Shown: positions 1 to 64,000 of the stretch, one piece after another
How the letters are laid out: each line of letters starts with the position of its first letter
Position numbering within the stretch: position 1 is the stretch's first letter
Origin: an uncultured Candidatus Poseidoniales archaeon
GTDB taxonomy: Archaea > Thermoplasmatota > Poseidoniia > Poseidoniales > Thalassarchaeaceae
Length of the DNA stretch: 64,000 bases
Direction: 5' to 3'
Assembly (NCBI GenBank): GCA_963934015.1
Contig: CAWVWT010000005.1
Coordinates: 4,692-68,691, forward strand
The notes under the pieces: generated by a model
What the model was told of the DNA's origin: nothing
What the model saw: only the letters and a program-made list of their open reading frames with translations
Database searches by the model: none
Translations under genes and position numbers: made by a program

Positions 1-1159
1 TTACAAACGTGGATGTCGATTCTGCATTGAACCAAAAAAAGGTGTACCCATTTGGCGAACACCACACGATGTCATCACCGAAGTGTCTCGAGCCCTTGAC
101 AAAGGCGTCAAGCATGTTAGACTAGGAGGCATGACTGATGTATACACCTACATGGCAGATGGTGTTGTTGAAATGGAATATCCAATTCCAAATCCAGAAC
201 CGCTGGCTGAACTATTGCATGGATTACGGGAAGATGAGCGGCTAGAGACACTACATGTCGACAATGCTAATCCGTCGATAATTGCAGAAAATTTAGAGCC
301 AGCAACCGAGATTACGAAAACTCTCATTGAAACACTCTCCGATGGATCAGTCCTATCGTTTGGATTAGAATCTGCAGACCCAGCAGTCCATGAAGCGAAT
401 TGGTTGAACTGTGATTCTGAACAATTGAAAACTGCAATTCGTCACATCAACCAATATGGCCGGGAGCGAGGAGAAAGAGGATTGCCTAAACTTCTACCGG
501 GACTCAATTTTATTGCCGGTTTGAATGGGGAAACCGCAGCAACCTATCAGATGAATAAAGATCTCTTGGCTTCGATTCGAAACGAAGGATTGTGGTTAAG
601 GAGAATCAACATCCGACAAGTCGAAGGAAAAGGTTTCCAAGAAATCCCTACTGAGCATTTTTCTGATTTTAAAACTTGGACAAGGGATCAAATCGATTCA
701 CCACTGTTGACTGAATTGTTCCCATTGGGACAGTTGCTGACAGATGTAACCTGGGAATCACATGATGGGCGCATCCGATTGCCAGCCCATTTGGACGAAA
801 GTCATAGAGACCCCGCAATCCATGGTAAGAGTGGCATCACCTTTGGACGACAAATTGGAGCTTATCCGATTCTGATTGGTGTCCCATACCATATCCCACT
901 CGAAACTCGAGGTGATATTCTGGTGACTGGGCACGGAGCACGTTCTATTACGGGTATAGAAACGAATCTCGATATGAATACAGTCAATCAAAAACAATTG
1001 GTTGCCATTCCAGGAATTGGCGAAAAATCTGCTTGGAATTTAATTTCCACTCGAGTGAAAGAAGCTCGCAATGAACGGCGTTTTGGCAGTTTAGAAGCAT
1101 GGTTTGAAGCCGCTGATGTCAAACTACCTGCAATAGCCCAGAACGTATTGGAGGTCTAA
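1..1159 (+). CDS. radical SAM domain protein with a C-terminal helix-hairpin-helix; 5' end cut by the window edge
   Basis: The frame of the listed ORF 83..1159 is open back to nt 2 (YKRGCRFCIEPKKGVP...), so the gene starts upstream of the window. There is a Cys motif at the edge and a radical-SAM-like body (GLESADP, NFIAGLNGET). The C-terminal HhH reads LVAIPGIGEKSAWNLI. Confidence 0.6.
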   Translation, partial: YKRGCRFCIEPKKGVPIWRTPHDVITEVSRALDKGVKHVRLGGMTDVYTYMADGVVEMEYPIPNPEPLAELLHGLREDERLETLHVDNANPSIIAENLEPATEITKTLIETLSDGSVLSFGLESADPAVHEANWLNCDSEQLKTAIRHINQYGRERGERGLPKLLPGLNFIAGLNGETAATYQMNKDLLASIRNEGLWLRRINIRQVEGKGFQEIPTEHFSDFKTWTRDQIDSPLLTELFPLGQLLTDVTWESHDGRIRLPAHLDESHRDPAIHGKSGITFGRQIGAYPILIGVPYHIPLETRGDILVTGHGARSITGIETNLDMNTVNQKQLVAIPGIGEKSAWNLISTRVKEARNERRFGSLEAWFEAADVKLPAIAQNVLEV

Positions 1160-1161
1160 AT

Positions 1162-2808
1162 TTGGCTCGGGAATTGATAAGACTGGAGGATATTCACCGG
1201 GCCTTTGGTGCCGTCACGGTTCTCGATGGTATCAATCTACGAATCGAGGAAGGTGATAGAATCGGTGTCGTCGGCCACAATGGTGCGGGCAAAACAACAC
1301 TCCTCCGGACTATTTCTGATCAGGCTCAAGATATTGGAGATATCACATTTGCTCCCGGGCTCAGAATCGCTTATCTCACTCAGGTTCGGGATATTGATGA
1401 AGATGCGACGTTGGAACAAGAATTGAATCGGCGCGGCCACCAATTCAAAGAGCTCGAAGAAGAAATCTCAAGTATTGAAACACAGATGGCTGTACCGTCA
1501 TTTTACGATGGTGATTGGCAACCTGTCCTCGACCGATATTCTGAGTTACAAGCACTCTCCGCACGTTCGGGTGGTTCCGATGTTGCTGGTCATGCAAAAA
1601 ATATTCTAAATGCCTTGGAGCTTGGACACCATCCGTTAGACATGCCATTGACCAAATTATCAGGAGGGGAGCGGGCCAAAGTTGCACTTGCACGGCAATT
1701 GGTCGGTTTGGGTGAAATTGATGTGTTCTTTCTCGATGAACCAACCAATCACCTGGATTTACCGACACTACAGTGGCTGGAAACATTTCTGACAAAATTC
1801 CAAGGGGCTCAACTGATTGTCAGCCACGATCGATTTTTCTTGGACCGAATATGTACACATATTCTTGAGATACATGATGGCCACACACGCGGATACGCGG
1901 GGAATTATACGGCATTTCTTCAACAAAAAGTACTGTTCTTACAAACTCTTGAAGATCGAATAAATAAATGTGAAAAGGAAATTAAACGGCTTACTGGAGC
2001 CTTGCAATCAATGAAAAGAGCAAACAAATTTGACAAATCTATTTCACAGAAGCACAAGATGCTGTCGCGTTCACAACGAGAACTTAAATGGCTGAAAACA
2101 TTGAAACCAAGCGAACGAAGAGAACTCCAATTTGATTTACAATCAACTGAAAAATCTAGCCTCGATGTTTTGGATTTCAGACAGGCTTCACTAAAATTCG
2201 AAGGTTTGCTGAGGCCGATCCTGAACAAGGTGGAGATCGGAGTAAGGCGTGGCCAGAAAATTGGTATTGTCGGTGCAAATGGTGCAGGAAAAACCACTTT
2301 GCTTCGGATTATCAATGGGGAAGTCGAACTTGATGAGGGAATTATCGATGTTCGACCGGGGGTGGAAATTGGTTACTTCCATCAGGATCATCGAACACTT
2401 GATTTTGATTTGACACCAATAGAACAAGTTCAGAAATTGAAACCTCGAATGGAATATGCCAAGATTCGTTCCATGTTGGGCCAATTCCAATTTACGCCAG
2501 AAATGGTATCTACGCCGTTGAACAAACTCAGTGGGGGTGAACGGGCTCGGATTGCCATGCTGAAATTACTCCTTGAAGAGAACAATATGTTACTCCTAGA
2601 TGAACCGACCAACCACCTCGATACAGATGCTAAAGAAGCACTGGAAGAAACATTGAACAAATATGATGGTTGCATTCTAACCGTTAGTCACGATCGATGG
2701 TTCCTCGACAAAGTATGCGACACGATTTGGGAATTGCCAGGGGATGGAACGATACGAGTTTACCCCGGTAATTACTCGGATTATATTCAGCGAACAGGCA
2801 AGGCGTAA
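1162..2808 (+). CDS. ABC-F family ATPase (two ABC cassettes, no TM domain)
   Basis: Walker A GHNGAGKTT and GANGAGKTT. Signatures LSGGERAKV and LSGGERARI. Walker B FFLDEPTNHLD and LLLDEPTNHLD. A charged linker sits between the cassettes. TTG start 2 nt after the upstream stop. Confidence 0.9.
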   Translation: MARELIRLEDIHRAFGAVTVLDGINLRIEEGDRIGVVGHNGAGKTTLLRTISDQAQDIGDITFAPGLRIAYLTQVRDIDEDATLEQELNRRGHQFKELEEEISSIETQMAVPSFYDGDWQPVLDRYSELQALSARSGGSDVAGHAKNILNALELGHHPLDMPLTKLSGGERAKVALARQLVGLGEIDVFFLDEPTNHLDLPTLQWLETFLTKFQGAQLIVSHDRFFLDRICTHILEIHDGHTRGYAGNYTAFLQQKVLFLQTLEDRINKCEKEIKRLTGALQSMKRANKFDKSISQKHKMLSRSQRELKWLKTLKPSERRELQFDLQSTEKSSLDVLDFRQASLKFEGLLRPILNKVEIGVRRGQKIGIVGANGAGKTTLLRIINGEVELDEGIIDVRPGVEIGYFHQDHRTLDFDLTPIEQVQKLKPRMEYAKIRSMLGQFQFTPEMVSTPLNKLSGGERARIAMLKLLLEENNMLLLDEPTNHLDTDAKEALEETLNKYDGCILTVSHDRWFLDKVCDTIWELPGDGTIRVYPGNYSDYIQRTGKA

Positions 2809-2811
2809 GAT

Positions 2812-3531
2812 ATGCAGCCAGTCAAGGAAGCAGCGGAAACACTCCGTGATATGACTTCAGAACTGATACCTGCTCTGCTTAGGGATTGCAAGCAAATCGA
2901 TTGGATTTACAACCCCTTGGATTATGCTTGGGAACCTCACCAAGAATGGATTCAGAGATTCTCCGGTAACGGTGCAAAAACTCTGCTAGTTGGCATGAAT
3001 CCTGGCCATGGAATGGGGAATACAGGTGTACCGTTTGGGTGCCCTGAACAAGTGCGAGATTTCCTAGAGATTACCGGCCACAAGGTGCATCAACCATCGC
3101 CAACTCATCCAAAACGCACCGTATTCGGTCTTGAATGTCCGAAACCAGAGGTGAGTGGACGAAGAATCTGGTCCTTTCTTGCAGAGCATTACGGAACACC
3201 TGAAGCCGTGAGTAAGCATATCTACATCGTCAATCATTGCCCACTTTGGATGTTCAATGAGGCTGGACAAAATATTACGCCAGACAAATTAACAGGGGGT
3301 GCATCCAAGCAACTGAAGGCGATTTGTGATCAGCACCTACGCACTGTGGTCACTGAAATGGGCATCACCCGAGTCATTGGCGTTGGAAGATACGCAGAAA
3401 AACAAGCATCTTCAATATTTAATGAAATCGAAGTTGATTGGGTGCCACATCCAAGTCCAGCATCCCCCTTTGCAAATCGAAACGGTGGTGCCGATTGGAG
3501 GGCTGCATTCTCCACAGTATTGGGGATTTAA
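2812..3531 (+). CDS. uracil-DNA glycosylase, family 3 (SMUG1-type)
   Basis: YNPLDYAWEPH, GMNPGHGMGNTGVPFG, HPKRTVFGLECPKPEVSGRR and HPSPASPFANR align along the whole length with the SMUG1 motifs as I remember them (GMNPGPFGMAQTGVPFG, HPSPRNPQANK). Confidence 0.85.
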   Translation: MQPVKEAAETLRDMTSELIPALLRDCKQIDWIYNPLDYAWEPHQEWIQRFSGNGAKTLLVGMNPGHGMGNTGVPFGCPEQVRDFLEITGHKVHQPSPTHPKRTVFGLECPKPEVSGRRIWSFLAEHYGTPEAVSKHIYIVNHCPLWMFNEAGQNITPDKLTGGASKQLKAICDQHLRTVVTEMGITRVIGVGRYAEKQASSIFNEIEVDWVPHPSPASPFANRNGGADWRAAFSTVLGI

Positions 3532-3586
3532 GGGCTCAATACGCCGGGGAGAATGTTAAGTGACGTGCTTCAGCGTAGGCGATGCA

Positions 3587-5389
3587 ATGTCAAGCCAGAT
3601 GACGACCCCTGAATACTTGTTTAGAAACGCAGAACAATACGGAGATATGCCCGCACTTTCTACTCGCAAGGGTGAAGCGCAGAGAGGTGTTGATTGGGAA
3701 TGGAATACCGATACATGGTCGGAAGTCCTAGCCAAAACCCTCACAATCGCAAAATCTTTGCATGCACTTGGCTATGAAAAAAACGACAAAGTTAGTATCT
3801 ATTCTTACAATAGACCCGAGTGGTATCTAATTTATGCTGCTACTCAGATGATGAATGGCGCTGCCGTCGGAGTCTATCACACCTGTTCACCAGAAGAAGT
3901 AGAGTGGGTAGTTGGAAACTCACAATCAAGATTCGTGTTTGTTGGCACAAATCCACAGGGTGGTGACGATTCTTCTAAGATGCCGACAACTCGGATGGAC
4001 AAAATCATGAGTAAATTACCACTGATTGAGAAAGCCATCGTTTTGGATGGATCAGGTTCTATGGCCAACGATAATGCGATTTCTTGGTCTGATTTCCTCG
4101 ATATTGGAAAGGATGTTGATACAAGTCTGATCCGCGAGAAAATGAATGGAATAGACCCTCAAGACACATCGTCGCTGATTTACACTTCGGGGACAACGGG
4201 TAATCCAAAAGGTGTCGAACTCACTCATGACAATTTTTCACATACCCTAGACAGTATTGCGAAAGTTGTTCGGTTCAAACCCGGTGATGGATATGTGTCG
4301 TGGTTACCTCTCGCTCACGTGTTTGGACAAGCCGCGGACAACCACTTGTGGGTTCGGGATGCATTCCACATGCGCGTGGTAGACAATGCGCTGCATGCTG
4401 TTGATTATTCAAAGAAAGTACAACCTGCATTGTTCATTGGTGTACCCCGAATTTACGAGAAGGTTTATTCAAATTTGAAAAGCACTTTAGATTCAAAGGC
4501 AGTTATTCGAATAGGACTCAAGATCCCGATATTGAAGAAGGTTCTACAAAAGGCTGTCAAGCGAAAAATCGGTATGGTCAATTGTAAATATGCAATTACA
4601 GGTGCTGCACCAATTAACCCCGATATTTTGAAACTATTCACCCACATTGGTGTACCATTGTACGAAGGTTATGGAATGACCGAAACTACAGCTGGTGCTA
4701 CGCTCAATTATTCAGGTAACGTGAAAATCGGATCTGTCGGTAAAACCATGCCTGGCACAGAAATTAAGATTGATAATGATGGGGAAATAATGTTCCGTGG
4801 CCGCCACGTAATGAAGGGATACTACAACAACCCTGAAGCGACTGCTGAAGTCATGGATGATGGCTGGCTCCGATCCGGCGATATTGGTAAAATTGATTCA
4901 GAAGGATTCGTTACAATTACCGGGAGAAAGAAGGAACTCTACATCAGTTCAGGTGGTAAGAACATCGCACCCTTACTCATTGAAGAGACAATGAAGGCAA
5001 TTCCACTCGTCTCCCAGTGCTTCTTAGTTGGTGATGGACGCAAGTTCTGCAGTGCACTGCTGACCTTGGATGTCTCAGCTATTCTTCGTGACAAATTCGG
5101 TATGGATGGAGCACATCTACCCAAGGATCCTGCCAAGCAAGTCGCATTACTGAACGAGCAAGGTCACCAACTGTCAGAATACACTGGCGGTGCAGATATT
5201 CACGCCGAGATTGAGGCTCAAGTGATGGAATTGAATAAGCGATTTGCTCCACCCGAACAAATCAAAAAATTCACAATTCTACCACGTGATTTCACTGTTG
5301 ACGATGGTGAACTAACACCCACTCTAAAGATTCGAAGAATCCAAATCCGTGAGAATTGGGCGTCCCAAATCGAAGATATGTACGCTTGA
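3587..5389 (+). CDS. long-chain acyl-CoA synthetase (AMP-forming, FadD-like)
   Basis: AMP-binding motifs YTSGTTGNPKGV, EGYGMTET, GWLRSGDIG and PTLKIRR. I prefer the ATG at 3587 (MSSQMTTPEY) over the GTG at 3560 listed in the track. Confidence 0.9.
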   Translation: MSSQMTTPEYLFRNAEQYGDMPALSTRKGEAQRGVDWEWNTDTWSEVLAKTLTIAKSLHALGYEKNDKVSIYSYNRPEWYLIYAATQMMNGAAVGVYHTCSPEEVEWVVGNSQSRFVFVGTNPQGGDDSSKMPTTRMDKIMSKLPLIEKAIVLDGSGSMANDNAISWSDFLDIGKDVDTSLIREKMNGIDPQDTSSLIYTSGTTGNPKGVELTHDNFSHTLDSIAKVVRFKPGDGYVSWLPLAHVFGQAADNHLWVRDAFHMRVVDNALHAVDYSKKVQPALFIGVPRIYEKVYSNLKSTLDSKAVIRIGLKIPILKKVLQKAVKRKIGMVNCKYAITGAAPINPDILKLFTHIGVPLYEGYGMTETTAGATLNYSGNVKIGSVGKTMPGTEIKIDNDGEIMFRGRHVMKGYYNNPEATAEVMDDGWLRSGDIGKIDSEGFVTITGRKKELYISSGGKNIAPLLIEETMKAIPLVSQCFLVGDGRKFCSALLTLDVSAILRDKFGMDGAHLPKDPAKQVALLNEQGHQLSEYTGGADIHAEIEAQVMELNKRFAPPEQIKKFTILPRDFTVDDGELTPTLKIRRIQIRENWASQIEDMYA

Positions 5390-5413
5390 ATTCAAACCCC
5401 TCGCGCACGCGCA

Positions 5414-5432
5414 CGGTGGCCTACGGCCACCG
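5414..5432 (+). other. GC-rich stem-loop (8-bp perfect stem, UAC loop) in the fadD-icmF spacer
   Basis: CGGTGGCC-TAC-GGCCACCG, 25 nt after the fadD-like stop, inside an unusually GC-rich 80-nt spacer. No T-run follows. Confidence 0.35.
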
Positions 5433-5469
5433 CCGATGGGCTCAAGCGCTGCCTTGGTCTCGCATTTAC

Positions 5470-8400
5470 ATGGCGAGTGGGGCGTCTGCACCGGCTTCGG
5501 AAGATACCGCCTCTGCTGTTGATGCATCAGGTGTCCCGCTGCGTGTGGTGACCGCAGCCTCACTGTTCGATGGGCATGATGCGGCTATCAACGTCATGCG
5601 ACGATTGATTCAAGCAGCCGGTTGTGAAGTAATTCACCTCGGTCATGATCGTAGTGCCCTCGATGTAGTCAAAGCAGCCATTGAAGAGGATGCGCATGCG
5701 GTGGCACTGACCTCCTATCAAGGTGGACACATGGAATATTTCACCTATATTCGGGAATTGCTAAATGCTGCAGGTCGAGAAGATATCCGTATCTTTGGCG
5801 GTGGTGGCGGCACTATTACCCCACCTGAGATTCGAGATTTACATGCCGCTGGAATTACTCGGATTTATTCCCCTGATGACGGTCGCCAAATGGGGCTGCT
5901 CGGAATGATTGATGATTTGGTTCAACTGGCCAGTGAATGCAATCCCCTCACGCGAGATATAGGGTTGAATTCTCCGGTGACACCTGCACAGAGAGAGAAG
6001 GTCGCTCGCCTCATTTCCGTGGCTGAGAATGCCGATTCTGTCACTTTCGCTCAATCTCTCAAAGCATGTCGAAGTCGACCAATGGAAACCCGTGTTCCCG
6101 TGATTGGGTTTACTGGAACTGGCGGGGCGGGGAAATCAAGTCTCTTGGATGAACTAATGCGGCGAATTACCACTCAGAATCCACAACTCAATGTTGCACT
6201 ACTCTGTACAGATCCAACCCGGAAACGAACCGGAGGTGCGTTGCTTGGAGATCGGATTCGCATGAATACACTCACCAGTGATCGATTGTTTATGCGCAGC
6301 CTTGCCAGCCGTTCTAGCGGGAAGGAAATCTCTGAGAAAACCCGTGAAGCCATTGAGGTTTGCCAAGCGACAGGGTATGACCTTATTTTTGTGGAAACAA
6401 GTGGAATCGGACAAGGCAGTGATGCGATTACAGATGTCAGTGATGTCAGCTTGTATGTGATGACCAGTGAATTTGGTGCACACACGCAGTTGGAGAAAAT
6501 TGAGATGCTAGATGTTGCTGATTTGGTGGTCCTCAACAAATTCGAAAAACGCGGTGCTGAAGATGCGCTTCGTGCCATTCGTAAGCAGGTCAAGCGTAAT
6601 CGTAACCTGTTTGATATCGAAGATGAGGCGTTGCCTGTCATCCCAACGATTGCGAGCCAATTTTCAGACCCTGGTGTCGATTTGCTTTGGGAAAGGCTGG
6701 CAGGTATCCTATCGGAACGCTATGGCATGATTCTCGCGGCACGTGAACCACAATTGCCCGAAAGTGGAATGCCTGATCCTCAACACATCATCCCGCCTGA
6801 GCGTATTCACTACCTCGCTGATATTTCTCGCACCATTCGTGGCTACCACTCACGAACGGGTGAGATGTCGCAAAAAGTGCGACTCGTGCAACAGTTAGAG
6901 GCGACAGCACGACACATGGCTGGCCTTGCCGATGGTACTGGAACTACCCTTTCCACCGGTGCTGCGACTGCAGTTGCAGATATTCGCATCCAAGCGGAAG
7001 AAATTCGAAACACGATTCACCCCCTGGTGTGGACAATGATTTCAGAATATGAAGAAAAAGCGAAGCAATACCGAAGTGGTACCTACACCTATCAAGTCAG
7101 GGGGAAGGATTACTCCGTCGATACAACGACCGAATCATTGGCTCATTCAAGCATCCCACGTGTAGCCTTGCCCAACTTCACGGATGCAGGTGATCTCCTT
7201 GGGTGGCTGCGCCGCGAGAATGTTCCGGGTTCATTCCCATACACAGCTGGTGTTTTCCCTTTCAAGCGAGCCGATGAATTACCTACGCGAATGTTTGCGG
7301 GCGAAGGGCCTGCCTCACGTACCAACAAACGGTTCCACTACCTTAGTGAAGGCGAAAACTACGCTCGTTTGTCAACGGCATTCGACAGTGTCACCCTGTA
7401 TGGGCGTGATCCACACACCCGGCCTGATATCTATGGCAAGGTCGGTGAATCAGGCGTTAGTATCTACACTGTGGATGAGATGAGCACACTGTTTGACGGC
7501 TTCGATCTATGTGACCCGAATACCAGTGTGTCGATGACCATCAATGGACCTGCAGCCATTGTGTTGGCGATGTTCTTCAACGCAGCCATCCGGCAACAGG
7601 AAACCAAGTTCAACGAAGAGAATGGACGTGACCCGACCGAAGCAGAGCATGTAGAGATATCCAAAAATACTCTACAGACGGTTCGTGGCACTGTTCAGGC
7701 TGACATCCTCAAGGAAGACCAAGCGCAGAATACATGCATCTTTTCCACAGAGTTCAGCCTCAAACTAATGGGGGATGTCCAGCAATTCTACATCGACCGA
7801 GGTGTGCGAAACCACTACTCAGTGAGTATATCTGGTTATCACATCGCGGAGGCGGGTGCAAACCCCATCAGTCAACTGGCATTCACCTTGGCGAACGGCT
7901 TCACCTATGTCGAGTACTACCTTAGCCGCGGTATGGGAATAGACGAGTTTGCGCCGAATCTCTCCTTCTTCTTCTCCAATGGTCTAGATCCTGAATACAC
8001 CGTCATTGGTCGTGTGGCGCGTCGGATTTGGGCGGTCGCCATGCGCGATCTCTACAGTGGCAACGAGCGCTCTCAGAAACTGAAGTACCACATCCAAACT
8101 TCAGGCCGATCACTACATGCTCAGGAAATTGACTTCAACGATATTCGCACCACACTACAGGCACTATTGGCCGTTCAAGATCAGGCCAACAGCCTACATA
8201 CCAATGCCTACGACGAGGCCATCACAACACCGACCGAAGAAAGCGTACGAAGAGCACTGGCCGTTCAGTTGATTGTCAACAAAGAGAGTGGCTGGACCAA
8301 AACAGAAAATCCCCTTCAGGGCTCATTCATCGTCGATGAACTCACCGATCTCGTCGAAGAAGCCGTACTCACTGAATTCGAACGTATTGCCGAACGTGGT

Positions 8401-8802
8401 GGTGTACTCGGCGCGATGGAGACGATGTACCAGCGTGGTAAAATCCAAGATGAGTCACTTTACTATGAGGAACTGAAGCATTCTGGAGAATTGCCTATTA
8501 CAGGGGTGAACTTCTTTGAAAATCCAAACGCTGCCGCCTTTGATGAATCCAGTGCAGATGACTTTGACATGGAATTGGCTCGTGCCACACCTGAGGAAAA
8601 GCAAGGGTGCCTGTCACGCCTTGCTCAGTTCCACAAGACTCACGTCAATGCGGCTCCAGAGGCGCTCACACGGCTTCAGGATGTCGCGAGTACAGGCGGA
8701 AACGTCTTCGCTGAACTGATGGAGACTGTGAAGGTAGCAAGCCTCGGTCAAATCACCGAATCACTGTTCGAAGTCGGTGGCCAATATCGAAGAAATATGT
8801 GA
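5470..8802 (+). CDS. icmF: fused isobutyryl-CoA mutase (B12-binding domain + MeaB-like G-protein + mutase catalytic domain)
   Basis: N-terminal B12 domain (FDGHDAAINVMRRL). P-loop GTGGAGKSSL and NKFE of the MeaB-type GTPase. Mutase domain motifs TAGVFPFKR and RMFAGEG. ATG at 5470 (MASGASAP) is chosen because the listed start 5356 would overlap the fadD-like gene. Confidence 0.9.
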   Translation: MASGASAPASEDTASAVDASGVPLRVVTAASLFDGHDAAINVMRRLIQAAGCEVIHLGHDRSALDVVKAAIEEDAHAVALTSYQGGHMEYFTYIRELLNAAGREDIRIFGGGGGTITPPEIRDLHAAGITRIYSPDDGRQMGLLGMIDDLVQLASECNPLTRDIGLNSPVTPAQREKVARLISVAENADSVTFAQSLKACRSRPMETRVPVIGFTGTGGAGKSSLLDELMRRITTQNPQLNVALLCTDPTRKRTGGALLGDRIRMNTLTSDRLFMRSLASRSSGKEISEKTREAIEVCQATGYDLIFVETSGIGQGSDAITDVSDVSLYVMTSEFGAHTQLEKIEMLDVADLVVLNKFEKRGAEDALRAIRKQVKRNRNLFDIEDEALPVIPTIASQFSDPGVDLLWERLAGILSERYGMILAAREPQLPESGMPDPQHIIPPERIHYLADISRTIRGYHSRTGEMSQKVRLVQQLEATARHMAGLADGTGTTLSTGAATAVADIRIQAEEIRNTIHPLVWTMISEYEEKAKQYRSGTYTYQVRGKDYSVDTTTESLAHSSIPRVALPNFTDAGDLLGWLRRENVPGSFPYTAGVFPFKRADELPTRMFAGEGPASRTNKRFHYLSEGENYARLSTAFDSVTLYGRDPHTRPDIYGKVGESGVSIYTVDEMSTLFDGFDLCDPNTSVSMTINGPAAIVLAMFFNAAIRQQETKFNEENGRDPTEAEHVEISKNTLQTVRGTVQADILKEDQAQNTCIFSTEFSLKLMGDVQQFYIDRGVRNHYSVSISGYHIAEAGANPISQLAFTLANGFTYVEYYLSRGMGIDEFAPNLSFFFSNGLDPEYTVIGRVARRIWAVAMRDLYSGNERSQKLKYHIQTSGRSLHAQEIDFNDIRTTLQALLAVQDQANSLHTNAYDEAITTPTEESVRRALAVQLIVNKESGWTKTENPLQGSFIVDELTDLVEEAVLTEFERIAERGGVLGAMETMYQRGKIQDESLYYEELKHSGELPITGVNFFENPNAAAFDESSADDFDMELARATPEEKQGCLSRLAQFHKTHVNAAPEALTRLQDVASTGGNVFAELMETVKVASLGQITESLFEVGGQYRRNM

Positions 8803-8804
8803 TT

Positions 8805-9524
8805 TCACTCGGTATCAGTATCACCGGGCGTCATCTTATCCCACAGTAGAACGCCGAGTAATGCACCCATAATCGGTCCAACTGTGTAGATGATGAGATC
8901 GATATTGTTCGCCGTGTCCATGCCCATATCTCCCCAGACCCAGACACCAGCCCAGCGAGCTGGATTCATTGCCGCACCGGTGAGTGGACCACCCATCAGG
9001 ATGTCCGCCATGACCACCAAACCAATGCCGAAGCCGGCAATGCCTGCTGGGGCGCGGTCGTCCACAGCGGTCCCCATGATGACCGTCATGAGAAGGAAGG
9101 TGAGAATCGCCTCAATCAGGATGGCTTGCTGGGTGCTTACATCAATAATCGTGTCACCTGGAGCCGGTGTTCCGGCGATTACATCTGCACCGATTGAATA
9201 GAGGACGAAACCCGCAAGGATGGCCCCCCCCAATTGTGCTGCAATGTACTGTAAACCAAGTTTAGAATCGATTCGATTGGTGGCCATGAATCCAATTGTG
9301 ACCGCCGGATTGATGTGTGCTCCGGAGATATTCATCGTTGCCGAAACCATGACTGAAAGTATGATTCCATGCGCTACGGCCACCGTTAATAGATCACCGC
9401 CGGATACCCAAATGGCGCCTGCACCAATGAACGTCAAGGCGAACGTGGCCACTCCTTCGGCATACAACTTGGCTTCAGTTTCTTTGCTCATATTTCTTAG
9501 CATATTTGACAACAATGTAATCAC
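8805..9524 (-). CDS. aquaporin / MIP family channel (AqpM-like)
   Basis: Two canonical NPA boxes (SGAHINPAVT and GAAMNPARW) and a six-TM Gly/Ala-rich profile. The start could instead be the ATG at 9491 (MSKETEAKLY). Confidence 0.9.
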   Translation of the reverse strand: MITLLSNMLRNMSKETEAKLYAEGVATFALTFIGAGAIWVSGGDLLTVAVAHGIILSVMVSATMNISGAHINPAVTIGFMATNRIDSKLGLQYIAAQLGGAILAGFVLYSIGADVIAGTPAPGDTIIDVSTQQAILIEAILTFLLMTVIMGTAVDDRAPAGIAGFGIGLVVMADILMGGPLTGAAMNPARWAGVWVWGDMGMDTANNIDLIIYTVGPIMGALLGVLLWDKMTPGDTDTE

Positions 9525-9612
9525 TCCGAATCTATGATTCAGAACGAGCCCCTTGAAGTGCGTCTATCAATCATGCGGTGAGATTCGTATTCAAAGCACA
9601 GTATTCTAGGGA

Positions 9613-10692
9613 TTAGAAGCCACCCGATAAGGCAACCATACAACCGAAGAATCCGATGATTGGATACGATACAATCGCCACCGTCGCGCCGATTCCCATC
9701 GCTTTCCCACCGCTCGCAGCAAAACCATAGATGATCATGCCGATGGCAGCGAGAGGTGCGGCCATGCACATCAACGTCGATATCACCTGCAATGCTTCCA
9801 TCGTTGCATACGTGCCGTCCACATCTTCCATTTCTTCCCGGTCATAGGTTTCCACACGGATGTCGAAGGTGGTCCCGTGATCTTCTCCATCATCATAATG
9901 GACGATGCCCGTTGCCTGAGTCCAACCTCCGACCGTCTCGCGAATACTGGATTCCATTTCAAATTCTGAGTCGTGGTCTTCACCATCATCGAAGTGCACA
10001 ACACCCTCGGAGGCATTCCAATGGCCCACTTGTTCTCTGCCTTCATCTCCATGTCTCCAAGTCTCCTTGATGATGATGAATCCGCCATCTGATTGGGTTC
10101 GACATTCATACCAGGCATCCTCGGATAGCCAATATGGCAGTTCACACCAACCAACAGATTCGTTCTCGTCGAGAGTGAGGTTTGCAGAGTATGCTGTGCC
10201 GTTCACGAGAACCAAATCAATCTCATGATCTGTAACTAGATGGAGGGTCAAACTAGATTCGTCCGATTCGCACTCATACCATTCATTTTGCCCTTCATTC
10301 TCCTTCACCCAGCAATGGTCGAGAAGTCGATCTGCAGACATACTGTAATTCGCTGTGTAGGACGTTCCATCTCCCCTTTCCATATCGATGTTCGTAGACT
10401 CCCAAGACTCATCATCCCACGGATCCATTGAGTCTACAATCATCATTAGAATCAAAGGGAGAAGCATGAGGAATAGTGGCACTCCAAGGCCGATGAAGAA
10501 TTTCTTCCAGACGAAGGGTTCCTTCTGAACCGCATACATTTGACCATCGGGGCCTGTGACATAGTTGTACTCGGCAGAAGCGTCTGGTGCTCCAGACAAG
10601 GCCTCTACGCCGGACAGGGTGGTTGGGGAACCGGTCAAACTAGGAGTATCCGCAGAAATAATCGGGGAATCGGGTTGGTGCTCATCACTCAT
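9613..10692 (-). CDS. membrane protein with an acidic, internally repeated ectodomain (function unknown)
   Basis: The ATG at 10692 (MSDEHQPD) overlaps the stop of the upstream radical SAM gene (ATGAGTGA). One N-proximal TM (FFIGLGVPLFLMLLPLILMMIV) and two C-terminal TMs. Duplicated motifs: NEWYECESD / DAWYECRTQ and GVVHFDDGEDH / GIVHYDDGEDH. Confidence 0.65.
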   Translation of the reverse strand: MSDEHQPDSPIISADTPSLTGSPTTLSGVEALSGAPDASAEYNYVTGPDGQMYAVQKEPFVWKKFFIGLGVPLFLMLLPLILMMIVDSMDPWDDESWESTNIDMERGDGTSYTANYSMSADRLLDHCWVKENEGQNEWYECESDESSLTLHLVTDHEIDLVLVNGTAYSANLTLDENESVGWCELPYWLSEDAWYECRTQSDGGFIIIKETWRHGDEGREQVGHWNASEGVVHFDDGEDHDSEFEMESSIRETVGGWTQATGIVHYDDGEDHGTTFDIRVETYDREEMEDVDGTYATMEALQVISTLMCMAAPLAAIGMIIYGFAASGGKAMGIGATVAIVSYPIIGFFGCMVALSGGF

Positions 10693-12187
10693 CTGCGACC
10701 TCTCCTTGTGCCATCGGTAGACTACCCAGTAAATTGCGCTTCTCATCGGGCGTTAAAAGTGCCATTCCCGCAAGTGCGAGCTCACGACGAATCGGCTCGA
10801 GGATCGTCTCCTCCAAATCTCCACGATAGAACATGTTGTATGTGTCAAACGGAATCAGTCGCAGGTCGGGGCTGACGATGTGGACGCAGGTTTTCTTGAC
10901 GCTTCGAAGATCAAATGAATGGGCATCGATGAAATCCATGATGATGATTCGGAATACATTGTCATAAGAGAATTCAGTCGGCATCTCCAATTCAGGCAGA
11001 CAGCACAGCAACTGTGCGAGAGAATGCCCAGCTGAATCGGGGCTGTGCGCAGTAGAAAGCAAATCCAGAATCTTGGCTTTCAATACCTGATCTCGCTCGA
11101 ACTGGATGGTCGAACGTGGGCCCGCGAGCAGTGTCTCATCATCGATATGCCGCGTGAGTGGAACAACGGTCTGACCCATTCGAAGCGCGTATGCCATGGC
11201 AATGGAATCTGGATGACAGGGGACTGGGAGCATATCCTCAATCTCAAAGGATTCTGATTGTTCGCCAATCATTCGACGAACTTCAGAGAGGGTCAAACGA
11301 TCTTTGGATACATCGTAATCCTCGTGGCGCCCCGCTTCCTGAATCGGCTGGAAGGTGACACCACGAACACAAGTCCAAGACTGTGCATGCTCGATGATAT
11401 TGCCAATTTCATGGTCGTTGAGTCCCTTCTGTAGTGTCACAACTAGGGTTGTCGATACATTGTGGGCCTCAAGATTCTCCAGTGCTCTCTGGCGAACATC
11501 ACGAAGATCCGCACCTCGGAGGCGCATCAACGGTTCTCGCTCAAGACTATCGAACTGCAGATAGAGTTCGAACCCTGGGTTGTATTCTGCCAATCTGGCT
11601 GCGAATTCGGGCTCGTTGGCAATACGGATTCCGTTTGTATTGACCATGAGATGCTTGACTGGTCGCTCACGAACGGCATCAAGGATGTCGAAGAAGTTGG
11701 GGTGAAGAGTTGGCTCACCGCCTGAAATCTGGATGACATCCGGTTCAAGCTCATTTTCGACTACCGCATCGAGCATCTCTATGATGTGCTCCAGTGTGCG
11801 ATAGTCTTCCTTGCGCTCGGGTCCACTGTCCGCATAGCAGATGGGGCATTTGAGATTGCAATGATCGGTCACTTCAATCAATGTCAGGCAAGAGTGTTGC
11901 TCGTGGGATGGGCAAAGACCGCAATCGTAGGGGCAACCGTACTTCATTGGAGTGTTCCAACGTTCAGGCATCTCACTGGGCTTGACATAGACTTCGCGGC
12001 ATCGACGATAATACTCTGCATCATCGGAAAGCAACACTTTCTCTCGCTTGGCACATGAATAACACAACTTGTCCATGTAGACGTTGTTTCCCTGGATAAT
12101 GATTTTACCTTCAGTGCGTCGTAAACAATCGGAACAAACGCTGGTTGCTGAATCATAGAACAAGTAGTCTCGAACCTTCCCGCTCAT
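10685..12187 (-). CDS. radical SAM enzyme with an N-terminal Cys4 ribbon and an auxiliary Cys cluster; the architecture resembles the archaeal tetraether lipid synthase (Tes / GDGT-MAS) family
   Basis: CSDC...CYSC ribbon, GCPYDCGLCPSHEQHSC, radical SAM motif CNLKCPICY, and ISGGEPT. The family assignment is from remembered architecture, not a search. Confidence 0.55.
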   Translation of the reverse strand: MSGKVRDYLFYDSATSVCSDCLRRTEGKIIIQGNNVYMDKLCYSCAKREKVLLSDDAEYYRRCREVYVKPSEMPERWNTPMKYGCPYDCGLCPSHEQHSCLTLIEVTDHCNLKCPICYADSGPERKEDYRTLEHIIEMLDAVVENELEPDVIQISGGEPTLHPNFFDILDAVRERPVKHLMVNTNGIRIANEPEFAARLAEYNPGFELYLQFDSLEREPLMRLRGADLRDVRQRALENLEAHNVSTTLVVTLQKGLNDHEIGNIIEHAQSWTCVRGVTFQPIQEAGRHEDYDVSKDRLTLSEVRRMIGEQSESFEIEDMLPVPCHPDSIAMAYALRMGQTVVPLTRHIDDETLLAGPRSTIQFERDQVLKAKILDLLSTAHSPDSAGHSLAQLLCCLPELEMPTEFSYDNVFRIIIMDFIDAHSFDLRSVKKTCVHIVSPDLRLIPFDTYNMFYRGDLEETILEPIRRELALAGMALLTPDEKRNLLGSLPMAQGEVADE

Positions 12188-12195
12188 GTTGGCTT

Positions 12196-12924
12196 CTAAT
12201 TCGCTTCATCTATTGAACGTTCACCCGGCTTACCGTAGGTAAAAAACCACAGCAATCCGAGTACACAGGCCCATTGAATCGGTGTGAGACCCACCCATTC
12301 TACCGGTGTTGTATCCTTGATTGAATCAACGATAATTCTCCATATCAAATACAATACCATGAATGTTTGGAATCGTTGGCCTGTAAGGGGGTTCTCCCAT
12401 TTCTCAAGGAATACCCAAATGGCACCAAGTGCGAGTATACCATACAACTGAGTGGGGTGTCGAGCACCATCCCCAAAGTCAACACCCCACGGTAAATCGG
12501 TGTGGTAACCATAAGTTGCATCGGGCAATCCCGTCAAGAAGCAACCCATTCGTCCAATTGCCATCGAAATGATGAGCGGGGTCACATAGACATCCCCGGT
12601 ACGAACGGTGATACCCAGTATTTTCTTTGCGACCTCAATTCCAATTGTACCACCTAATAATCCACCAACAATGGTTTTTCCACCTAGGAATAGAATTGGG
12701 ACATCAGAAGTGATTTCATTCGAGTGTTCAATCAATGCCAACAAGCGAGCACCGAAAAGAGCTCCAACCAATGCTGCAAGGATTAACCATGCTCGATTCT
12801 CACTATCGACGGAGTCCCCATGAATACGCCTCTCACGCATGAGAATTGCGAATCCGACTCCATATCCAAGTATCTCAAACACGAGATGGGCTGGAATCCC
12901 AAAAAAGTCGACTGGGAACTCCAC
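12196..12924 (-). CDS. prolipoprotein diacylglyceryl transferase (Lgt) family protein
   Basis: Polytopic membrane protein with Lgt-like motifs GGKTIVGGLLGG, GRMGCFLTG, ARHPTQLYG and WRIIVDSIK. GTG start. Stop lies 8 nt before the radical SAM start. Confidence 0.7.
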   Translation of the reverse strand: MEFPVDFFGIPAHLVFEILGYGVGFAILMRERRIHGDSVDSENRAWLILAALVGALFGARLLALIEHSNEITSDVPILFLGGKTIVGGLLGGTIGIEVAKKILGITVRTGDVYVTPLIISMAIGRMGCFLTGLPDATYGYHTDLPWGVDFGDGARHPTQLYGILALGAIWVFLEKWENPLTGQRFQTFMVLYLIWRIIVDSIKDTTPVEWVGLTPIQWACVLGLLWFFTYGKPGERSIDEAN

Positions 12925-12966
12925 AATCCCCCGTGAAGGATACGGCCCTTAACGCTGAGGAAGGTG

Positions 12967-13008
12967 AAAATAAAAAAAAAAGTGACACGGGGGCGGAAAA
13001 CCGCCCCC
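12967..13008 (-). terminator. intrinsic-terminator-like element downstream of the NPA-less MIP gene
   Basis: On the minus strand: GGGGGCGG-UUUU-CCGCCCCC (13008..12989), then 7 nt, then a U-run (UUUUUUUUUUAUUUU, 12981..12967). Confidence 0.6.
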
Positions 13009-13049
13009 GAACCACCTGTAAGTTATCTTGAGTTTTGCCAGTATTAGGC

Positions 13050-13652
13050 TTACTCTTCTTCGAAAATTTGGTCGCTAAGCATCAAAGATGCTGCTGCGCC
13101 AATACCACCGACGATCAACGTACCAAATATGGCGACGAAGTTCTCCGTGTTTCCGATTTCACCAGCGGCAAGAGTTCCACCGAGGCTACTAGCCGAAGCT
13201 AGCGTTACACCTGCAACGATGAGAACTGATGCAAACGCACCCGCTTCCCATCCGCCGCCAAGGCGATCCCAGACAGTCATCATCAAGAAACCACCTAGTA
13301 GAGCAGTTACTGCACCGGTTGCATCCAGTTCAGCCGCTGCTGCAAAGACAGTCTCACCTTGCCATGCAAGTACACCTGCACCAATCAGACCACCGAGGAT
13401 CTGCATGCAAAAATTCAGTGCACCTGTTTGCCAATCCGTTCGTCCGGCTGCCATGTTACCAATCGTGATGATCGGCAAAATTTCAGATCCCTTAAACGTC
13501 ATCCACATAATTGCAAGAGTCACACCAGCTGCGCCAGCCATCACTGCACTCTCATGAGGAGCCCCATCTGCACTGATGGTACCCCAAACAAGTAGCGTAA
13601 TTGCCAAGCTACCGATGGCCTCTGCGACCATTCCCTTCTCATTCATTTCCAT
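13050..13652 (-). CDS. divergent MIP-superfamily-like membrane protein lacking both NPA motifs
   Basis: 200 aa with six Gly/Ala-rich hydrophobic segments. It aligns by eye to the neighbouring aquaporin: ITIGNMAAGRTDWQTGALNFCMQILGGLIGAG vs INPAVTIGFMATNRIDSKLGLQYIAAQLGGAILAG, and GGTLAAGEIGNTENF vs GPLTGAAMNPARW. Confidence 0.5.
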   Translation of the reverse strand: MEMNEKGMVAEAIGSLAITLLVWGTISADGAPHESAVMAGAAGVTLAIMWMTFKGSEILPIITIGNMAAGRTDWQTGALNFCMQILGGLIGAGVLAWQGETVFAAAAELDATGAVTALLGGFLMMTVWDRLGGGWEAGAFASVLIVAGVTLASASSLGGTLAAGEIGNTENFVAIFGTLIVGGIGAAASLMLSDQIFEEE

Positions 13653-13702
13653 TTTTTCATCCTGCTCGCTGCGTGTCGAGCGCTTCCGCCTTTTTCGGTC
13701 AG

Positions 13703-13710
13703 TATTTAAA
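13703..13710 (-). promoter_or_regulatory. candidate archaeal TATA box for the 13050..13652 gene
   Basis: The minus strand reads TTTAAATA (consensus-like TTTAWATA), about 50 nt upstream of the ATG at 13652 in an AT-rich spacer. Confidence 0.35.
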
Positions 13711-13820
13711 GAGGGTAGATTAAAATTAATGCAAAACCACAGTTATTTGGTAGTTTTCTGATATCCACACACCCAATAATAATAACAATTAAAATCGATA
13801 TATGGTTCGCAGTACAGCGT

Positions 13821-14630
13821 TTACCTCTGGCAACTGCTGCAATAGAAGGTAGACCGGCCAGATTGAACCACTCTTTGAATTAAATTTGAACACTCTACTG
13901 AAGTACAACTTTGACCTTCTCGGTCATACACAGCAAACTCATGCGGAAAATAACCTAAATTACCATCGATTTGTTTGAATTGACCATCTCTAAGTGTGGA
14001 ACCGCCAGCCTCTATGGCTGCGGATAGGACATTTTGAGTTTCAATGTAAATACATTCAGCCTTTCGTTTTGAGATGTTTTTGGCTAACCGATTAGGGGAT
14101 ACGCCCGCCCTAAACAGAATTTCGCTCGCATAGATATTACCAATGCCGACTACAATCTTCTGATCTAACAAAGCTGACTTGATTGAAATATTACGCCCCT
14201 TCAGAGATAAGTGTAAGATTGCCCCGTTCCATTCTGAATCAAAAGGCTCTGGACCGAGGTGAATGAGCAATTTGTGTTCATTGTCCCCATGGATGAGGTC
14301 CATAATTCCAAAACGGCGAGGGTCTGTGTAAACCAAACGAGACCCATCCACAAAATCGATGACGACATGGTCGTGCTTCCCTTCCAGTGTTTTCCCAAAA
14401 CGACCCGTCATTCCTAAATGGGCCAACCATGTCAGATTATTCTCTAAACGAATCAACAAATATTTCGCACGTCTATCGACCGCTATGATTTTTCGACCTG
14501 CAATAGAATCCATATCATCAGGAAAAGGAAAACGAAGATCAGCACGGTTCAGTTCAACCGATAGAATTTCTTTTCCAATCAACCCCATTAAACCACGGCG
14601 AACCGTTTCAACTTCGGGTAATTCTGGCAT
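13821..14630 (-). CDS. mutM: formamidopyrimidine-DNA glycosylase (Fpg/MutM)
   Basis: N-terminal MPELPEVETVRRGL with catalytic Pro2, so the ATG at 14630 is the start. H2TH region. C-terminal zinc finger CTSVECSNLIQRVVQSGRSTFYCSSCQ. The ATG shares one nt with the fibrillarin stop (TGATG). Confidence 0.9.
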   Translation of the reverse strand: MPELPEVETVRRGLMGLIGKEILSVELNRADLRFPFPDDMDSIAGRKIIAVDRRAKYLLIRLENNLTWLAHLGMTGRFGKTLEGKHDHVVIDFVDGSRLVYTDPRRFGIMDLIHGDNEHKLLIHLGPEPFDSEWNGAILHLSLKGRNISIKSALLDQKIVVGIGNIYASEILFRAGVSPNRLAKNISKRKAECIYIETQNVLSAAIEAGGSTLRDGQFKQIDGNLGYFPHEFAVYDREGQSCTSVECSNLIQRVVQSGRSTFYCSSCQR

Positions 14631-15298
14631 CACCACACCACATGAAAGAGAACATGTTGATCTTCCCAGCCAGCTAAATTGATTCTCTCAACCAATGTAA
14701 ATCCTGCATTCTTTAGTGACTTCTCAGCATAATCAAATGCACCCTGTGTGTCGCGTTCACTGGCTGATTTTAGAGATAATAGTCCAGTTCCATTAGGTGT
14801 CAAAAAATGGTGACAAGTTTCGATGAACATCTCAACTTGTCCCGATTGAGATACATCTTGAAACACCCACTGCACTTTCTTTGAAATAAAAGGTGTGATG
14901 TGTTCAGTATGTCGACAATCTGCCATCACCGGTACGATGCCTGGGCGCGCTTTCGACAATCGGATCATATCACGAATGCATCGATATGAAATATCGACTG
15001 CAACAATCGTCCCTCCAAGGTGATTCTTTGCACCGCACATGTGATCATGCAAGTGACTGATGGTTGTACCATGGCCCGACCCCAAGTACAAACACATCGA
15101 ACCTGGTTCAGGTAGAAGACCTATTTCTGATGCTTTGATTAAGGCGGCTCCAAGTTTTGATGATCGTGGATTCCATTGTCTCCATTCTTTACGCCCATCC
15201 CTCTTCAGGCGTTCTCCACGCAAACTGACACCTTTGACCGCGTTACGAGACCAGAGACTGCGCCCCTGGATTTCAACCCGCTCGGAGAATGATTTCAA
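14630..15298 (-). CDS. flpA: fibrillarin (box C/D sRNP 2'-O-methyltransferase)
   Basis: WNPRSSKLGAALIK, LYLGSGHGTTISHL and VFQDVSQ. The likely start is the TTG at 15298. It is preceded by GGAGGTGA, whose TGA is the Nop5 stop. The track start at 15388 would overlap Nop5 by 86 nt. Confidence 0.9.
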   Translation of the reverse strand: MKSFSERVEIQGRSLWSRNAVKGVSLRGERLKRDGRKEWRQWNPRSSKLGAALIKASEIGLLPEPGSMCLYLGSGHGTTISHLHDHMCGAKNHLGGTIVAVDISYRCIRDMIRLSKARPGIVPVMADCRHTEHITPFISKKVQWVFQDVSQSGQVEMFIETCHHFLTPNGTGLLSLKSASERDTQGAFDYAEKSLKNAGFTLVERINLAGWEDQHVLFHVVW

Positions 15299-15302
15299 AC
15301 CC

Positions 15303-16289
15303 TCACCTCCGGCTTTTACGTGCACGAATTTCACCGACTTTATGCTCAATCTCTGAGATTTCTTTGGATGTCCAAGTCTTGCCTCCAAAATGGTCGATAC
15401 GAGCGGCTATGGCCGCTTTGGCGGCAAGCATTCGAGCAATCGAACCACGGGTCCACTTAGGGCTTCGACAAATCCACGAGTGCTGGAAAATGTGGCCGTG
15501 TTTGGGTGGAAGTGTTCCTTGCCGGATATGCATGAAGAAGGCGGTCTCAGCCCCTAGGACTTGAATTGTACTCGCTGGAAGGCGAGCTAATCTACCCCTC
15601 CCGTGGGCTGTAGTGCAAAGTTTTGCAGCCAGAAGGGGGCCAAGCAATAACGAAAGTGATGGTAAGTGGGTACTCGAAAGTTCTCGAACCGAATCTTCCA
15701 TTCTTTCAACATCCGCGGCTAAATTCACTGTCGAACTAGCCAATGAATGAATTCCGGACCATTCTTTTTTTCCAACTTCTACTCCAGCCGATGTGGTATC
15801 AAGACGTTCAGCAGTTTCCTGAAAATTTTCTGACCCTGTTACTGCAGCAGCAATCTGATTGCGGTTTAAATCTAAGTCTAGGTTAGGAAGAAAAAGTCCA
15901 GCCCATTCAACGATGCGGGATTCAAGTGTGTTGTGTGCGGTTCGCATCTCTTCTGTCGCCCGGACAAGATGCTCGAGGCGGGAGTCTGGGTTTGATGCGG
16001 AATCCGCTACACTCCGTTCCGCGAGTTTGATAGACGCTTCTTGTAATAGAATGGATTCATGTAATTCCAAATCAGGCCAAGAATTTACAGTGGTTGAAGG
16101 AGTCACTATACACCCGGGGAATCGATCTGCGAGGGTTCTTGCTTCGGTTGTCATTCGACCATCCATAAGTAAAGCCAAACGTTCAGCCAGTGCTACAGGG
16201 GTCTGTTTTCCACCCCAGATACACTCGTCAACAACCCCCTGATTATCATCATAGACGCGAGCAAAACGCCAATCCCACACGAGTTTCAT
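15303..16289 (-). CDS. Nop56/58 (Nop5) box C/D sRNP core protein
   Basis: Nop domain LLGPLLAAKLCTTAHGRGRLARLPASTIQVLGAETAFF...PKHGHIFQH. I prefer the start at 16289 (MKLVWDW) because it leaves a 100-nt divergent spacer to tfs. The longest ORF reaches 16454. Confidence 0.85.
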   Translation of the reverse strand: MKLVWDWRFARVYDDNQGVVDECIWGGKQTPVALAERLALLMDGRMTTEARTLADRFPGCIVTPSTTVNSWPDLELHESILLQEASIKLAERSVADSASNPDSRLEHLVRATEEMRTAHNTLESRIVEWAGLFLPNLDLDLNRNQIAAAVTGSENFQETAERLDTTSAGVEVGKKEWSGIHSLASSTVNLAADVERMEDSVRELSSTHLPSLSLLLGPLLAAKLCTTAHGRGRLARLPASTIQVLGAETAFFMHIRQGTLPPKHGHIFQHSWICRSPKWTRGSIARMLAAKAAIAARIDHFGGKTWTSKEISEIEHKVGEIRARKSRR

Positions 16290-16389
16290 AATTGACGCAG
16301 ACCCCTCCCCTTCAAAGTCCGTGCGGAACGGTATATTGGAAAGCCATGTCATAGGATTGTTCAAGTGTAATGATTTCACGGATGGTCCC

Positions 16390-16743
16390 ATGTTCTGTCC
16401 AGAATGTGGAACGTTAGCATTCCCAGACCCTTCAGGTCGAATTAAATGCCCCAACTACAATTGCGGCTACAGCGGTGACGCTGAAAACAAGGTTACAATG
16501 GAAGATGGGACTGAAATTGACATCTCTAAAGCAACTTCAAGCAGCAAGGCTGAATCAAGAGACCGAAGGGTGATTGAAGATTCAGAACAACAACGTGGCG
16601 TCTTAACGACTAACACGTACATCTGCCCAAAATGTGATTCAGATAAGGTCTTTGCCGAATTACAACAAACGCGTGCCTCTGATGAACCTGAAACTCGAAT
16701 CTTGACTTGTTCCGAATGTATGCATGGATGGCGAGAATACTGA
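16390..16743 (+). CDS. tfs: transcription factor S (TFS / RpoM, TFIIS C-terminal ribbon type)
   Basis: N-terminal ribbon MFCPECGTLAF...KCPNYNCG. C-terminal ribbon YICPKCDSDKVFAELQQTRASDEPETRILTCSECMHGW carrying the acidic SDEP loop. A TATATT motif at 16332..16337 lies upstream. Confidence 0.9.
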   Translation: MFCPECGTLAFPDPSGRIKCPNYNCGYSGDAENKVTMEDGTEIDISKATSSSKAESRDRRVIEDSEQQRGVLTTNTYICPKCDSDKVFAELQQTRASDEPETRILTCSECMHGWREY

Positions 16744-16825
16744 TTTGGCCTCAAACACCGAAGGTGTTCTGAAGTGAACCCTTTTTAGCCCCCTCTGCTG
16801 AGAAGTTAGTGAGTACGGTGGACCT

Positions 16826-17569
16826 ATGCTGAATATCACTGCTAAACAAGATACGATGAGAACCATCGTAGACATTCTCACGGTCCTTGTTGAGGATGCT
16901 AAATTCAAATTTGAAGATGGGCACCTCGAGGTTCGAGCAGTGGATGCAATGCATGTCGCAATGGTGCGAATGGAGATTGATGCTGCAGCCTTTGAAGCAT
17001 GGGAATGTGAGCCATGTACGATTGGATTTGAATTAAAGAAACTTCATGACCTCATCGGCTTGGCTGAAGCCGGAGATCTAATCGAAATGAATTATGATGA
17101 AAACGATGGAAGAGTCAACATCCAAGTTGGTGAAATCAATCGAACCATTCGACCATTAGATCGTGCTACAATGCTAGAGCCCCGGGTTCCTGATGTCGAA
17201 TTGCACAGTTCTGTCAAACTTTCCGCAATCAAGTTCAGTCGTGCACTGCGTGCAGCCAAGCAGGTTGGTGACTTGGCAACCATTTCCCTCAATGCTCAAT
17301 CATTTGGTGTGAATGTCAGCGGCGACACTGATACGGTCAATGTCTCATATGATGCTGGTGAATTGCAGGATTTGGTCTGTGACGGACCGGTGAAGAGTCA
17401 ATACAGCCTATCCCTACTCTACCCAATGGCCAAGCGAATGGAAGCAATTGTAGACAGCGTCACCTTGTTCTTCAATGAGAATCATCCACTCCGGTTGGAA
17501 TTTGAATTTGCAGACGGAGCAGGTCGTTGTGTCTACTTCCTCGCACCAAGAATTGAAGGCGATGCGTGA
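16826..17569 (+). CDS. pcn: DNA polymerase sliding clamp (PCNA)
   Basis: 247 aa with the typical archaeal PCNA length and pattern: FKFEDGHLEVRAVDAMHVAMVRMEI, second-domain repeat, C-terminal LAPRIE. Confidence 0.85.
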   Translation: MLNITAKQDTMRTIVDILTVLVEDAKFKFEDGHLEVRAVDAMHVAMVRMEIDAAAFEAWECEPCTIGFELKKLHDLIGLAEAGDLIEMNYDENDGRVNIQVGEINRTIRPLDRATMLEPRVPDVELHSSVKLSAIKFSRALRAAKQVGDLATISLNAQSFGVNVSGDTDTVNVSYDAGELQDLVCDGPVKSQYSLSLLYPMAKRMEAIVDSVTLFFNENHPLRLEFEFADGAGRCVYFLAPRIEGDA

Positions 17570-17582
17570 ACCCGCGTAGAAC

Positions 17583-18680
17583 ATGGCAAGCCCTAGGGTA
17601 TGCGTGATTATCCCCACCCTTCGTAATGCGGAAGAGTTGGAAATAGCCCTCAATGGGCTATCAAATCAGACTTGGGGTGGTTCTTTGGAAATTGCCATTG
17701 TTGGTCCAACGAATGACCCGGGGCAAGCCATTGCAGAATCATCTGGAGCAACTTGGGTTGATGATGCGGGAAGTCGGACTCGTGCAGATGCATGCAATGT
17801 GGCACTCAGAACCATTGATTGTGATATCGTTTTATTCACAGATGATGATGTGTGGATTCCAGAAGATTGGGTTGCAAACCTTGTTCGCTGGTTTGACAGA
17901 GAAGATGTTGCTGGAGTTGGCGGCCCAAATTTTGCTCCATGTGACCGCAGGTCGACTTTTTGGCAACGCGTTATCGATGTGACATTTTGCTCCAAATGGG
18001 TAACTGCAGGTACGAATTATGGGAATCGTGGTTCGGAACAATTGACGCCTGCGACACAGTTACCCGGAGTGAATGCTGCTTATCGAAAATCCGTTCTTGA
18101 TGAAATCGGTGGATTTGATAAAGGTGCAATCGGTTGTGAGGACGCGATGATGGATCACAGAATCGTGCTGGAGGGACACCAATTATGGCAGGACAGGGAT
18201 GCTATCATGTGGCATCGCCGAAGAAATCCGGACCGAGTTCGAAAACAAATCAGAAATTATGGTCTTGTTCGTATTTTGGCCAGCCGTATCCACCCTGGTA
18301 TGAAATCATGGAGTCATACTGCAGTGGGAATGTTCCCCCTACTTGTCCTAGCCGCGTTGGCTGCATTTGTCTATGGTTCACTCAATGGTGGCTTATCGTG
18401 GCCAAATGTCTGGGACATTTCATTGGAATCTGTACCCATGGGGCTGAAACGTACCATGGTACACCTTCCAATCAGCCTTGCAGGATTCTATCTGGCGTTA
18501 TGTTGGTTTGGCGCCGCTCTGGGTACATCTCCCTCACGTACGTTACCAACCATTTTGTTGGCTCCTGTGATGACATTCCTGATGCATTGGTCATATGGTT
18601 GGGGTGTCTTGACCGCTTGGTGGAGAATCTACATCACCAAAAATGCGGGTTTACAAATCGATGACAAAGATCGCTCCTAG
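17583..18680 (+). CDS. family 2 glycosyltransferase with a C-terminal membrane domain
   Basis: VCVIIPTLRNAEEL, LFTDDDVW (DxD), GVNAAYRK, then about 4 TM segments. Confidence 0.8.
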   Translation: MASPRVCVIIPTLRNAEELEIALNGLSNQTWGGSLEIAIVGPTNDPGQAIAESSGATWVDDAGSRTRADACNVALRTIDCDIVLFTDDDVWIPEDWVANLVRWFDREDVAGVGGPNFAPCDRRSTFWQRVIDVTFCSKWVTAGTNYGNRGSEQLTPATQLPGVNAAYRKSVLDEIGGFDKGAIGCEDAMMDHRIVLEGHQLWQDRDAIMWHRRRNPDRVRKQIRNYGLVRILASRIHPGMKSWSHTAVGMFPLLVLAALAAFVYGSLNGGLSWPNVWDISLESVPMGLKRTMVHLPISLAGFYLALCWFGAALGTSPSRTLPTILLAPVMTFLMHWSYGWGVLTAWWRIYITKNAGLQIDDKDRS

Positions 18681-19477
18681 TTTCGTCGCATTTCCCCATC
18701 CTGTATCGAATAGGATGGAGTTTTTGGTCTCCACAAGAAAGCGGTCATAAATGAGAAGAAAATACCCCCCACAGCAATATTGAGCCAACTCTCAGAGAGA
18801 TAGCGGTCGCTTGCATTGAAGTAAGCCCAAGTAAAACTCGGTAATATTCCAATAAGTAATGCGATGGTAGATTCTCGTATGAGAAGGTCCTTCTGAGGTG
18901 GGGCATTGGGCATATTCAATTCACTTTCAGGTGTCGTCGATCGGACCAATCTGAATCCCATTTGCGGACGTGATACACCCCGTGGTGTTGCCCCTCTCAT
19001 AGTACCGGAACTCCGCCAAACTCGAGTTGTATGCGCAGTGTGGTCCGAAATACCCCCTGCTCGAACAGGAGTTATCCAAGGGCGGCCATCACAAGGAGCA
19101 CCCCAATAACCACTGCGAGGTGGACGATCGCTCAAAACCTCAACTTGTACATCACCAGGGCCGATTGTGCCCTGCTTTGCTGCGAGGGCCCACTCAGCTT
19201 CGGAAGGGGGCCTTGGATCGCCCTCGACACCGATGAGGCCCGCTTCAATCATCAATGGTGTCAATCGGTTCACAGGTGTGTCATGATCCTCCCCTGCTGC
19301 TGCTTGACCTGTCAGATCTTTCCATTGTGCAAATGTTATCGGTGTTGCACTGATTTCAAATTCAGTTTCAATACAAATTTCATGGCGTGGACCATTTCCT
19401 GCATACATTAGGGCTCCACGTTCATCTCCAAGCCAAGCAGTCCCTGGATCAATTCGAATCCAATCGATTTCAGACAC
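18677..19477 (-). CDS. FGE-sulfatase (SUMF1/EgtB-like) domain protein with a C-terminal TM anchor
   Basis: PPSEAEWALAAKQG, RVWRSSG and QMGFRLVRS resemble the formylglycine-generating-enzyme fold. Two C-terminal hydrophobic helices. Confidence 0.55.
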   Translation of the reverse strand: MSEIDWIRIDPGTAWLGDERGALMYAGNGPRHEICIETEFEISATPITFAQWKDLTGQAAAGEDHDTPVNRLTPLMIEAGLIGVEGDPRPPSEAEWALAAKQGTIGPGDVQVEVLSDRPPRSGYWGAPCDGRPWITPVRAGGISDHTAHTTRVWRSSGTMRGATPRGVSRPQMGFRLVRSTTPESELNMPNAPPQKDLLIRESTIALLIGILPSFTWAYFNASDRYLSESWLNIAVGGIFFSFMTAFLWRPKTPSYSIQDGEMRRN

Positions 19478-19481
19478 GGAG

Positions 19482-21383
19482 TTACTCCCCCCCTAGTGCA
19501 CCTGTTTGAATTGCCCATTGGCTGGAATATACACCGCTGTTGGTCACAAGAATATCATGCGTACCCCGTTCGACCACCGCCCCATCAACCATTGATAGAA
19601 TTTCGTCTGCATTTCGAATCGTCGATAAACGATGAGCTACTGCAATTGTGGTTCGTACGCCACCAGTTCCGAGGAGATTCGATTGAATTTGCCGCTCTGT
19701 TTCCGCATCTAAAGCACTTGAGGCTTCATCGAGAATCAACAAACTTGGCTTCTTCAGCATTGCTCGGGCCAACGAAATTCTCGCACGTTGGCCACCCGAT
19801 AGCATGACACCACGATCGCCAACAAGCGTGTCGACACCATCTTCCATATTGATTACAAATTCATCTGCGCCTGCCAAATGAAGTGCTGAATCGACTTCTT
19901 CTGAGCTTGCATGCCGTGAATAGACAACATTGTCACGAATACTTCCATAGAATAAGAATGGGTCTTGATTGACGAATCCCATCTGTTCTCGAACACTGTC
20001 CAGAGTAATGTCCTGGATGTTGTGGCCATTAATCAATACCTCTCCTGAATCAGGTTCATAGTAGCGTAGAATCAATTTCAATATTGTTGATTTACCTGCC
20101 CCAGTATGCCCCATAACACCAAGGAAGCCACCTTGCCCTACATTGAATGAAATTCCATTCAAAACCGGCGTATCTGTACCAGGATAAGTGAAGTGAACAT
20201 CTCGAAACTCAATGTTATCTATCGTACCATCCAATGCTGTTGCACCTTCTTTGTCAACAATACTGGGTTCCAAATCAACCATGTCGAACACGCGACGGGC
20301 AGCTGCCTCCCCACGTTGCAATTGGTTGACAAGCATTCCAAAAATGAACAACGGCATGGAAAGACGAGTCATGATGAGTAGGAACGTGACAAAGGCGCCC
20401 GTCGAAATATCTCCCTCCTTCATCAACCAACCTCCAACTGAGACCAAGAGTCCGTAAACGATTCCAGCAACCCCATACAAACCTGGAACGAAACGATTGC
20501 GGTCGCGGCTGGCTCCGATGGCTTCGTCACGGTATTCTTCACTTTCACTTGAAACCCGTGCGATTTCCCATTCTTGGGCGTTGTATGCCTGAACGACTGC
20601 AATTCCAGAAATGACATTCTCAAGAACTGCATTGATACCACCTGTTGATTCTCTTTGCTTGCGATATTTTCGTTGAACACGTGTCGAAAACAAATACACC
20701 ATTGGGAAGATGAGTAGAAGGGGACCGAAGAGAACTGCCGTCAACTTCCAAGACATCATCATGAGAATGAAGAATGCAGTGATGAATGTCGTGAATATCC
20801 GGATGATTGATGTGGATGAATCTGAGATTACATCCTCTAATTGATTCACATCGGAGGACAATACAGACATGAGGACCCCTGTTTGTCGAAGATCATAGTA
20901 AGATGCTTCCATCCGGATGAGGCTTTGAGTTGCATCCAATCTGAGATCGTGTTGCACCTTGTATCCGAGTGTTTGCCAGCAGTAATCAGATATGCCTTGG
21001 AATACAGCAAGACCAGCAAATCCAAGGAATATGAGAATTCCATAAGATATGGCTTGATCGTCGCTGATATGATGCAATAGATTCTCATCTAGGAAAGTAC
21101 GAAAATCACCTAAACGGCCACCCGATTTAGTCACGCCACTGTAATAGTCAACAGCGAAGCCGATGAAAATAAATGGGACCAAATCGAACACACGTGCAAA
21201 CATACAGGATAAAAATCCAAATGTTGCACGGTGGCGATAAGGGCTGACATACGGGAAAATTCTCCAAATGCTTCGCCCCAAGATTTGTAGGTCATCTTCG
21301 TCACCTTCTTTGGCAGAATTACCAATGGAAGCACCATGTCTACCGTGGGACATTGACGCGGGCTCAGGTCGGTGGTTTTTCAA
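19482..21383 (-). CDS. ABC exporter, fused permease-ATPase (MsbA/ABCB-like)
   Basis: Six-TM N-terminal half. Walker A GHTGAGKST, signature LSGGQRARISLARA, Walker B LILDEASSALD. Confidence 0.9.
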   Translation of the reverse strand: MKNHRPEPASMSHGRHGASIGNSAKEGDEDDLQILGRSIWRIFPYVSPYRHRATFGFLSCMFARVFDLVPFIFIGFAVDYYSGVTKSGGRLGDFRTFLDENLLHHISDDQAISYGILIFLGFAGLAVFQGISDYCWQTLGYKVQHDLRLDATQSLIRMEASYYDLRQTGVLMSVLSSDVNQLEDVISDSSTSIIRIFTTFITAFFILMMMSWKLTAVLFGPLLLIFPMVYLFSTRVQRKYRKQRESTGGINAVLENVISGIAVVQAYNAQEWEIARVSSESEEYRDEAIGASRDRNRFVPGLYGVAGIVYGLLVSVGGWLMKEGDISTGAFVTFLLIMTRLSMPLFIFGMLVNQLQRGEAAARRVFDMVDLEPSIVDKEGATALDGTIDNIEFRDVHFTYPGTDTPVLNGISFNVGQGGFLGVMGHTGAGKSTILKLILRYYEPDSGEVLINGHNIQDITLDSVREQMGFVNQDPFLFYGSIRDNVVYSRHASSEEVDSALHLAGADEFVINMEDGVDTLVGDRGVMLSGGQRARISLARAMLKKPSLLILDEASSALDAETERQIQSNLLGTGGVRTTIAVAHRLSTIRNADEILSMVDGAVVERGTHDILVTNSGVYSSQWAIQTGALGGE

Positions 21384-21406
21384 TACGCCAGTATCAAATT
21401 CTGGAG

Positions 21407-21478
21407 TGCGGACGACGGGATTTGAACCCGTGACATGAGGTTGGAAACCTCAGGTGATAACCCCTTCACTACATCCGC
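21407..21478 (-). tRNA. tRNA-Gly (anticodon UCC)
   Basis: Hand-folded 72-nt cloverleaf: acceptor GCGGATG/CGTCCGC, D stem GTGA/TCAC, anticodon stem TGAGG/CCTCA with loop TTTCCAA, T stem ACGGG/CCCGT with loop TTCAAAT, discriminator A. No encoded CCA. Confidence 0.9.
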
Positions 21479-21549
21479 TGTGTATTGGGGGGGCCGCGCC
21501 TCAGTCTTATCCAATTCGGTCCGTCCGGTCCCGCAAATTCAAGGAGTGC

Positions 21550-21747
21550 ATGCCTACGGCACTCATCATGCACTGGGCGCGGAAGGTCGGCATAGGCATG
21601 TGTTTCATCTTCATGCCCGCTGTTGCACCCCTCTGGGCCATAGCATTCAATGTCGAGGTTGAAACTATGATTCGTGTGTTGACCATACTATTTGTCCCCG
21701 GCCTGCTACTCGCACTGGGTGGGAAATCAATTGAACATGAAGGGTGA
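21550..21747 (+). CDS. possible small two-TM membrane protein (65 aa)
   Basis: ATG at 21550 preceded by AAGGAG (21541..21546). Hydrophobic segments GIGMCFIFMPAVAPLWAIAF and IRVLTILFVPGLLLALG. The longer track ORF would overlap the tRNA. Confidence 0.3.
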   Translation: MPTALIMHWARKVGIGMCFIFMPAVAPLWAIAFNVEVETMIRVLTILFVPGLLLALGGKSIEHEG

Positions 21748-21752
21748 ATATA

Positions 21753-22547
21753 CTAAACGGCTTCAATCAATCTTGAAAATCCAAAAATGAAGGGTCGACC
21801 GTCGAGTAATTCCTGCCAATGATGTACTTCAAGTCGAAAATCATGGCAATCATGCGAAAGTACAACCTTCTCACAATTCAGAACCGTAAATGATTGTGGA
21901 GCTACATGCATACCCAATCCACAGGCCTTCAGGACAGCCTCCTTGACCACCCACGTACGAATCGCTTCTTGCATCCCAACCTCTGAATCAACATCCCATA
22001 ATTGTTCTAGATATTGGAGTTCTTCACCAGATGTCATCATCGTCAGCAAGTTCCTAGCACGAGGTACATCAAGAGGTTCTGCATCCAATCCAATTAGTGA
22101 GCCGTTAAGGGATACAGCTGCGATTGAAATTCCGTTTGAATGACCCAATGTGATATCTGGTAATTGCGGACTTAGGTGGCCACCAGCACGAATTCTGACC
22201 TCAGCATCAACCCACATTAGATTGGGCTTACGATACTCATCTCGTACGATTCGCAGATCGGATGGATCAAACCCCATTTCACGGAGGAGGGTGGCCAATG
22301 CATAACGTGCTGATGCATGTTCATTTGCTCTCTTGGATGTTACAAAGGTTGAGGCTTCAAATGCATCGACCAAGGGCACGTTTGATAAATCAGGCAAAGG
22401 ATCAGATGGGTTGCATTCACCAACTGGCATCCATACTGCAATCACTTCATCCAAGCCGCAACCACCGGGGAGTGAAAGCGGGTATACCGAACCTCTCGGA
22501 CGCCATATTTTCATAATAATTCCCCAATTGGAAAAATGATTTTTCAA
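21753..22547 (-). CDS. 4'-phosphopantetheinyl transferase, Sfp/PfaE type
   Basis: Motifs IGLDAEPL (GxD) and WVVKEAVLKACG (WxxKEAxxK). Length about 260 aa. Starts 4 nt after the megasynthase stop. Confidence 0.8.
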   Translation of the reverse strand: MKNHFSNWGIIMKIWRPRGSVYPLSLPGGCGLDEVIAVWMPVGECNPSDPLPDLSNVPLVDAFEASTFVTSKRANEHASARYALATLLREMGFDPSDLRIVRDEYRKPNLMWVDAEVRIRAGGHLSPQLPDITLGHSNGISIAAVSLNGSLIGLDAEPLDVPRARNLLTMMTSGEELQYLEQLWDVDSEVGMQEAIRTWVVKEAVLKACGLGMHVAPQSFTVLNCEKVVLSHDCHDFRLEVHHWQELLDGRPFIFGFSRLIEAV

Positions 22548-22551
22548 TTGA

Positions 22552-25500
22552 TTATTTTCCCTTCCTTTTGAGGCTAAATCTCAATTTTTCAGGAACGGGT
22601 GCCATGCCTTTAAGGCGAAGTCCTTTGAGAGAAACTATCGGTTTCTGATTGCGATCAAAAATCATGGCGTCATGGATTGTAATTCCACCTGCTTCATGAT
22701 CACGACGATAGCTCCGGACCCTCAATTTTTCACGTACCGCCGGGACTCTGAGAATTTTACACTCTTCGATACCAATCGGAAGGCTCGATATTTCATCAAT
22801 TTCCATTGTAACTAAACCCGCATTTTGGAAACAGGCTTCAATCAGCATAGGTAGTGACTCAAGGAGGGCTGGCCCTTCATCAAATAATTGGGAATTAGGC
22901 AATTGACTACGGAGTAGTGCAATTCCATCCGCCCCTAAATCATCACCATCAGATACACCCTTAATCAGACCACCGTGGACTTGAAATCTAGGACCATGGA
23001 AGAATCGATCATAGATGAAATTGGGTTGAAATGAAGCTTCCCCCCTGCCTGGTGAATTCATGAAGGATACACTCGCATCCCGTACGGCCCCCTCCTTGAG
23101 CAAACGTACTATGCCTTCGTGATGTATTCGTGGTTCTCCAAATACTTCACCTTTGGAATTGACTAAATCACTCTCAACATGACACTTGATGTACAGAGAA
23201 TTGTGATCTTGATCACTATATTCCGCTTTCACTCGGACACGGACTTCATCTTTCACCAATTTGATTGGAAGGCCAAATTTGACTTCTGCGAATCCCTCTA
23301 AGTTACACATTGGGTAAAGCAGTAGAGCACTTTGAGCGAACATTTCCATTGCCATCACACCTGGGTGGTAGGGCGTTCCTTCGATAGAATGGTCGATGAG
23401 GAAAGGGAATCTCGCAGTTGAAAGTGTGCACTCGGTGAAGATTTCGGTATACAGGTCATGCTTGAGGATTCGATCTACGAAAGGAAACCTTTCTGATTCC
23501 GAAAGTGCACCGGCGGTATCGGCCGGAAACTTCTGAGGGGGGGCCCTTTTACTGCCTTGATCATCTAATATCCCCAATGCACCTGCGGCTACCACGCGTC
23601 TTTTTCCACCACCAAGCATTTCTTTCACGAAAATTTCAACACCCGTTTCGACGGGGATTGTTTCAATGCCAGCTTGCATGAATACGGATTCCAATGACCC
23701 CCGGGTTGCCATACCAATATCACGCCAACCAGACCAAGCGATGGCTACTGCACGTGGAGCATCTTCGTGATGAGCAATGCGACACATCTCTGCATCGAGG
23801 ATGTTATTGGCGGCGGCATAGTCAACTTGGCCGCTATTCCCAAATCGGCCGGCGACCGAAGTAAATGCACACAAGACCCGTAACTGGTCAAGTTCGTCTT
23901 CCAGGGAATCAACCAAAGCCCGCCAACCATCTATTTTGACCGAGATAACTTTTGTGAAGGTGTCCCATGATTTTTCGGCGACTAATTTCGAATCCTCAAG
24001 TCCGGCACCATGCACGATGCCGGTAATTGGACCGCATTCTTTTCTCACGGCAGCTATCACTTTGGCGACTGATTTTGAATTCGTTACGTCACACGCATCA
24101 TACAATGCGTGGTTTCCTGTTGCTTGTATGTTGAATATTGTTCTATGAATCTCTAAACTACGCATCTGCTTGTTCCATTCGATATCCCATTCAACCATGG
24201 TGACTTTACCCGATTCACTCTGTGCAATCATCTCATCTCGAAGTTTTAGTTTTCGCTCTTGTAAGGTTGCCTCATCATCTTGAAGCCAATCCTCAATGGT
24301 GGCATCAAGGCGAGTACGCCCAAGGAGAACAAAAGTAGCCCCTGCACTCTTACTCAACTCAGCAGCCCCGACTATACATCTGGCAGTGACCCCTGATCCC
24401 CCGCCAGAAACAACCCACACATCGTCGGCCTGAAGGGGTTTGACATCTTCACTGAGGTCCTCCTCATACAAGCGTAAAGCCCAACGTTTCCCATCACGAG
24501 ATATTCCCACTTCCGATGGAGAGGTTCGACCAAAGGCTTCAGCCCATATTTGGTGTGCTAATGCAGTTGGATCTGCAAGCAATTCGGGGTCAATGTCGAC
24601 TGCACGGCAGCGCAGATGTGGTTTCTCTTTCGCGTAGGATTTGACTATGCCGTGTGCCCCTGCGGCGAGTGCGTTGAAGCGGCTACTGGCATTCCCATGC
24701 CTCCCATCCATTGCACTGACAGACATCACAACCCCATCTTTGATTGAACTAAAGTGGGGGTCTAGAGATTTCAGTAACCCAAACAGACCATGCGTTGTAG
24801 ACGTAAGTTGCGCCTGTTGTGTCTGGCTTTCCCAACCAACTCCTGCGAGGCGGAGGGGTGATAGATGAAGTAATGCAACAACATTCCCAATCTTTGCAAG
24901 GTGAGCGCTGACTTCTGCAAGTTGTTTGTGGTTCCCTGGATTCACTCGGACAATATCAACTGGGCCATCCTTCTCGATTTTGATTTTGGAGACTATACTC
25001 GGGTCGAGCATGATGCGAACTGTGTCAATCCCAGCAGCCCCTAAGATATGGCACAGTGTGTCTGCTACACCCCATGGGTCGTCGGTTACGGCAACCACCT
25101 TGCCATCTATATCGAGAGGCGTTGCTGCTTCAGGTGGGACTTCCTCGACCTCAACTTGCCACCGCCTAACACCAATTGTGCCGGGTTCGATTGGAATAAT
25201 GTTTGATACAGGGTTCTGTTGGCCTTCAGGTAGTTCACTTTGGATAGGTTCTTCGACGACTTCTTCACTCCCTTCTTGCCCCAAATATGCAATCATGTGG
25301 TTGAGCGTTGGATGTTCGCTCAAGACAAACGATTCATCTACAGGCAATCCGTAGAAATCTCGGAGTTCAGCCATGATTTCGGCTTGTTTTACAGTGTCAA
25401 TTCCAAGTTCACCCTCAAGGTCCTGATCTAATTCGATAAAATCAGCAGGATAGCCTGTATGCTTGACCACAACTTCGACTACTTTCATTGCAACATCACC

Positions 25501-28500
25501 TGAAATCGGGGTACTAACTTGAATGGCCGGCGCTTCTACTATACCCGATTCAGCAATCACAATCGGTTCAAGGGAGGGAGGTTCAGTAGAGGGGCCTACA
25601 CCCAAATATGCAATCATGTGGTTGAGCGTTGGATGTTCGCTCAAGACAAACGATTCATCTACAGGCAATCCGTAGAAATCTCGGAGTTCAGCCATGATTT
25701 CGGCTTGTTTTACAGTGTCAATTCCAAGTTCACCCTCAAGGTCCTGATCTAATTCGATAAAATCAGCAGGATAGCCTGTATGCTTGACCACAACTTCGAC
25801 TACTTTCGTCCCCACAGTACTTGACGGGAGGGGGGAGTTCACTTCGATTACCTCCTTGGCAGTAGCAGTAGGTTGAGGTTTGGGTTTGAGTTTGGGAATC
25901 GGTTCGGGTCGTATCCCTACATCTTGTTTAGCAACCGCCCAAGGTGTGCCTTGAATACCACCAATAATCATCTCATTGGGATTGATGTAAGCTACAAGTT
26001 TACGATTCAAGATGCGTAAATCAGCATCACCACCTGCTGCCTTTGAGGTCCAATCAGCAATTTGAGTACGGTTCAACCTATCGAGGTGTTTCGCAATCCG
26101 CTTGACCATGGTAAATGCCATTTGTGAACCGAATCCGGCAGCATGACGAACAACATACTCAACGTCAACAGGTCCACCCATAGATAGACGAAGATCACCC
26201 AATTCTGGATCAGGCTCTTTGAAATTGGCAATCGGGGGAAATTCACCCTGACACAGACCCCGTATCGAGACGGCATCTTCGATTCCCGTACCCATTGGAT
26301 GGCCTGTGAATCCTTTCGTATTCGTGATGATAATCTCTGATGCACTGTCTCCGAATGTTCTGCGGAGAGCTTGAATTTCTGCAGCGGCAGAACCGCCCCG
26401 AGGGGGGGTTGCCGGTTCGTGTGACATGAAAGAGGTGCGTGAGGCGATTGAATGACGATCCAAATCCCAATCTCGTTCCATCTTTGAAATGAAGAAATCC
26501 AATGAATTCGATACGTGATCAACATCAAGCCGTGTCGGGTGATATGCGGAATTGGCTAGATGAGTACCGAGAAGTTCGACATATGGCGTCACCCCCCGTT
26601 CCAAACTGAGGTTATTACGCTCGATGACGAAGGCTGCCGCACCCATTCCAAGCAACATCCCACTTCTGCGTGCATCAAATGGAAGGCTGACATCCTCCAC
26701 TACGTTGCCCATAGCATGGGCGCCTGCAGCAGCAAATCCAGAACCAATCCAAGTCATCAATTCATCACTGGTTGCATCATCTGCACTCACGACAATGACA
26801 CGGTCACAACGACCTGTCGTGAGCCAATCCTCTGCAATTGCAATGGCCGAGGGTGTTGAGGCACAGGCATTGTTTATCGCAGCATTGGGACCTCTTGCAC
26901 CAATCAACTGTGCAAATTGTGAATGGCCCATCGTTAGAATTTGTAATAGGAAGCGACGATCAAAATGACCACTTTCATCCGCCCCATTATTCTGTGCATG
27001 GCGCATCGCTTGATCGATTCCAGGGAAACATGAGGCAAAGATGACCCCGGTTCGATCTCGTTCTGATTCAGGGAGGTGCCACTGCTGGATATGGCGTTTT
27101 CCTGCTTTATTGATTTGTTCGACTGCAATCAATGGCAGACCCGCATCCTTGAGTGCTTCAACGCCCGCAGCGATTGCTAAGGATGTTGATATGTCCATGG
27201 CTTCAACAACTTTAGGATCAACACCGTATTGTTCGGCCAAATCGAAGTGACCCTTCTGGCCAGCAAGTTGTGGAATTAAACTGAAATCGTTACAAGGTAC
27301 AAATTCTGCGGATCCATCTGCGTGTTTTATAATTCGAACCAAATTTCGATCAAGAAGCCGCTGCTTAACTTCATCTGAAAGTTGAGAAATAAAATTGTCC
27401 CCACGAATAATTCGATCAAATGTATCTGGCGCAAACACCTCTTCCATTCCAGGTAAACCCAAACTGATGCCACTGAATACATAGGGATTCTCGCGGCGGG
27501 AGGACAAGGGATCTATTACAGCAGTATTTCGACGGACATCTATACCTTGATTCAGGGTGGGTGAACTACGTGGCACCTCATCCAACCATTCGACCAAAGC
27601 GGGGAGGGTCTTCGCGTTTGTACTCCCCTTCACCCGATAATTGGATTGTATTTTTTGATATATCTCAGAAATCTTTGTTTCACTTAATCCAATGGTTTCG
27701 AAATTTGTTGACCCGTGAATCATTCGTAGCGGGAAACCACTCACATTTGACACGATCTTGGCAATCGCAATTTCTTTCGATCTTCGTTCAACTTCGTCCT
27801 GTTCTTCTTTATTGAATGACTGTACATTCGCTTGAGGGGGAATTATACTAGCCTCAACTGTGATTGGGCCTTGAATGAAGCCCGGTGTTGAAATCCGTAC
27901 ACCTGCTTTGAATGCCTCAGTGAGTATGTTGCTATCTGCATCAGGCATATTTGGAATTCTACCTGAGAGGGCGTGGACTGCAAGGGCTGCATGGAAAGAA
28001 GCAATACCCCCCACCTTGGGATGATTTGTATTTGTCACAATCTTTGGTCGTTCTTCGAATATTTGTTCTGCGAATAAAGCCAAGGCGCGTTTTGGTCCGA
28101 CTTCAACGAAAAGACGGGCGCCGGCAGCATACATTGTTTCCATTTGCTTTGTCCATTCAACAGTAGAGGCCATTTGTGGGGCAAGCTTGGATAGAATTGC
28201 TTCCTTGGGACTACTTCCAGCTGGTGCCACATTAGGGTACCAACCTCCATCGAAATTTGAAGTGGTTGGGATTTGCGGTAATTGGATTTCTAAACCCTCA
28301 AGAAAATTTCGCAATGGTTCATTGGCTGGAGCGACAATTCGCGAATGGAATGCGTGACTAGTCTGTAGTTGTATACAGGGGGTACCGGCTTGTTCAAATT
28401 TCTTCATTACGCGCTTCATCGGTTCTGTTTCACCTGCGATGACGGTCATTTTTGGGCTATTTTTGTTAGCAGCAATCACGTACCCATCTTCGGCCTGCAG

Positions 28501-30837
28501 TGCGGCTTCAATCTGTTCGTAAGGTGCTGATACGGAGGCCATGATACCGCAATCCGGCACCTCGACACCACCCATTTCGGTACCACGTGCTGCTACTGCA
28601 CGTAGCGCACTATCGAAATCAAGTATCCCGGCAACCATCAATGCTGCATATTCTCCCAAAGAATGACCTGCAACCATATCGGGTTCAAGTCCGTGTGCTT
28701 TCATCAGACGATACAGGCCGAGGTCAGCGGTCAGCATCGCCGGCTGAGTATACTCGGTTTGTTTGAGTTTGGATTCTGATTCTTTCCTCTCAGCCTCAGA
28801 AAGGTTTTCGCGAAGCACGAATGAAGACAACGTTTCACCATCGAGGACTTCGATCATTGTACTATCAGCTTCATCCCAAGTTTCTCCAATGCAACCATAA
28901 CGCTTAGACAAATCAAGTGTCATGCCAACATATTGACTACCTTGACCGGGATAGAGATGCGCGACCTTAGCGTGGTCAGGTAGTGACGCCGTGTCGGTAA
29001 TCATCACCATTTGTTTAGCCAAAAAGTCCCATTTTGAACGATCATCAATCGACTTATCTAGTAGATCAAATCGCTTTGAAAGTTGAGCCCAATCACTGGC
29101 GACAATCGCACACCGAATACCCTCTGCGGTATAACCTCGGCTTGCCAAAGGTAGAGCAGTTGAAAGTCGCTTTCCATGGGGGTCATTGTCGAAATTCGAG
29201 CCACTAAACAAGTCGTTACGGATTCTACTGAGTTTGGCAATGAGTGATTTACTATCTGGGGCATTCACGAGAAGAACCCCCCCCTCGATATCCTTCAATT
29301 CGTCATGGGATAATGTAGCCGTGGATGAAACCGTTGTCGGCACCATTGCACCGGGGTTCAGCCATGCTGCACGGCGGGCATCAAACTCATTTGCGACAAG
29401 TAAATGAAAATCTCGATCATAGGACTCAATGGCACAATGGAAATTTGTGCCACCAAATCCAAACGATGACACCCCCGCTCGACGAGGATGTCCGTTTGGT
29501 GTAATCCATGGTTTAGGTTCTGTCGGGACATAAAATGGATTCGTGCCCCAATCAATATTTTCATTAGGTGTAGAAAAACCTGCACTGGGTGGTATTGTGG
29601 CAGTATGAACTGCTCGAATAGCCTTGACCAATCCTGCGATTCCGGCTGCTGCTTTGAGGTGCCCAATTTGACTCTTGATTGAACCAACTGCAACCGATTG
29701 CCCTGCGGGCGTATTTTCAAATGCTGAAGATAAACTGGTCAATTCGGTTGCATCACCGACAACTGTCGATGTTCCGTGGGCTTCGATCAATTCGACTGTG
29801 GATGAATCGTAACCAGCCTGCATATAGGCACGGCTAACCGCTTGGATTTGACCGCGGGTACTCGGTGCAGTGATGCCTTTGCCACGACCATCGCTACTCG
29901 CCCCCACGCCACGAATGACCGCTTGAATCGCGTCTCCATCTCTGATTGCATCTGAGAGTCGTTTCAATGTGAGGGCCCCCGAACCTTCACCCATGACAAA
30001 TCCATTCGCCTTGATGTCAAAGGGTGTTGAATGAGTCGCTGAAAGAGCGCCAATTGCGCTGAACTTTGCGAAGGTTGCTGGATCCATTGTACGATCGCTT
30101 GCTCCGGCCACCATCAAATCGACTTGCCGTGTTTGTAGCAATCGGCAGGCATCGAGTACAGCAGCAAAGGTAGAGGCGCAGGCTGCATCGGTGGAATAAT
30201 TCGGCCCCTGTAAATCAAGAAGGTTAGCAACACGTCCTGAAACAACGTTGGCAAGTTCACCTGGCATCGTATCTTCTGTCACCAACGGAAGTCCATCGAG
30301 AATAGCTGCTTTGAACGCTGCTTTGCCTTCACTGGGCATCCCACCAGCTTCAACTGCGTGCCGAGCGAACTGATCTGCCCATATTCTATGATTGGATAAA
30401 TTACGATTCTCACCCCCTAGTGCATTTGCGAATATCACACCAGTACGAGCACGCGGTAATTCCTTGCCGCCTTCACCCATGTATCCTGCATCTTCCAATG
30501 CCGCTGCACTGACTGTAACTGCCCACTGCTGAGTTAGGTCGATTTGCGGGAGTGAACCAGGTGGGACTTTCCAACGTCTCCAATCGAATTCGTAATTCTC
30601 AATCCAACCGCCAATTTTCGAATAGGTCTTGTTGGCGTCGACATTCTTCGGCCCTCCTTCGACCCAAAAGTCAGAGGAAACCCACCGGTGGTCTGGGACT
30701 TCCTTTATCGATACTTTCGCCGACAAAATGTTTGACCAAAACGCATCTACATCGAGTGCATCCGGCAACAGAGTTGCAACACCGATGACAGCAACCGGTT
30801 CAAACGGATCTTGCGGATTTTCATCAAGGATTGTCAA
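22552..30837 (-). CDS. PUFA-synthase / type I PKS-FAS-like megasynthase, KS-AT-KS-ACP-ACP-KR-DH
   Basis: KS1 nt 29428..30804 (DAACAST, EAHGTST, SQIGHLKAAAG). AT 28063..28965 (YPGQGSQ, GHSLGEY, HAFHS). Degenerate carrier-like segment 27574..27786. KS2 26098..27489 (NNACASTPS, MSHEPATPP, GFTGHPMGTG). ACP-like 25600..25806 and 25279..25485 (LGIDTVKQAEI). KR 23698..24423 (SGGGSGV, YAAAN). DH 22603..23490 (HSIEGTPYHP). No TE domain seen. Confidence 0.9.
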   Translation of the reverse strand: MTILDENPQDPFEPVAVIGVATLLPDALDVDAFWSNILSAKVSIKEVPDHRWVSSDFWVEGGPKNVDANKTYSKIGGWIENYEFDWRRWKVPPGSLPQIDLTQQWAVTVSAAALEDAGYMGEGGKELPRARTGVIFANALGGENRNLSNHRIWADQFARHAVEAGGMPSEGKAAFKAAILDGLPLVTEDTMPGELANVVSGRVANLLDLQGPNYSTDAACASTFAAVLDACRLLQTRQVDLMVAGASDRTMDPATFAKFSAIGALSATHSTPFDIKANGFVMGEGSGALTLKRLSDAIRDGDAIQAVIRGVGASSDGRGKGITAPSTRGQIQAVSRAYMQAGYDSSTVELIEAHGTSTVVGDATELTSLSSAFENTPAGQSVAVGSIKSQIGHLKAAAGIAGLVKAIRAVHTATIPPSAGFSTPNENIDWGTNPFYVPTEPKPWITPNGHPRRAGVSSFGFGGTNFHCAIESYDRDFHLLVANEFDARRAAWLNPGAMVPTTVSSTATLSHDELKDIEGGVLLVNAPDSKSLIAKLSRIRNDLFSGSNFDNDPHGKRLSTALPLASRGYTAEGIRCAIVASDWAQLSKRFDLLDKSIDDRSKWDFLAKQMVMITDTASLPDHAKVAHLYPGQGSQYVGMTLDLSKRYGCIGETWDEADSTMIEVLDGETLSSFVLRENLSEAERKESESKLKQTEYTQPAMLTADLGLYRLMKAHGLEPDMVAGHSLGEYAALMVAGILDFDSALRAVAARGTEMGGVEVPDCGIMASVSAPYEQIEAALQAEDGYVIAANKNSPKMTVIAGETEPMKRVMKKFEQAGTPCIQLQTSHAFHSRIVAPANEPLRNFLEGLEIQLPQIPTTSNFDGGWYPNVAPAGSSPKEAILSKLAPQMASTVEWTKQMETMYAAGARLFVEVGPKRALALFAEQIFEERPKIVTNTNHPKVGGIASFHAALAVHALSGRIPNMPDADSNILTEAFKAGVRISTPGFIQGPITVEASIIPPQANVQSFNKEEQDEVERRSKEIAIAKIVSNVSGFPLRMIHGSTNFETIGLSETKISEIYQKIQSNYRVKGSTNAKTLPALVEWLDEVPRSSPTLNQGIDVRRNTAVIDPLSSRRENPYVFSGISLGLPGMEEVFAPDTFDRIIRGDNFISQLSDEVKQRLLDRNLVRIIKHADGSAEFVPCNDFSLIPQLAGQKGHFDLAEQYGVDPKVVEAMDISTSLAIAAGVEALKDAGLPLIAVEQINKAGKRHIQQWHLPESERDRTGVIFASCFPGIDQAMRHAQNNGADESGHFDRRFLLQILTMGHSQFAQLIGARGPNAAINNACASTPSAIAIAEDWLTTGRCDRVIVVSADDATSDELMTWIGSGFAAAGAHAMGNVVEDVSLPFDARRSGMLLGMGAAAFVIERNNLSLERGVTPYVELLGTHLANSAYHPTRLDVDHVSNSLDFFISKMERDWDLDRHSIASRTSFMSHEPATPPRGGSAAAEIQALRRTFGDSASEIIITNTKGFTGHPMGTGIEDAVSIRGLCQGEFPPIANFKEPDPELGDLRLSMGGPVDVEYVVRHAAGFGSQMAFTMVKRIAKHLDRLNRTQIADWTSKAAGGDADLRILNRKLVAYINPNEMIIGGIQGTPWAVAKQDVGIRPEPIPKLKPKPQPTATAKEVIEVNSPLPSSTVGTKVVEVVVKHTGYPADFIELDQDLEGELGIDTVKQAEIMAELRDFYGLPVDESFVLSEHPTLNHMIAYLGVGPSTEPPSLEPIVIAESGIVEAPAIQVSTPISGDVAMKVVEVVVKHTGYPADFIELDQDLEGELGIDTVKQAEIMAELRDFYGLPVDESFVLSEHPTLNHMIAYLGQEGSEEVVEEPIQSELPEGQQNPVSNIIPIEPGTIGVRRWQVEVEEVPPEAATPLDIDGKVVAVTDDPWGVADTLCHILGAAGIDTVRIMLDPSIVSKIKIEKDGPVDIVRVNPGNHKQLAEVSAHLAKIGNVVALLHLSPLRLAGVGWESQTQQAQLTSTTHGLFGLLKSLDPHFSSIKDGVVMSVSAMDGRHGNASSRFNALAAGAHGIVKSYAKEKPHLRCRAVDIDPELLADPTALAHQIWAEAFGRTSPSEVGISRDGKRWALRLYEEDLSEDVKPLQADDVWVVSGGGSGVTARCIVGAAELSKSAGATFVLLGRTRLDATIEDWLQDDEATLQERKLKLRDEMIAQSESGKVTMVEWDIEWNKQMRSLEIHRTIFNIQATGNHALYDACDVTNSKSVAKVIAAVRKECGPITGIVHGAGLEDSKLVAEKSWDTFTKVISVKIDGWRALVDSLEDELDQLRVLCAFTSVAGRFGNSGQVDYAAANNILDAEMCRIAHHEDAPRAVAIAWSGWRDIGMATRGSLESVFMQAGIETIPVETGVEIFVKEMLGGGKRRVVAAGALGILDDQGSKRAPPQKFPADTAGALSESERFPFVDRILKHDLYTEIFTECTLSTARFPFLIDHSIEGTPYHPGVMAMEMFAQSALLLYPMCNLEGFAEVKFGLPIKLVKDEVRVRVKAEYSDQDHNSLYIKCHVESDLVNSKGEVFGEPRIHHEGIVRLLKEGAVRDASVSFMNSPGRGEASFQPNFIYDRFFHGPRFQVHGGLIKGVSDGDDLGADGIALLRSQLPNSQLFDEGPALLESLPMLIEACFQNAGLVTMEIDEISSLPIGIEECKILRVPAVREKLRVRSYRRDHEAGGITIHDAMIFDRNQKPIVSLKGLRLKGMAPVPEKLRFSLKRKGK
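25280..25807. repeat. perfect 207-bp direct repeat (25280..25486 and 25601..25807) encoding the two carrier domains
   Basis: The two copies are identical base for base on comparison, at a 321-nt period (107 aa). They encode identical 69-aa segments KVVEVVVKHTGYPADF...NHMIAYLG. Confidence 0.95.
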
Positions 30838-30846
30838 TTTCTCGCC

Positions 30847-31638
30847 TCAGTCACTGATACTATCCGGTACCATCGTGCTGGAATACCCAGCATCGACATG
30901 GATGATTTGCCCTGTAACACCTGAACCAAGCGGGCTAGATAGCCAAACCGCACAACCTGCAACATCGTCTTGATTGACGTTGCGGCGAAGAGGTGAATTA
31001 CGTTCGACATGGTCGAGAATGTCATCAAATCCTGGAATCCCACCTGCGGCCAAAGTTCGAATTGGACCTGATGAAATTGCATTGACACGATGGCCTTCTT
31101 CGCCGACACGCATAGCCAATTCACGGACCCATGCTTCAAGCGCAGCTTTGGCGATACTCATCACACCGTAATTTGGAACATGCCGAGTACTGGCTGCATA
31201 AGTGAGGGTAATAGTCGAAGAATTTGGCGCAAGATGTGGAAGGGCATGGCGCATGATGCGTTGCAAAGAATGTGCTGAGATTGTCATCGCAGTATTGAGG
31301 GCATCATCTTCGACAAATAGCATGTGCCGATCGAAACATTCCCTCGGGGCAAATCCAATCGCATGTATGACGATGTCAGCCTTGGCTCCTGGTGCCATCT
31401 GTTGCCATTCATGGAAGAATTCAGCAGTGGTTTCCTCGGCAGCTACATCGATTGGATAGAACGCCTCAATGGCCTCAAGTTTATCCTTTAGCTGGAAAAC
31501 TCGACTCATGAATCTCTTCTGATATCCGAGAATTAGTTTGCACCCAGCCTCAGCCAACCGATTGCAAATTGCCCACGCGATGGAATCCTCGGATGCAACC
31601 CCAAACACCAGTGCAGTCTTTCCTTCAAGTTGCAACAT
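30847..31638 (-). CDS. fabI: enoyl-ACP reductase, FabI type (SDR)
   Basis: GKTALVFGVASEDSIAWAICNRLAEAG, a Y-x6-K region (PNYGVMSIAKAALE) and NAISSGPIRTLAA. Stop lies 9 nt before the megasynthase start. Confidence 0.85.
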   Translation of the reverse strand: MLQLEGKTALVFGVASEDSIAWAICNRLAEAGCKLILGYQKRFMSRVFQLKDKLEAIEAFYPIDVAAEETTAEFFHEWQQMAPGAKADIVIHAIGFAPRECFDRHMLFVEDDALNTAMTISAHSLQRIMRHALPHLAPNSSTITLTYAASTRHVPNYGVMSIAKAALEAWVRELAMRVGEEGHRVNAISSGPIRTLAAGGIPGFDDILDHVERNSPLRRNVNQDDVAGCAVWLSSPLGSGVTGQIIHVDAGYSSTMVPDSISD

Positions 31639-31712
31639 GAAACCACTCTCAGCCCTTTGGGCTGTGGGCTTCGACAGCGGACGGGTTTTGAGGGTGCCCC
31701 TTAGAAGTGACC

Positions 31713-32612
31713 CTACGGGTCAATTTCACCATACAGTGCGCCGGGCCAGATAGATTGTACGTGATGCAGTAATTCTTCAGTCTGTTCGACATCTATTGTT
31801 CCAAGAAGATTGGAAACTAGTGATTGAGTTCTCTTTGGCACTGTTTTAGGGCCAAGGACTGCACCAGGCCGCGATGGATCATCCAGATAATCGGTTTCCA
31901 TCGTCCATGTAGATGAACAGTGGCGATATGTTTCCATGATTGTAGAAAGGCTATCTTTGCCCATGCTGACAGAAGAGGATAATCCATGTGTGAAGGATTC
32001 ACCAACATTTGCAGCAGCGTAATGGTGTATGGCATGTTTTCGCATCAAACCAGAACGATCACAAATTGTTGCCAATTCAGCATTTGTTTGAGCTCCGTTA
32101 TCCTCAACGTGTAATTGAATGGGGAAGCCTGCCTGAGCGGCCATGTGCATTACCACCTCTAATTGTTTATTTGCGGCACCCCATATCTCATCCGATACGG
32201 GATAATGAGGACGGCCGACTTCCCCAAGAGCAACCGCTTGACCTTCTGCGCAATACTCTAATGCGAGAGCGACTGAATCAATATGGAGTTCAGATGATTT
32301 CTCCAACCCTAGTGTATGAATTTGTTTCTCCCAAACCACTGGGTGTGGCCCCAAGATTACACGGACGTCAATTCCAACCTCTCTTCGAACGGTATTAGCC
32401 ATCTCTAGGGTTCCAATGTATGCTTTTTTGACAGCATTAATTGACTCGGGTAAATTAGAAGGAAAATCAGGTTTGTGGACCAAGCAAAGATGCGTCCCCC
32501 CTGCATTTGCAAAATCTTTGGCAGCAGATACACCTCGCCCACTTGGGTCTAAATGAAGGTGTGTATCCCAAATAGGGCCGGTCCAGCGACCCTCTGTGAT
32601 TGTCATTTTCAT
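31713..32612 (-). CDS. TatD-family / amidohydrolase-fold metal-dependent hydrolase
   Basis: WDTHLHLDP metal motif, later HVEDNG and HHYAA. The ATG at 32612 shares one nt with the upstream stop (TGATG). The track start is 32651. Confidence 0.6.
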   Translation of the reverse strand: MKMTITEGRWTGPIWDTHLHLDPSGRGVSAAKDFANAGGTHLCLVHKPDFPSNLPESINAVKKAYIGTLEMANTVRREVGIDVRVILGPHPVVWEKQIHTLGLEKSSELHIDSVALALEYCAEGQAVALGEVGRPHYPVSDEIWGAANKQLEVVMHMAAQAGFPIQLHVEDNGAQTNAELATICDRSGLMRKHAIHHYAAANVGESFTHGLSSSVSMGKDSLSTIMETYRHCSSTWTMETDYLDDPSRPGAVLGPKTVPKRTQSLVSNLLGTIDVEQTEELLHHVQSIWPGALYGEIDP

Positions 32613-33127
32613 CAACCCAATAGATTCTCGTCGGACAATCGTTGTTTCCATCGGCGAGCGGCCATTGCAACCAATTTCACATGACGCGCTTCGGTTGCAA
32701 TTCCTCGGCCATTTCGGAATAGAAGCATCTTGATTTCGTGCCGATTATCATTGATTTGAAGACAATCCAGTTCAGTGTCTAAAACCGCTTCAGGGTATAA
32801 ATCAGGGACACCTTCGAGCGATACTGTGGCCTCAAAATCAAATGATGCGACCACAGGTCCAACTTCAAAGGTCATACCAGATTCTGCTTCACCAAGGCGC
32901 AATAGTACCTCTTTGGCTGCTAGGTGAGCCAAATCTTGCTTTCGGCAACCGTGTACGATGATTTTTCCATCAGGATCAATCAATAATGTTGCTCGAGGCG
33001 CCACCAAAGATAGGGTCACATACCTTCCACTGCGCTTCCCACCAATCTCATCAACAACTCTCTGAGGGTCGAGAACAAAAGCAGGAGTGAATCTAAACAA
33101 TTGATTCTCCACACGTGCTTCTGTCAT
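32612..33127 (-). CDS. divergent TBP-fold (two-repeat) protein
   Basis: Two halves resemble the TBP repeat cores: ATLLIDPDGKIIVHGCRKQDLAHLAAKEVL and KMLLFRNGRGIATEARHVKLVAMAARRW (compare LLIFSSGKxVxTGAKSxxDxxxAV). The canonical FPG and stirrup residues are not evident. ATGA overlap with the upstream gene. Confidence 0.4.
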   Translation of the reverse strand: MTEARVENQLFRFTPAFVLDPQRVVDEIGGKRSGRYVTLSLVAPRATLLIDPDGKIIVHGCRKQDLAHLAAKEVLLRLGEAESGMTFEVGPVVASFDFEATVSLEGVPDLYPEAVLDTELDCLQINDNRHEIKMLLFRNGRGIATEARHVKLVAMAARRWKQRLSDENLLG

Positions 33128-33942
33128 TCTTCTTCATCCCCTACATGCTCTGGTAATGGTGATTCATTCAGTGCGGAATAGATGCTAGGCATCCAAGCCT
33201 GCATGACTGGCACGAGGAGTACGGGCGTCCCTTCACCATCAATCTGTCCCCCGTAAAGTGTACCCAATGCCCCTCGTAAGCGGGATGCTAGACGGGAATC
33301 TCTGCGTGAACATAATTCTGCTGTAAGCACGGATTCAGAACGCGACCACCAAGCAGCAGCAAGAGCGCTTGCTTGCGCCAATCCGGTGGCCTTTGAATCA
33401 TCACGTTCACATTCAGGTGGGCTTGCATTTTTCATTTCTTCCCGCAGCATCTTTTTCCAAATCCGTCCACTGAAAATAGAACGAACAAGGTGTCGGAGAC
33501 GGACCATTTCATCAGCGCAATCCTCGACCCATTCAGTCCATTCTTCGTCTTCGGGTTCAACAAAAAACACAGGTCTGCATCCAGTCCCTGATGTGCTCTC
33601 TGCTGCCGTCAATAGGCGGCGAGGTTCCGGGTCAGGGAACCGACATGATTGGATGGATTCTATTGAGGACATCCCAAGCATCATTCTCGCCAAAGTCCCA
33701 CCACTGGCTGCAATGGAATCGCGATTGATTCCAGGAGATAACCTCTCTTGTTCCGATTGTTCATCCCAGATTTCAGATTCATCATCAGGCAGCAAGAATG
33801 CCAAACCGTCCCACTCCCCAGCAGTACGTCGAAGCGCACCTGTGTGGACCACATTTGGGATGAAGGGCCATAGACGGATGGTGCCACCACAAGGGTCCAC
33901 CCAATCGATTGGCGACCAACTCAAGGACGCCGAATCCATCAT
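33124..33942 (-). CDS. hypothetical protein (272 aa)
   Basis: ORF with an ATG at 33942, 10 nt after the stop of the giant gene. No motif recognised with confidence. The C-terminal part is faintly TraB/GumN-like. Confidence 0.5.
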   Translation of the reverse strand: MMDSASLSWSPIDWVDPCGGTIRLWPFIPNVVHTGALRRTAGEWDGLAFLLPDDESEIWDEQSEQERLSPGINRDSIAASGGTLARMMLGMSSIESIQSCRFPDPEPRRLLTAAESTSGTGCRPVFFVEPEDEEWTEWVEDCADEMVRLRHLVRSIFSGRIWKKMLREEMKNASPPECERDDSKATGLAQASALAAAWWSRSESVLTAELCSRRDSRLASRLRGALGTLYGGQIDGEGTPVLLVPVMQAWMPSIYSALNESPLPEHVGDEEE

Positions 33943-33952
33943 CGGTTCAACC

Positions 33953-36900
33953 TCATTCTTGCGTTGCGAGCCATTCTTCAAGCTGCTCGACACTCCAACC
34001 CTGATCGAAGTAGTTCTGAATGGTTGCCTCATCCCAGAATGGGAATTTCTCCTTGGCAATATCCATCGGACTCTTCATCGCCGCTGGTGGGCCACGAGAG
34101 GCACCAGGTGGACCTCTTCGTTCACCTGGTCGTGTTGCAGGAGGACCGCGACTTTGCATCGGGGTCACCGGTTGCGCTGCCGGGAGGAAATCATCATCTT
34201 CGATATATTCCAACTCATCATCTTCAACAGTTCTGTTGAGCACCAATAGAACGACAACGATAGCAATTATCAGGACGATTACAACTCCGGCAATACCAAC
34301 ATACAAGCCCGTATTACCACTATCTTCGGCTGCATCAAACTTGGCTACATTAAAGTCATCTGTGCGGATAATCACCTGATTATCCATATCCAAAATGGTG
34401 TAATTGACATTTGTCACTGCATTCGGGAATTGAGGCATTGCAATTCGCCATCGGTAATCATCACCTGGTTGAACACTGGTTGGGCATATGCGCTCTTCCG
34501 GTGAACTGGCCACACCATCAATCCATGTCACAATTTGGATTCTGAAATCGCCTTCCTTGTTACCCTCATTCGTGAAATCAATCAAAAGGTCGAATTCGGT
34601 TTCGGCCATTGGCCTATCGACTGATAGATCAATCCGATCAATCTTGAATTTCGCTGATTCATAAGCAATTTCATAGGTCCCAGCACCACTGTTGACCGAG
34701 TTTCCGAATGAACCGGCACCATTGATGGTCTGTCCAGCTGTATCATGACCCGTTAGCCAGAACTTAACAATCACATTCTCCATATCATCAGGGATGGGTT
34801 GTACTGAATCCCATAAGTCAAAACAAGTAGATGTCGCACGTATTCGGCCTTGGGATGATTCCAGATACAACTGTGTACTTTCCCAACCGGGACCATCTTC
34901 AAATGTATTCAGATATTCCGTCCAATTGTACTCAAATCCACCAACCTCTTGGGTCTTGTAGAACATCCAATTCAATTGTACTGAATCAACGTTCATCCCT
35001 TGCAGTTCGTCAATGAAAATTTCTGCATCGAGACAGCCCATCACCGATGAAGAAATACTACCATCTATGCTATCACCCGTCATGGAATTGGACAAATCCC
35101 ATGAACCGAAAACTGCGTCTGGTCTGTCACCATCTACCTTGACGATAAATGATCGTGAAGGTGCAGGGGTGTTGTCTAGAGCACCCTCTGGCATACCGAG
35201 CAATTCCATTGTGTAACTGTACTCATTGGTTGCAGATGCGGCAGGTATAATCAATTGGAAAGAACCATTGTTGAATTCATATTCGTTCACATCTACCAAA
35301 GCTGGAGAATAACCACTGTCAGGCAATCCTGCAGGATAGAGTGGTGACCGTGTAACCTGTAATGTGAGCGGAATCTCGGGGCCAACGAAAATCAAATCGT
35401 TCATCCCTGCACTAAACACATATCGACCCTCAATCACTAAGATGTCCCCTTGGTAAACGAATCCCCCTGATTGAGTTCCGACGCCATCAGTTGGGAATCC
35501 TGATGTATCCTCCACACTGAAAGTTGTCGTATCAAGTTCAATACCACTTGCGTAGGACCAACGTTGAGGGTTTCGAGCGGCACTAATGTGCACCTCGTTA
35601 TTGTTGAGATCCTTATCCTTCATCCCAACATCTGGTGTTTTAACACCACCAACATACGACAGCGGAATCGACCAGAACATACGAATTGGGACATCTAGAG
35701 TGAATTGCTGCTCAAATGGTGAAATCAGAACGTTACCCTCACGCGTGAGCATCCGTGGTTTGATACCAGTGTTTTCATAATCATCCAAGATTTCAATCCA
35801 AGTACTGTTCGTCCACGCTGTATCATTTTGTGGTGAGTAGAAGATTTCTATGCACCCCTCAGGGTCATATGTTTGCACCATTGAAGGATTACAGATAGAG
35901 GGATTCATTGTAATGCGAATCATCTCAATATCTTGCCATCCATTGTCATCCTTTCCATCAACCATCAGGTGATACATGTTACCTGCATAAATCGAACGAT
36001 TGTTCTCGTTAAGCATGGCCCCATGTGAGTCTGAAATGTGGAACCCTTCAACCAAGGGTGTCCGACTTTCCATGGCGATGTAAGTTACCAAATCTTCATT
36101 GACACCTGCGCTACCACCATCAATTTGGTTGCCACCAATATCTCCACCAGAGACGAATAGACTAACCATCTGGGGGGGGTCGATTCCACTGTTTTCATAA
36201 TCGCTGATACATTCACAGGGATGATCGATAAGATAGTATGAGGTGTCCGCTAAAGTTTGTCGTACAAGACCGATTTGTGTATATTCATTCAATTGGGCTT
36301 CCCGATCTTTCTCACCAGTATCGGCATTGATGTACCCTGGGTCAGTTGGACATAGACCATCAAGACCACAATCATCTGAGAATTCTATCCAATAATTGAG
36401 TGTCAATGTCTCGGGTGCGACTGGTAAATCTTGGGCCGCTATTCTGAACTTCTGATTGGAAGATGCCTTCACCCACGTATCATCGGTTAAGTCACGCCAA
36501 TCACCTTGCACACTGAATACTGAGATGTTCATCAGATGAGGTGCAAATGGGTCTAGTGTAATCGAAAATCGGATGGCGCAGTCACTATCTGGATTGAAGC
36601 TACCTGGTGGGCAGATGGTATCGCCATCAGTGTAATTGGACATGAGTAATCGATACTGCTCGTTACCTGCTTCTGATGCTGGTAGATTGGGTTGCCATGA
36701 ATAATCCCCATCAATGGTTGCAGGTGTTGAATCAACAAACAACCAATCCTCAAATGTGAGTTCAGACTGATTGCGCTTCTCCAATAGAACTTGGTAACTA
36801 CCGGGGTTGGGTACAACATCCAAATCTTCGTATCGAATATTAAAATCCAGTGTAATGGTGTTACTTGAGAATGCATTGGTCAAATCCATCTGTTCAACTC

Positions 36901-39838
36901 CACCATGGTTGTAAAGGTGGAAATCAATCATACCTGCATCGTTCTCTACAGCGTTACCTGTGGAAGGCTCAAGCAAATTCCCTGCTGGCAAGCCACTGAC
37001 ACCAGTATTGGAAAGGGCGGCTGCATACAAGCGCACGCTCGGTGTGTCGTCCCATGTGGGATTGACACGAAAGCGCCAATTGAGTTGCTTACCGCCATCA
37101 TCTGCATCTGCTGCAAGTGATTGCATGAACATGAAATCAATCTTATTCTCGACATCGCTTTCTTCCCAGAAGGTACCGTTAGTTGCATCCCAACGCAATT
37201 CCATATTGCCGGTCTCAGTTTCAAACAGTAGACTGGCACCTCCCAAGGTTTGACCTGTGGAGGCTGCAACATCGTGAGTAGTCACGATCTCAATGATATC
37301 ACCATTGGGATACATTCCTGTAATTCCACCATCATCGTAAGTGGAATCATAACCACTTGTCGTTGAAATAGATAGTGAAGACAAAGAAATTGAACCGCCA
37401 GAACCACCAACAATTCTCATCGGAACCACTACATTGCCTGTGGACCCAGTGCCACTGGCAAGAGCGACGCCTTGATTCATCTCACGTGCGATGTTGTTTG
37501 AATCGCTAATCGCACGATCCCAATCGTAGAGTATATCTAAATCACGAAATGTGATTGATGATCCAGATGTGGAAGTTGGAGCATCGATACCTAGGCGGAA
37601 TAGGCACCACTCATTGCCGTATTCATCAATCCAAGCAACAGGTACCAATGGATTGTCTAACAGACTTTGGACATCAGCTTGAAGCGATACCAAAGGACTT
37701 TGAGGATATGGTACATGGAAATCACCCTCGTAGAGATTGCTACCGATTAAGACTTCTTCATTACCACTAATCAGGGATAAATCAAATTCTCCACCGATGT
37801 TGTTGTTGTCATAATTCAGTTCAGCATAATGAATTGTGGAACCCTTGGGTAGAAGGAATGGTGCACCCTCCCCTTGGAGAGTAATATCCAGTGAAATTGT
37901 GCGCTCCGATGAACCCTCATTCACACCATTGACAATGCCTGTACGGAACATATCTTGGCGGCCGAACCTGCCAAATGCTGGATCTGTCATCCCCCACTCA
38001 ATATCTCCATCGGCAGCCACATCGAGTGTGATACCGCGAGAGTGGTGGGCGAAGCGATATTCGACATGGAAGGAATATACTTCACAGAATGACGTGTAAT
38101 TTGCAAGCACACCAACCGTGAATGTAGGGGCTGCGAGGTCAGTCCACGTATTATTTACCAATTGTGTCATATCTGCATCAGAATTGAGGCTCATGCCCAT
38201 GAGGTAATTGGGGCCACCGCAATTGTCGACAATAACCGGTTTAACCGCAACCACTGGCATTGAGAAATCTGAACGTGCCACGAGTGGAGTGAATGAGTCA
38301 TCGAGGATCGAGGTCGATACCATCAAAGTTGAACCGCCACTAAAGGCAGATGACCACTTGTTCCCATCATAGGACCCCCCATCCCAAAACACACCATCTG
38401 TATTTTTGAAATTCGTTCCAATCATCGTACCCAAATTAAATCCGTGCAATACAGGCGTTGAAAGTCTAGAGGGACCTGAACCAAAAGTGAATTTGAAATC
38501 AATTAGAGGATATGTATCTGCATTAATATCCCACAATTCAATGAGGCTTCCCTGTAGATTCGATAGAGCATTACCGTTTCGGTCAATGACTACATTTCCA
38601 GTTCCAGCATCGAGAACATCGACGCCGAAATCAGCGGAGGAAGATTTGCGCAATTCGAGGTTTAGCAACCCATACCCATCTGGGAAACCTGGTTGTCCTG
38701 AATTTTGAGGGGCGAAGGAACTGAGGGTGACATCACCCTGAGCCGGGAGTGGATCTCCAACACGGACACCGTCAATATACCAACCTGCATTCATCATCTC
38801 GACTGGGAATGCCCCTTGACGTGGATTGACTTCGTGAATGAAGATGAGTTTGATGTATCTGCCCTGATGCTGGCTGAGATCAATTTGGATATCTGACCAA
38901 CCACTAGGGCTGTTTGACGAGGTTGTACCGTTCCCTGCAAGGACGTAATCGCCGGCTACAGGTCCATTCGAACCGAGGAAATCTCCGCACTTCGCAGAAG
39001 GGACTTGGTTTGTGGCTGTGCCCAATTGATACAAACCATCACCTGAAGAGATACCTGTGGTAGATCCAATATCGATTGGTACGAATGTTGGGTTCTGGAA
39101 GTCAACATTGTTTGTAGAATTCTGCACGGCGACATAAGCACAATCATCGTAGTAGTATTGGCTGGTTCCAGCCTCTCGGAAAAACAAAGAATGGAAACTG
39201 CGGAAGGTCAGGTCAGCCTTGCCTGGATGGATAAAGAAAGATGCACTGGTGAGGGTCATTTCGAATTCACCATCGGGCAAGTTAGCTGTATAATCAGGAT
39301 TCTCGAAATCCGTACCCCAACACCAATCACCGACACCACACCCGAGTGAGGGCAAGACATTGGAATCTTGATGCCCATGAGCCCAGTTTGCCACCAGTGG
39401 CTGGATACCTTGTTCAGGACCGGTAGTCCAACCCTCAGTATTCGATTCAAAATCAGCATTGTAACCTTGACTTGTGAGTTGCAAGGATTCTTCTGCCGCA
39501 GAAAAATCACCTATTGAGGAATATTGTGTCATACCACCATTGTAAATTGGGTTCCAAATTTCACCATTGGCAACGAGGGAACTATCGATAGACTGAACTG
39601 CGTTGTGTTCCGCATAATCTGTCCCGACGATGAAACCTGCTGCATTGACCGTTTCACCCGCTGGCATACTGATACCAGCGGTCAAATCATCACCCCAAGT
39701 TCCTTGCTCACGGAGTTCAACATCAACATCGGAATTACCATTGGCAAATGTGCTAATTGTGGCGGCATGGACCAAGGTGGTAGAGAACAACATCAAGGAA
39801 ATCATGGCCAGCGATAGGGTACGCGTTCGGGTTGTCAT
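33953..39838 (-). CDS. giant secreted, membrane-anchored surface protein (1961 aa)
   Basis: Signal peptide MTTRTRTLSLAMISLMLFSTTLVHA. About 1850-aa Asn/Asp/Thr/Gly-rich ectodomain. Single C-terminal TM LYVGIAGVVIVLIIAIVVVLLVL. Pro/Arg-rich cytoplasmic tail (RGPPATRPGERRGPPGASRGPPAA). Confidence 0.8.
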   Translation of the reverse strand: MTTRTRTLSLAMISLMLFSTTLVHAATISTFANGNSDVDVELREQGTWGDDLTAGISMPAGETVNAAGFIVGTDYAEHNAVQSIDSSLVANGEIWNPIYNGGMTQYSSIGDFSAAEESLQLTSQGYNADFESNTEGWTTGPEQGIQPLVANWAHGHQDSNVLPSLGCGVGDWCWGTDFENPDYTANLPDGEFEMTLTSASFFIHPGKADLTFRSFHSLFFREAGTSQYYYDDCAYVAVQNSTNNVDFQNPTFVPIDIGSTTGISSGDGLYQLGTATNQVPSAKCGDFLGSNGPVAGDYVLAGNGTTSSNSPSGWSDIQIDLSQHQGRYIKLIFIHEVNPRQGAFPVEMMNAGWYIDGVRVGDPLPAQGDVTLSSFAPQNSGQPGFPDGYGLLNLELRKSSSADFGVDVLDAGTGNVVIDRNGNALSNLQGSLIELWDINADTYPLIDFKFTFGSGPSRLSTPVLHGFNLGTMIGTNFKNTDGVFWDGGSYDGNKWSSAFSGGSTLMVSTSILDDSFTPLVARSDFSMPVVAVKPVIVDNCGGPNYLMGMSLNSDADMTQLVNNTWTDLAAPTFTVGVLANYTSFCEVYSFHVEYRFAHHSRGITLDVAADGDIEWGMTDPAFGRFGRQDMFRTGIVNGVNEGSSERTISLDITLQGEGAPFLLPKGSTIHYAELNYDNNNIGGEFDLSLISGNEEVLIGSNLYEGDFHVPYPQSPLVSLQADVQSLLDNPLVPVAWIDEYGNEWCLFRLGIDAPTSTSGSSITFRDLDILYDWDRAISDSNNIAREMNQGVALASGTGSTGNVVVPMRIVGGSGGSISLSSLSISTTSGYDSTYDDGGITGMYPNGDIIEIVTTHDVAASTGQTLGGASLLFETETGNMELRWDATNGTFWEESDVENKIDFMFMQSLAADADDGGKQLNWRFRVNPTWDDTPSVRLYAAALSNTGVSGLPAGNLLEPSTGNAVENDAGMIDFHLYNHGGVEQMDLTNAFSSNTITLDFNIRYEDLDVVPNPGSYQVLLEKRNQSELTFEDWLFVDSTPATIDGDYSWQPNLPASEAGNEQYRLLMSNYTDGDTICPPGSFNPDSDCAIRFSITLDPFAPHLMNISVFSVQGDWRDLTDDTWVKASSNQKFRIAAQDLPVAPETLTLNYWIEFSDDCGLDGLCPTDPGYINADTGEKDREAQLNEYTQIGLVRQTLADTSYYLIDHPCECISDYENSGIDPPQMVSLFVSGGDIGGNQIDGGSAGVNEDLVTYIAMESRTPLVEGFHISDSHGAMLNENNRSIYAGNMYHLMVDGKDDNGWQDIEMIRITMNPSICNPSMVQTYDPEGCIEIFYSPQNDTAWTNSTWIEILDDYENTGIKPRMLTREGNVLISPFEQQFTLDVPIRMFWSIPLSYVGGVKTPDVGMKDKDLNNNEVHISAARNPQRWSYASGIELDTTTFSVEDTSGFPTDGVGTQSGGFVYQGDILVIEGRYVFSAGMNDLIFVGPEIPLTLQVTRSPLYPAGLPDSGYSPALVDVNEYEFNNGSFQLIIPAASATNEYSYTMELLGMPEGALDNTPAPSRSFIVKVDGDRPDAVFGSWDLSNSMTGDSIDGSISSSVMGCLDAEIFIDELQGMNVDSVQLNWMFYKTQEVGGFEYNWTEYLNTFEDGPGWESTQLYLESSQGRIRATSTCFDLWDSVQPIPDDMENVIVKFWLTGHDTAGQTINGAGSFGNSVNSGAGTYEIAYESAKFKIDRIDLSVDRPMAETEFDLLIDFTNEGNKEGDFRIQIVTWIDGVASSPEERICPTSVQPGDDYRWRIAMPQFPNAVTNVNYTILDMDNQVIIRTDDFNVAKFDAAEDSGNTGLYVGIAGVVIVLIIAIVVVLLVLNRTVEDDELEYIEDDDFLPAAQPVTPMQSRGPPATRPGERRGPPGASRGPPAAMKSPMDIAKEKFPFWDEATIQNYFDQGWSVEQLEEWLATQE

Positions 39839-39948
39839 GTCATGTCACATCCAATATGAACCACAGAGTGGTTCTACTCTGGCCACTCAAAGCCCGCATA
39901 TAACACCCATCATTCGCTGGTTGGCCCCGTAGGGGCCGTTAACCATGA

Positions 39949-40614
39949 TTACATCGAACCTAGAGGGCGTATTCGAATCGACTTTAGGCACTCTTCAGCC
40001 AAACCGCTGAGCCCCCCTTGTGCTTTCTCATTTTGACGCAAGCGAGGAAGGTCTGCAACCGTTGTAGGACGATCTGGTCCTAAAGCATCACACAACTCCG
40101 GCCCCGCTGCAATATCATAGGTCCCTAATTCTCTAGCCTCATCAATAATATCTTGCTTGTCCAAACCGAGTAGTGGTCGCAACATCCTAAATTCACTCGC
40201 TTCTTCTACAGCACCCAAATTCCCAAGGGTTTGACTACTCACTTGACCGAGATTTTCGCCGGTGAGGATGGCGGATGCACCTACATCTGTAGCAAGGGCA
40301 CTTCCGATGGCATTGAAGAGACGTTTCATATGAACAAAATAGTCACGGTGAGATTCTGGTTCTGTGAACTTCGCCAGTGTCTCACCAACAGTCACAACAC
40401 GGAGATTTGAGTCGATTGAACCGGGTGCTTCTAAATTCTCAATCAGGTACGATAGACTTGCAGCCGTTTTATCCTCAGCTTCGCTACCTGTAATCGGTTC
40501 CTGTGAACAATGAACGGGAACAATATGCCACCCAGAAAGGACCATGCGGGCTACCGCAACTGGTGAATCAATGCCGCCCGAAACTAGAGCGATGCAAGTG
40601 GGTGCACTGGCCAT
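39949..40614 (-). CDS. PP-loop ATP pyrophosphatase, ThiI-like sulfurtransferase domain only
   Basis: The PP-loop ALVSGGIDSPVA sits at the N-terminus. At 221 aa there is no room for a THUMP domain. Confidence 0.65.
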   Translation of the reverse strand: MASAPTCIALVSGGIDSPVAVARMVLSGWHIVPVHCSQEPITGSEAEDKTAASLSYLIENLEAPGSIDSNLRVVTVGETLAKFTEPESHRDYFVHMKRLFNAIGSALATDVGASAILTGENLGQVSSQTLGNLGAVEEASEFRMLRPLLGLDKQDIIDEARELGTYDIAAGPELCDALGPDRPTTVADLPRLRQNEKAQGGLSGLAEECLKSIRIRPLGSM

Positions 40615-40713
40615 GGACCGTCCTGTCGCTTTACCCCCATAATGGGATGGGTTAAGGGAATCGAGGTGACAGCCTCAAGAGGGAGTGGTGCCGCCCAAGG
40701 ATTGGAGATAGAA

Positions 40714-41175
40714 ATGTCGACCCCATATTCGACCGAACCTGTGACCAAAATTGACGAAGTTTTCCCACAGGATACGAATGCGTACAATACACTCTTTGGA
40801 GGACGTTTGATGAGCATCATGGACACTGCTGCAGGGATGGCTTCAAGCAAATTCGCTCATCGTGAATTTGTCACTGTCTCCGTAGATGCGTTGAAGTTTA
40901 AACGACCGGCATACCAAGGTGATTTGATTGAAACAACTGCGCGTGTTGTTCATACTAGCACACACACAGCGGGCGTACATGTCGTAGCAAAACGGTTAGA
41001 TCGAAGTGAATGGGTGACTGAAGAAATTTGTTCTGGATTCTTTTTTATGGTTGCCATCGATTCCCAAATGAAACCAATTCCAATTCCCCAGTTCACACCC
41101 AATGGTGAAAATGAACAGAAGATGTGGGATTTGGCCCAGTCTGCTAGAGATGCCATGAAGGCCGCTGGCCAGTAA
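40714..41175 (+). CDS. acyl-CoA thioesterase (hotdog fold, YciA/ACOT type)
   Basis: FPQDTNAYNTLFGGRLMSIMDTAAGMA. ATG at 40714 preceded by GGAGATAGAA. Confidence 0.8.
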   Translation: MSTPYSTEPVTKIDEVFPQDTNAYNTLFGGRLMSIMDTAAGMASSKFAHREFVTVSVDALKFKRPAYQGDLIETTARVVHTSTHTAGVHVVAKRLDRSEWVTEEICSGFFFMVAIDSQMKPIPIPQFTPNGENEQKMWDLAQSARDAMKAAGQ

Positions 41176-41210
41176 GATTATACTGAACAAAGAATGGACG
41201 GTTGAAGGCT

Positions 41211-42194
41211 ATGCCTGTACTAAATGTCGCATTTATCGGTTCAGAAGAGTTGGCCAGAACATTGGCAAAAAAAGGTGACGTTCGCGACATTGAATCCTAT
41301 GTCTACAAGGAAATTTCTGACGGTGAAACACGTATCCTTTCTTTATTGCGACCACTGCGGCATCCTGAACGCCTTCGCCCCCTACTCAGCGTACTCAATG
41401 TCGCCAAAGCAGGTGTTGTCGAAATCTCAAAAGTGGATGCTGCCCTGGGAGAAGTTCTCGTCGCCTTTGGAGCCGCAAATATCCGTATTGGACACGCGAT
41501 TATTTCACCAGAAGATGGAGGGTGGGTTGATCCTGAGCAGGTCCAAGTAATCCTCAATCAAGCAGGACTAGAGGAATGGACTTTGCATGAGGATATGCCA
41601 GACGAACATACACTTCGCGAATCGCTCCTTTCTAGTCTGCAGACAGGGGATGAAAGTGCACCCCTTGTGATTCCAATCGATCAGCATTTCAATGTCAAAG
41701 GCGTGGGCTTGGTCGCAATCGGTTATGTACAAGCAGGAACCGTTTCCAAACATGATGAAATTCTAGTATTACCGGCTCAAGAAACTGGCATTGCCCGAAG
41801 CCTCCAAGTGATGGATGATGATGTTGAACAGAGTTTCGTGGGAGATCGAGTGGGTGTTGCCCTTCGCAATCTAAGGGAAGATGTACTCCATCGGGGTTGT
41901 ATATTGACACACGTGAACGGGGACGCTTTGGTCCGCCACAACAGTTCAAAATTCACCCTTTCCCGAGCCCCATTTCAGAAGCGTGAACTCTCAGAAGGAG
42001 ATGTTGTTCATGCAGCGGTTGATTTACAATTCCAGGTAGGGCGGATAATAAAGATTCAAGGAGTTGAGATTACGGTTGAATGGGAACAACCCCTTTGGAT
42101 TCAAAAACGTGATACTGCGCCTGTAATGATGGTCCAATTGGATGCTGCAAATATGCGGATAATGGGTGTTGCACAAAGCATCGCCCCCGTGTGA
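41211..42194 (+). CDS. EF-Tu/SelB-like translation-factor paralog with a degenerate P-loop
   Basis: An EF-Tu domain-2-like beta barrel (NVKGVGLVAIGYVQAGTVSKHDEILVLP) follows a G-domain-like region. In that region the G1 motif reads IGSEELART instead of GxxxxGK[ST]. Confidence 0.55.
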   Translation: MPVLNVAFIGSEELARTLAKKGDVRDIESYVYKEISDGETRILSLLRPLRHPERLRPLLSVLNVAKAGVVEISKVDAALGEVLVAFGAANIRIGHAIISPEDGGWVDPEQVQVILNQAGLEEWTLHEDMPDEHTLRESLLSSLQTGDESAPLVIPIDQHFNVKGVGLVAIGYVQAGTVSKHDEILVLPAQETGIARSLQVMDDDVEQSFVGDRVGVALRNLREDVLHRGCILTHVNGDALVRHNSSKFTLSRAPFQKRELSEGDVVHAAVDLQFQVGRIIKIQGVEITVEWEQPLWIQKRDTAPVMMVQLDAANMRIMGVAQSIAPV

Positions 42195-42276
42195 GAGGAA
42201 GACCACTAAACTGTGGGTCTTACGGTGATGATTGCCAATAAACTGTATAAGCAGCAGGTTACGCTGACGTTCTGGG

Positions 42277-44133
42277 ATGCATCAACAGGAGGGACCCTTT
42301 GGGGTTCAGCCTGAGCAGCGTGGGAACGAAATCCTCGCAACGTTCAGGCTGGCCGGAGTAGGCGGAGCGATCAAGGGGGTCTTGAACGAAAAATCGTTAC
42401 TGCTAGAGCGACGTGATGGAAAGGGGCTGCGGGTTGACATCGATACAATTCGTCGTGTCCGCCACCACCACACACCTATGATTCCACAAGGGTTGACCTG
42501 GATCGGGGTCATCACACTCATACTAGCGGCTCGAGTTCTTTCGGGCCCCATTCAGATTTATGCTCTAGTTCTAGGTGCTGTTACAATTTTCACTTGGCTG
42601 ATGGGACGTAAGCCGACACTCTGTATCGATACCAAACAAGGAGATCGACATTTGCTACATGGACCCGATAGTCTCTTGTTGCGAACTCAGATGATGATCA
42701 ATCGTCTCTGCGAAGGTAAAACCATGGAAGAAGCAAGAGAGGGTTTGGATGAGGTGCAAATCAACCCAAACTACCCTTCAATTTCACCGCTAGAGGTGAT
42801 TAAAGTAGATGCGGCGGCCATTCAAACTGAATATATCGAAGAAGCGCAACTTCTTCCGGAAGTTGGAATTTTTGATGAGGCAGATTTGGAGCAAGCTCTC
42901 AAAGCCATGTATCACGGTAACGCTGGAGAGATACCTGCACCAGTGCCTACAGATACACCCTCTACAATCGAATTTTCATCTGCCACTGAATCATTTTCTT
43001 CAGAAAGTTCGGGGGACCATGCCGGTCGTGGTCTACTAGATCGTGCCCGAAGTTCACTACAAGATGTTCGTTCCGAAAGTGATGAATGGCAACATCAGCA
43101 ACAAAAATTGGATAGTTGGTCGAAGCCATGGGAACAACCCGCTACAGACAGTCCAGTGACTCAATCAGCTGTAGATTCCGCTTACGAACGTGCCTGGGGT
43201 CGTGGAGAACCCCGGTGGTACTCCGAAAAGGATGCCATGCCCGAAACACGTATTCAATCCGCACTTACTGAGGCTAAGGAAGAAGGTGGGATGTTTTTCT
43301 CAGGTTCAATGTTTGATGACCCCGCACCTACCCAAACAACTGATTCGGGGATTTTTGGCAATATGTTTGACGAACCTGCATCCACTTCACAACCTATTGT
43401 ACAACCTATTGCACAGCCCCAACAAACTCCAGCATGGTCTGGTCAAGCAATTCGTGATGCAATTCCGACATCTAGCGCTCTAGCCACAACGCTTCCAGAA
43501 CCGACACTACACGCACTCCGTGAAGAATGCACACCTGGTGTAGTAGCTGCGGCTAGAATCGCAACACCTGAGCCTGAACTCCAGCCTCAAAGTGTCAACA
43601 CACATCAACTTGGGGAGTTCCCTGCCCTTGGTGCCTTGCTACGAAATTCACCTAATCGAAGACTGCGAAGTTCAATGCCACCAAAGCAGGGGCGCTTTGC
43701 TCAACTTGCCAAACGTGGATTCAATGCATTGATTCGAACAAATTCAAAAACACCTGCTCAAAAATTGGTTCGACCTGTAAAAATCGAAGGCAATAATTAT
43801 GCGGAAATTTATGGCGACGATGATGGGTTCGAAAATGGTCAATATCGAGAAGTGGCACTCCGCTCGGGACAAATCTTACGTCTTCGAGCGGATCAAGATC
43901 ATCAAGCAGAAGTTGCCGAACGCATACGAACACTTTCCAAATCTTCAGGTGGTGCGATGGCCGATGACGAAACTGATGCACTGATTGAACGTCTCTCTGC
44001 AAGCGGTGACTTAGGACCCATTGCCGGCTTGCTCAAGGCTGCAGATACAAAGCAACTATCATTTGGGAAGCTCGCGAGTACTTCCCCACCAAAGGAAGCA
44101 CCCGGGCATCATGGTATCTCAAGACTTGGATAA
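42277..44133 (+). CDS. hypothetical membrane-associated protein with a long low-complexity region
   Basis: Two TM helices near aa 65-110, then a Ser/Pro/Gln/Glu-rich region. No motif recognised. Confidence 0.5.
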   Translation: MHQQEGPFGVQPEQRGNEILATFRLAGVGGAIKGVLNEKSLLLERRDGKGLRVDIDTIRRVRHHHTPMIPQGLTWIGVITLILAARVLSGPIQIYALVLGAVTIFTWLMGRKPTLCIDTKQGDRHLLHGPDSLLLRTQMMINRLCEGKTMEEAREGLDEVQINPNYPSISPLEVIKVDAAAIQTEYIEEAQLLPEVGIFDEADLEQALKAMYHGNAGEIPAPVPTDTPSTIEFSSATESFSSESSGDHAGRGLLDRARSSLQDVRSESDEWQHQQQKLDSWSKPWEQPATDSPVTQSAVDSAYERAWGRGEPRWYSEKDAMPETRIQSALTEAKEEGGMFFSGSMFDDPAPTQTTDSGIFGNMFDEPASTSQPIVQPIAQPQQTPAWSGQAIRDAIPTSSALATTLPEPTLHALREECTPGVVAAARIATPEPELQPQSVNTHQLGEFPALGALLRNSPNRRLRSSMPPKQGRFAQLAKRGFNALIRTNSKTPAQKLVRPVKIEGNNYAEIYGDDDGFENGQYREVALRSGQILRLRADQDHQAEVAERIRTLSKSSGGAMADDETDALIERLSASGDLGPIAGLLKAADTKQLSFGKLASTSPPKEAPGHHGISRLG

Positions 44134-45108
44134 TCAAATCAAGCCAACCATACGCCTGTAAGCATCTAACCGCGCATGGTATTCGCCTCTGTCCAATCCA
44201 ATGAGTCCATCGGTACCAAAAGCGGAAATTGTGAATGATGCTGTTACCGTTGCATGTACTAAGGCATTGTGTAATTCATCGTATGTTGGATTCAAATTCT
44301 CAGATTCGGATAAAAATGTCAACAATGTCCCAGCAAAGGAGTCTCCACAGCCTGTCGGGTCAACAATCTCTGAGGTTGGGAAAGCGGGAAGTGTGAGCAA
44401 ACCATTATCGGTCAGGGCGACGCTTCCATGTTCGCCCTTTTTGATAATCAGAATAGATGGGCCTGGGCCAGCCTCTAATCCGCCGGATAGAGCATGGCCA
44501 GTACGAATTGATTCCCCTGCTCGAATAAGATTCTCGTCCCTTGCAATCATTCTGACCTCCATGTCATTAAGAATGGCCAAATCAACACGTCGCAATACAT
44601 TTGATAGTTCTTCAAACGCTATGTCAATCCACAGGTTCATTGAATCCAAGGCAATGAATTTTGCCCCCTCACATTGATCGAGGACATGGGACTGAATCGC
44701 AGGGTGGTTATTGGCGAGGAATAAAATTCGAGGAGACCACCAAGAAACCGGAACTTTTGGTTCATAGCCATCCAGCACATTTTGCTGTGTTTCGATAGTG
44801 ATTGCTTGACCCATATCACCTTCGTATCGGCCGTGCCATCGGAATGTCCGACCATCTTCAATGGTTTCTACACCATCGAGATTGAGGCCTGCTTGGCTGA
44901 GTAAATCTACATCTGATTCGCGGAAATCATCGCCTACTGCACAGACGATTCCAACTGGAAGTATCCCACCAGGGTCTACCCTGCGGCTGGCATGAAAAGC
45001 TGCAGCAATACCGGCAAATGTACCAGAACCCCCTAGGGAATTGGTGACATTACCTGCCTCTGTTTCGAGGTCGTCGTATGCGAGGCTGCCTACGATAACG
45101 ATGTCCAT
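44134..45108 (-). CDS. PfkB-family carbohydrate/nucleoside kinase
   Basis: MDIVIVGSLAYDD, GGSGTFAG and DPTGCGDSFAG. The ATG at 45108 lies 4 nt after the accC stop. Confidence 0.8.
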   Translation of the reverse strand: MDIVIVGSLAYDDLETEAGNVTNSLGGSGTFAGIAAAFHASRRVDPGGILPVGIVCAVGDDFRESDVDLLSQAGLNLDGVETIEDGRTFRWHGRYEGDMGQAITIETQQNVLDGYEPKVPVSWWSPRILFLANNHPAIQSHVLDQCEGAKFIALDSMNLWIDIAFEELSNVLRRVDLAILNDMEVRMIARDENLIRAGESIRTGHALSGGLEAGPGPSILIIKKGEHGSVALTDNGLLTLPAFPTSEIVDPTGCGDSFAGTLLTFLSESENLNPTYDELHNALVHATVTASFTISAFGTDGLIGLDRGEYHARLDAYRRMVGLI

Positions 45109-45112
45109 GGTA

Positions 45113-46450
45113 TCACCTGAGCAGGTTGGGATGGTCTTCAAGATATTGAATTGTAACGTCACGCGCAATGAAGTCTGGCTCATCTAGAATGGCTTGGTGT
45201 AGAGGGATGACTGTATCGACTCCAATCAGTGTGGTCTCTTTTAGGGCCGTTTTCATCTTCGCAATCGCTTCTTCACGGTCTTGGCCCCAGACGATGAGTT
45301 TGGCCAATAGTGAATCAAAGCAACCTGGCATTTCGTAACCAATGTGAGCATGTGTGTCCACCCGCACCCCCCGACCCCCTGGGAAATGGCAATCCCACAA
45401 TTTCCCTGGTGAAGGAACGAAGTTCTGAGGGTCCTCGGCATTGATTCTACACTGAATAGCGTGACCAGAGAATTCGATATTCTTTTGTTTGATAGGAAGT
45501 GATTCACCCGCTGCTACACGAATCCCCAATTTGACTAGATCTGTGCCCGTAATCATCTCGGTAATAGTATGTTCAACTTGAACCCGTGGATTGACCTCAA
45601 GAAAGAAAAAATCGCCATGCTTATCACGTAGAAATTCAAATGTCGCCAAGCCACGATAACCGACAGCGCGAGCACCCTCACAAACCTGTGAACCAATTGC
45701 TGTGCGTACTTCATCTGAAAGCCAAGGGCCCTCTTCAAGCAACTTTTGATGGCGTCTTTGAATAGAACAAAAACGCTCGCCGAAGTGAACTGCCTCAACA
45801 CCATCACCGAGGACTTGGAACTCAATATGTTGAGCCCCTTCAATATATTTCTCGACAAAAACTCGATTATCACCAAACGCGGATTGAGCCCTAGATTGAC
45901 ATAGATTTAGAGCAGATTTAAACTCACTTTCTTGATGCACGATTTGCATACCAATACCACCGCCTCCTGCGGCGGCTTTGATTATTACAGGGTATCCAAT
46001 ATTGGCTGCTAATTGACTTGCAACATGTGCATCTTCGATGGCTTCTTCGCTGCCCTTAGCAATGGGGAGGCCAGCCGCTTCCATCGCCTTCCGGGCCTCG
46101 ATTTTGTCACCCAAAAGCGCGATGACTTCAGCACTTGGTCCAATGAAGGTGATACCTTCTTCTTGACAACGATTGACAAAGGCAGAATTTTCTGCGAGAA
46201 ATCCATAACCCGGATGAATCGCTTCAGCCCCCACATCTTTTGCTGCCTGAATAATTGCTTCATAATCAAGATAAGAATCCAAGGGGTTGGAGCGATAAAT
46301 TGGAATTGCATAATCTGAAAAGCGGACTGGGAGGGAAAGTCGATCTTCTCTGCCGTAGACAATACAAACCTCGACACCAAGTTCGCGCAGTGCTCGACTG
46401 ATTCGAAGCGCAATCTCGCCGCGATTCGCAATCAAGACTCGCTTGAACAT
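45113..46450 (-). CDS. accC: biotin carboxylase (acetyl-CoA or pyruvate carboxylase subunit)
   Basis: MFKRVLIANRGEIALRISRA, ATP-grasp GGGGIGM, EVNPRVQVEHTITE. ATG at 46450 preferred; the longest ORF reaches 46477. Confidence 0.9.
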   Translation of the reverse strand: MFKRVLIANRGEIALRISRALRELGVEVCIVYGREDRLSLPVRFSDYAIPIYRSNPLDSYLDYEAIIQAAKDVGAEAIHPGYGFLAENSAFVNRCQEEGITFIGPSAEVIALLGDKIEARKAMEAAGLPIAKGSEEAIEDAHVASQLAANIGYPVIIKAAAGGGGIGMQIVHQESEFKSALNLCQSRAQSAFGDNRVFVEKYIEGAQHIEFQVLGDGVEAVHFGERFCSIQRRHQKLLEEGPWLSDEVRTAIGSQVCEGARAVGYRGLATFEFLRDKHGDFFFLEVNPRVQVEHTITEMITGTDLVKLGIRVAAGESLPIKQKNIEFSGHAIQCRINAEDPQNFVPSPGKLWDCHFPGGRGVRVDTHAHIGYEMPGCFDSLLAKLIVWGQDREEAIAKMKTALKETTLIGVDTVIPLHQAILDEPDFIARDVTIQYLEDHPNLLR

Positions 46451-46512
46451 GGATGTTGCCATTCGCGTCCGGTTCAAAGGCGTGCCGCATCCGCCCTTAG
46501 GAGCGGGTTGTT

Positions 46513-47793
46513 TCAGTACACGTCACGCAAGTAGCGTTTCTCTTCCTTCATCAGTGTCTGCTCGACAAATGCCTTGCCATCTTCTTCTGAATAACCACCA
46601 TACTCAACACAGATGTTGATGAGCGTCTTGTGGACATCCTTTGCCATGTAATTCTTATCCCCACAAACGTAGAAGTAACCACCGTTGTCAATCCAGTCCC
46701 AAATTTCAGCACCATGAGAGGCCATGAGATGTTGTACGTAGACCTTCTCTGGACCTTCTCGAGACCAAGCTAAATCGAGTTTGTCAATCGTACCATCCTC
46801 GACAAATCCACTCATCTCATCCCGATATAGGTACTCTCCTTCTTCTGTCCAATCGCCAAAGAACAACCAATTACGCCCCTTTGCATTGTCCATCTTTCGT
46901 TGTTGAATGAACGCACGGAATGGTGCAATTCCAGTTCCCGGACCAACCATGATAATGTCCTTATCACCATCTTCAGGGAGGATGAATGATCGGGTAGGGG
47001 ACATGAAAACGCGGACGCTGTCCGTCCCTTCCGGTACCCGGTCCGCTAGATATCCGGTTGTCAAACCAGTCTTGGCTCGGCCTTCCCCTTCATACCGAAC
47101 AATTCCAACTGTCAAGTGAACTGTACCAGGTTCAAAATCTGGAGAAGAGGCGATTGAATAGAGGCGTGGTTTCAAACGATCAATTTGATCAACGAATTCT
47201 TGACCACTAAACCCAAGGTGCCCGAAGTCATTGAGAACATCGATGTAATCGCGACCCCAGAGATAATTTTCCATTTCTTTGTCATCTGAACGCAAAGTGT
47301 TCCACAGTTCTAGAGATGGGTCGACGTTGTCATCTGCAGGGTTGTATCCCTCGGGGTAATCATCTTCATCTCCCGACCAGGACCAATGCATTGTCGCTTG
47401 CCCAGAATCGACCGAGGTGCGAACACGCTTGACGATTCGAATTTCAGTGGAATCGCCTAATAACTCGAATTTCTGGCCGATACTCGCGACGAATTTTCGA
47501 TTGGCTTGGTGAATTTCATAGTGATTTGACAGGGCATCGACAAGACTCATCTCTCCTGCATGTGTGTCAACGATTCCATCAGCATCGGCTCCAAGTGCTA
47601 CAAGCACATCTTCGACCAATTCAGTCGATGTGATTGGAATAACTCCCAGCGCGTCACCTGCTTTGTATTCTAATCCAGAGTCACCCAAATCAAATACAAT
47701 ATGACGAGTTTCTTTTCTTGAACCCTCACCATTCAAGACATGGTTCACGGTGACTGTCGAATCATAGGGGTTCTTTGCACTCCATTCTGACAA
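46513..47793 (-). CDS. CysJ/CPR-type FAD- and NADPH-binding reductase domain protein (no flavodoxin domain)
   Basis: RLYSIASSP, GPGTGIAPFRAF, YVCGD, and the C-terminal RYLRDVY. Confidence 0.8.
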   Translation of the reverse strand: MSEWSAKNPYDSTVTVNHVLNGEGSRKETRHIVFDLGDSGLEYKAGDALGVIPITSTELVEDVLVALGADADGIVDTHAGEMSLVDALSNHYEIHQANRKFVASIGQKFELLGDSTEIRIVKRVRTSVDSGQATMHWSWSGDEDDYPEGYNPADDNVDPSLELWNTLRSDDKEMENYLWGRDYIDVLNDFGHLGFSGQEFVDQIDRLKPRLYSIASSPDFEPGTVHLTVGIVRYEGEGRAKTGLTTGYLADRVPEGTDSVRVFMSPTRSFILPEDGDKDIIMVGPGTGIAPFRAFIQQRKMDNAKGRNWLFFGDWTEEGEYLYRDEMSGFVEDGTIDKLDLAWSREGPEKVYVQHLMASHGAEIWDWIDNGGYFYVCGDKNYMAKDVHKTLINICVEYGGYSEEDGKAFVEQTLMKEEKRYLRDVY

Positions 47794-47974
47794 TGTATCA
47801 ACTCAAGTGTTACTCAAATCCAAGGGGGATATTATGAGCGCCTCGTCTTTCATATTTCAAGCAACGGGGTCAGCCCCTAGCCATCAATAATATTACCTTC
47901 AATAATGGATATTTCACTCGGGAAGAGTGAGCCACAAACTTGACCTGTAATCATCTTCACGCGAATTTTGAGAG

Positions 47975-48703
47975 ATGCGAATGGTAGAGTTATCCTTTCT
48001 CGGCTCAGGGAATGCATTTTGTCCGATGGGGAGGCTTCATTCACTTGTTCTCATCGATGGAAAAATGCTTGTGGATGCACCCCCCACAGTCATCCCACAG
48101 TTACGGGAACAAGGGATTTCACCAGCCGACATCCAAGATTTATTTATCACCCATTGGCATGGTGATCACACTTTTGGGCTCCCCTTTCTATTGCTAGAAC
48201 GGAAATGGATTTCAGATCGTCAGTCCAAGAATATGCTGAGAATACATGCACATACTGGCGGTGAGGAAAGGCTCATGCAACTTTGCGAACTCGCCTATCC
48301 AGAATCATTGAACGACTTATCATGGGTTTCGTACCATACTGCGAATGGTGATGCACATGGATGGACATTTGAGCGCTTTGAGGTCTGCCACGACCCAGCA
48401 ACAGAACCACATGGATACCGATTTGAAAAGGATGGGTTTGTTCTCGTGCATTGTGGTGATTCAGGGCCATGTGAAAATATCGAACGGCTCGCAGGTGAGG
48501 CTGATGTGATGATTATTGAACTTGGCATCCCCGATTATGTCGATAGCCCCTACCACTACACACCATCACGCCTGAGAATTCTAGCCCTGGATAATCCAGA
48601 TACCATTTTCTTGGCGACCCACAATTTTTCCGATGGAGGAAGCACATCTGAGTTGCCCAGCAATGTGATTGAAGTTGAAGATGGGGATAAGTACACTTAC
48701 TAA
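47975..48703 (+). CDS. metallo-beta-lactamase fold hydrolase
   Basis: HWHGDH motif, later HCGDSG. 242 aa. Confidence 0.7.
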   Translation: MRMVELSFLGSGNAFCPMGRLHSLVLIDGKMLVDAPPTVIPQLREQGISPADIQDLFITHWHGDHTFGLPFLLLERKWISDRQSKNMLRIHAHTGGEERLMQLCELAYPESLNDLSWVSYHTANGDAHGWTFERFEVCHDPATEPHGYRFEKDGFVLVHCGDSGPCENIERLAGEADVMIIELGIPDYVDSPYHYTPSRLRILALDNPDTIFLATHNFSDGGSTSELPSNVIEVEDGDKYTY

Positions 48704-49154
48704 TTTGTAATTATACAAGTTTAAAATATATCCTTGTTTTGAGATAAAAAGGGGGTCAGATTCTCACATTCCAGGTGGTATCCAATTGGAATGCCGACAT
48801 TTTTCCTTGTCAGTTTTATTTTTTCGATTATCCAATGGCTCCCTAGATTTCATCCCATAGGTGGGGGGTCAAAAGAAGGTGGTATTTTACAAAATTCAAT
48901 ATGTTTCTCGACTGGGTTAAAGTCATCCGGAATCGGGGGTAGCAAAGTCTTTTTATTGTTAAATTCGGCGTCTGAACTGATTCAGAGGCGGATGTGAAGA
49001 AGTGAGTTTTAAACAACCGAATCTCCATACTCCAGCAAGGATGGCAAGCATCCTTAAATGTCCAAAGTAATTCGGGAAAAACCCTGTAGCCTTCGGAAGA
49101 CCATGTGGTGGCGCACAATAGTCTGGCACACAGGAAATGCGGAAGTGTTCAAAA
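48704..49154. promoter_or_regulatory. candidate replication origin / orc1 promoter region
   Basis: A 450-nt non-coding, partly AT-rich spacer immediately upstream of orc1/cdc6. Three G-tracts on one strand (48751..48755, 48863..48868, 48935..48939). AGGTGGTAT occurs twice. Inverted repeats: CATTCCA-13 nt-TGGAATG (48767..48793), TCTGAA-CTGA-TTCAGA (48971..48986) and AAGGATG-GCAAG-CATCCTT (49037..49055). Confidence 0.35.
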
Positions 49155-50402
49155 ATGAGTGAAAATCTTTTCGACGATCTTCTGCGTGTGAAAAGCCTCT
49201 TCCGAGATAGGCGCGCACTCGGTCATGCATTCAATCCAGAAAATTTACCTCACAGGCTAGATGAGATTTCTGCACTTGTCAACAACCTTGTGGAAGCGTT
49301 GAGGGGGCATGCACCATCCAACATGAATCTGTATGGCAGGCCAGGGTCTGGAAAAACTGCTGTAACCCGATTTGTTTGCCGTGATTTAGAATCTAAGGGT
49401 GCTGCCGAAGGGTGTAAAATTAGTACTGTCGAAATCAACTGTAGAAATATCGATACGAAGTATAGAGTTCTCGCAGAGATTGGGAATAAATTAGCAGAAG
49501 AAGGAGATGAACCAATTCCTTTCACAGGATGGCCAGCTGACAAAGTATTCGATCGCGTTCGCGCGCGTATGCAAGCGCGCGCGGGTGTACACGTAATCAT
49601 ACTCGATGAGATTGATCATCTGGTTCGTAAAGGTTCAGAAGGAGACGATTTACTCTACAGTTTGACCAGCCTAAATATCGGATTACTCGAAGGAGCATTC
49701 TGCTGTGTTATTGGAATTAGTAACGACCTAGCGTTCACTGAATTGTTGGACCCAAGAGTTCAATCCCGTCTCGCGCCTATCGACGTTGTCTTCGCTCCAT
49801 ATAATGCAGCACAATTAGAGGACGTGCTGAAGCCACGAGCAATACGGGGTATCAAGCAAGATGTTCTGGATGATTCGGTTATACCACTGTGTGCTGCTCT
49901 GGCTGCTAAAGAAGATGGGGACGCACGCAGGGCTCTTGATTTACTACGAATTTCAGTTCAACAGGCAGAGCAAAGCGAGGTGGATGTTGTCGGCATTAAT
50001 CATGTACGAAAAGCACAAAATCAACTAGAATTTGATCAGATAACTCCTACAATTCAAGACCTTCCATTACAACAAAAATTGGTATTATTTTCCATCTTAA
50101 TCAATGAAAGAAATGGGTTGTCAAACATCTCGACTGGTGAGGTGTATGGTACATATGAAATCGCTTGTGAGAATGCGGGGGAAAGACCGTTGACAAGTCG
50201 GCGAGTTTCCTCACTTATCCGCGGCTTAGACATGGCTGGAATCATCACGGCTAAGACGACAAGTCGGGGCCGGCACGGAATGTCCAAACGAATCAATTCT
50301 TGCTTGCCTCCTGCCTTTGACGCCCTAAAGGTGATGCATTCCGCTGAACAGGTAATGGATGATGTTGTCAACGCTCGATATCGCCTACAGAATCGGCTCT
50401 AG
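49155..50402 (+). CDS. cdc6: Orc1/Cdc6 replication initiator
   Basis: AAA+ Walker A GRPGSGKTA, Walker B IILDEIDHL, and a C-terminal winged helix. ATG at 49155 (MSENLFDDLL). Confidence 0.9.
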   Translation: MSENLFDDLLRVKSLFRDRRALGHAFNPENLPHRLDEISALVNNLVEALRGHAPSNMNLYGRPGSGKTAVTRFVCRDLESKGAAEGCKISTVEINCRNIDTKYRVLAEIGNKLAEEGDEPIPFTGWPADKVFDRVRARMQARAGVHVIILDEIDHLVRKGSEGDDLLYSLTSLNIGLLEGAFCCVIGISNDLAFTELLDPRVQSRLAPIDVVFAPYNAAQLEDVLKPRAIRGIKQDVLDDSVIPLCAALAAKEDGDARRALDLLRISVQQAEQSEVDVVGINHVRKAQNQLEFDQITPTIQDLPLQQKLVLFSILINERNGLSNISTGEVYGTYEIACENAGERPLTSRRVSSLIRGLDMAGIITAKTTSRGRHGMSKRINSCLPPAFDALKVMHSAEQVMDDVVNARYRLQNRL

Positions 50403-50440
50403 AGGTGCCATTCGTAGGGTGTGTTCTGCGGGTAACGGTT

Positions 50441-51001
50441 ATGACGAGGGCTTCGGTCGCCGAGCCGATGACCGCAGATGATGTTCATGAAGGGCGCCCG
50501 CTCGCTTCACTGGCCTTTGCCCTCGGAATTTGGGCAACTGTACTTGGAATCCTCAACATCATGTATGGTATTGGGGGTACCGCTGAGAACAAACTGAAAG
50601 TCGTATGGGCGGCCTATCTGAGCGTCGGCCAACTCTATCCTGATCTTTTCACATCTGATATGGTCTTCCGACCAGCAAGCGATTCTGTTTTCATGGCTCT
50701 TTCAATTGGTCTAATGACATGGAGTGGTCGTTGCATACACAATTCAACAGAAGGTGGCATTATTGCTTGGATTCAAGGGGTATTCACCTGTGATTCATGG
50801 CTTAGCTTAATGTCGACAAAAGAAGCAGGTGGTCAAATGACTGCAGCCATGTGGTGTATTGTCTTGGGTCTTGGTTTCTACATCTATCAAAGCATCGTCC
50901 ATTGGAATTGGGTTGATGTTGGAGTCTACTCAGTCACTGCGGCTCTACTTGGCTTTGGGGTTGCTTTGATGTTTGCAGCCAAGGCTGAAATGGAAGAATA
51001 A
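50441..51001 (+). CDS. hypothetical polytopic membrane protein
   Basis: About five hydrophobic helices. ATG at 50441. No motif recognised. Confidence 0.5.
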   Translation: MTRASVAEPMTADDVHEGRPLASLAFALGIWATVLGILNIMYGIGGTAENKLKVVWAAYLSVGQLYPDLFTSDMVFRPASDSVFMALSIGLMTWSGRCIHNSTEGGIIAWIQGVFTCDSWLSLMSTKEAGGQMTAAMWCIVLGLGFYIYQSIVHWNWVDVGVYSVTAALLGFGVALMFAAKAEMEE

Positions 51002-52024
51002 TCACTCTTTCTTTTGGAATGGTCGTGAATGTCCATTACGGCCGAGGATAGCGTCGACGGTTCCTAGAAAAGCACCAACCCAAAGCGCCCCGCTCCACAA
51101 TAATTGATGCCAACGTGATGCGTATAATATACCCCAGATTCCTGCTGTGGAGGCTGCTATCCACCACAAGTAATCCTGTTCCGGTAACCACAGCAATAGT
51201 GTGACAGCCATGCCCAAACCAATGAGGGCGATTGGAAGCATCCAAACAACATCTTTTGCATCACCTACAAAATCATGTAGATGGGTGTAGCCATTTGGCT
51301 TGAGAACTCCATGGCGCCCAAAACGCCTACGGATTCGCATATGGGCCCTCGCATCACGACAGCGCTTGAACAAAAATTGGCGCAACGAAGATTCTGCAAC
51401 ATGATGCACTACTGCTGCAGGAGTATGCACGATGACCCCCCCTTCCTGTAGCAATAGTAAACTAACTTCCATATCTTCAGCGTGATACCATTTTGGATCA
51501 AAACCACCCACCCCAATCAATGCCTCTCGCTCAAACATTGAACACGGCCCATTGGCTAAACTTGTGAGGCGGGGCCGACTTGTGTATTTTCGTGCGATTG
51601 AACGAGCACGAAGTCGACTCGTCACAGTATCGCCTTCGTCAAAGATGGTGCGACCAGTAACTGCCAGAACTTGTTCATCCTCCAATCCATCACTCACAAG
51701 ATACATTTCTGAAATCCAGTATGGGTCAGGCCGGCAATCAATATCTGTAATTGCAACCCATTCGCCATTCGAATGTTCAAGAGCTAAATTTCGACCGGCA
51801 GATAACCCGATTGGAGGCTGTTTGAGTACACTTACAATAATGCCATTATGTACACCTTCCCATGCTTTTAATTTTGTAAATCCACCATCTTTTGAACCAT
51901 CATCGACAGCGATGATTTCTAACGGACGGTAGGTTTGTTTTACGAGAGCTGAAAGACAATTGTCAACCCATTGTTCTGCATCTCGCATGCAAACTGTAAG
52001 GCTAATTAAAGGCCCATCGGACAT
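51002..52024 (-). CDS. family 2 glycosyltransferase with C-terminal TM segments
   Basis: ISLTVCMRDAEQWV, AVDDGSKDG, ITDIDC (DxD), FDPKWYHAEDMEV. Confidence 0.8.
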   Translation of the reverse strand: MSDGPLISLTVCMRDAEQWVDNCLSALVKQTYRPLEIIAVDDGSKDGGFTKLKAWEGVHNGIIVSVLKQPPIGLSAGRNLALEHSNGEWVAITDIDCRPDPYWISEMYLVSDGLEDEQVLAVTGRTIFDEGDTVTSRLRARSIARKYTSRPRLTSLANGPCSMFEREALIGVGGFDPKWYHAEDMEVSLLLLQEGGVIVHTPAAVVHHVAESSLRQFLFKRCRDARAHMRIRRRFGRHGVLKPNGYTHLHDFVGDAKDVVWMLPIALIGLGMAVTLLLWLPEQDYLWWIAASTAGIWGILYASRWHQLLWSGALWVGAFLGTVDAILGRNGHSRPFQKKE

Positions 52025-52028
52025 GTAC

Positions 52029-53036
52029 TCACCTGACTTCGAATGTATTCAGTAAAGCACGGCAGCGTGCCTTTGTTGATTCATCTGTAACCCGAAGAAC
52101 AACACCAGCAGACGGTTGTCCATAGAGTACAACTGTACCAAGCGGGGCGAGGAGGTGAATCAGGATTGGCGCAAGATCTTCCTCTCCATCAACTTCGAGT
52201 AAAACAGGGCCACCTCCTTCAGAAAATGCAAAATCAAGTGCTAAATCAGCGCACTCCAACAACTCAGGCGTAAGTTGCCCTGCTGGATTTTCGCATGCGA
52301 GATGACCAACAAAAGATGATTTGTCAAGTTCGCCATCCCACGCTATACGTTTTGTGAGGCCATCAACGATACCAACATCAGGAACCCAACCGGTTTCCAA
52401 CAAAGCATTCACTGTAACATCGCCTACAGCAACCAAGCAAGGGGAAAATGCAGGGATTGCCTCAACTGCGGCTTGAATCGCCACCTCAGGAGTGTCCTCT
52501 GGCCCAGGGAATAGTGTGCCCATCGGGTCTTTCAATTCCGAACCTAGGTTTGTTGGCATATGAACGACTTGTTCAAGATCTGTTGCAAGTATCCACAGAT
52601 TACCCTCACGATCAATACTTCCTTGTCGGATACGTGAAGATGAGATGGGGGCACCATCTTGAGCGAGGACATGTGTAACCTCAATGAGTTCCAATGATTT
52701 GAGGCCACTTTCCAATCGCATTTGATTGATCTTTTCACAATTTTCTTGTGTTTCGGGTGTGCATACAATATGTGTTGCATCTGCTCTGGTTGGAGCGGGT
52801 CCCCATGGATCTTCTAGCGTGTGTGTTGATATTGAACGACCTTCAGCCCAATCTGAAATGGCTTGTTCACGTTCAACCTGTGGTTTGATTCGCGGATCTT
52901 TCTCCGCAGCAATAGCATCAGAAGTGACCCATACCTCGACATAATCACAATCGAAAGCGGCTTCAAGTAGAGTTTGATGTCCAGCATGAAAGCAATCGAA
53001 TGTCCCGCCGACAAGGCAAAGGGTTGTGCTCATCAA
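52029..53036 (-). CDS. fusion of archaeal-type phosphopantetheine adenylyltransferase and a DUF359-type (GTP-dependent) dephospho-CoA kinase
   Basis: N-terminal nucleotidyltransferase motif LVGGTFDCFHAGH. The C-terminal half carries LVAVGDVTVNALLETGWVPDVGIVDGLTKR, matching the remembered GDV...D.KT.R pattern of archaeal DPCK. Confidence 0.65.
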   Translation of the reverse strand: MMSTTLCLVGGTFDCFHAGHQTLLEAAFDCDYVEVWVTSDAIAAEKDPRIKPQVEREQAISDWAEGRSISTHTLEDPWGPAPTRADATHIVCTPETQENCEKINQMRLESGLKSLELIEVTHVLAQDGAPISSSRIRQGSIDREGNLWILATDLEQVVHMPTNLGSELKDPMGTLFPGPEDTPEVAIQAAVEAIPAFSPCLVAVGDVTVNALLETGWVPDVGIVDGLTKRIAWDGELDKSSFVGHLACENPAGQLTPELLECADLALDFAFSEGGGPVLLEVDGEEDLAPILIHLLAPLGTVVLYGQPSAGVVLRVTDESTKARCRALLNTFEVR

Positions 53037-53059
53037 TTGAATGGGGCCATTCGCAGTCT

Positions 53060-53385
53060 TTCAATCCGGCGGACGAGAAAGTGTGCCCCGGGGCGTAACG
53101 GACCATTTCATCGCCGTAGCTCGTGATCCTGACCCAGCCCCAGGACATGTGTCGGACCGGGGGGTTGTCCCATGAATCATCCTATCGTCCTCTGGGGACC
53201 CATAACCCGGTTCGTTGCCCACCCGCTTGCACCGACGTTTCATTCCCAAAAGGGTCCGGTCGGTCTTCGATGGGGTGGGTTAGGCCCAGCATTGGTACCG
53301 AAGATCATCGCCCAACCCGGCGTCGGGAGGGCTCACAGCGGTGTTGCAGCCGGGCAGGTCGACCGAACCGGCCGGGTTTATTGAA
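53060..53385. ncRNA. unclassified GC-rich structured RNA candidate (about 326 nt)
   Basis: A 358-nt spacer between two minus-strand genes that looks clearly more GC-rich than its surroundings. The ends can pair (TTCAA-T-CCGGC 53060..53070 with GCCGG-GTTTA-TTGAA 53371..53385). Nested helices: CCCC-AGGAC 53138..53146 with GTCCT-CT-GGGG 53187..53197, GGAC/GTCC 53154..53170, and the palindrome GCCCCGGGGC 53085..53094. Strand and family are not determined. Confidence 0.3.
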
Positions 53386-53394
53386 CTCATTGAA

Positions 53395-56043
53395 TCAAAA
53401 GTCTAGAGGGTTCCGAGATAGTTCGGCATGCCACCCGGATGACATTTTTGCCAAACGTGCTGAAATGCGTGCATCCCCTGCAGTCTTCTGAATGATTTCA
53501 GTAGAGGGCCACCGATGTGTAGGAATGGCCAACCACCCAACCATGGGATGAGTACGCCCGAAGGTTGGCGTGGTAAAATCACGTCCAGCTCGGAGGGCAT
53601 CTCCGAGATCATGTATCATTTGAGAACCAAGTAATTCTTCGGACCATTCATTATGCTCAGTCAATCTCTCAAGTCGTGTGAGAAGGGTGCGCCTTACACC
53701 CCCATGCTGTGTAGATGTATCACCGGGAATACGATGTAATTCCCCAATTGGCCTGAGAATCAAAGCGGGCCAAGCGATATCCATCTTGGCAAGTAATTGA
53801 ATTCCAATTGGGTCATCAGATAGTGCAGTGAGAATAATTTCTGAAACCGGAGCCCACCACTCTTCAGGTAATCTCTCAACAATCAGTGCCATGATTGTTG
53901 AATGTGGGCGAGTTCCAGTAACATACCAATCGTCCAATATAGCCCAAAGATGTAAATCATGATCTTGTGGCTTTGAATATCCAATCGACCGTGCCTGCAA
54001 TCTCCAATCTTCGGATTCAGATACCATACGTTCAGGAAATTGATTTGCAAGCCAATCTAATCCTGCAATTACGGCTGAACAACGAGCGGGGGGGTCCTCC
54101 AAAAATCGATCGATTCCCCATGTGGCCAAATCAGTTTGAATCTCAGCGGTTAGCCAAGCCACTTCAGATAAGAGAATATGAGCCACCCATGCAGCCTCTT
54201 GTGGGGATGCGGATTCAGATGAATGACGTAACTCATGGGCCATTTCTGAATCCACCCGGATTCGATTTCGGACATCTTCAATGAGAACCTGGTGCCATTT
54301 GGATGAGGTATTGAGGGCTGCTTTACTCAGTGCTTCGTTTGGAATGTCTTCTGATTTTAGCAAACCTATCCATTTCTCACCCAGTATCACCCCGATACGT
54401 TCCCACCGAGACCATCTATCCGCTGGCGTCGAAGCAATCCAAGCAATGAGGGGGTGTTGAGCTTCCATTTGATTGGCCCATTCAGAATCACCCAATGGAT
54501 AAGTAAGAACTGCAGCACGCAGCAATCGACCTTTGTTTTCATCGGGTTGCATATTGGGAATGGGGCTTCCTTCTGATTTACCGCCAAGTGCTTGTTTGGC
54601 TGATTCAACTTCAGTTGCATTTGTGGGAGCTACCCAAATAATCTCATCAAAAAGGGTTTCAGTAGATGTTGCTGGTAAAAGATTGACTGGAACTGTGAGG
54701 CCTTCAAGTAATGATAGACTTGCCCACATCGAAGGCAATACCGAGTGGGGTTGAATACAATTGGCAGTGGGTGGGTTCTGCCACTGTGAGGATAGAAGCA
54801 ACCGCACATTTTCTGGTAATCGTGAGGAAGCGAATACCACATGGGTGGATGGGCGAGCTTCGACGACTAAATCAAAACCAGATTGGGACAATGCCCATTC
54901 AATAAGAGATTTTTCAGCTTGATTTGAGAGAGAACCTGTGTCGATCCAATCACCCATGCTGAGGGGTTCGGTAGACCAAGTTGTGTCACCCCAATGCTTT
55001 CGAAACCTTCTCCAGGTTGTGTCGTCTACTTTGCGGCGCCTTGATTTGATGGAGTCTGTCAGGGCTTCTCGCAAAAGGCGGAATCGCTCAATTCGCTCGC
55101 TTGAGCGAAGACGCGGATGAGCGATTTCCATCCAGTCCTCCAACACCTCAAATGGAATACTCCGAGTTGATTTTTCGAATTTCCCTCGTGGTGCAAATGT
55201 GATAGCGTTTGGTGATGCTGCGCCGAGCAATGCCTCTCTACTCATACGATCAAGGTCGAGGGCGAGCAGAGGTGAATCCAACCGGAGCACTGGTCCTTCA
55301 ATAGCTAGTGAACCCAACCGCCACAAACCATCTTCTGAAATATGGTCAGGTAATATTGCTTGCCGGGGTTCCTCCAATTCCCCAAACCATGAGCCGCTAG
55401 CAAGTTGAAGGGTTTGGGAATTATCAATCAACCTGAATCGCTGTAATCCGATAACTTGCGATTCCCCCCCCCACGCCGCAATATTGCTTGGATCAATTTC
55501 ACGGGAAGGTGGAGATACTGGCAGATATGTTTCCGAGCTCACCCATCTTGGCTTTCTTTCACGTGGTTCGATCCAAGTCCAAACATCATCAGCAGAATGT
55601 TGACTTGTACTATCAAGGGGGCGATTTGGAATCGCAATAGGTCCATCGTGAGGTCGTCCAACAAAAGCGATGAGGAGGTTGTTTTTAGATACTGCAATCA
55701 GCCGACCCAATGCACCCACTGGTGGTTGTTCTACACTAAGATGTTGAATGCGAGCAATTTCATCGACCCGGAGTGTATCCCATCCACGGGCTGAGAGTGC
55801 AAGGCAAGCACCACGTGAACCGGTTTCATCATCAGAGAAAACCAACCCTTCTTTCCGGAGACGTTTCAATTCCGCAGAGGTGTGTGGCAATCGCAGATTA
55901 GCTGATGAGGAAATTTGTGTGACGGTAGCGCGCCCTTCGGATAAACGCTCCAGAATTCGGCGACGAACGCCACTCCTGATGCGCTTCACAGGTAACTGGT
56001 CGGGTTTCTGTTGTTCTTCTTCGGTGTCAGTATCATCCGCCAT
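53395..56043 (-). CDS. large (882 aa) protein with an N-terminal winged-helix DNA-binding domain; remainder unknown
   Basis: After an acidic N-terminus comes RRRILERLSEGRATVTQISSSANLRLPHTSAELKRLRKEGLV (ArsR/TrmB-like wHTH). About 780 aa follow with no recognisable motif. Confidence 0.6.
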   Translation of the reverse strand: MADDTDTEEEQQKPDQLPVKRIRSGVRRRILERLSEGRATVTQISSSANLRLPHTSAELKRLRKEGLVFSDDETGSRGACLALSARGWDTLRVDEIARIQHLSVEQPPVGALGRLIAVSKNNLLIAFVGRPHDGPIAIPNRPLDSTSQHSADDVWTWIEPRERKPRWVSSETYLPVSPPSREIDPSNIAAWGGESQVIGLQRFRLIDNSQTLQLASGSWFGELEEPRQAILPDHISEDGLWRLGSLAIEGPVLRLDSPLLALDLDRMSREALLGAASPNAITFAPRGKFEKSTRSIPFEVLEDWMEIAHPRLRSSERIERFRLLREALTDSIKSRRRKVDDTTWRRFRKHWGDTTWSTEPLSMGDWIDTGSLSNQAEKSLIEWALSQSGFDLVVEARPSTHVVFASSRLPENVRLLLSSQWQNPPTANCIQPHSVLPSMWASLSLLEGLTVPVNLLPATSTETLFDEIIWVAPTNATEVESAKQALGGKSEGSPIPNMQPDENKGRLLRAAVLTYPLGDSEWANQMEAQHPLIAWIASTPADRWSRWERIGVILGEKWIGLLKSEDIPNEALSKAALNTSSKWHQVLIEDVRNRIRVDSEMAHELRHSSESASPQEAAWVAHILLSEVAWLTAEIQTDLATWGIDRFLEDPPARCSAVIAGLDWLANQFPERMVSESEDWRLQARSIGYSKPQDHDLHLWAILDDWYVTGTRPHSTIMALIVERLPEEWWAPVSEIILTALSDDPIGIQLLAKMDIAWPALILRPIGELHRIPGDTSTQHGGVRRTLLTRLERLTEHNEWSEELLGSQMIHDLGDALRAGRDFTTPTFGRTHPMVGWLAIPTHRWPSTEIIQKTAGDARISARLAKMSSGWHAELSRNPLDF

Positions 56044-56347
56044 ACCAAATCCGACCTTGACACTATCTGAAGCGTTCCCAGTGAGGTCTAGCGAATGATT
56101 CTACTTCAATCCTTCTATTTGTTACATTTACTTACGTATTTCCACTGGAATATATCATCTCGCCCAATTGGAAGTTGGGATATCCCTACTTACTGTGCGT
56201 TTTTGCGTATGTTTACGTAACTAAATTGAAAATGTCGCCGTTACGGTTATATGAACGACAGCAATCGCTCGTTACAGACGGCATGGGCGCCCACACCGGA
56301 AGCAGAGTGTCGCACGGGAAAATACATTGAAAAAAGGAGGATTAAAC

Positions 56348-56644
56348 ATGAAGACAGTAAGAATTCGAGAAAAAATCAAGGCTTTCCTGGCAGAACGCCC
56401 ACGCAATACAGCAGAAATTCTAGAGCACATCAACAGCACAATGCGACATGGGACAACCAGTCAGCAGCTGGGAAATGTTCTCAGCAAAGACAAGGATATT
56501 GTCAAAGTCGGATACATCAAGCGCTCCGGCATTCTTTCCGGTGGATATGATATCTGTGAATGGGCAACACGCATCTGGGTCTCCGACAACTACCCCGAGT
56601 GGGATGGCGAAGGACCCATCCTCATGGATCGCGACCGACGCTAA
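56348..56644 (+). CDS. small winged-helix protein (98 aa)
   Basis: ATG at 56348 preceded by AAGGAGG. IREKIKAFLAERPRNTAEILEHINSTMRHGTTSQQLGNVLSKDKDIVKVG looks like a wHTH. Confidence 0.55.
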   Translation: MKTVRIREKIKAFLAERPRNTAEILEHINSTMRHGTTSQQLGNVLSKDKDIVKVGYIKRSGILSGGYDICEWATRIWVSDNYPEWDGEGPILMDRDRR

Positions 56645-56913
56645 TCCAGAATACAGCAGTCGAGCACAGGGGTTTAGGCCCCAAAGCGATGTGGCATTTA
56701 CCCTCCTGTTTAGAGCCTTCGAGTTTTTCATGTAGCAAGAAATTCAATCGACATCACTGCTTATGATATTCAAGAAGAATTTGGAATTAATCTAAGCACC
56801 CCAACTTTAGAGAGGCTTGTTGATTCAGGTCAAACCGACCCGAGTACCCAGTGAATCGGTGTTCCACACCCCTTCCCGAGGAGCCCTGAATTATCTTGTT
56901 CACCTAGGTGGAA

Positions 56914-57954
56914 TTAAGATTCAAGACTGGTATCCCAATCTCCACTTCGAGCCAGTGAATTCATCTTGGCGCGATGTGCAAAAGCTGCTTGACTCGCTTC
57001 CGAACCATCGACAGCCCATGCCTTGAGAGCAGCCGCCTGCAGTGCACGCCCGTAGGAATAGGATAGTTCCCAAGGATGTTCGACGTCTATGGAGTTCATC
57101 AGATTGAGGTGTGCAGTAGCATCCTCATCAGATTGCCCACCTGACAAGAATACCACACCACCGACATTATGTGGCACTGATACAGTTAGGCATTCGACTG
57201 TAGAGATTGCGACATCCTCGCGTGTATTTTGTTTGCTACAATCATTTCCAGCGAGGACCATGTTTGGTTTGAGTAATGCACCAGGGTTATGCACACCGCG
57301 TTTTTTACAATCGATGAATGTCTCCCTTAGAATATAGGATGTTACCTCTGTGCATATACTGGAATCATGTGAACCATCCATCAATACTTCAGGTTCGATG
57401 ATTGGAACGAGACCTTGTTCTTGGCAAATCAAAGCATAATCTGCTAGGGCCTTTGCATTCTCCAATATGCAAGTATGCGATGGCATCCCCGTGGATGTAT
57501 TGATTTTGATAACTGCACGCCACTTAGCAAACCTTGCACCCATGGCGAAGTACTCCGCACAACGTGTAGCTAAATCGGCCCAACCATTTTCCGGTTCAGC
57601 ACCAATACCTTTGGTCGTTTTTTCACCAGGGCAACCATCTAAATCGATCGTCCCAGTATCAACCTTAATGCCAGGTATAATTCCACGGGAAGTGAGATAA
57701 TCAGGAATGGGAGTTCCATCATCCATTGTTTGTCGAATTGTTTCATCATAGAGGATTACACCACTGACTGCAGATTCACAGCCAGGTGTTGCAAACAGGT
57801 TGGCACGATATGCACGGCGTGCTTCTTCGCTAGATTCTAAACCAACGCCTTCAAGACGGTTTGACATCGTTCCATTGCTCTCATCCGCTGCAAGGATTCC
57901 CTTACCGGGTGCGACCAATGCTGCGGCTGTGGCTTCAAGAAGGACTCTGTCCAT
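56914..57954 (-). CDS. fba: fructose-bisphosphate aldolase, class I (eukaryote/bacterial glycolytic type)
   Basis: PGKGILAADESNGTMSNRLEGVGL, GVILYDETIRQ, LLKPNMV (Schiff-base Lys region), VVFLSGGQS, SYSYGRALQ. Confidence 0.9.
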   Translation of the reverse strand: MDRVLLEATAAALVAPGKGILAADESNGTMSNRLEGVGLESSEEARRAYRANLFATPGCESAVSGVILYDETIRQTMDDGTPIPDYLTSRGIIPGIKVDTGTIDLDGCPGEKTTKGIGAEPENGWADLATRCAEYFAMGARFAKWRAVIKINTSTGMPSHTCILENAKALADYALICQEQGLVPIIEPEVLMDGSHDSSICTEVTSYILRETFIDCKKRGVHNPGALLKPNMVLAGNDCSKQNTREDVAISTVECLTVSVPHNVGGVVFLSGGQSDEDATAHLNLMNSIDVEHPWELSYSYGRALQAAALKAWAVDGSEASQAAFAHRAKMNSLARSGDWDTSLES

Positions 57955-58066
57955 GAACTCGGGAGGTCACAGACATCCTTCAATCCACCGTCGATGAGAC
58001 ATCGTCATTAATTCAAAATATACAACATTACAATACCATCATAAATCGAACAGTGAAAGTGACTGC

Positions 58067-58675
58067 GTGGCCAAAGTCGGACGCGAGTGCACCTCTTGCG
58101 GTCAAGTCGGACACAATCTGAGAACTTGTCCGATTTTGAATCCAGGATCTGCAATGAGACGGATCTCACGGGAAAGAAACCGGTTCACACGATCCTGCAC
58201 GAATTGTGGTGACAAGAATCACAATACTCGAACTTGTCCACAAATCAACCCCGCTGGTGCTGCACGTAGAGGGAAACGAGAGGCCCCCCCAAGAATAGAT
58301 GGACAGCGTGTTTGCAGTGCCTGTGGAACGGTGGGTCACAATACGCGTACTTGTCCAACTTTGAACCCAGTAAAAGAAATCAAAATACGACGCAAGGGCC
58401 AGCGGCGATGTACGCATTGTAAGGGAAGTGGGCATAATACCCAAACCTGTCCGATTCTACACCCCGGTAGAATTACGAAACGGAAACGTCGGATAGATGG
58501 CAAAAGGATTTGCTCCACCTGTGGTCAAGCAGGCCACAACCTCCGCACATGTCCATCGACCAACCCTGTTGCGGCTGAAAATCGGCATCACAGGGTAGCG
58601 ATGAGAGGGACTCGCTCGTGTAGAATCTGCGGAGATATAGGCCACAACGCCAGAACCTGTCCAGATTCTAATTAG
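58067..58675 (+). CDS. protein with six tandem CCHC zinc knuckles
   Basis: Six copies of C-x2-C-x4-H-x4-C: CTSCGQVGHNLRTC, CTNCGDKNHNTRTC, CSACGTVGHNTRTC, CTHCKGSGHNTQTC, CSTCGQAGHNLRTC, CRICGDIGHNARTC. Most are followed by P-x-(L/I)-N-P and basic linkers. GTG start. Confidence 0.75.
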   Translation: MAKVGRECTSCGQVGHNLRTCPILNPGSAMRRISRERNRFTRSCTNCGDKNHNTRTCPQINPAGAARRGKREAPPRIDGQRVCSACGTVGHNTRTCPTLNPVKEIKIRRKGQRRCTHCKGSGHNTQTCPILHPGRITKRKRRIDGKRICSTCGQAGHNLRTCPSTNPVAAENRHHRVAMRGTRSCRICGDIGHNARTCPDSN

Positions 58676-60018
58676 ATGCGCAGTGAGGATTCAATCCCTC
58701 GTAATGCACTTGGTATATTTGAGGTGACACCTTCAATCATCATCCACCCATGCCCTTTGACACCATCACCAACCAACCGTATGCCCTCAATACCAACATC
58801 ACTTGGAAGTTCAGAGCCTTGTGGGGTGCGATTGCAAGGCCAATTACGATGATACGAATGGACCGCGACTTCTTCGCCATGCTTCTCCAACCATGGCAGA
58901 GCTGAGTGCAACTCTTCACGGCCTCGCTTGATTTCAGCCTTGATATCTGATTTAGGTACATACTGGTGTGTAATCATCATGTGACGACCTTTTGGAGCGA
59001 GTGAAGGATCCGAAAATGTGGGGATGACATATCCTCCAACTCGGCTGAGGCCGGGTAACATCGTAACGCCGCTATCGCGATGAGGAATTTCATTATCCAA
59101 TCCAAATACAAAACCAATACCGCCAGCAGCTTGTGTTTTGTTGATTCGTTCACGGATTTCAGATTCTACATGGAAATTGTCAGACAGTGTGTCGAGTAGA
59201 TTGGGGTGGCCACCATTGTGGATAATCGCATCAGCACCAATCCATGTTGCATCTTCTCGGCCACGGCGGCGGATGCCGACTGCGAAACGGTGACCCTTGG
59301 TTGCCGCTTCCTCATCACCTGGGATAATCTCTGTCACCTCATGGCTGAGTTTGAGGCGACCATCATGTTTCTTGAGGTCCTTGCGAAGAGCATCGATGAC
59401 AGATTTACAACCACCCTTGGGGACGTGTGGTCGATCAGACCAGAAACAGTTCTGAATCATCCGGATGGTTGTCGATGCTGGCATCTGATAGAAACGAACA
59501 CTGGCAGCGAAATTGATGAATGCGTCTAGAAAATCAACAAATGGATCTGAAAACCGCTGCCGCATCCAGGTTTCCCCATCAAGAGTTTCTTCTGGGCCAG
59601 CGGGTTTTTTTGCGCGCGCAAAGAGAAGGCGTGGTAAATTCAATGTGTCCTTAAATGGAAACCATCGCATGATTTCCATCGGTCCGTTTGAACCCTGGTG
59701 TACCCCGTTGATATTACGGCATGCGAATTTCATTGAAGGGAGAAATTCGACACCGTAGCGTCCAAGTTCCAATCCACCCTTGCTCCTCTTACCGAGCATC
59801 ATCTTTGCAAATGGACCTTTCATACCGTGAGGAACCATGTGAACAGCCCCGGTTGGAACCGCGTACCCATCATGATCGTGCTGAGTGAATCGTCCTCCTG
59901 CAAATGACATACGCTCGTAAACCTGAACGTCATAATTCCCAGTATGGGCCAACTTCACTGCTGAAGTCAAGCCACCAATGCCACTGCCGATGACGACTAC
60001 ACGTTTCTTTTCGGACAT
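58672..60018 (-). CDS. FAD-dependent oxidoreductase of the phytoene desaturase (CrtI-like) family
   Basis: KKRVVVIGSGIGGLTSAVKLA...VYERMSFAGGR dinucleotide-binding motif. About 450 aa. ATG at 60018, 10 nt after the ferredoxin stop. Confidence 0.65.
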   Translation of the reverse strand: MSEKKRVVVIGSGIGGLTSAVKLAHTGNYDVQVYERMSFAGGRFTQHDHDGYAVPTGAVHMVPHGMKGPFAKMMLGKRSKGGLELGRYGVEFLPSMKFACRNINGVHQGSNGPMEIMRWFPFKDTLNLPRLLFARAKKPAGPEETLDGETWMRQRFSDPFVDFLDAFINFAASVRFYQMPASTTIRMIQNCFWSDRPHVPKGGCKSVIDALRKDLKKHDGRLKLSHEVTEIIPGDEEAATKGHRFAVGIRRRGREDATWIGADAIIHNGGHPNLLDTLSDNFHVESEIRERINKTQAAGGIGFVFGLDNEIPHRDSGVTMLPGLSRVGGYVIPTFSDPSLAPKGRHMMITHQYVPKSDIKAEIKRGREELHSALPWLEKHGEEVAVHSYHRNWPCNRTPQGSELPSDVGIEGIRLVGDGVKGHGWMMIEGVTSNIPSALRGIESSLRI

Positions 60019-60028
60019 AATACAGCCC

Positions 60029-60289
60029 TCAAGAGTAGACCAATGCACCTGTTGGACACCACATCAAACAGCGAAGACAATCTGTGCAGTTGTCATGAAT
60101 GACTTCACACAACCCTTCCACAATGAGGGCATCATCTTGGCAAGCCATAAGACAGTAAGAACACCCCACACACAAGTCATCGATGACATTCAAAATCGCA
60201 CCATCAAAAATTGGGCGATCATGGGATGGACCTGATTGAAGCGCAGGGACAGGGCCCGGCGTTGCCTTCACCCGGAATGCATCGGCCAT
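60029..60289 (-). CDS. 2x[4Fe-4S] ferredoxin-domain protein
   Basis: CVGCSYCLMAC and CTDCLRCLMWCP cluster motifs. Start uncertain (60289, 60337 or 60418). Confidence 0.7.
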   Translation of the reverse strand: MADAFRVKATPGPVPALQSGPSHDRPIFDGAILNVIDDLCVGCSYCLMACQDDALIVEGLCEVIHDNCTDCLRCLMWCPTGALVYS

Positions 60290-60382
60290 AGTCGGGCCTT
60301 GTGTTGGAGTATTTAGGCGATTGTGCGGAATACTCATGAACACAGTGCGTGAGTCTGGCAAATACAGGCAGCGGGTTGAGCC

Positions 60383-60805
60383 ATGGGGAAGATACTGATT
60401 GAAAATGCGCCGGATCATCTCGAATCCGATACACTTCGGTCAAAGATGGATACGGATGGATGTGGGAGTATCGTCTCCTTCCTCGGATTAACACGCGGAA
60501 TCGATGATGGTGTTGAGGTCCACCGCCTCGAATTCGATGCATGGTCAGAAAAATTGCCCGAAGTTCTACATGGACTTGCATCTCAGGCTATTGAGCAGTT
60601 TGGGGCACACAGTATTGCAATGAGTCACAGAACCGGTGTGGTGTTGCCGGGGGAGAACATTGTGTGCATCCATGTTGCAAGTGCACATCGAAAAGAAGGG
60701 TTTGATGCTTGTTCCTGGCTCATCGACGAACTGAAAACGCAGGCCCCCCTGTGGAAGAAGGAAGTGCGTGCTGATGGTGCGTATTGGAAGGAGGGACTCG
60801 GTTGA
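60383..60805 (+). CDS. moaE: molybdopterin synthase catalytic subunit
   Basis: SHRTGVVLPGENIVCIHVASAHRKEGFDACSWLIDELKTQAPLWKKE. Confidence 0.85.
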   Translation: MGKILIENAPDHLESDTLRSKMDTDGCGSIVSFLGLTRGIDDGVEVHRLEFDAWSEKLPEVLHGLASQAIEQFGAHSIAMSHRTGVVLPGENIVCIHVASAHRKEGFDACSWLIDELKTQAPLWKKEVRADGAYWKEGLG

Positions 60806-61251
60806 CAGATGCGATTGTACCAGTGGGGCATAAACCGATTGTTGCACGCTCTGCCGTAGCGACTGGGGTCCTCGAACTATCTTCTGATTCTGCAGATGCG
60901 ATTCGCAACGGCTTGGTCGCCAAAGGAGATGTTCTGGAAGCGAGTATGGTTGCTGCGATTCAAGCCGTCAAAGAAACTCCGAGGGCCATACCCCATTGCC
61001 ACATCATCCCAATCGAAGGCTGTTCAGTGACATGGGATTGGGAGAACAATGGCCTGCGCTGTACCGTCAGAGTCAGTGCACATTGGAAAACAGGTGTGGA
61101 GATGGAGGCGCTTTGTGGTGTGTCCACTGGTTTGCTGTGTGCATGGGATATGGTCAAGTCTCTAGAAAAAGATTCCAAAGGACAATACCCAAACACGAAA
61201 ATTAGTGATATTCGCGTCTTGGAAAAGCGTAAGGACGAGGCGCAGGATTGA
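60802..61251 (+). CDS. moaC: cyclic pyranopterin monophosphate synthase accessory protein
   Basis: GDVLEASMVAAIQAVKETPRAIPHCH and TGVEMEALCGVSTGLLCAWDMVKS. TTG at 60802 overlaps the moaE stop (TTGA) and is preceded by GGAGGG. The track start is 60784. Confidence 0.85.
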   Translation: MTDAIVPVGHKPIVARSAVATGVLELSSDSADAIRNGLVAKGDVLEASMVAAIQAVKETPRAIPHCHIIPIEGCSVTWDWENNGLRCTVRVSAHWKTGVEMEALCGVSTGLLCAWDMVKSLEKDSKGQYPNTKISDIRVLEKRKDEAQD

Positions 61252-61276
61252 GAACCCCCTCGCTCTCGCGTACAAC

Positions 61277-62233
61277 ATGACGAGTACGTCTGACCTTGCA
61301 GACCACTTCCTCCAAGCGTGTGAAGATGCGGCGATTGCTGCAGCAAAGTGGCGAGGGAAAGGAGAACGGAAAAAAGCCGATGGGGCTGCTGTGGAAGCAA
61401 TGCGTGCTGTATTCGATTCAGTTCCATTTGATGGCCGAGTCGCCATTGGTGAAGGCGAGCGGGACGATGCACCAATGTTGTACATCGGAGAACCCCTTGG
61501 ATGCCTACAAGGTGTAGCAGGCGCTCCACAAATCGATATTGCAGTCGATCCGTTGGAATGTACAAACAACTGTGCAACCGATTCACCCAATGCAATCGCA
61601 GTACTCGCAGCAGCTCCGCGTGGAGCCCTACTGCATGCACCTGACTGCTATATGGATAAAATTGCAGGAGGGCCTGAATTGAATGGTATTCTAAGTCTTG
61701 AAGCCTCAACAGACTGGAATATTGAGGCGGCGTGTTCGGCTCTAGATCGGAAACCTTCCGAACTCAAAGTCGTCGTCATGGACCGCCCTCGGCATGAACA
61801 ACTCATCAAAGAATTACGGGCATTGGATGTAAGCGTTCCACTGATTGGAGATGGCGACATCTCTGCAGCACTCGATGCAGCTGATCCCAACTCAGATGTG
61901 GACATGTTGATGGGGATTGGGGCGGCCCCTGAAGGTGTCATCACTGCAACTGCACTGCGTGGCTTGGGTGGACACTTCGAAGGACAATTGGTGACAACAA
62001 ACGAAGATCACACAAGACGTGCAGCAGAGATGGTTGGGGACGATGTAGACCGCATTTGGGGACGTGATGAACTATGTACTTCGGATGATGCTATTTTTGT
62101 TGCTTCAGGGGTTTGTTCTGGATATCTTCCTGGCGTTGAATTCCTAGGACAAAATCGTGTTGCTGTGCATTCGGAAATTCTGCACGTTGCAGATGGCCGT
62201 AGGCAATTCGTATCCTCTGAGAAGCGCCTGTGA
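61277..62233 (+). CDS. glpX: fructose-1,6-bisphosphatase class II
   Basis: ADGAAVEAMR, GEGERDDAPMLYIGE, DIAVDPLECT, GIGAAPEGV. ATG at 61277 (MTSTSDLADH). Confidence 0.9.
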   Translation: MTSTSDLADHFLQACEDAAIAAAKWRGKGERKKADGAAVEAMRAVFDSVPFDGRVAIGEGERDDAPMLYIGEPLGCLQGVAGAPQIDIAVDPLECTNNCATDSPNAIAVLAAAPRGALLHAPDCYMDKIAGGPELNGILSLEASTDWNIEAACSALDRKPSELKVVVMDRPRHEQLIKELRALDVSVPLIGDGDISAALDAADPNSDVDMLMGIGAAPEGVITATALRGLGGHFEGQLVTTNEDHTRRAAEMVGDDVDRIWGRDELCTSDDAIFVASGVCSGYLPGVEFLGQNRVAVHSEILHVADGRRQFVSSEKRL

Positions 62234-62289
62234 TTCGATAAGCCGCCTATGGCGGCGATTTGATATGCCTGCAATGATTCGGCGATGCT

Positions 62290-63150
62290 ATGTCTAATTG
62301 GCCCGCAATGGAAGCCATGCCTAACAACCTCGTGAATTACGGTGTCACCGATAATGGAATTGCGGTTATTGAACTGATTTCAGATTCTGATGGGAAACCA
62401 CTCACAGAAGGAAAAACATCAGTCAATACCTATACCAGAGAAATGTGGCAAGATATTGACCAAGCTATTCTCAACGCTCGTTTTGATGGCGAGGTGACTG
62501 TGATACTAATGACTGGTCATGGTGACAAATTCTTCTCTGCTGGTGCGAGTATCAACTACCTCAACAGTTTGACCCCTCGCTACAAGTACTTCTTCTGCTT
62601 ACATGCAAATGAAACTCTTTCGCGCCTTGAACAAACCCCCAAACTGGTAATTGCAGCCCTCAATGGCCATACTGTTGGTGGTGGCCTTGAGATTGCAATG
62701 GCTGCAGATATTCGTATCGCTCGAAAAGACAACGGACAAGTCGGTTTGCCCGAAGTCTCTCTTGGTGTGCTAGCCGGAACAGGAGGGACGGCACGTCTAT
62801 CCCGTTTGGTTGGTAAGGCTAGAGCGATGGAAATCATGGTCACAGGCCGTAAATTCTCATTTGAAGAGGCCCATGAAATGGATTTAATCCATGATATTTA
62901 CGATAGCATGAATCTAGATGAATTCAGACAAGATGTCCTAGATTATGCCGGTCAATTCACACTACCTCTGGCGGCAGCCAAGGCGATTGGAAATATCAAG
63001 CGCAGTGTTCAGAGTGGAATCGAGATTCCTCTAGAATATCACCTCGCATTAGAGCGTGAATTACAGTCGGATCTTTTCCAATCTGATGATGCAAAGGAAG
63101 GGATCGCATCCTATGTCGAGCGGAGAACACCTCGCTTCTCGGGAAAGTGA
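62290..63150 (+). CDS. enoyl-CoA hydratase/isomerase (crotonase) family protein
   Basis: FFSAGASINY, NGHTVGGGLEIAMAADIRIA, the ...GLPEVSLGV oxyanion-hole pattern, and the C-terminal EGIASYVERRTPRF. Confidence 0.85.
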   Translation: MSNWPAMEAMPNNLVNYGVTDNGIAVIELISDSDGKPLTEGKTSVNTYTREMWQDIDQAILNARFDGEVTVILMTGHGDKFFSAGASINYLNSLTPRYKYFFCLHANETLSRLEQTPKLVIAALNGHTVGGGLEIAMAADIRIARKDNGQVGLPEVSLGVLAGTGGTARLSRLVGKARAMEIMVTGRKFSFEEAHEMDLIHDIYDSMNLDEFRQDVLDYAGQFTLPLAAAKAIGNIKRSVQSGIEIPLEYHLALERELQSDLFQSDDAKEGIASYVERRTPRFSGK

Positions 63151-63196
63151 AAGGAAATAACACCATTTCAAATATGACTGTCCCTACGGGACAGAT

Positions 63197-64000
63197 ATGA
63201 GCACAACAGAAACCGTGGAGACGTACACTCCGAACTTTGAAGCGTGGATTTCAGAGTTTCAAGAATGGCAAACTCGTATCGGTTTTGACCCGAGTTGGCT
63301 GGGTGATTATACGTTCGACATCAAATTTGATTGGGATACAGCTGGAGACACCATTGAATTCGGTGACTTCAAGGGTATGCCGAAATGGGATCGAAGGATG
63401 CAGGTCCCTCAACAAAACATTCGAGATGCTATCGTTTCGATGGTCACCGTACAAGGGGACACCGAATTTGCGAGTGTTGAACAGCAACACCACCTTCTAG
63501 AATCTGCACCGACAGAGTATGACCGGAAATCAGCACTCCGAATCATGTGTGAAGAACAGCGACATGGTTGGCAAATGGCCTACGTCCTCTGCACATTCTT
63601 TGGTGAACAGGGAGTCCGTGAAGCGATGAAATTACTTGAGCGAAATTCATTGGGGAACCCGATTCGTGGCGAGGAAGATCGTAGTCGAATCCTTGGTTCG
63701 TTCAACGAACCGATTGATCATTGGCTAGATTTCTTCTGCTTCACTCATTTCATCGACCGTGATGGGAAATTCCAATTGAAGATGCTCAGCACTTCTTCAT
63801 TCAAACCATTGGCTGCAAGTATGGGTCCCATGCTCAAGGAAGAATCATTCCACCTAGGAACCGGAGCGAATGGTCTACGACGTGTCGTCAAGCAAGGTAC
63901 CATACCAATGGCTTTCCTTCAGAAATACATCAACAAGTGGGTCAGTACAGGGTTGGATCTATTTGGTACAGATGAAAGTACCTCGGCACAGTGGGCGTAT
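63197..64000 (+). CDS. boxB: benzoyl-CoA oxygenase component B-like diiron oxygenase (BoxB family); 3' end cut by the window edge
   Basis: Not in the ORF track because it is open at the window end. My own translation from the ATG at 63197 gives MSTTETVETYTPNFEAW...VTVQGDTEFASVEQQHHL...CEEQRHGW...FNEPIDHWLDFFCFTHFIDRDGKFQLKML...KEESFHLG. This matches remembered BoxB motifs (QGDTEPASVEQQRHL, EEGRH, DRDGKFQL, EExH). Confidence 0.7.
   Translation, partial: MSTTETVETYTPNFEAWISEFQEWQTRIGFDPSWLGDYTFDIKFDWDTAGDTIEFGDFKGMPKWDRRMQVPQQNIRDAIVSMVTVQGDTEFASVEQQHHLLESAPTEYDRKSALRIMCEEQRHGWQMAYVLCTFFGEQGVREAMKLLERNSLGNPIRGEEDRSRILGSFNEPIDHWLDFFCFTHFIDRDGKFQLKMLSTSSFKPLAASMGPMLKEESFHLGTGANGLRRVVKQGTIPMAFLQKYINKWVSTGLDLFGTDESTSAQWAY

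What the first reader, a model, noticed from the sequence alone, without database searches (positions are those of the whole stretch)
21753..31638. ACP-dependent PUFA-synthase/type I FAS-PKS-like assembly line embedded in an archaeal chromosome
Three minus-strand genes are separated by only 4-10 nt: fabI (30847..31638), a 2761-aa megasynthase (22552..30837) and an Sfp/PfaE-type PPTase (21753..22547). By motif reading, the megasynthase runs as follows: KS (DAACAST, EAHGTST, SQIGHLKAAAG); malonyl-type AT (GHSLGEY, HAFHS); a second KS; two carrier domains; KR (YAAAN); PKS/PUFA-type DH (HxxxGxxxxP = HSIEGTPYHP). With FabI acting in trans, this is a complete condensation-reduction cycle. No thioesterase or other release domain is present. 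The carrier sequence (KHTGYPADFIELDQDLEGELGID.VKQAEI) is in the style of PfaA ACPs. The context is archaeal on both sides: Nop5, fibrillarin, TFS and PCNA at 14.6-17.6 kb, Orc1/Cdc6 at 49 kb, and a TBP-fold gene in the same gene string. Archaea are generally regarded as lacking ACP, holo-ACP synthase and type I FAS/PKS. Such an operon would therefore bear on fatty-acid or ester-lipid capacity and the 'lipid divide' in marine euryarchaea, or it would define a new archaeal polyketide/lipid product.
Basis: partly seen in the sequence, partly recalled or inferred. Interest (0 to 1): 0.9.

Follow-up and report, generated by a model that had tools for sequence, protein, structure and literature searches.

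The report
Archaeal fatty-acid megasynthase with threonine carriers
A marine Group II archaeon carries a native, order-wide conserved operon for a giant fatty-acid-synthase-like enzyme, its activating enzyme and a reductase, machinery archaea are usually said to lack, and its carrier domains have threonine where every textbook carrier protein has the essential serine.

Summary
Three co-directional genes encode a FabI-type enoyl reductase, a 2761-aa KS-AT-KS2-carrier×2-KR-DH megasynthase and a divergent Sfp-type PPTase, among archaeal housekeeping genes. It is not a chimera. Composition and codon usage match the flanks, and the gene string recurs in 31 MAG loci from both Poseidoniales families.

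1. Both carrier domains have Thr, not Ser, at the phosphopantetheine site. This holds in 283/283 MGII carrier domains, and all four Thr codons are used.
2. KS2 is FabF-like with an intact Cys-His-His triad, so it is not a chain-length factor.
3. The operon belongs to a large family in Thermoplasmatota, Asgard, Bathyarchaeia, Chloroflexota, Bacteroidota and Acidobacteriota. Thr outnumbers Ser about 20–50:1 there. The PPTase is adjacent or fused, and acetyl-CoA carboxylase is adjacent in the two contexts with wide flanks.

Its architecture matches the bacterial "Type R secondary lipid synthase" of Shulse & Allen (2011), whose product is unknown. I found no paper describing archaeal members or the Thr site.

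Most likely it is an iterative type I synthase making saturated acyl chains on Thr-linked phosphopantetheine. Product, release step and Thr modification are all inferred.

The parts
30847..31638 (-). FabI-type enoyl reductase, acting in trans as the ER
   Evidence: PF13561 226 bits. The best NCBIfam hits are all FabI equivalogs, though below their curated cut-offs. 192 bits to Thermus FabI 1ULU, with the TY...NY...AK catalytic residues aligned. It lies directly upstream of the megasynthase in every MGII locus that reaches that far.
22552..30837 (-). 2761-aa megasynthase: KS1-AT-KS2-carrier-carrier-KR-DH
   Evidence: 120 full-length MGII homologues at 53-99% identity. All catalytic residues are invariant in 50/50 family members, apart from near-invariant DH Pro/Glu/Gln.
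29416..30801 (-). KS1 (residues 13-474), PKS-type. Cys220, His354, Lys388, His393
   Evidence: PF00109, PF02801 and PF16197. Best PDB matches are PKS KS-AT didomains, 404 bits to 7ZMA. Catalytic residues invariant.
28054..28956 (-). Acyltransferase (residues 628-928). GHSLG Ser726 and an HAFH motif
   Evidence: PF00698 125 bits, motifs, Ser726 invariant. Reading HAFH as malonyl-specific comes from established knowledge of AT motifs and was not tested here. The first His of HAFH varies in the family (H 26, A 22).
26098..27270 (-). KS2 (about residues 1190-1580), FabF-like, with Cys1325, His1433, His1473, Lys1508 and His1513 intact
   Evidence: Best PDB hits are all FabF; 99 bits to 4DDO, with the catalytic residues aligned. 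Residues invariant in 50/50.
25603..25806 (-). Carrier domain 1 (residues 1678-1745). Thr1708 (ACT, 25714-25716) at the Ppant site
   Evidence: PF00550. Thr aligns with the Ppant-Ser of PigH ACPs and S. aureus AcpP. Codon read.
25282..25485 (-). Carrier domain 2 (residues 1785-1852). Thr1815 (ACT, 25393-25395) at the Ppant site
   Evidence: Second PF00550 stretch. 224-nt direct repeat, 97% identical, spacing 321 nt. 207/210 nt identical over the domain core.
23719..24144 (-). Ketoreductase catalytic subdomain (residues 2232-2373). Lys2301, Ser2327, Tyr2340, Asn2344
   Evidence: PF08659 93 bits. 66 bits to PKS KR 3SLK. Residues invariant.
22609..23448 (-). PKS-type double-hotdog dehydratase (residues 2464-2743). 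His2483...Pro2492 and Glu2667xxxGln2671
   Evidence: PF21089 28.5 bits and PF14765 30 bits, both above gathering score. His invariant; Pro, Glu and Gln near-invariant.
21753..22547 (-). Divergent Sfp-type 4'-phosphopantetheinyl transferase (probable start at Met12, 22514)
   Evidence: PF01648 36 bits. No sequence match to any solved PPTase. AF2 model pLDDT 92, with top folds AASDHPPT 2CG5, Sfp 4MRT, PptAb, PptT and PcpS at about 17% identity. G-L-D-A-E and W-V-V-K-E-A-V-L-K motifs are invariant. Directly downstream of the megasynthase in all MGII loci that extend past its 3' end.
31713..34059 (-). Three conserved upstream genes in the same string: TatD-like hydrolase (31713-32651), divergent TBP-fold protein (32612-33127) and an unannotated protein (33124-34059, probable start 33942). 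Their link to the synthase is unknown.
   Evidence: Pfam. The order o1961-o311-TBP-like-TatD-FabI-MEGA-PPT is kept in both MGIIb and MGIIa loci. MGIIa has one extra gene before FabI. The unannotated protein has invariant FPDPEPRR and RD.R.A.R.RGAL motifs, and no fold could be assigned.

Best explanation
This is the MGII member of a widespread family of iterative type I fatty-acyl synthases. The family has two ketosynthases and threonine-type carrier domains.

Proposed mechanism:
1. The adjacent divergent Sfp-type PPTase transfers 4'-phosphopantetheine from CoA onto the hydroxyl of Thr1708 and Thr1815 of the two tandem carrier domains. This step is inferred, and Thr is not a described acceptor.
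2. The AT loads malonyl units from malonyl-CoA.
3. KS1 (PKS-type) and KS2 (FabF-type), both catalytically intact, carry out the decarboxylative condensations. They probably divide the work by chain length or by priming versus elongation, as the two KS of PUFA synthases do (inferred).
4. KR, the PKS-type DH and the separately encoded FabI complete each reduction cycle.
5. No FabA-type dehydratase/isomerase is encoded in the string or its scanned flanks, so the product should be a saturated, or at most trans-unsaturated or hydroxylated, straight acyl chain, not a PUFA.
6. Release is not encoded in the operon. It must be done in trans, by a thioesterase such as the 4HBT protein 9 kb away, by a glycerolipid acyltransferase, or by AT-mediated transfer to CoA (speculative).

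The operon is native and ancestral to Poseidoniales. It most plausibly supplies fatty acyl chains for the ester-type or mixed lipids that others have predicted for MGII from their G3P dehydrogenase and PlsC homologues.
For: - Domain order and intact active sites. Every catalytic residue of KS1, AT, KS2 and KR, and the DH His, is invariant in 50/50 family members from archaea and bacteria; DH Pro, Glu and Gln are near-invariant.
- Native, not chimeric: tetranucleotide correlation of the operon windows to the rest is 0.90-0.94, against 0.79-0.94 elsewhere, and codon-usage r is 0.94. The seven-gene string is conserved in 31 loci from independent MAGs of MGIIa and MGIIb, on contigs up to 1.16 Mb. 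MGII is monophyletic and nearest to other Thermoplasmatota in a rough NJ tree.
- Thr is the functional acceptor. It aligns with the Ppant-Ser of solved ACPs. It holds in 283/283 MGII domains, 420 T against 16 S and 424 T against 8 S family-wide. No other conserved Ser or Cys exists in the domain.
- All four Thr codons are used, although Ser is one nucleotide away.
- Ser and Thr carriers coexist in single polypeptides that carry one fused PPTase (P0278, P0280, P0283; also P0382).
- PPTases paired with Ser-only, Thr-only and mixed carriers share the same catalytic motifs.
- The PPTase is adjacent or fused across lineages.
- Fatty-acid rather than polyketide role: relatives sit next to acetyl-CoA carboxylase, biotin ligase and BioY or to ACC subunits. 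Shulse & Allen note the same for Koribacter. The window also holds biotin carboxylase and a PPAT/DPCK fusion.
- Literature: MGII lack G1P dehydrogenase but have G3P dehydrogenase and PlsC homologues.
Against: - No experiment of any kind supports the model. The product, chain length and release step are unknown.
- The field treats the acceptor as an invariant serine (PMC12551638). From memory, unverified here, E. coli ACP S36T is not modified by AcpS. Thr-phosphopantetheinylation is therefore unprecedented and could be wrong.
- No thioesterase or acyltransferase lies in the conserved string.
- FabI scores below the NCBIfam equivalog cut-offs.
- The window was not checked for expression.
- I could not check whole MGII genomes for FAS II genes, a free ACP, or PlsX/PlsY/PlsC.
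- Shulse & Allen class the family as 'secondary' lipid synthases.
- The NJ tree has no support values and no outgroup.
Confidence: 0.68

Rival explanations
1. The enzymology is the same, but the product is a specialised 'secondary' lipid or polyketide-like molecule, such as a very-long-chain hydroxy or keto alkyl chain, a hydrocarbon precursor, a glycolipid aglycone or a surface lipid. It would not be bulk membrane fatty acid.
For: - Shulse & Allen place the architecture-matched Type R cluster among secondary lipid synthases with uncharacterised products, and suggest host-specific modification.
- Tandem carrier domains and a PfaA-like layout are typical of Pfa, Hgl and Ars systems.
- In MGIIb, an MsbA/HepA-like ABC exporter and a GT2 glycosyltransferase lie just downstream.
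- A trans ER could be used selectively.
- Many bacterial hosts of the family (Chloroflexota, Acidobacteriota) presumably also have FAS II (my assumption, not checked).
Against: - The ABC exporter is separated from the operon by a convergent ORF and a tRNA gene, and it is not adjacent in MGIIa.
- ACC, BPL and BioY adjacency in relatives points to bulk malonyl-CoA demand.
- The operon is order-wide and vertically kept, unlike typical patchy secondary-metabolite clusters.
- A 2024 preprint says archaea have no known FAS I or II, so any fatty acid MGII make de novo by an ACP route would have to come from here.
Confidence: 0.25
2. The Thr carrier domains cannot be phosphopantetheinylated and are structural relics. 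The enzyme then works on CoA-bound or otherwise free substrates, or it is inactive.
For: The acceptor is described as an invariant Ser. From memory, a Ser-to-Thr change blocks AcpS on E. coli ACP. Archaea have an ACP-independent, CoA-based fatty acid synthesis route.
Against: - The motif DQDLEGELGIDTVKQAE is identical in 283/283 MGII domains, under synonymous turnover.
- The domains are kept in 1-4 (MGII) or up to 6 tandem copies.
- A PPTase with intact catalytic motifs is always adjacent or fused, including in all-Thr proteins.
- Ser and Thr alternate at exactly this one position.
- A relic would not show this pattern.
Confidence: 0.05
3. The operon is a bacterial insert, either an assembly or binning chimera or a recent horizontally transferred island in this one genome.
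For: The enzyme classes (FabI, PfaA-like, Sfp-type PPTase) are typically bacterial. One related locus is labelled Verrucomicrobiales (L031). Bacterial family members exist.
Against: - There is no GC, tetranucleotide or codon-usage break.
- The same archaeal flanks recur in independent MAGs from many samples and assemblers, on contigs up to 1.16 Mb.
- The operon is present in both MGIIa and MGIIb with divergence that parallels the flanking genes.
- The nearest relatives are other Thermoplasmatota.
- L031 carries the MGIIa-type string and is more likely misbinned.
Confidence: 0.02

Closest known systems
'Type R' secondary lipid synthase cluster (Shulse & Allen 2011, PLoS ONE 6:e20146; hosts Koribacter, Solibacter, Elusimicrobium, Roseiflexus)
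   Same: A single pfaA homologue with KS-MAT-second KS ('CLF')-tandem ACPs-KR, followed by a PPTase gene. An association with acetyl-CoA carboxylase is noted. The product is uncharacterised. The family found here includes members from Roseiflexaceae (Kouleothrix) and Terriglobales, the taxa of the Type R hosts.
   Different: - The host is archaeal, and the operon is inherited across the whole order.
- A FabI gene is fused into the operon.
- The C-terminal PKS-type DH is recognised here.
- The second KS keeps Cys-His-His, so 'CLF' is a misnomer.
- The Thr at the Ppant site is not mentioned in the paper (0 occurrences of 'threonine' and of 'archaea').
- I had no Type R reference sequences, so there was no direct comparison.
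PUFA synthase PfaABCDE (Type A/B) and its PfaA subunit
   Same: PfaA-like order KS-AT-ACPn-KR-DH, tandem carrier domains, an Sfp-type PPTase in the cluster, and an iterative mechanism. KS1 matches the PUFA-synthase KS structure 6RIW at 246 bits.
   Different: - An extra FabF-like KS lies inside the same polypeptide.
- There is no PfaB AT, no PfaC KS-CLF with FabA-type DH pair, and no PfaD NMO-type ER. FabI takes that role here.
- Carriers read LGIDT where PfaA has LGIDS (the PfaA motif is from my own knowledge).
- No cis-double-bond chemistry is encoded.
Fungal and Corynebacterineae type I FAS
   Same: A self-contained iterative FAS on one or two polypeptides. Fungal FAS carries its own PPTase domain, as the Asgard and Thermoplasmatota relatives of this protein do. 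The fold search picks up fungal FAS PPT domains weakly.
   Different: The domain order and barrel architecture are unrelated. Those enzymes use an FMN ER and an MPT for release to CoA, and a Ser acceptor. In MGII the PPTase and ER are separate genes.
Archaeal ACP-independent fatty acid synthase complex (bioRxiv 10.1101/2024.07.05.601840)
   Same: It is proposed to make fatty acids de novo in archaea.
   Different: That system uses thiolase/DUF35, SDR, MaoC-type and MDR enzymes on CoA thioesters, with no carrier protein and no PPTase. The paper states that archaea lack FAS I, FAS II, ACP and ACP synthase. The MGII operon is the opposite design.

Membership tests
Type R secondary lipid synthase (Shulse & Allen 2011) | One pfaA homologue with the order KS-MAT-'CLF'-ACP(3-6)-KR | tested here: met
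   KS-AT-KS2-carrier×2-KR(-DH). MGII homologues have 1-4 carriers. KS2 occupies the 'CLF' position but keeps the active-site Cys.
Type R secondary lipid synthase (Shulse & Allen 2011) | PPTase gene directly downstream | tested here: met
   The PPTase lies 4-37 nt downstream, and in all MGII loci that extend past the 3' end of the megasynthase.
Type R secondary lipid synthase (Shulse & Allen 2011) | KS phylogenetic clustering with the Type R reference proteins (Roseiflexus, Koribacter, Solibacter, Elusimicrobium) | not tested
Indirect support: full-length homologues from Roseiflexaceae (Kouleothrix) and Terriglobales are in the family.
PUFA synthase (Pfa, Type A/B) | PfaC-type KS-CLF with two FabA-type DH/isomerase domains | tested here: not met
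   No such gene was found among the window ORFs of 100 aa or more that were scanned with Pfam. The only DH is the PKS type.
PUFA synthase (Pfa, Type A/B) | PfaD-type (NMO/FabK-like) enoyl reductase | tested here: not met
   The ER partner is FabI (SDR). NMO domains occur only in some Asgard and bacterial relatives.
PUFA synthase (Pfa, Type A/B) | PfaA-like subunit and a PfaE-like PPTase in the cluster | tested here: met
Phosphopantetheine-dependent carrier protein (PP-binding, PF00550) | Four-helix carrier domain matching the family profile | tested here: met
   PF00550 67.5 bits, two stretches. Aligns to the PigH ACP didomain and to AcpP.
Phosphopantetheine-dependent carrier protein (PP-binding, PF00550) | Conserved Ser at the N-terminus of helix II as the Ppant acceptor | tested here: not met
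   Thr1708 and Thr1815. Thr in 283/283 MGII domains and in more than 95% of family domains.
Phosphopantetheine-dependent carrier protein (PP-binding, PF00550) | Actual 4'-phosphopantetheinylation (holo form) | not testable with these tools
   This needs mass spectrometry of the carrier domain co-expressed with the PPTase.
Sfp-type (group II) PPTase | Two-lobed pseudo-dimeric fold with Mg/CoA-binding Asp/Glu and the W/F-x-x-K-E-A/S-x-x-K motif | tested here: met
   AF2 model pLDDT 92. Foldseek E values 3e-10 to 1e-6 against AASDHPPT, Sfp, PptAb, PptT and PcpS. G-L-D-A-E and W-V-V-K-E-A-V-L-K are invariant. Sequence similarity to solved PPTases is undetectable.
FabI enoyl-ACP reductase | SDR with the Tyr-x6-Lys catalytic pair, scoring as a FabI equivalog | tested here: inconclusive
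   All top NCBIfam and PDB hits are FabI, and the Tyr/Tyr/Lys residues align. However, 226 bits is below every curated FabI equivalog cut-off (299-477).
Chain-length factor (KS-beta) | KS-like domain lacking the active-site Cys | tested here: not met
   KS2 has Cys1325, His1433 and His1473, invariant in 50/50 family members.

The most novel reading that the evidence does not exclude
Two linked claims. First, the carrier domains of this family are natively phosphopantetheinylated on threonine by a co-evolved, highly divergent Sfp-type PPTase. I could not find this carrier-protein chemistry described anywhere. Second, the synthase is the principal de novo source of fatty acyl chains in Poseidoniales, and its PPTase-fused relatives play the same role in Heimdallarchaeia and other Asgard and Thermoplasmatota archaea. 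If both hold, abundant archaea, including the lineage closest to eukaryotes, would own a carrier-dependent type I FAS. That contradicts the current statement that archaea lack FAS I, FAS II, ACP and ACP synthase.
Probability: 0.3. Interest if true: 0.95.

Novelty: new variant of a known kind. Interest (0 to 1): 0.8.

Why it matters
[quoted passage not shown] They lack G1P dehydrogenase but have G3P dehydrogenase and PlsC homologues.

A native, order-wide, catalytically intact type I acyl synthase with its own PPTase and FabI is the missing upstream half of a possible ester-lipid or mixed-membrane pathway. It makes that idea directly testable by expressing three genes.

The same family, often fused to its PPTase and next to acetyl-CoA carboxylase, occurs in Heimdallarchaeia and other Asgard archaea. 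It therefore bears on the archaeal-to-bacterial membrane transition in eukaryogenesis.

Separately, the near-universal Thr at the phosphopantetheine site challenges the 'invariant serine' rule of carrier-protein biochemistry. It also matters for annotation: BGC and ACP predictors and active-site checks may score these domains as dead. And it matters for PPTase engineering.

Tried and rejected
- **Hidden ACP between AT and KS2.** The MGII stretch 'FETIGLSETKISEI' looked ACP-like. Pfam finds nothing there and the region is not conserved across the family, so a bimodular reading was rejected.
- **o311 as the missing release enzyme.** Pfam and NCBIfam give nothing. A profile of 11 orthologues against PDB gives nothing. 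This stays unresolved.
- **ABC exporter as part of the operon.** It is separated by a convergent ORF and tRNA-Gly, and it is not adjacent in MGIIa, so it was rejected as a core part.
- **Homologue search with the bacterial member P0154.** It timed out.
- **Tandem Repeats Finder on the carrier repeat.** It found nothing. The repeat finder did find the repeat.
- **Literature.** Ten full-text searches found no paper on an MGII or Asgard type I FAS/PKS with ACP and PPTase, and none on Thr as a Ppant acceptor. Rinke 2019 and Tully 2019 do not mention the gene. Villanueva 2017, Martin-Cuadrado 2015, Herlemann 2009 and the Beld PPTase review were not held, so prior description there cannot be excluded.
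- **PUFA-synthase reading.** Rejected, because no FabA-type DH, PfaC or PfaD was found.

Full report
**1. Observation**

Pfam gives, for the 2761-aa protein:
- ketoacyl-synt N and C plus the KS-AT linker, residues 13-474
- Acyl_transf_1, 628-928
- a second ketoacyl-synt stretch, with an ACP_syn_III hit at 1321-1357
- two PP-binding stretches
- KR, 2232-2373
- when the C-terminus is scanned alone, both halves of a PKS dehydratase: PKS_DH_N at 2464-2545 and PS-DH at 2640-2743, each above its gathering score

All quoted motifs are present. The upstream gene is a FabI-type SDR. It scores 226 bits on PF13561, and all top NCBIfam and PDB hits are FabI. It scores 192 bits against Thermus FabI with the Tyr/Tyr/Lys residues aligned. 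It falls below NCBIfam's curated equivalog cut-offs.

The downstream gene is a PPTase (PF01648, 36 bits). It is so divergent that no solved PPTase is detectable by sequence. An AlphaFold model built on 22 MGII orthologues (pLDDT 92) nevertheless matches human AASDHPPT, Sfp, PptAb, PptT and PcpS, at E values of 3e-10 to 1e-6 and about 17% identity. The G-L-D-A-E and W-x-x-K-E-A-x-x-K motifs are invariant.

No thioesterase domain is present. The archaeal context is real: fibrillarin, Nop5, TFS, PCNA and Orc1/Cdc6.

**2. Not an artefact**

GC content, tetranucleotide composition and codon usage of the operon cannot be told apart from the flanks. Windows overlapping the operon correlate at 0.90-0.94 with the rest of the window, against 0.79-0.94 elsewhere. 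The megasynthase codon usage correlates at 0.94 with flanking genes.

A scan of one genome per GTDB species returned 31 loci. Thirty are labelled Poseidoniales, Thalassarchaeaceae, Poseidonia or MGII. The one labelled Verrucomicrobiales carries the MGIIa-type string.

The order o1961, o311, TBP-like, TatD-like, FabI, megasynthase, PPTase is kept in MGIIb and, at 30-55% protein identity, in MGIIa. MGIIa has one extra gene before FabI. Homologues sit on contigs up to 1.16 Mb. The operon is therefore ancestral to the order.

**3.

The dot is Thr, with ACT codons at 25714-25716 and 25393-25395. HMMER alignments to the PigH ACP didomain, S. aureus AcpP and another ACP place this Thr on the Ppant-accepting Ser of LGVDS, LGIDS and LGADS.

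- In 120 MGII homologues (53-99% identity), all 283 carrier domains read DQDLEGELGIDTVKQAE.
- Across loci, all four Thr codons are used (ACG 22, ACT 17, ACA 11, ACC 11), although Ser is one substitution away. This indicates selection for Thr itself.
- No other Ser or Cys is conserved in the domain.

**4. The family**

I ran an exhaustive HMMER search of 1.84 billion cluster representatives, using KS2 plus the carriers as the query. It found 933 representatives below E = 1e-30. The top 150 are 0.6-4 kb-scale multidomain proteins, and nearly all of those with a recognisable carrier motif carry LG[IV]DTVKQ[AV]E: 382 Thr against 16 Ser.

Labelled members come from:
- Archaea: Heimdallarchaeota, Kariarchaeaceae and 'Asgard group', non-MGII Thermoplasmatota, Bathyarchaeia.
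- Bacteria: Chloroflexota (Kouleothrix, Chloroploca, Oscillochloris, Anaerolineae, Caldilineaceae), Bacteroidota (Lewinellaceae, Saprospiraceae), Leptospiraceae, Terriglobales, and a Zixibacteria-labelled MAG.

Most archaeal members carry the PPTase as a C-terminal domain, and several carry an N-terminal NMO-type ER.

Sampled contexts:
- A Thr-type protein with fused PPTase lies directly after acetyl-CoA carboxylase BC, BCCP and CT genes, with an Arf-family GTPase nearby.
- A bacterial member lies next to biotin ligase, a 1941-aa ACC fusion and BioY.
- Thr-type and Ser-type members have a PPTase one or two genes downstream.

A few members have Ser at the site. *Heimdallarchaeum* proteins combine Ser- and Thr-type carriers with one fused PPTase in a single polypeptide. 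PPTases partnered with Ser-only, Thr-only and mixed carriers share the same catalytic motifs.

Taken together, Thr looks like a competent acceptor for this PPTase clade rather than a dead site. This is comparative inference, not proof.

**5. Active sites**

In a 50-sequence family alignment, these residues are invariant:
- KS1: Cys220, His354, Lys388, His393
- AT: Ser726
- KS2: Cys1325, His1433, His1473, Lys1508, His1513
- KR: Lys2301, Ser2327, Tyr2340, Asn2344
- DH: His2483

DH Pro2492, Glu2667 and Gln2671 are near-invariant (48-49/50).

KS2 is closest to FabF. Because it keeps the Cys, it is a true ketosynthase, not a chain-length factor.

**6. Mechanism**

Shown by sequence: every activity of a condensation-reduction cycle is present and intact, with the ER in trans and a dedicated PPTase. 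No FabA-type isomerase, PfaC, PfaD or TE was found in the genes I scanned.

Inferred:
- The PPTase loads Ppant onto Thr1708 and Thr1815.
- The AT loads malonyl. The HAFH motif is usually read as malonyl-specific, which is established knowledge I did not test here.
- The two KS share the elongation work.
- The product is a saturated or little-modified acyl chain.
- Release happens in trans.

ACC adjacency in relatives, the window's biotin carboxylase and its PPAT/DPCK fusion fit a bulk fatty-acid role. So do published inferences that MGII lack G1P dehydrogenase but have G3P dehydrogenase and PlsC homologues. A specialised 'secondary lipid' product remains a serious rival.

**7. Comparison with what is known**

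Shulse & Allen (2011) defined a 'Type R' secondary lipid synthase: one pfaA homologue with KS-MAT-CLF-ACP(3-6)-KR plus a downstream PPTase. They found it in Koribacter, Solibacter, Elusimicrobium and Roseiflexus, with an uncharacterised product and an ACC gene inside the Koribacter cluster. The architecture matches. The family here also includes Roseiflexaceae and Terriglobales members. I therefore file the MGII operon as a Type R-like synthase, although I could not compare it directly with the reference proteins.

That paper mentions neither archaea nor threonine. The main MGII genomics papers do not mention the gene. One Shark Bay study notes a Heimdallarchaeota PKS nearest to PUFA KS domains. 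A 2024 preprint still states that archaea lack FAS I, FAS II, ACP and ACP synthase. PPTase papers describe the acceptor as an invariant serine. Public annotation labels these proteins 'SDR family oxidoreductase' or 'Pks15/1'.

**8. Verdict**

It is corrected on the carrier residue, on the nature of KS2, on the PUFA label and on uniqueness.

Novelty: a new archaeal variant, with a FabI partner, of a catalogued but uncharacterised bacterial family. It comes with a family-wide, apparently unreported Thr at the Ppant site.

A rough NJ tree, with no support values or outgroup, puts MGII nearest to other Thermoplasmatota and groups Chloroflexota, Bacteroidota and Asgard members separately. That hints at long residence rather than recent transfer.

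Interest is high (0.8). Three genes suffice to test both an unusual carrier chemistry and a long-standing question about archaeal fatty-acid synthesis.

Noticed in passing
window 12196-12924 (-): A clear Lgt homologue (prolipoprotein diacylglyceryl transferase, PF01790, 82.6 bits, near full-length). It is conserved at 79-88% identity in MGIIb loci. Lgt uses diacylglycerol phospholipid as donor, so its presence in an archaeon fits, and depends on, bacterial-type acyl lipids.
   Followed up: partly
window 21406-21478 (-) and 21454-21747 (+): tRNA-Gly(TCC) lies between the PPTase and the ABC exporter. It overlaps the start of a conserved 97-aa ORF on the opposite strand that has two hydrophobic segments. 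This marks the 3' end of the operon.
   Followed up: partly
window 33953-39838 (-): A 1961-aa ORF with no Pfam hit heads the conserved gene string. It is recognisable at about 32% identity in MGIIa loci. Its function is unknown.
   Followed up: no
window 32612-33127 (-): A 171-aa TBP-fold protein scores only 35 bits on PF00352, far below the NCBIfam TBP cut-offs. It is a divergent TBP paralogue, always located between o311 and the TatD-like gene.
   Followed up: no
window 33124-34059 (-): A conserved unannotated protein (probable start at 33942) with invariant FPDPEPRR and RD.R.A.R.RGAL motifs across MGIIa and MGIIb. No family or fold could be assigned.
   Followed up: yes
window 40642-41175 (+): A 4HBT hotdog-fold thioesterase next to ThiI, present at the same place in the MGIIb loci whose flank reaches it. 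It is a candidate trans-acting release enzyme, but it was not seen within 10 kb in MGIIa loci.
   Followed up: partly
window 52029-53036 (-) and 45113-46477 (-): A fused phosphopantetheine adenylyltransferase-like plus DUF359 protein, and a biotin carboxylase. I read DUF359 from memory as the archaeal dephospho-CoA kinase. If so, these supply the Ppant donor (CoA) and malonyl-CoA respectively.
   Followed up: no
window 3560-8802 (+) and 62290-63150 (+): An acyl-CoA ligase, an IcmF-like fused B12 mutase-MeaB protein and an enoyl-CoA hydratase. These are acyl-CoA metabolism genes in the same neighbourhood.
   Followed up: no
L024 21832-22485 (-): In the MGIIa (Poseidonia) locus, a CDP-archaeol synthase (CarS) gene lies three genes downstream of the PPTase. 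Isoprenoid-lipid and acyl-synthase genes are therefore neighbours there.
   Followed up: no
L031 (labelled Verrucomicrobiales); P0303 (Zixibacteria); P0348 ('bacterium'): These bacterial-labelled records carry MGIIa-type or archaeal-clade, PPTase-fused versions of the synthase. They are likely misbinned archaeal contigs, or else cases of inter-domain transfer.
   Followed up: partly
window 25280-25824: The two carrier domains are a 224-nt direct repeat, 97% identical, spaced 321 nt apart. MGII homologues show 1-4 copies, so short-read assemblies may have collapsed copies and the true number here could be higher.
   Followed up: partly
window 58067-58675 (+): A 202-aa protein with several CCHC zinc knuckles, a motif more familiar from eukaryotic and retroviral nucleic-acid-binding proteins.
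   Followed up: no

What the first reader, a model, noticed from the sequence alone, without database searches (positions are those of the whole stretch)
25279..25806. Both carrier domains carry Thr at the phosphopantetheinylation site and are a base-perfect 207-bp duplication
The canonical carrier motif (D/E)LG(I/L)DS reads ELGIDTVK in both copies. The Thr codons (ACT) are at 25714..25716 and 25393..25395, and I verified them on the DNA. A third, degenerate carrier-like segment (27574..27786, FETIGLSETKISEI) also lacks a G-x-x-S arrangement. So no carrier in this synthase has the canonical Ser, even though a dedicated Sfp-type PPTase is encoded 4 nt downstream. Three readings are possible: Thr is phosphopantetheinylated (highly unusual), the domains work without the prosthetic arm, or the synthase is inactive. 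The 100 percent DNA identity of the two 207-bp copies points to very recent duplication or ongoing gene conversion. It is also a place where short-read assembly could have collapsed or expanded the copy number.
Basis: seen in the sequence. Interest (0 to 1): 0.7.

Follow-up and report, generated by a model that had tools for sequence, protein, structure and literature searches.

The report
Threonine-type carrier domains in archaeal lipid synthase
A giant fatty-acid/polyketide-type synthase in a Marine Group II archaeon has threonine instead of the supposedly universal serine at the site where its carrier domains receive their swinging arm, and this is a strictly conserved feature of a large, apparently undescribed class of carrier domains found in many bacterial phyla and two archaeal lineages.

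Summary
Window 22552-30837 (-) encodes a 2,761-aa synthase with the domain order KS-AT-pseudoACP-KS2-ACP-ACP-KR-DH. A FabI-type enoyl reductase lies upstream and an Sfp-type PPTase downstream. The host is a Marine Group II (Poseidoniales) archaeon.

Both ACPs read ELGIDTVKQAE, with Thr (ACT) on the canonical Ser position. Their 207-nt cores are identical (25280-25486 and 25601-25807).

The Thr is not an error or a sign of decay:
- All 283 ACP copies in 120 Poseidoniales homologues (53-99% identity) have it.
- All four Thr codons occur at the site.
- GIDTVKQAE arrays occur in more than 120 species-representative genomes, including Acidobacteria, Chloroflexi, Elusimicrobia, Actinobacteria, Myxococcota and Heimdallarchaeum.
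- Close relatives carry Ser at the same site, and none carries Ala or Pro.

The architecture matches the uncharacterised "Type R secondary lipid synthase" of Shulse & Allen (2011).

Best reading (inferred, about 0.65): Thr itself is O-phosphopantetheinylated by the linked PPTase. The "inactive synthase" reading is rejected. The identical cores with divergent linkers point to domain-limited gene conversion, although assembly smoothing cannot be excluded. No paper I could search mentions a Thr attachment site.

The parts
22552..30837 (-). 2,761-aa iterative type I FAS/PKS-like synthase ('Type R' PfaA homologue) with domain order KS-AT-pseudoACP-KS2-ACP-ACP-KR-DH
   Evidence: ORF and translation. 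Pfam domains. Best NCBIfam match is PfaA TIGR02813, 816 bits, below the 1010 cut-off. 120 listed Poseidoniales homologues at 53-99% identity.
29416..30801 (-). KS1 (aa 13-474), with Cys220, His354 and His393
   Evidence: PF00109, PF02801 and PF16197. Motifs DAACAST, EAHGTST and IGHLK located.
28054..28956 (-). Acyltransferase (aa 628-928), with GHSLG Ser726 and a HAFH malonyl-type motif
   Evidence: PF00698, 125 bits. FabD TIGR00128, 2e-57. Motifs read from the translation.
27571..27783 (-). Pseudo-ACP (aa about 1019-1089). It has an ACP fold but no conserved hydroxyl at the site (IGLSETK, site residue Glu).
   Evidence: 3.7 bits to the ACP HMM. Conserved block with a variable site in homologues. 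AF2 core pLDDT 85-89. All top Foldseek PDB hits are ACP/PCP.
25903..27450 (-). KS2 (aa about 1130-1645). It retains Cys1325, His1473 and His1513, so it is a ketosynthase-type domain rather than a Gln-type chain-length factor.
   Evidence: Second ketoacyl-synt stretch and a weak ACP_syn_III match. Cys in 325 of 325 non-gap aligned KS sequences, with 42 gapped; the alignment may also include KS1 hits.
25606..25815 (-). ACP1 (aa 1675-1744). Attachment-site residue is Thr1708, codon ACT at 25714-25716.
25273..25497 (-). ACP2 (aa 1781-1855). Attachment-site residue is Thr1815, codon ACT at 25393-25395.
25280..25486 (.). Exact 207-nt repeat, copy covering the ACP2 core (69 codons)
   Evidence: Offset-321 comparison finds a longest exact run of 207 nt with near-random flanks. 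The repeat finder family D1.
25601..25807 (.). Exact 207-nt repeat, copy covering the ACP1 core
23719..24555 (-). Ketoreductase (aa about 2095-2373), with Rossmann motif SGGGSGVT at aa 2144 and YAAAN Tyr2340
   Evidence: PF08659, 93 bits. Motifs located.
22603..23448 (-). PKS-type dehydratase (aa about 2464-2745), with HxxxGxxxxP His2483 and EACFQ at aa 2667
   Evidence: PF21089, 25.3 bits, just under the cut-off of 27. PS-DH is listed for homologues. Motifs located.
21753..22547 (-). Sfp-type (group II) 4'-phosphopantetheinyl transferase. The start is either TTG at 22547 or ATG at 22514.
   Evidence: PF01648, 36.3 bits against a cut-off of 25. GLDAE and WxxKEAxxK motifs are conserved. A family profile hits human AASDHPPT (2cg5) and Sfp (1qr0, 4mrt) at about 1e-22. 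The same position is occupied in L188 and L189.
30847..31638 (-). FabI-type enoyl reductase, 9 nt upstream of the synthase; the probable trans-acting ER
   Evidence: adh_short_C2, 4e-67. FabI equivalog models about 4e-67, below their cut-offs. Conserved neighbour in L188 and L189.
19482..21383 (-). MsbA-like ABC exporter downstream of the PPTase. It may export the lipid product, but it is not a conserved neighbour in L188 or L189.
   Evidence: ABC_membrane plus ABC_tran. MsbA TIGR02203, 404 bits, below the cut-off. Absent from this position.

Best explanation
The two repeats are genuine tandem acyl carrier domains of an iterative, PfaA-like ('Type R') fatty-acid/polyketide synthase. This synthase is a vertically inherited core gene of Marine Group II archaea.

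Thr at the attachment position is not a defect. It is the selected state of a large class of carrier domains with the motif (D/E)LG(I/V)DTVKQ(A/V)E.

The most likely mechanism is as follows. The Sfp-type PPTase encoded immediately downstream transfers 4'-phosphopantetheine from CoA onto the Thr hydroxyl, producing O-phosphopantetheinyl-threonine. The AT then loads malonyl units on the resulting thiol. KS1 and KS2 extend the chain. KR, DH and the neighbouring FabI reduce it, giving a fatty-acyl product.

What is shown and what is inferred:
- Shown: the domain identities, the conservation of Thr, the Ser/Thr-only pattern at the site, and the linkage to a PPTase.
- Inferred: that Thr is actually modified, that FabI acts in trans, and that the product is a fatty acid.

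The perfect 207-nt identity of the two cores, set between unrelated linkers, is best explained by gene conversion confined to the folded domain.
For: Conservation within Poseidoniales:
- All 283 ACP copies in 120 Poseidoniales homologues (53-99% identity, 1-4 copies each) read LGIDTVKQAE.
- Short fragments from other metagenomes show the same motif.
- All four Thr codons are used at the site (ACG 141, ACC 109, ACT 13, ACA 12), including in archaeal loci. Thr has therefore been kept through many synonymous changes.

Position of the site:
- Thr aligns on the modified Ser of solved ACPs.

Breadth of the class:
Most hits are tandem arrays of 1-6 copies in many phyla.
- An exhaustive phmmer search found 419 clusters (50% identity) at E<=1e-30. 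In the top 150 there are 398 Thr domains and 224 Ser domains, in homogeneous arrays.

Only hydroxyl residues occur at the site:
- The Ser version of the same 9-mer occurs in 67 loci.
- The Ala/Pro version occurs in 6 loci, none of which is an ACP. This is despite Thr-to-Ala being a single transition.

Natural Ser/Thr exchange among close relatives:
- L139 (Ser) is 74% identical to a Thr-type ACP but only 49% identical to any other Ser-type ACP.
- P0315 has the KS2 architecture with all-Ser ACPs.
- Heimdallarchaeum L014 has a Ser-Thr-Ser array in one protein with a fused PPTase.

Internal control:
- The pseudo-ACP in the same protein has an ACP fold but a freely varying site residue.

The PPTase:
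- It is adjacent in MGII.
- It is adjacent or fused in 25 of 39 Thr-type loci that have enough downstream sequence.
- Its catalytic R, P, SxxH, GxDxE, E and WxxKExxxK residues are conserved.
- Its family profile matches Sfp and AASDHPPT.

The synthase and its setting:
- Catalytic motifs of KS1, AT, KS2, KR and DH are intact.
- The synteny TBP-TatD-FabI-synthase-PPTase is conserved at 54-57% protein identity.
- Gene GC (0.480) equals window GC (0.478).
- The architecture plus downstream PPTase matches Type R of Shulse & Allen (PMC3098273).
Against: - No experiment anywhere, as far as I could find, shows a phosphopantetheinyl-threonine. Ten full-text searches found nothing. Recent papers still describe the Ser as required (PMC13291983).
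- From my own memory, not verified here: E. coli ACP S36T is not modified by AcpS (Keating, Carey & Cronan 1995).
- No PPTase alignment column cleanly separates Thr-linked from Ser-linked enzymes. Only two weak, phylogenetically confounded columns were found. No specificity determinant was identified.
- The AF2 model of the ACP pair is only moderate (pLDDT 64, single sequence).
- I could not scan a whole MGII genome for other carrier proteins or PPTases.
- Arrays are almost never mixed. Ser and Thr therefore do not drift freely into one another, which is left unexplained if they are fully equivalent.
Confidence: 0.65

Rival explanations
1. The Thr-type domains are never phosphopantetheinylated. 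They act as arm-less scaffolds or docking domains, and the catalytic domains work on CoA thioesters or on a separate, canonical ACP encoded elsewhere in the genome.
For: - Thr has never been shown to accept the arm. No report was found in any of the literature searches.
- From my own knowledge: archaeal fatty-acid synthesis has been proposed to be ACP-independent (Lombard et al. 2012), and AcpS does not modify ACP S36T.
- An arm-less ACP-fold domain does exist in this very protein.
Against: - The true ACPs keep the full PPTase-recognition motif, and the site holds only Ser or Thr. It is never Ala or Pro, although Thr-to-Ala is one transition.
- The arm-less pseudo-ACP shows that an unconstrained site varies freely.
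- Copy number varies from 1 to 6, as in PUFA-synthase ACP arrays.
- The PPTase is adjacent or fused and has an intact active site.
- Close relatives with Ser share the same sequence context.
Confidence: 0.12
2. Thr is modified, but not in the canonical way. Either a different group is attached (for example phosphate, a sugar or another CoA-derived moiety), or the arm is attached at another residue while Thr serves only for PPTase or partner recognition.
For: Arrays are homogeneous for Thr or for Ser, and MGII has 283 of 283 Thr. Thr therefore seems to be specifically preferred rather than merely tolerated.
Against: - No other Ser, Thr or Cys column is conserved in the domain apart from structural Thr residues in HTGYP and PTL.
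- The only modifying enzyme consistently linked to these arrays is a PPTase.
- Thr sits exactly on the Ser of solved holo-ACPs.
Confidence: 0.08
3. The synthase is an inactive relic, or the Thr codons are sequencing or assembly errors.
For: None beyond the departure from the textbook motif.
Against: - Homologues run from 53 to 99% identity, are full length (2,628-3,054 aa) and have intact catalytic motifs.
- Synteny is conserved across Poseidoniales families.
- The motif is invariant in hundreds of independent assemblies, and all four Thr codons are used.
Confidence: 0.02
4. This rival concerns the 207-nt identity only. The perfect identity, and possibly the copy number of two, is an artefact of short-read assembly: near-identical repeat copies were merged to one consensus, or the array was collapsed or expanded.
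For: - 52 homologous proteins are short fragments (49-125 aa). Several are labelled partial by NCBI. I take them as signs that assemblies break inside ACP arrays.
- Only about 1% of intra-protein ACP pairs in MGII homologues are 100% identical at protein level; the mean is 81%. This window is therefore atypical.
Against: - An independent ENA contig (P0053, 99% identical, 2,761 aa) has the same two-copy structure.
- P0059 and P0093 also have ACP pairs that are 99-100% identical.
- Each copy is anchored by its own unique linker on both sides.
- The nearest sister group (81-84% identity, P0054-P0058) has one ACP, which fits a lineage-specific recent gain.
Confidence: 0.2

Closest known systems
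'Type R' secondary lipid synthase cluster (Shulse & Allen 2011, PLoS One 6:e20146; PMC3098273)
   Same: It is a single pfaA homologue with KS-MAT-CLF-ACPn-KR followed by a PPTase gene. It was reported in Koribacter, Solibacter, Elusimicrobium minutum and Roseiflexus. These phyla are the ones that carry GIDTVKQAE arrays. E. minutum locus L071 shows AT-KS2-ACPs-KR-DH plus a PPTase, with Thr-type ACPs.
   Different: - The paper reports 3-6 ACPs. This window has 2, and MGII homologues have 1-4.
- The paper calls the second KS a CLF, whereas here it keeps the Cys-His-His triad.
- The paper lists no archaea and never mentions the Ser-to-Thr change.
- The product is unknown.
- In MGII a FabI gene is a fixed upstream neighbour.
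PfaA subunit of bacterial PUFA synthases (TIGR02813)
   Same: It is the best NCBIfam match (816 bits). It shares the KS-MAT...tandem ACP...KR-DH order, a variable number of tandem ACPs and a dedicated Sfp-type PPTase (PfaE).
   Different: - The score is below the 1010-bit cut-off.
- A pseudo-ACP and KS2 are inserted between the AT and the ACPs.
- PfaA ACPs read LGIDSIKRVEIL, with Ser.
- No PfaB, PfaC or PfaD was found among the ORFs I scanned with Pfam. A FabI homologue is present instead.
RerA/RerB iterative PKS of Rhodococcus erythropolis PR4 and enediyne-type PKSE (PMC11563203)
   Same: The order is KS-AT-ACP-ACP-KR-DH with a PPTase encoded next to it. This is the architecture of the Ser-type GIDSVKQAE loci in Streptomyces and Firmicutes. 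For RerA, the ACPs were shown experimentally to carry polyenoyl chains.
   Different: It has Ser-type ACPs, no KS2 and no enoyl reductase, and it makes conjugated polyenes. The window enzyme has KS2, Thr-type ACPs and an adjacent FabI, which suggests reduced chains.
Canonical carrier proteins (PF00550; PROSITE phosphopantetheine site)
   Same: The Pfam score is well above the cut-off. The predicted helix order fits an ACP. The D-x motif lies at the start of helix II, and the acidic helix II is retained.
   Different: The defining Ser is Thr in every copy.

Membership tests
Carrier protein domain (PP-binding, PF00550) | Sequence match to the family profile above the curated cut-off | tested here: met
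   67.5 bits against a cut-off of 20.8, in two stretches. 94 and 96 bits to the session ACP HMM.
Carrier protein domain (PP-binding, PF00550) | Four-helix bundle with the attachment residue at the N-terminus of helix II | tested here: inconclusive
   The single-sequence AF2 model gives the expected helix order, with Thr just before helix II, but mean pLDDT is only 64. Sequence alignments to solved ACPs are in register.
Carrier protein domain (PP-binding, PF00550) | Invariant Ser as the phosphopantetheine acceptor | tested here: not met
   Thr in both copies and in 283 of 283 MGII copies. No other conserved Ser.
Carrier protein domain (PP-binding, PF00550) | Covalent 4'-phosphopantetheine on the domain | not testable with these tools
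   This needs mass spectrometry or a labelled-CoA assay.
Type R secondary lipid synthase (Shulse & Allen 2011) | Single polypeptide with KS-MAT-(CLF/KS2)-tandem ACP-KR | tested here: met
   Pfam domain order compared with the paper's description. The ACP count is 2, against 3-6 in the paper.
Type R secondary lipid synthase (Shulse & Allen 2011) | PPTase gene directly downstream | tested here: met
   21753-22547 (-), 4-37 nt after the stop codon. The same arrangement is seen in L188 and L189.
Type R secondary lipid synthase (Shulse & Allen 2011) | KS domain clusters with the Type R clade in a KS phylogeny | not tested
   No tree with the paper's reference KS set was built. Indirect support only: the E. 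minutum locus L071 shares the KS2 architecture and Thr-type ACPs.
PfaA of PUFA synthase (TIGR02813) | Score at or above the NCBIfam cut-off | tested here: not met
   815.9 bits, below the cut-off of 1010.1.
PfaA of PUFA synthase (TIGR02813) | Partner genes pfaB, pfaC (KS-CLF-DH/I) and pfaD (ER) in the cluster | tested here: not met
   None was found among the ORFs scanned with Pfam. FabI is the only reductase adjacent to the synthase.
Sfp-type (group II) PPTase | ACPS-superfamily match above the cut-off, with similarity to Sfp/AASDHPPT over both halves | tested here: met
   PF01648, 36.3 bits against 25. Profile A3 hits 2cg5, 1qr0 and 4mrt at about 1e-22 across profile positions 29-233. The single sequence alone hits no solved PPTase.
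Sfp-type (group II) PPTase | Catalytic and Mg-binding motifs GxDxE and WxxKExxxK | tested here: met
   GLDAE at aa 142 and KEAVLK at aa 191, numbered from the ATG-start protein. These are invariant or nearly so across 33-49 family members.
Sfp-type (group II) PPTase | Transfers phosphopantetheine to this carrier (here, to Thr) | not testable with these tools
   This needs a biochemical assay.

The most novel reading that the evidence does not exclude
O-(4'-phosphopantetheinyl)-threonine is a natural and widespread post-translational modification. It would define a Thr class of carrier proteins, served by its own clade of Sfp-type PPTases, in at least ten bacterial phyla and in Poseidoniales and Heimdall archaea. 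In Marine Group II archaea the resulting holo-enzyme, together with FabI, would be the cell's own fatty-acid synthase. That would give these abundant ocean archaea a bacterial-style acyl-lipid capability.
Probability: 0.55. Interest if true: 0.85.

Novelty: new variant of a known kind. Interest (0 to 1): 0.72.

Why it matters
Attachment of phosphopantetheine to Ser is treated as a defining rule of carrier proteins. It is built into the PROSITE pattern (my own knowledge), and authors use the Ser to call ACP domains functional (PMC13291983). A conserved Thr class has several consequences:
- It would add a new residue to this modification.
- It would explain why these clusters carry their own PPTase. 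This is a hypothesis: the Thr could insulate the carriers from host AcpS or AcpH, or give a more stable linkage.
- It would stop such domains from being scored as inactive.

The class is also easy to test, because cultured bacteria carry it (Elusimicrobium minutum, Roseiflexus, Koribacter, Solibacter).

Separately, the host gene is a core, syntenic gene of Marine Group II archaea. Their membrane lipids are unresolved, and they have been proposed to make fatty-acid-containing or chimeric lipids (PMC6962369). Whether this enzyme can be activated bears directly on that question.

Tried and rejected
- Literature. Ten full-text searches covered motif strings (GIDTVK and similar), 'threonine' with phosphopantetheinylation, Poseidoniales or MGII with PKS or FAS, and Ser-replaced-by-Thr phrases. 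None found any mention of a Thr attachment site. Targeted reads of PMC3098273, PMC13291983, PMC11563203 and bioRxiv 2025.01.28.635281 also found none. I could not verify my recollection about E. coli ACP S36T.
- PPTase specificity. I looked for a residue that separates Thr-linked from Ser-linked PPTases. No column separates them at 80% conservation. At 60%, two columns just after KEAxxKAxGxG differ: L/M versus F, and D/N versus G. The Ser set is 10 sequences from the 12 Ser-type PPTase loci, several of them Streptomyces and Firmicutes, so I do not use this as evidence.
- Solved structures. A single-sequence PDB search with the window PPTase returned only noise. A family profile was needed. No solved structure of a Thr-type ACP exists among the PDB sequence hits.
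- Concerted evolution. I tested whether tandem-ACP homogenisation is general in MGII. It is not: intra-protein identity averages 81% against 77% between proteins. The perfect pair here is a local event.
- Recent horizontal transfer. I considered it for the gene and rejected it on composition and conserved synteny.
- Dedicated PPTase as a Thr-specific feature. I rejected this as a unique explanation, because Ser-type relatives also have linked PPTases.

Full report
**What is in the window**

The finding lies inside one very long ORF, 22552-30837 on the minus strand, of 2,761 aa. Pfam gives two ketosynthase regions, an acyltransferase, two PP-binding domains, a ketoreductase and a PKS-type dehydratase. 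The best NCBIfam model is PfaA of PUFA synthases, at 816 bits, below its cut-off of 1010.

Nine nucleotides upstream lies a FabI-type enoyl reductase (30847-31638). Four nucleotides downstream lies a 4'-phosphopantetheinyl transferase (21753-22547), followed by an MsbA-like ABC exporter.

The surrounding genes are archaeal: PCNA, fibrillarin, Nop56/58, a TBP-domain protein and Orc1/Cdc6. All close homologues come from Candidatus Poseidoniales, that is Marine Group II.

The catalytic motifs are intact:
- KS1: Cys220, His354, His393.
- AT: Ser726 (GHSLG, HAFH).
- KS2: Cys1325, His1473, His1513.
- KR: Tyr2340 (YAAAN).
- DH: His2483 (HxxxGxxxxP).

**Checking the observation**

Both carrier domains read ELGIDTVKQAEIM. 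The Thr codons are ACT at 25714-25716 and 25393-25395.

phmmer against all PDB chains aligns this Thr exactly on the Ser of the D-S motif in PigH, S. aureus ACP, AcpM and others. No other Ser is conserved in the domain.

The exact repeat is 207 nt (25280-25486 = 25601-25807), with a period of 321 nt. The sequence just outside it is essentially unrelated.

The third carrier-like segment (aa about 1019-1089) is barely detectable by sequence, at 3.7 bits. An AF2 model built on 22 homologues (core pLDDT 85-89) matches only ACP and PCP structures. Its site-equivalent residue is Glu here and varies freely in homologues. It is a pseudo-ACP.

**The Thr is conserved, not accidental**

- 120 listed full-length Poseidoniales homologues (53-99% identity, 2,628-3,054 aa) contain 283 ACP copies, and every one reads LGIDTVKQAE. 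Copy number is 1 (35 proteins), 2 (22), 3 (48) or 4 (15).
- The gene order TBP-TatD-FabI-synthase-PPTase is kept in two homologues at 54% and 57% identity, one of them annotated Thalassarchaeaceae.
- The gene's GC content equals that of the window.
- All four Thr codons occur at the site.

This is a functional, vertically inherited gene with purifying selection on Thr.

**The Thr type is a large cross-phylum class**

A back-translated DNA pattern for GIDTVKQAE, run against one genome per GTDB species, reached the 120-locus output limit. Hits came from Elusimicrobia, Acidobacteria, Chloroflexi, Acidimicrobiia, Solirubrobacterales, Myxococcota, Gemmatimonadota, Rhodothermales, Heimdallarchaeum and Poseidoniales. 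Most were tandem arrays of 1-6 copies.

An exhaustive phmmer search of 1.84 billion cluster representatives found 4,234 proteins at E<=1e-3 and 419 at E<=1e-30. In the best 150, I counted 398 Thr-site and 224 Ser-site ACP domains. Almost all arrays were pure, for example TTTT in 44 proteins, TTT in 32 and SSSS in 17.

Most Ser arrays have the classical PfaA motif GIDSIKRVEIL and lack KS2. Thr arrays mostly follow a KS2 domain, in 28 of 37 proteins with enough upstream sequence.

This architecture, with its downstream PPTase, is what Shulse & Allen (2011) called the Type R secondary lipid synthase. They found it in Koribacter, Solibacter, Elusimicrobium and Roseiflexus, with an unknown product. 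Their paper does not mention Ser or Thr.

**Evidence that the hydroxyl is needed and that Thr substitutes for Ser**

1. The same 9-mer with Ser occurs in 67 loci. Many of these are clearly homologous ACPs, with the context TGYP...LDLEADLGIDSVKQAE.
2. The same 9-mer with Ala or Pro occurs in only six loci. None is an ACP: most lie in unrelated proteins and one appears out of frame. This is notable because Thr-to-Ala is a single transition.
3. Across 187 loci, an ACP HMM finds 331 Thr and 128 Ser. The only other residues are in pseudo-ACPs or truncated hits.
4. Ser and Thr have been exchanged among close relatives.
   - A Solirubrobacteraceae ACP with Ser (L139) is 74% identical to a Thr-type ACP and only 49% identical to any other Ser type.
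   - P0315 has the KS2 architecture with all-Ser ACPs.
   - The complete genome of Heimdallarchaeum aukensis (L014) encodes a Ser-Thr-Ser array in one KS-AT-KS2-ACP3-KR-DH-PPTase fusion.
5. The pseudo-ACP is an internal control for an unconstrained site.

**The PPTase**

The window enzyme alone is too divergent to hit any solved PPTase. It belongs to a family found next to, or fused to, these synthases: 44 free-standing copies, plus fusions, in the fetched loci. A PPTase is present in 25 of 39 Thr-type loci that have enough downstream sequence.

The family conserves R, P, SxxH, GxDxE, E, WxxKExxxK and G. Its profile matches human AASDHPPT and Sfp at about 1e-22 over both halves.

Ser-type relatives have the same kind of PPTase. 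I found no convincing Thr-specific determinant.

**Best explanation and its limits**

I conclude that these are working ACPs whose acceptor residue is Thr. The arm is most probably attached to Thr by the linked PPTase. The loaded enzyme, with FabI acting in trans, would build a reduced acyl chain.

The domain assignments, the conservation and the Ser/Thr-only rule are shown by the analyses above. The modification itself, the role of FabI and the nature of the product are inferred.

Two points count against the conclusion:
- No experimental precedent was found in any search. Current papers still treat Ser as required.
- The near-absence of mixed arrays suggests Ser and Thr are not freely interchangeable, which I cannot explain. 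Possible reasons are co-adaptation with the PPTase, insulation from host AcpS or AcpH, or linkage stability. These are hypotheses only.

**The 207-nt identity**

In MGII generally, ACP copies within a protein are only slightly more alike (81%) than copies from different proteins (77%). About 1% of intra-protein pairs are identical.

Here the nearest sister group (81-84% identity) has one ACP. An independent contig of the same lineage (P0053, 99% identical) has the same two copies. A few other lineages also show 99-100% identical pairs.

Identity is restricted to the 69 codons of the fold, between unrelated linkers. This fits gene conversion better than a fresh duplication of the 321-nt unit.

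Assembly smoothing or a copy-number error cannot be excluded. The 52 homologous proteins returned by the ACP query are all short fragments, some labelled partial, which I read as assemblies breaking inside ACP arrays.

**Comparison with known systems**

The enzyme works like a PfaA-type iterative synthase, and its architecture places it in Type R. It fails two textbook membership features: the carrier-protein Ser, and the PfaA score cut-off together with the PfaB/C/D partners.

The closest experimentally studied relative of the Ser-type sister architecture is Rhodococcus RerA/RerB, which makes polyenes on Ser-type tandem ACPs.

**Relevance**

MGII archaea are uncultured and their lipids are unresolved. 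A putative fatty-acid pathway and PlsC homologues have been noted for them (PMC6962369). The window also carries a biotin carboxylase, an acyl-CoA synthetase and a hotdog thioesterase.

**Verdict**

The 'inactive synthase' reading is rejected. Thr as the attachment site is the leading, testable hypothesis. This is a new variant of a known kind, and it is of high interest if the chemistry is confirmed.

Noticed in passing
window 27571-27783 (-), aa about 1019-1089: A conserved pseudo-ACP sits between the AT and KS2. It is predicted to have an ACP fold but has no conserved acceptor residue (IGLSETK here; IGLDSGK, IGMDAAK, LGIRPEQ and others in homologues). Equivalent degenerate domains appear upstream of the ACPs in Ser-type Streptomyces and Firmicutes loci (GLGLST..., ELGVSLL...). 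Its role (docking, dimerisation or a relic) is unknown.
   Followed up: partly
window 25903-27450 (-), aa about 1130-1645: Shulse & Allen labelled the second ketosynthase-like domain of Type R synthases a 'CLF'. Here it keeps the full Cys-His-His triad. Cys is present in 325 of 325 non-gap aligned KS sequences, although that alignment may also include KS1 hits. The enzyme may therefore have two active ketosynthases.
   Followed up: partly
L014 (CP084166.1, Candidatus Heimdallarchaeum aukensis), ORF 3-7535: An Asgard archaeon encodes the same KS-AT-KS2-ACP3-KR-DH architecture with a C-terminally fused PPTase. Its ACP array is mixed Ser-Thr-Ser (DLGIDSIKAAE, DLGIDTVKQAE, DLGVDSIKIAE). PPTase fusions also occur in L040, L061, L089 and L090.
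   Followed up: partly
P0001-P0052: All 52 proteins retrieved with the single ACP as query are fragments of 49-125 aa. Several are labelled partial by NCBI. This suggests that metagenome assemblies routinely break inside these tandem ACP arrays, so copy numbers in MAGs should be treated with care.
   Followed up: no
window 33953-39838 (-): A 1,961-aa ORF with no Pfam match lies a few genes upstream of the synthase. Large ORFs with no Pfam hit occupy the same relative position in L188 (1,208 aa) and L189 (1,954 aa). Function unknown.
   Followed up: no
window 31713-33127 (-): A TatD-family hydrolase and a small TBP-domain protein lie upstream of FabI and the synthase. The same pair is present in both divergent homologous loci examined (L188, L189), which may point to a conserved operon or regulatory link.
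   Followed up: partly
window 45113-46477 (-), 3560-5389 (+), 5356-8802 (+), 40642-41175 (+): Other acyl-metabolism genes in the window: a biotin carboxylase (a possible acetyl-CoA carboxylase subunit for malonyl-CoA supply), an AMP-forming acyl-CoA synthetase, a fused B12/MeaB/methylmalonyl-CoA mutase (IcmF-like), and a 4HBT hotdog thioesterase that could release acyl chains.
   Followed up: no
window 21753-22547 (-), PPTase aa about 202 and 205 (numbered from the ATG start): Two alignment columns just after the KEAxxKAxGxG motif differ between PPTases linked to Thr-type arrays (L/M and D/N) and those linked to Ser-type arrays (F and G). The window enzyme also has Thr where about 95% of relatives have the first Ser of the SxxH motif. 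The first pattern is confounded by phylogeny, and neither was pursued.
   Followed up: partly
window 49137-50402 (+) and 16826-17569 (+): Orc1/Cdc6 and PCNA genes lie within about 20 kb on either side of the synthase locus. PCNA is also close to the synthase in L189. The locus may sit in a replication-associated, conserved core region of the chromosome.
   Followed up: no
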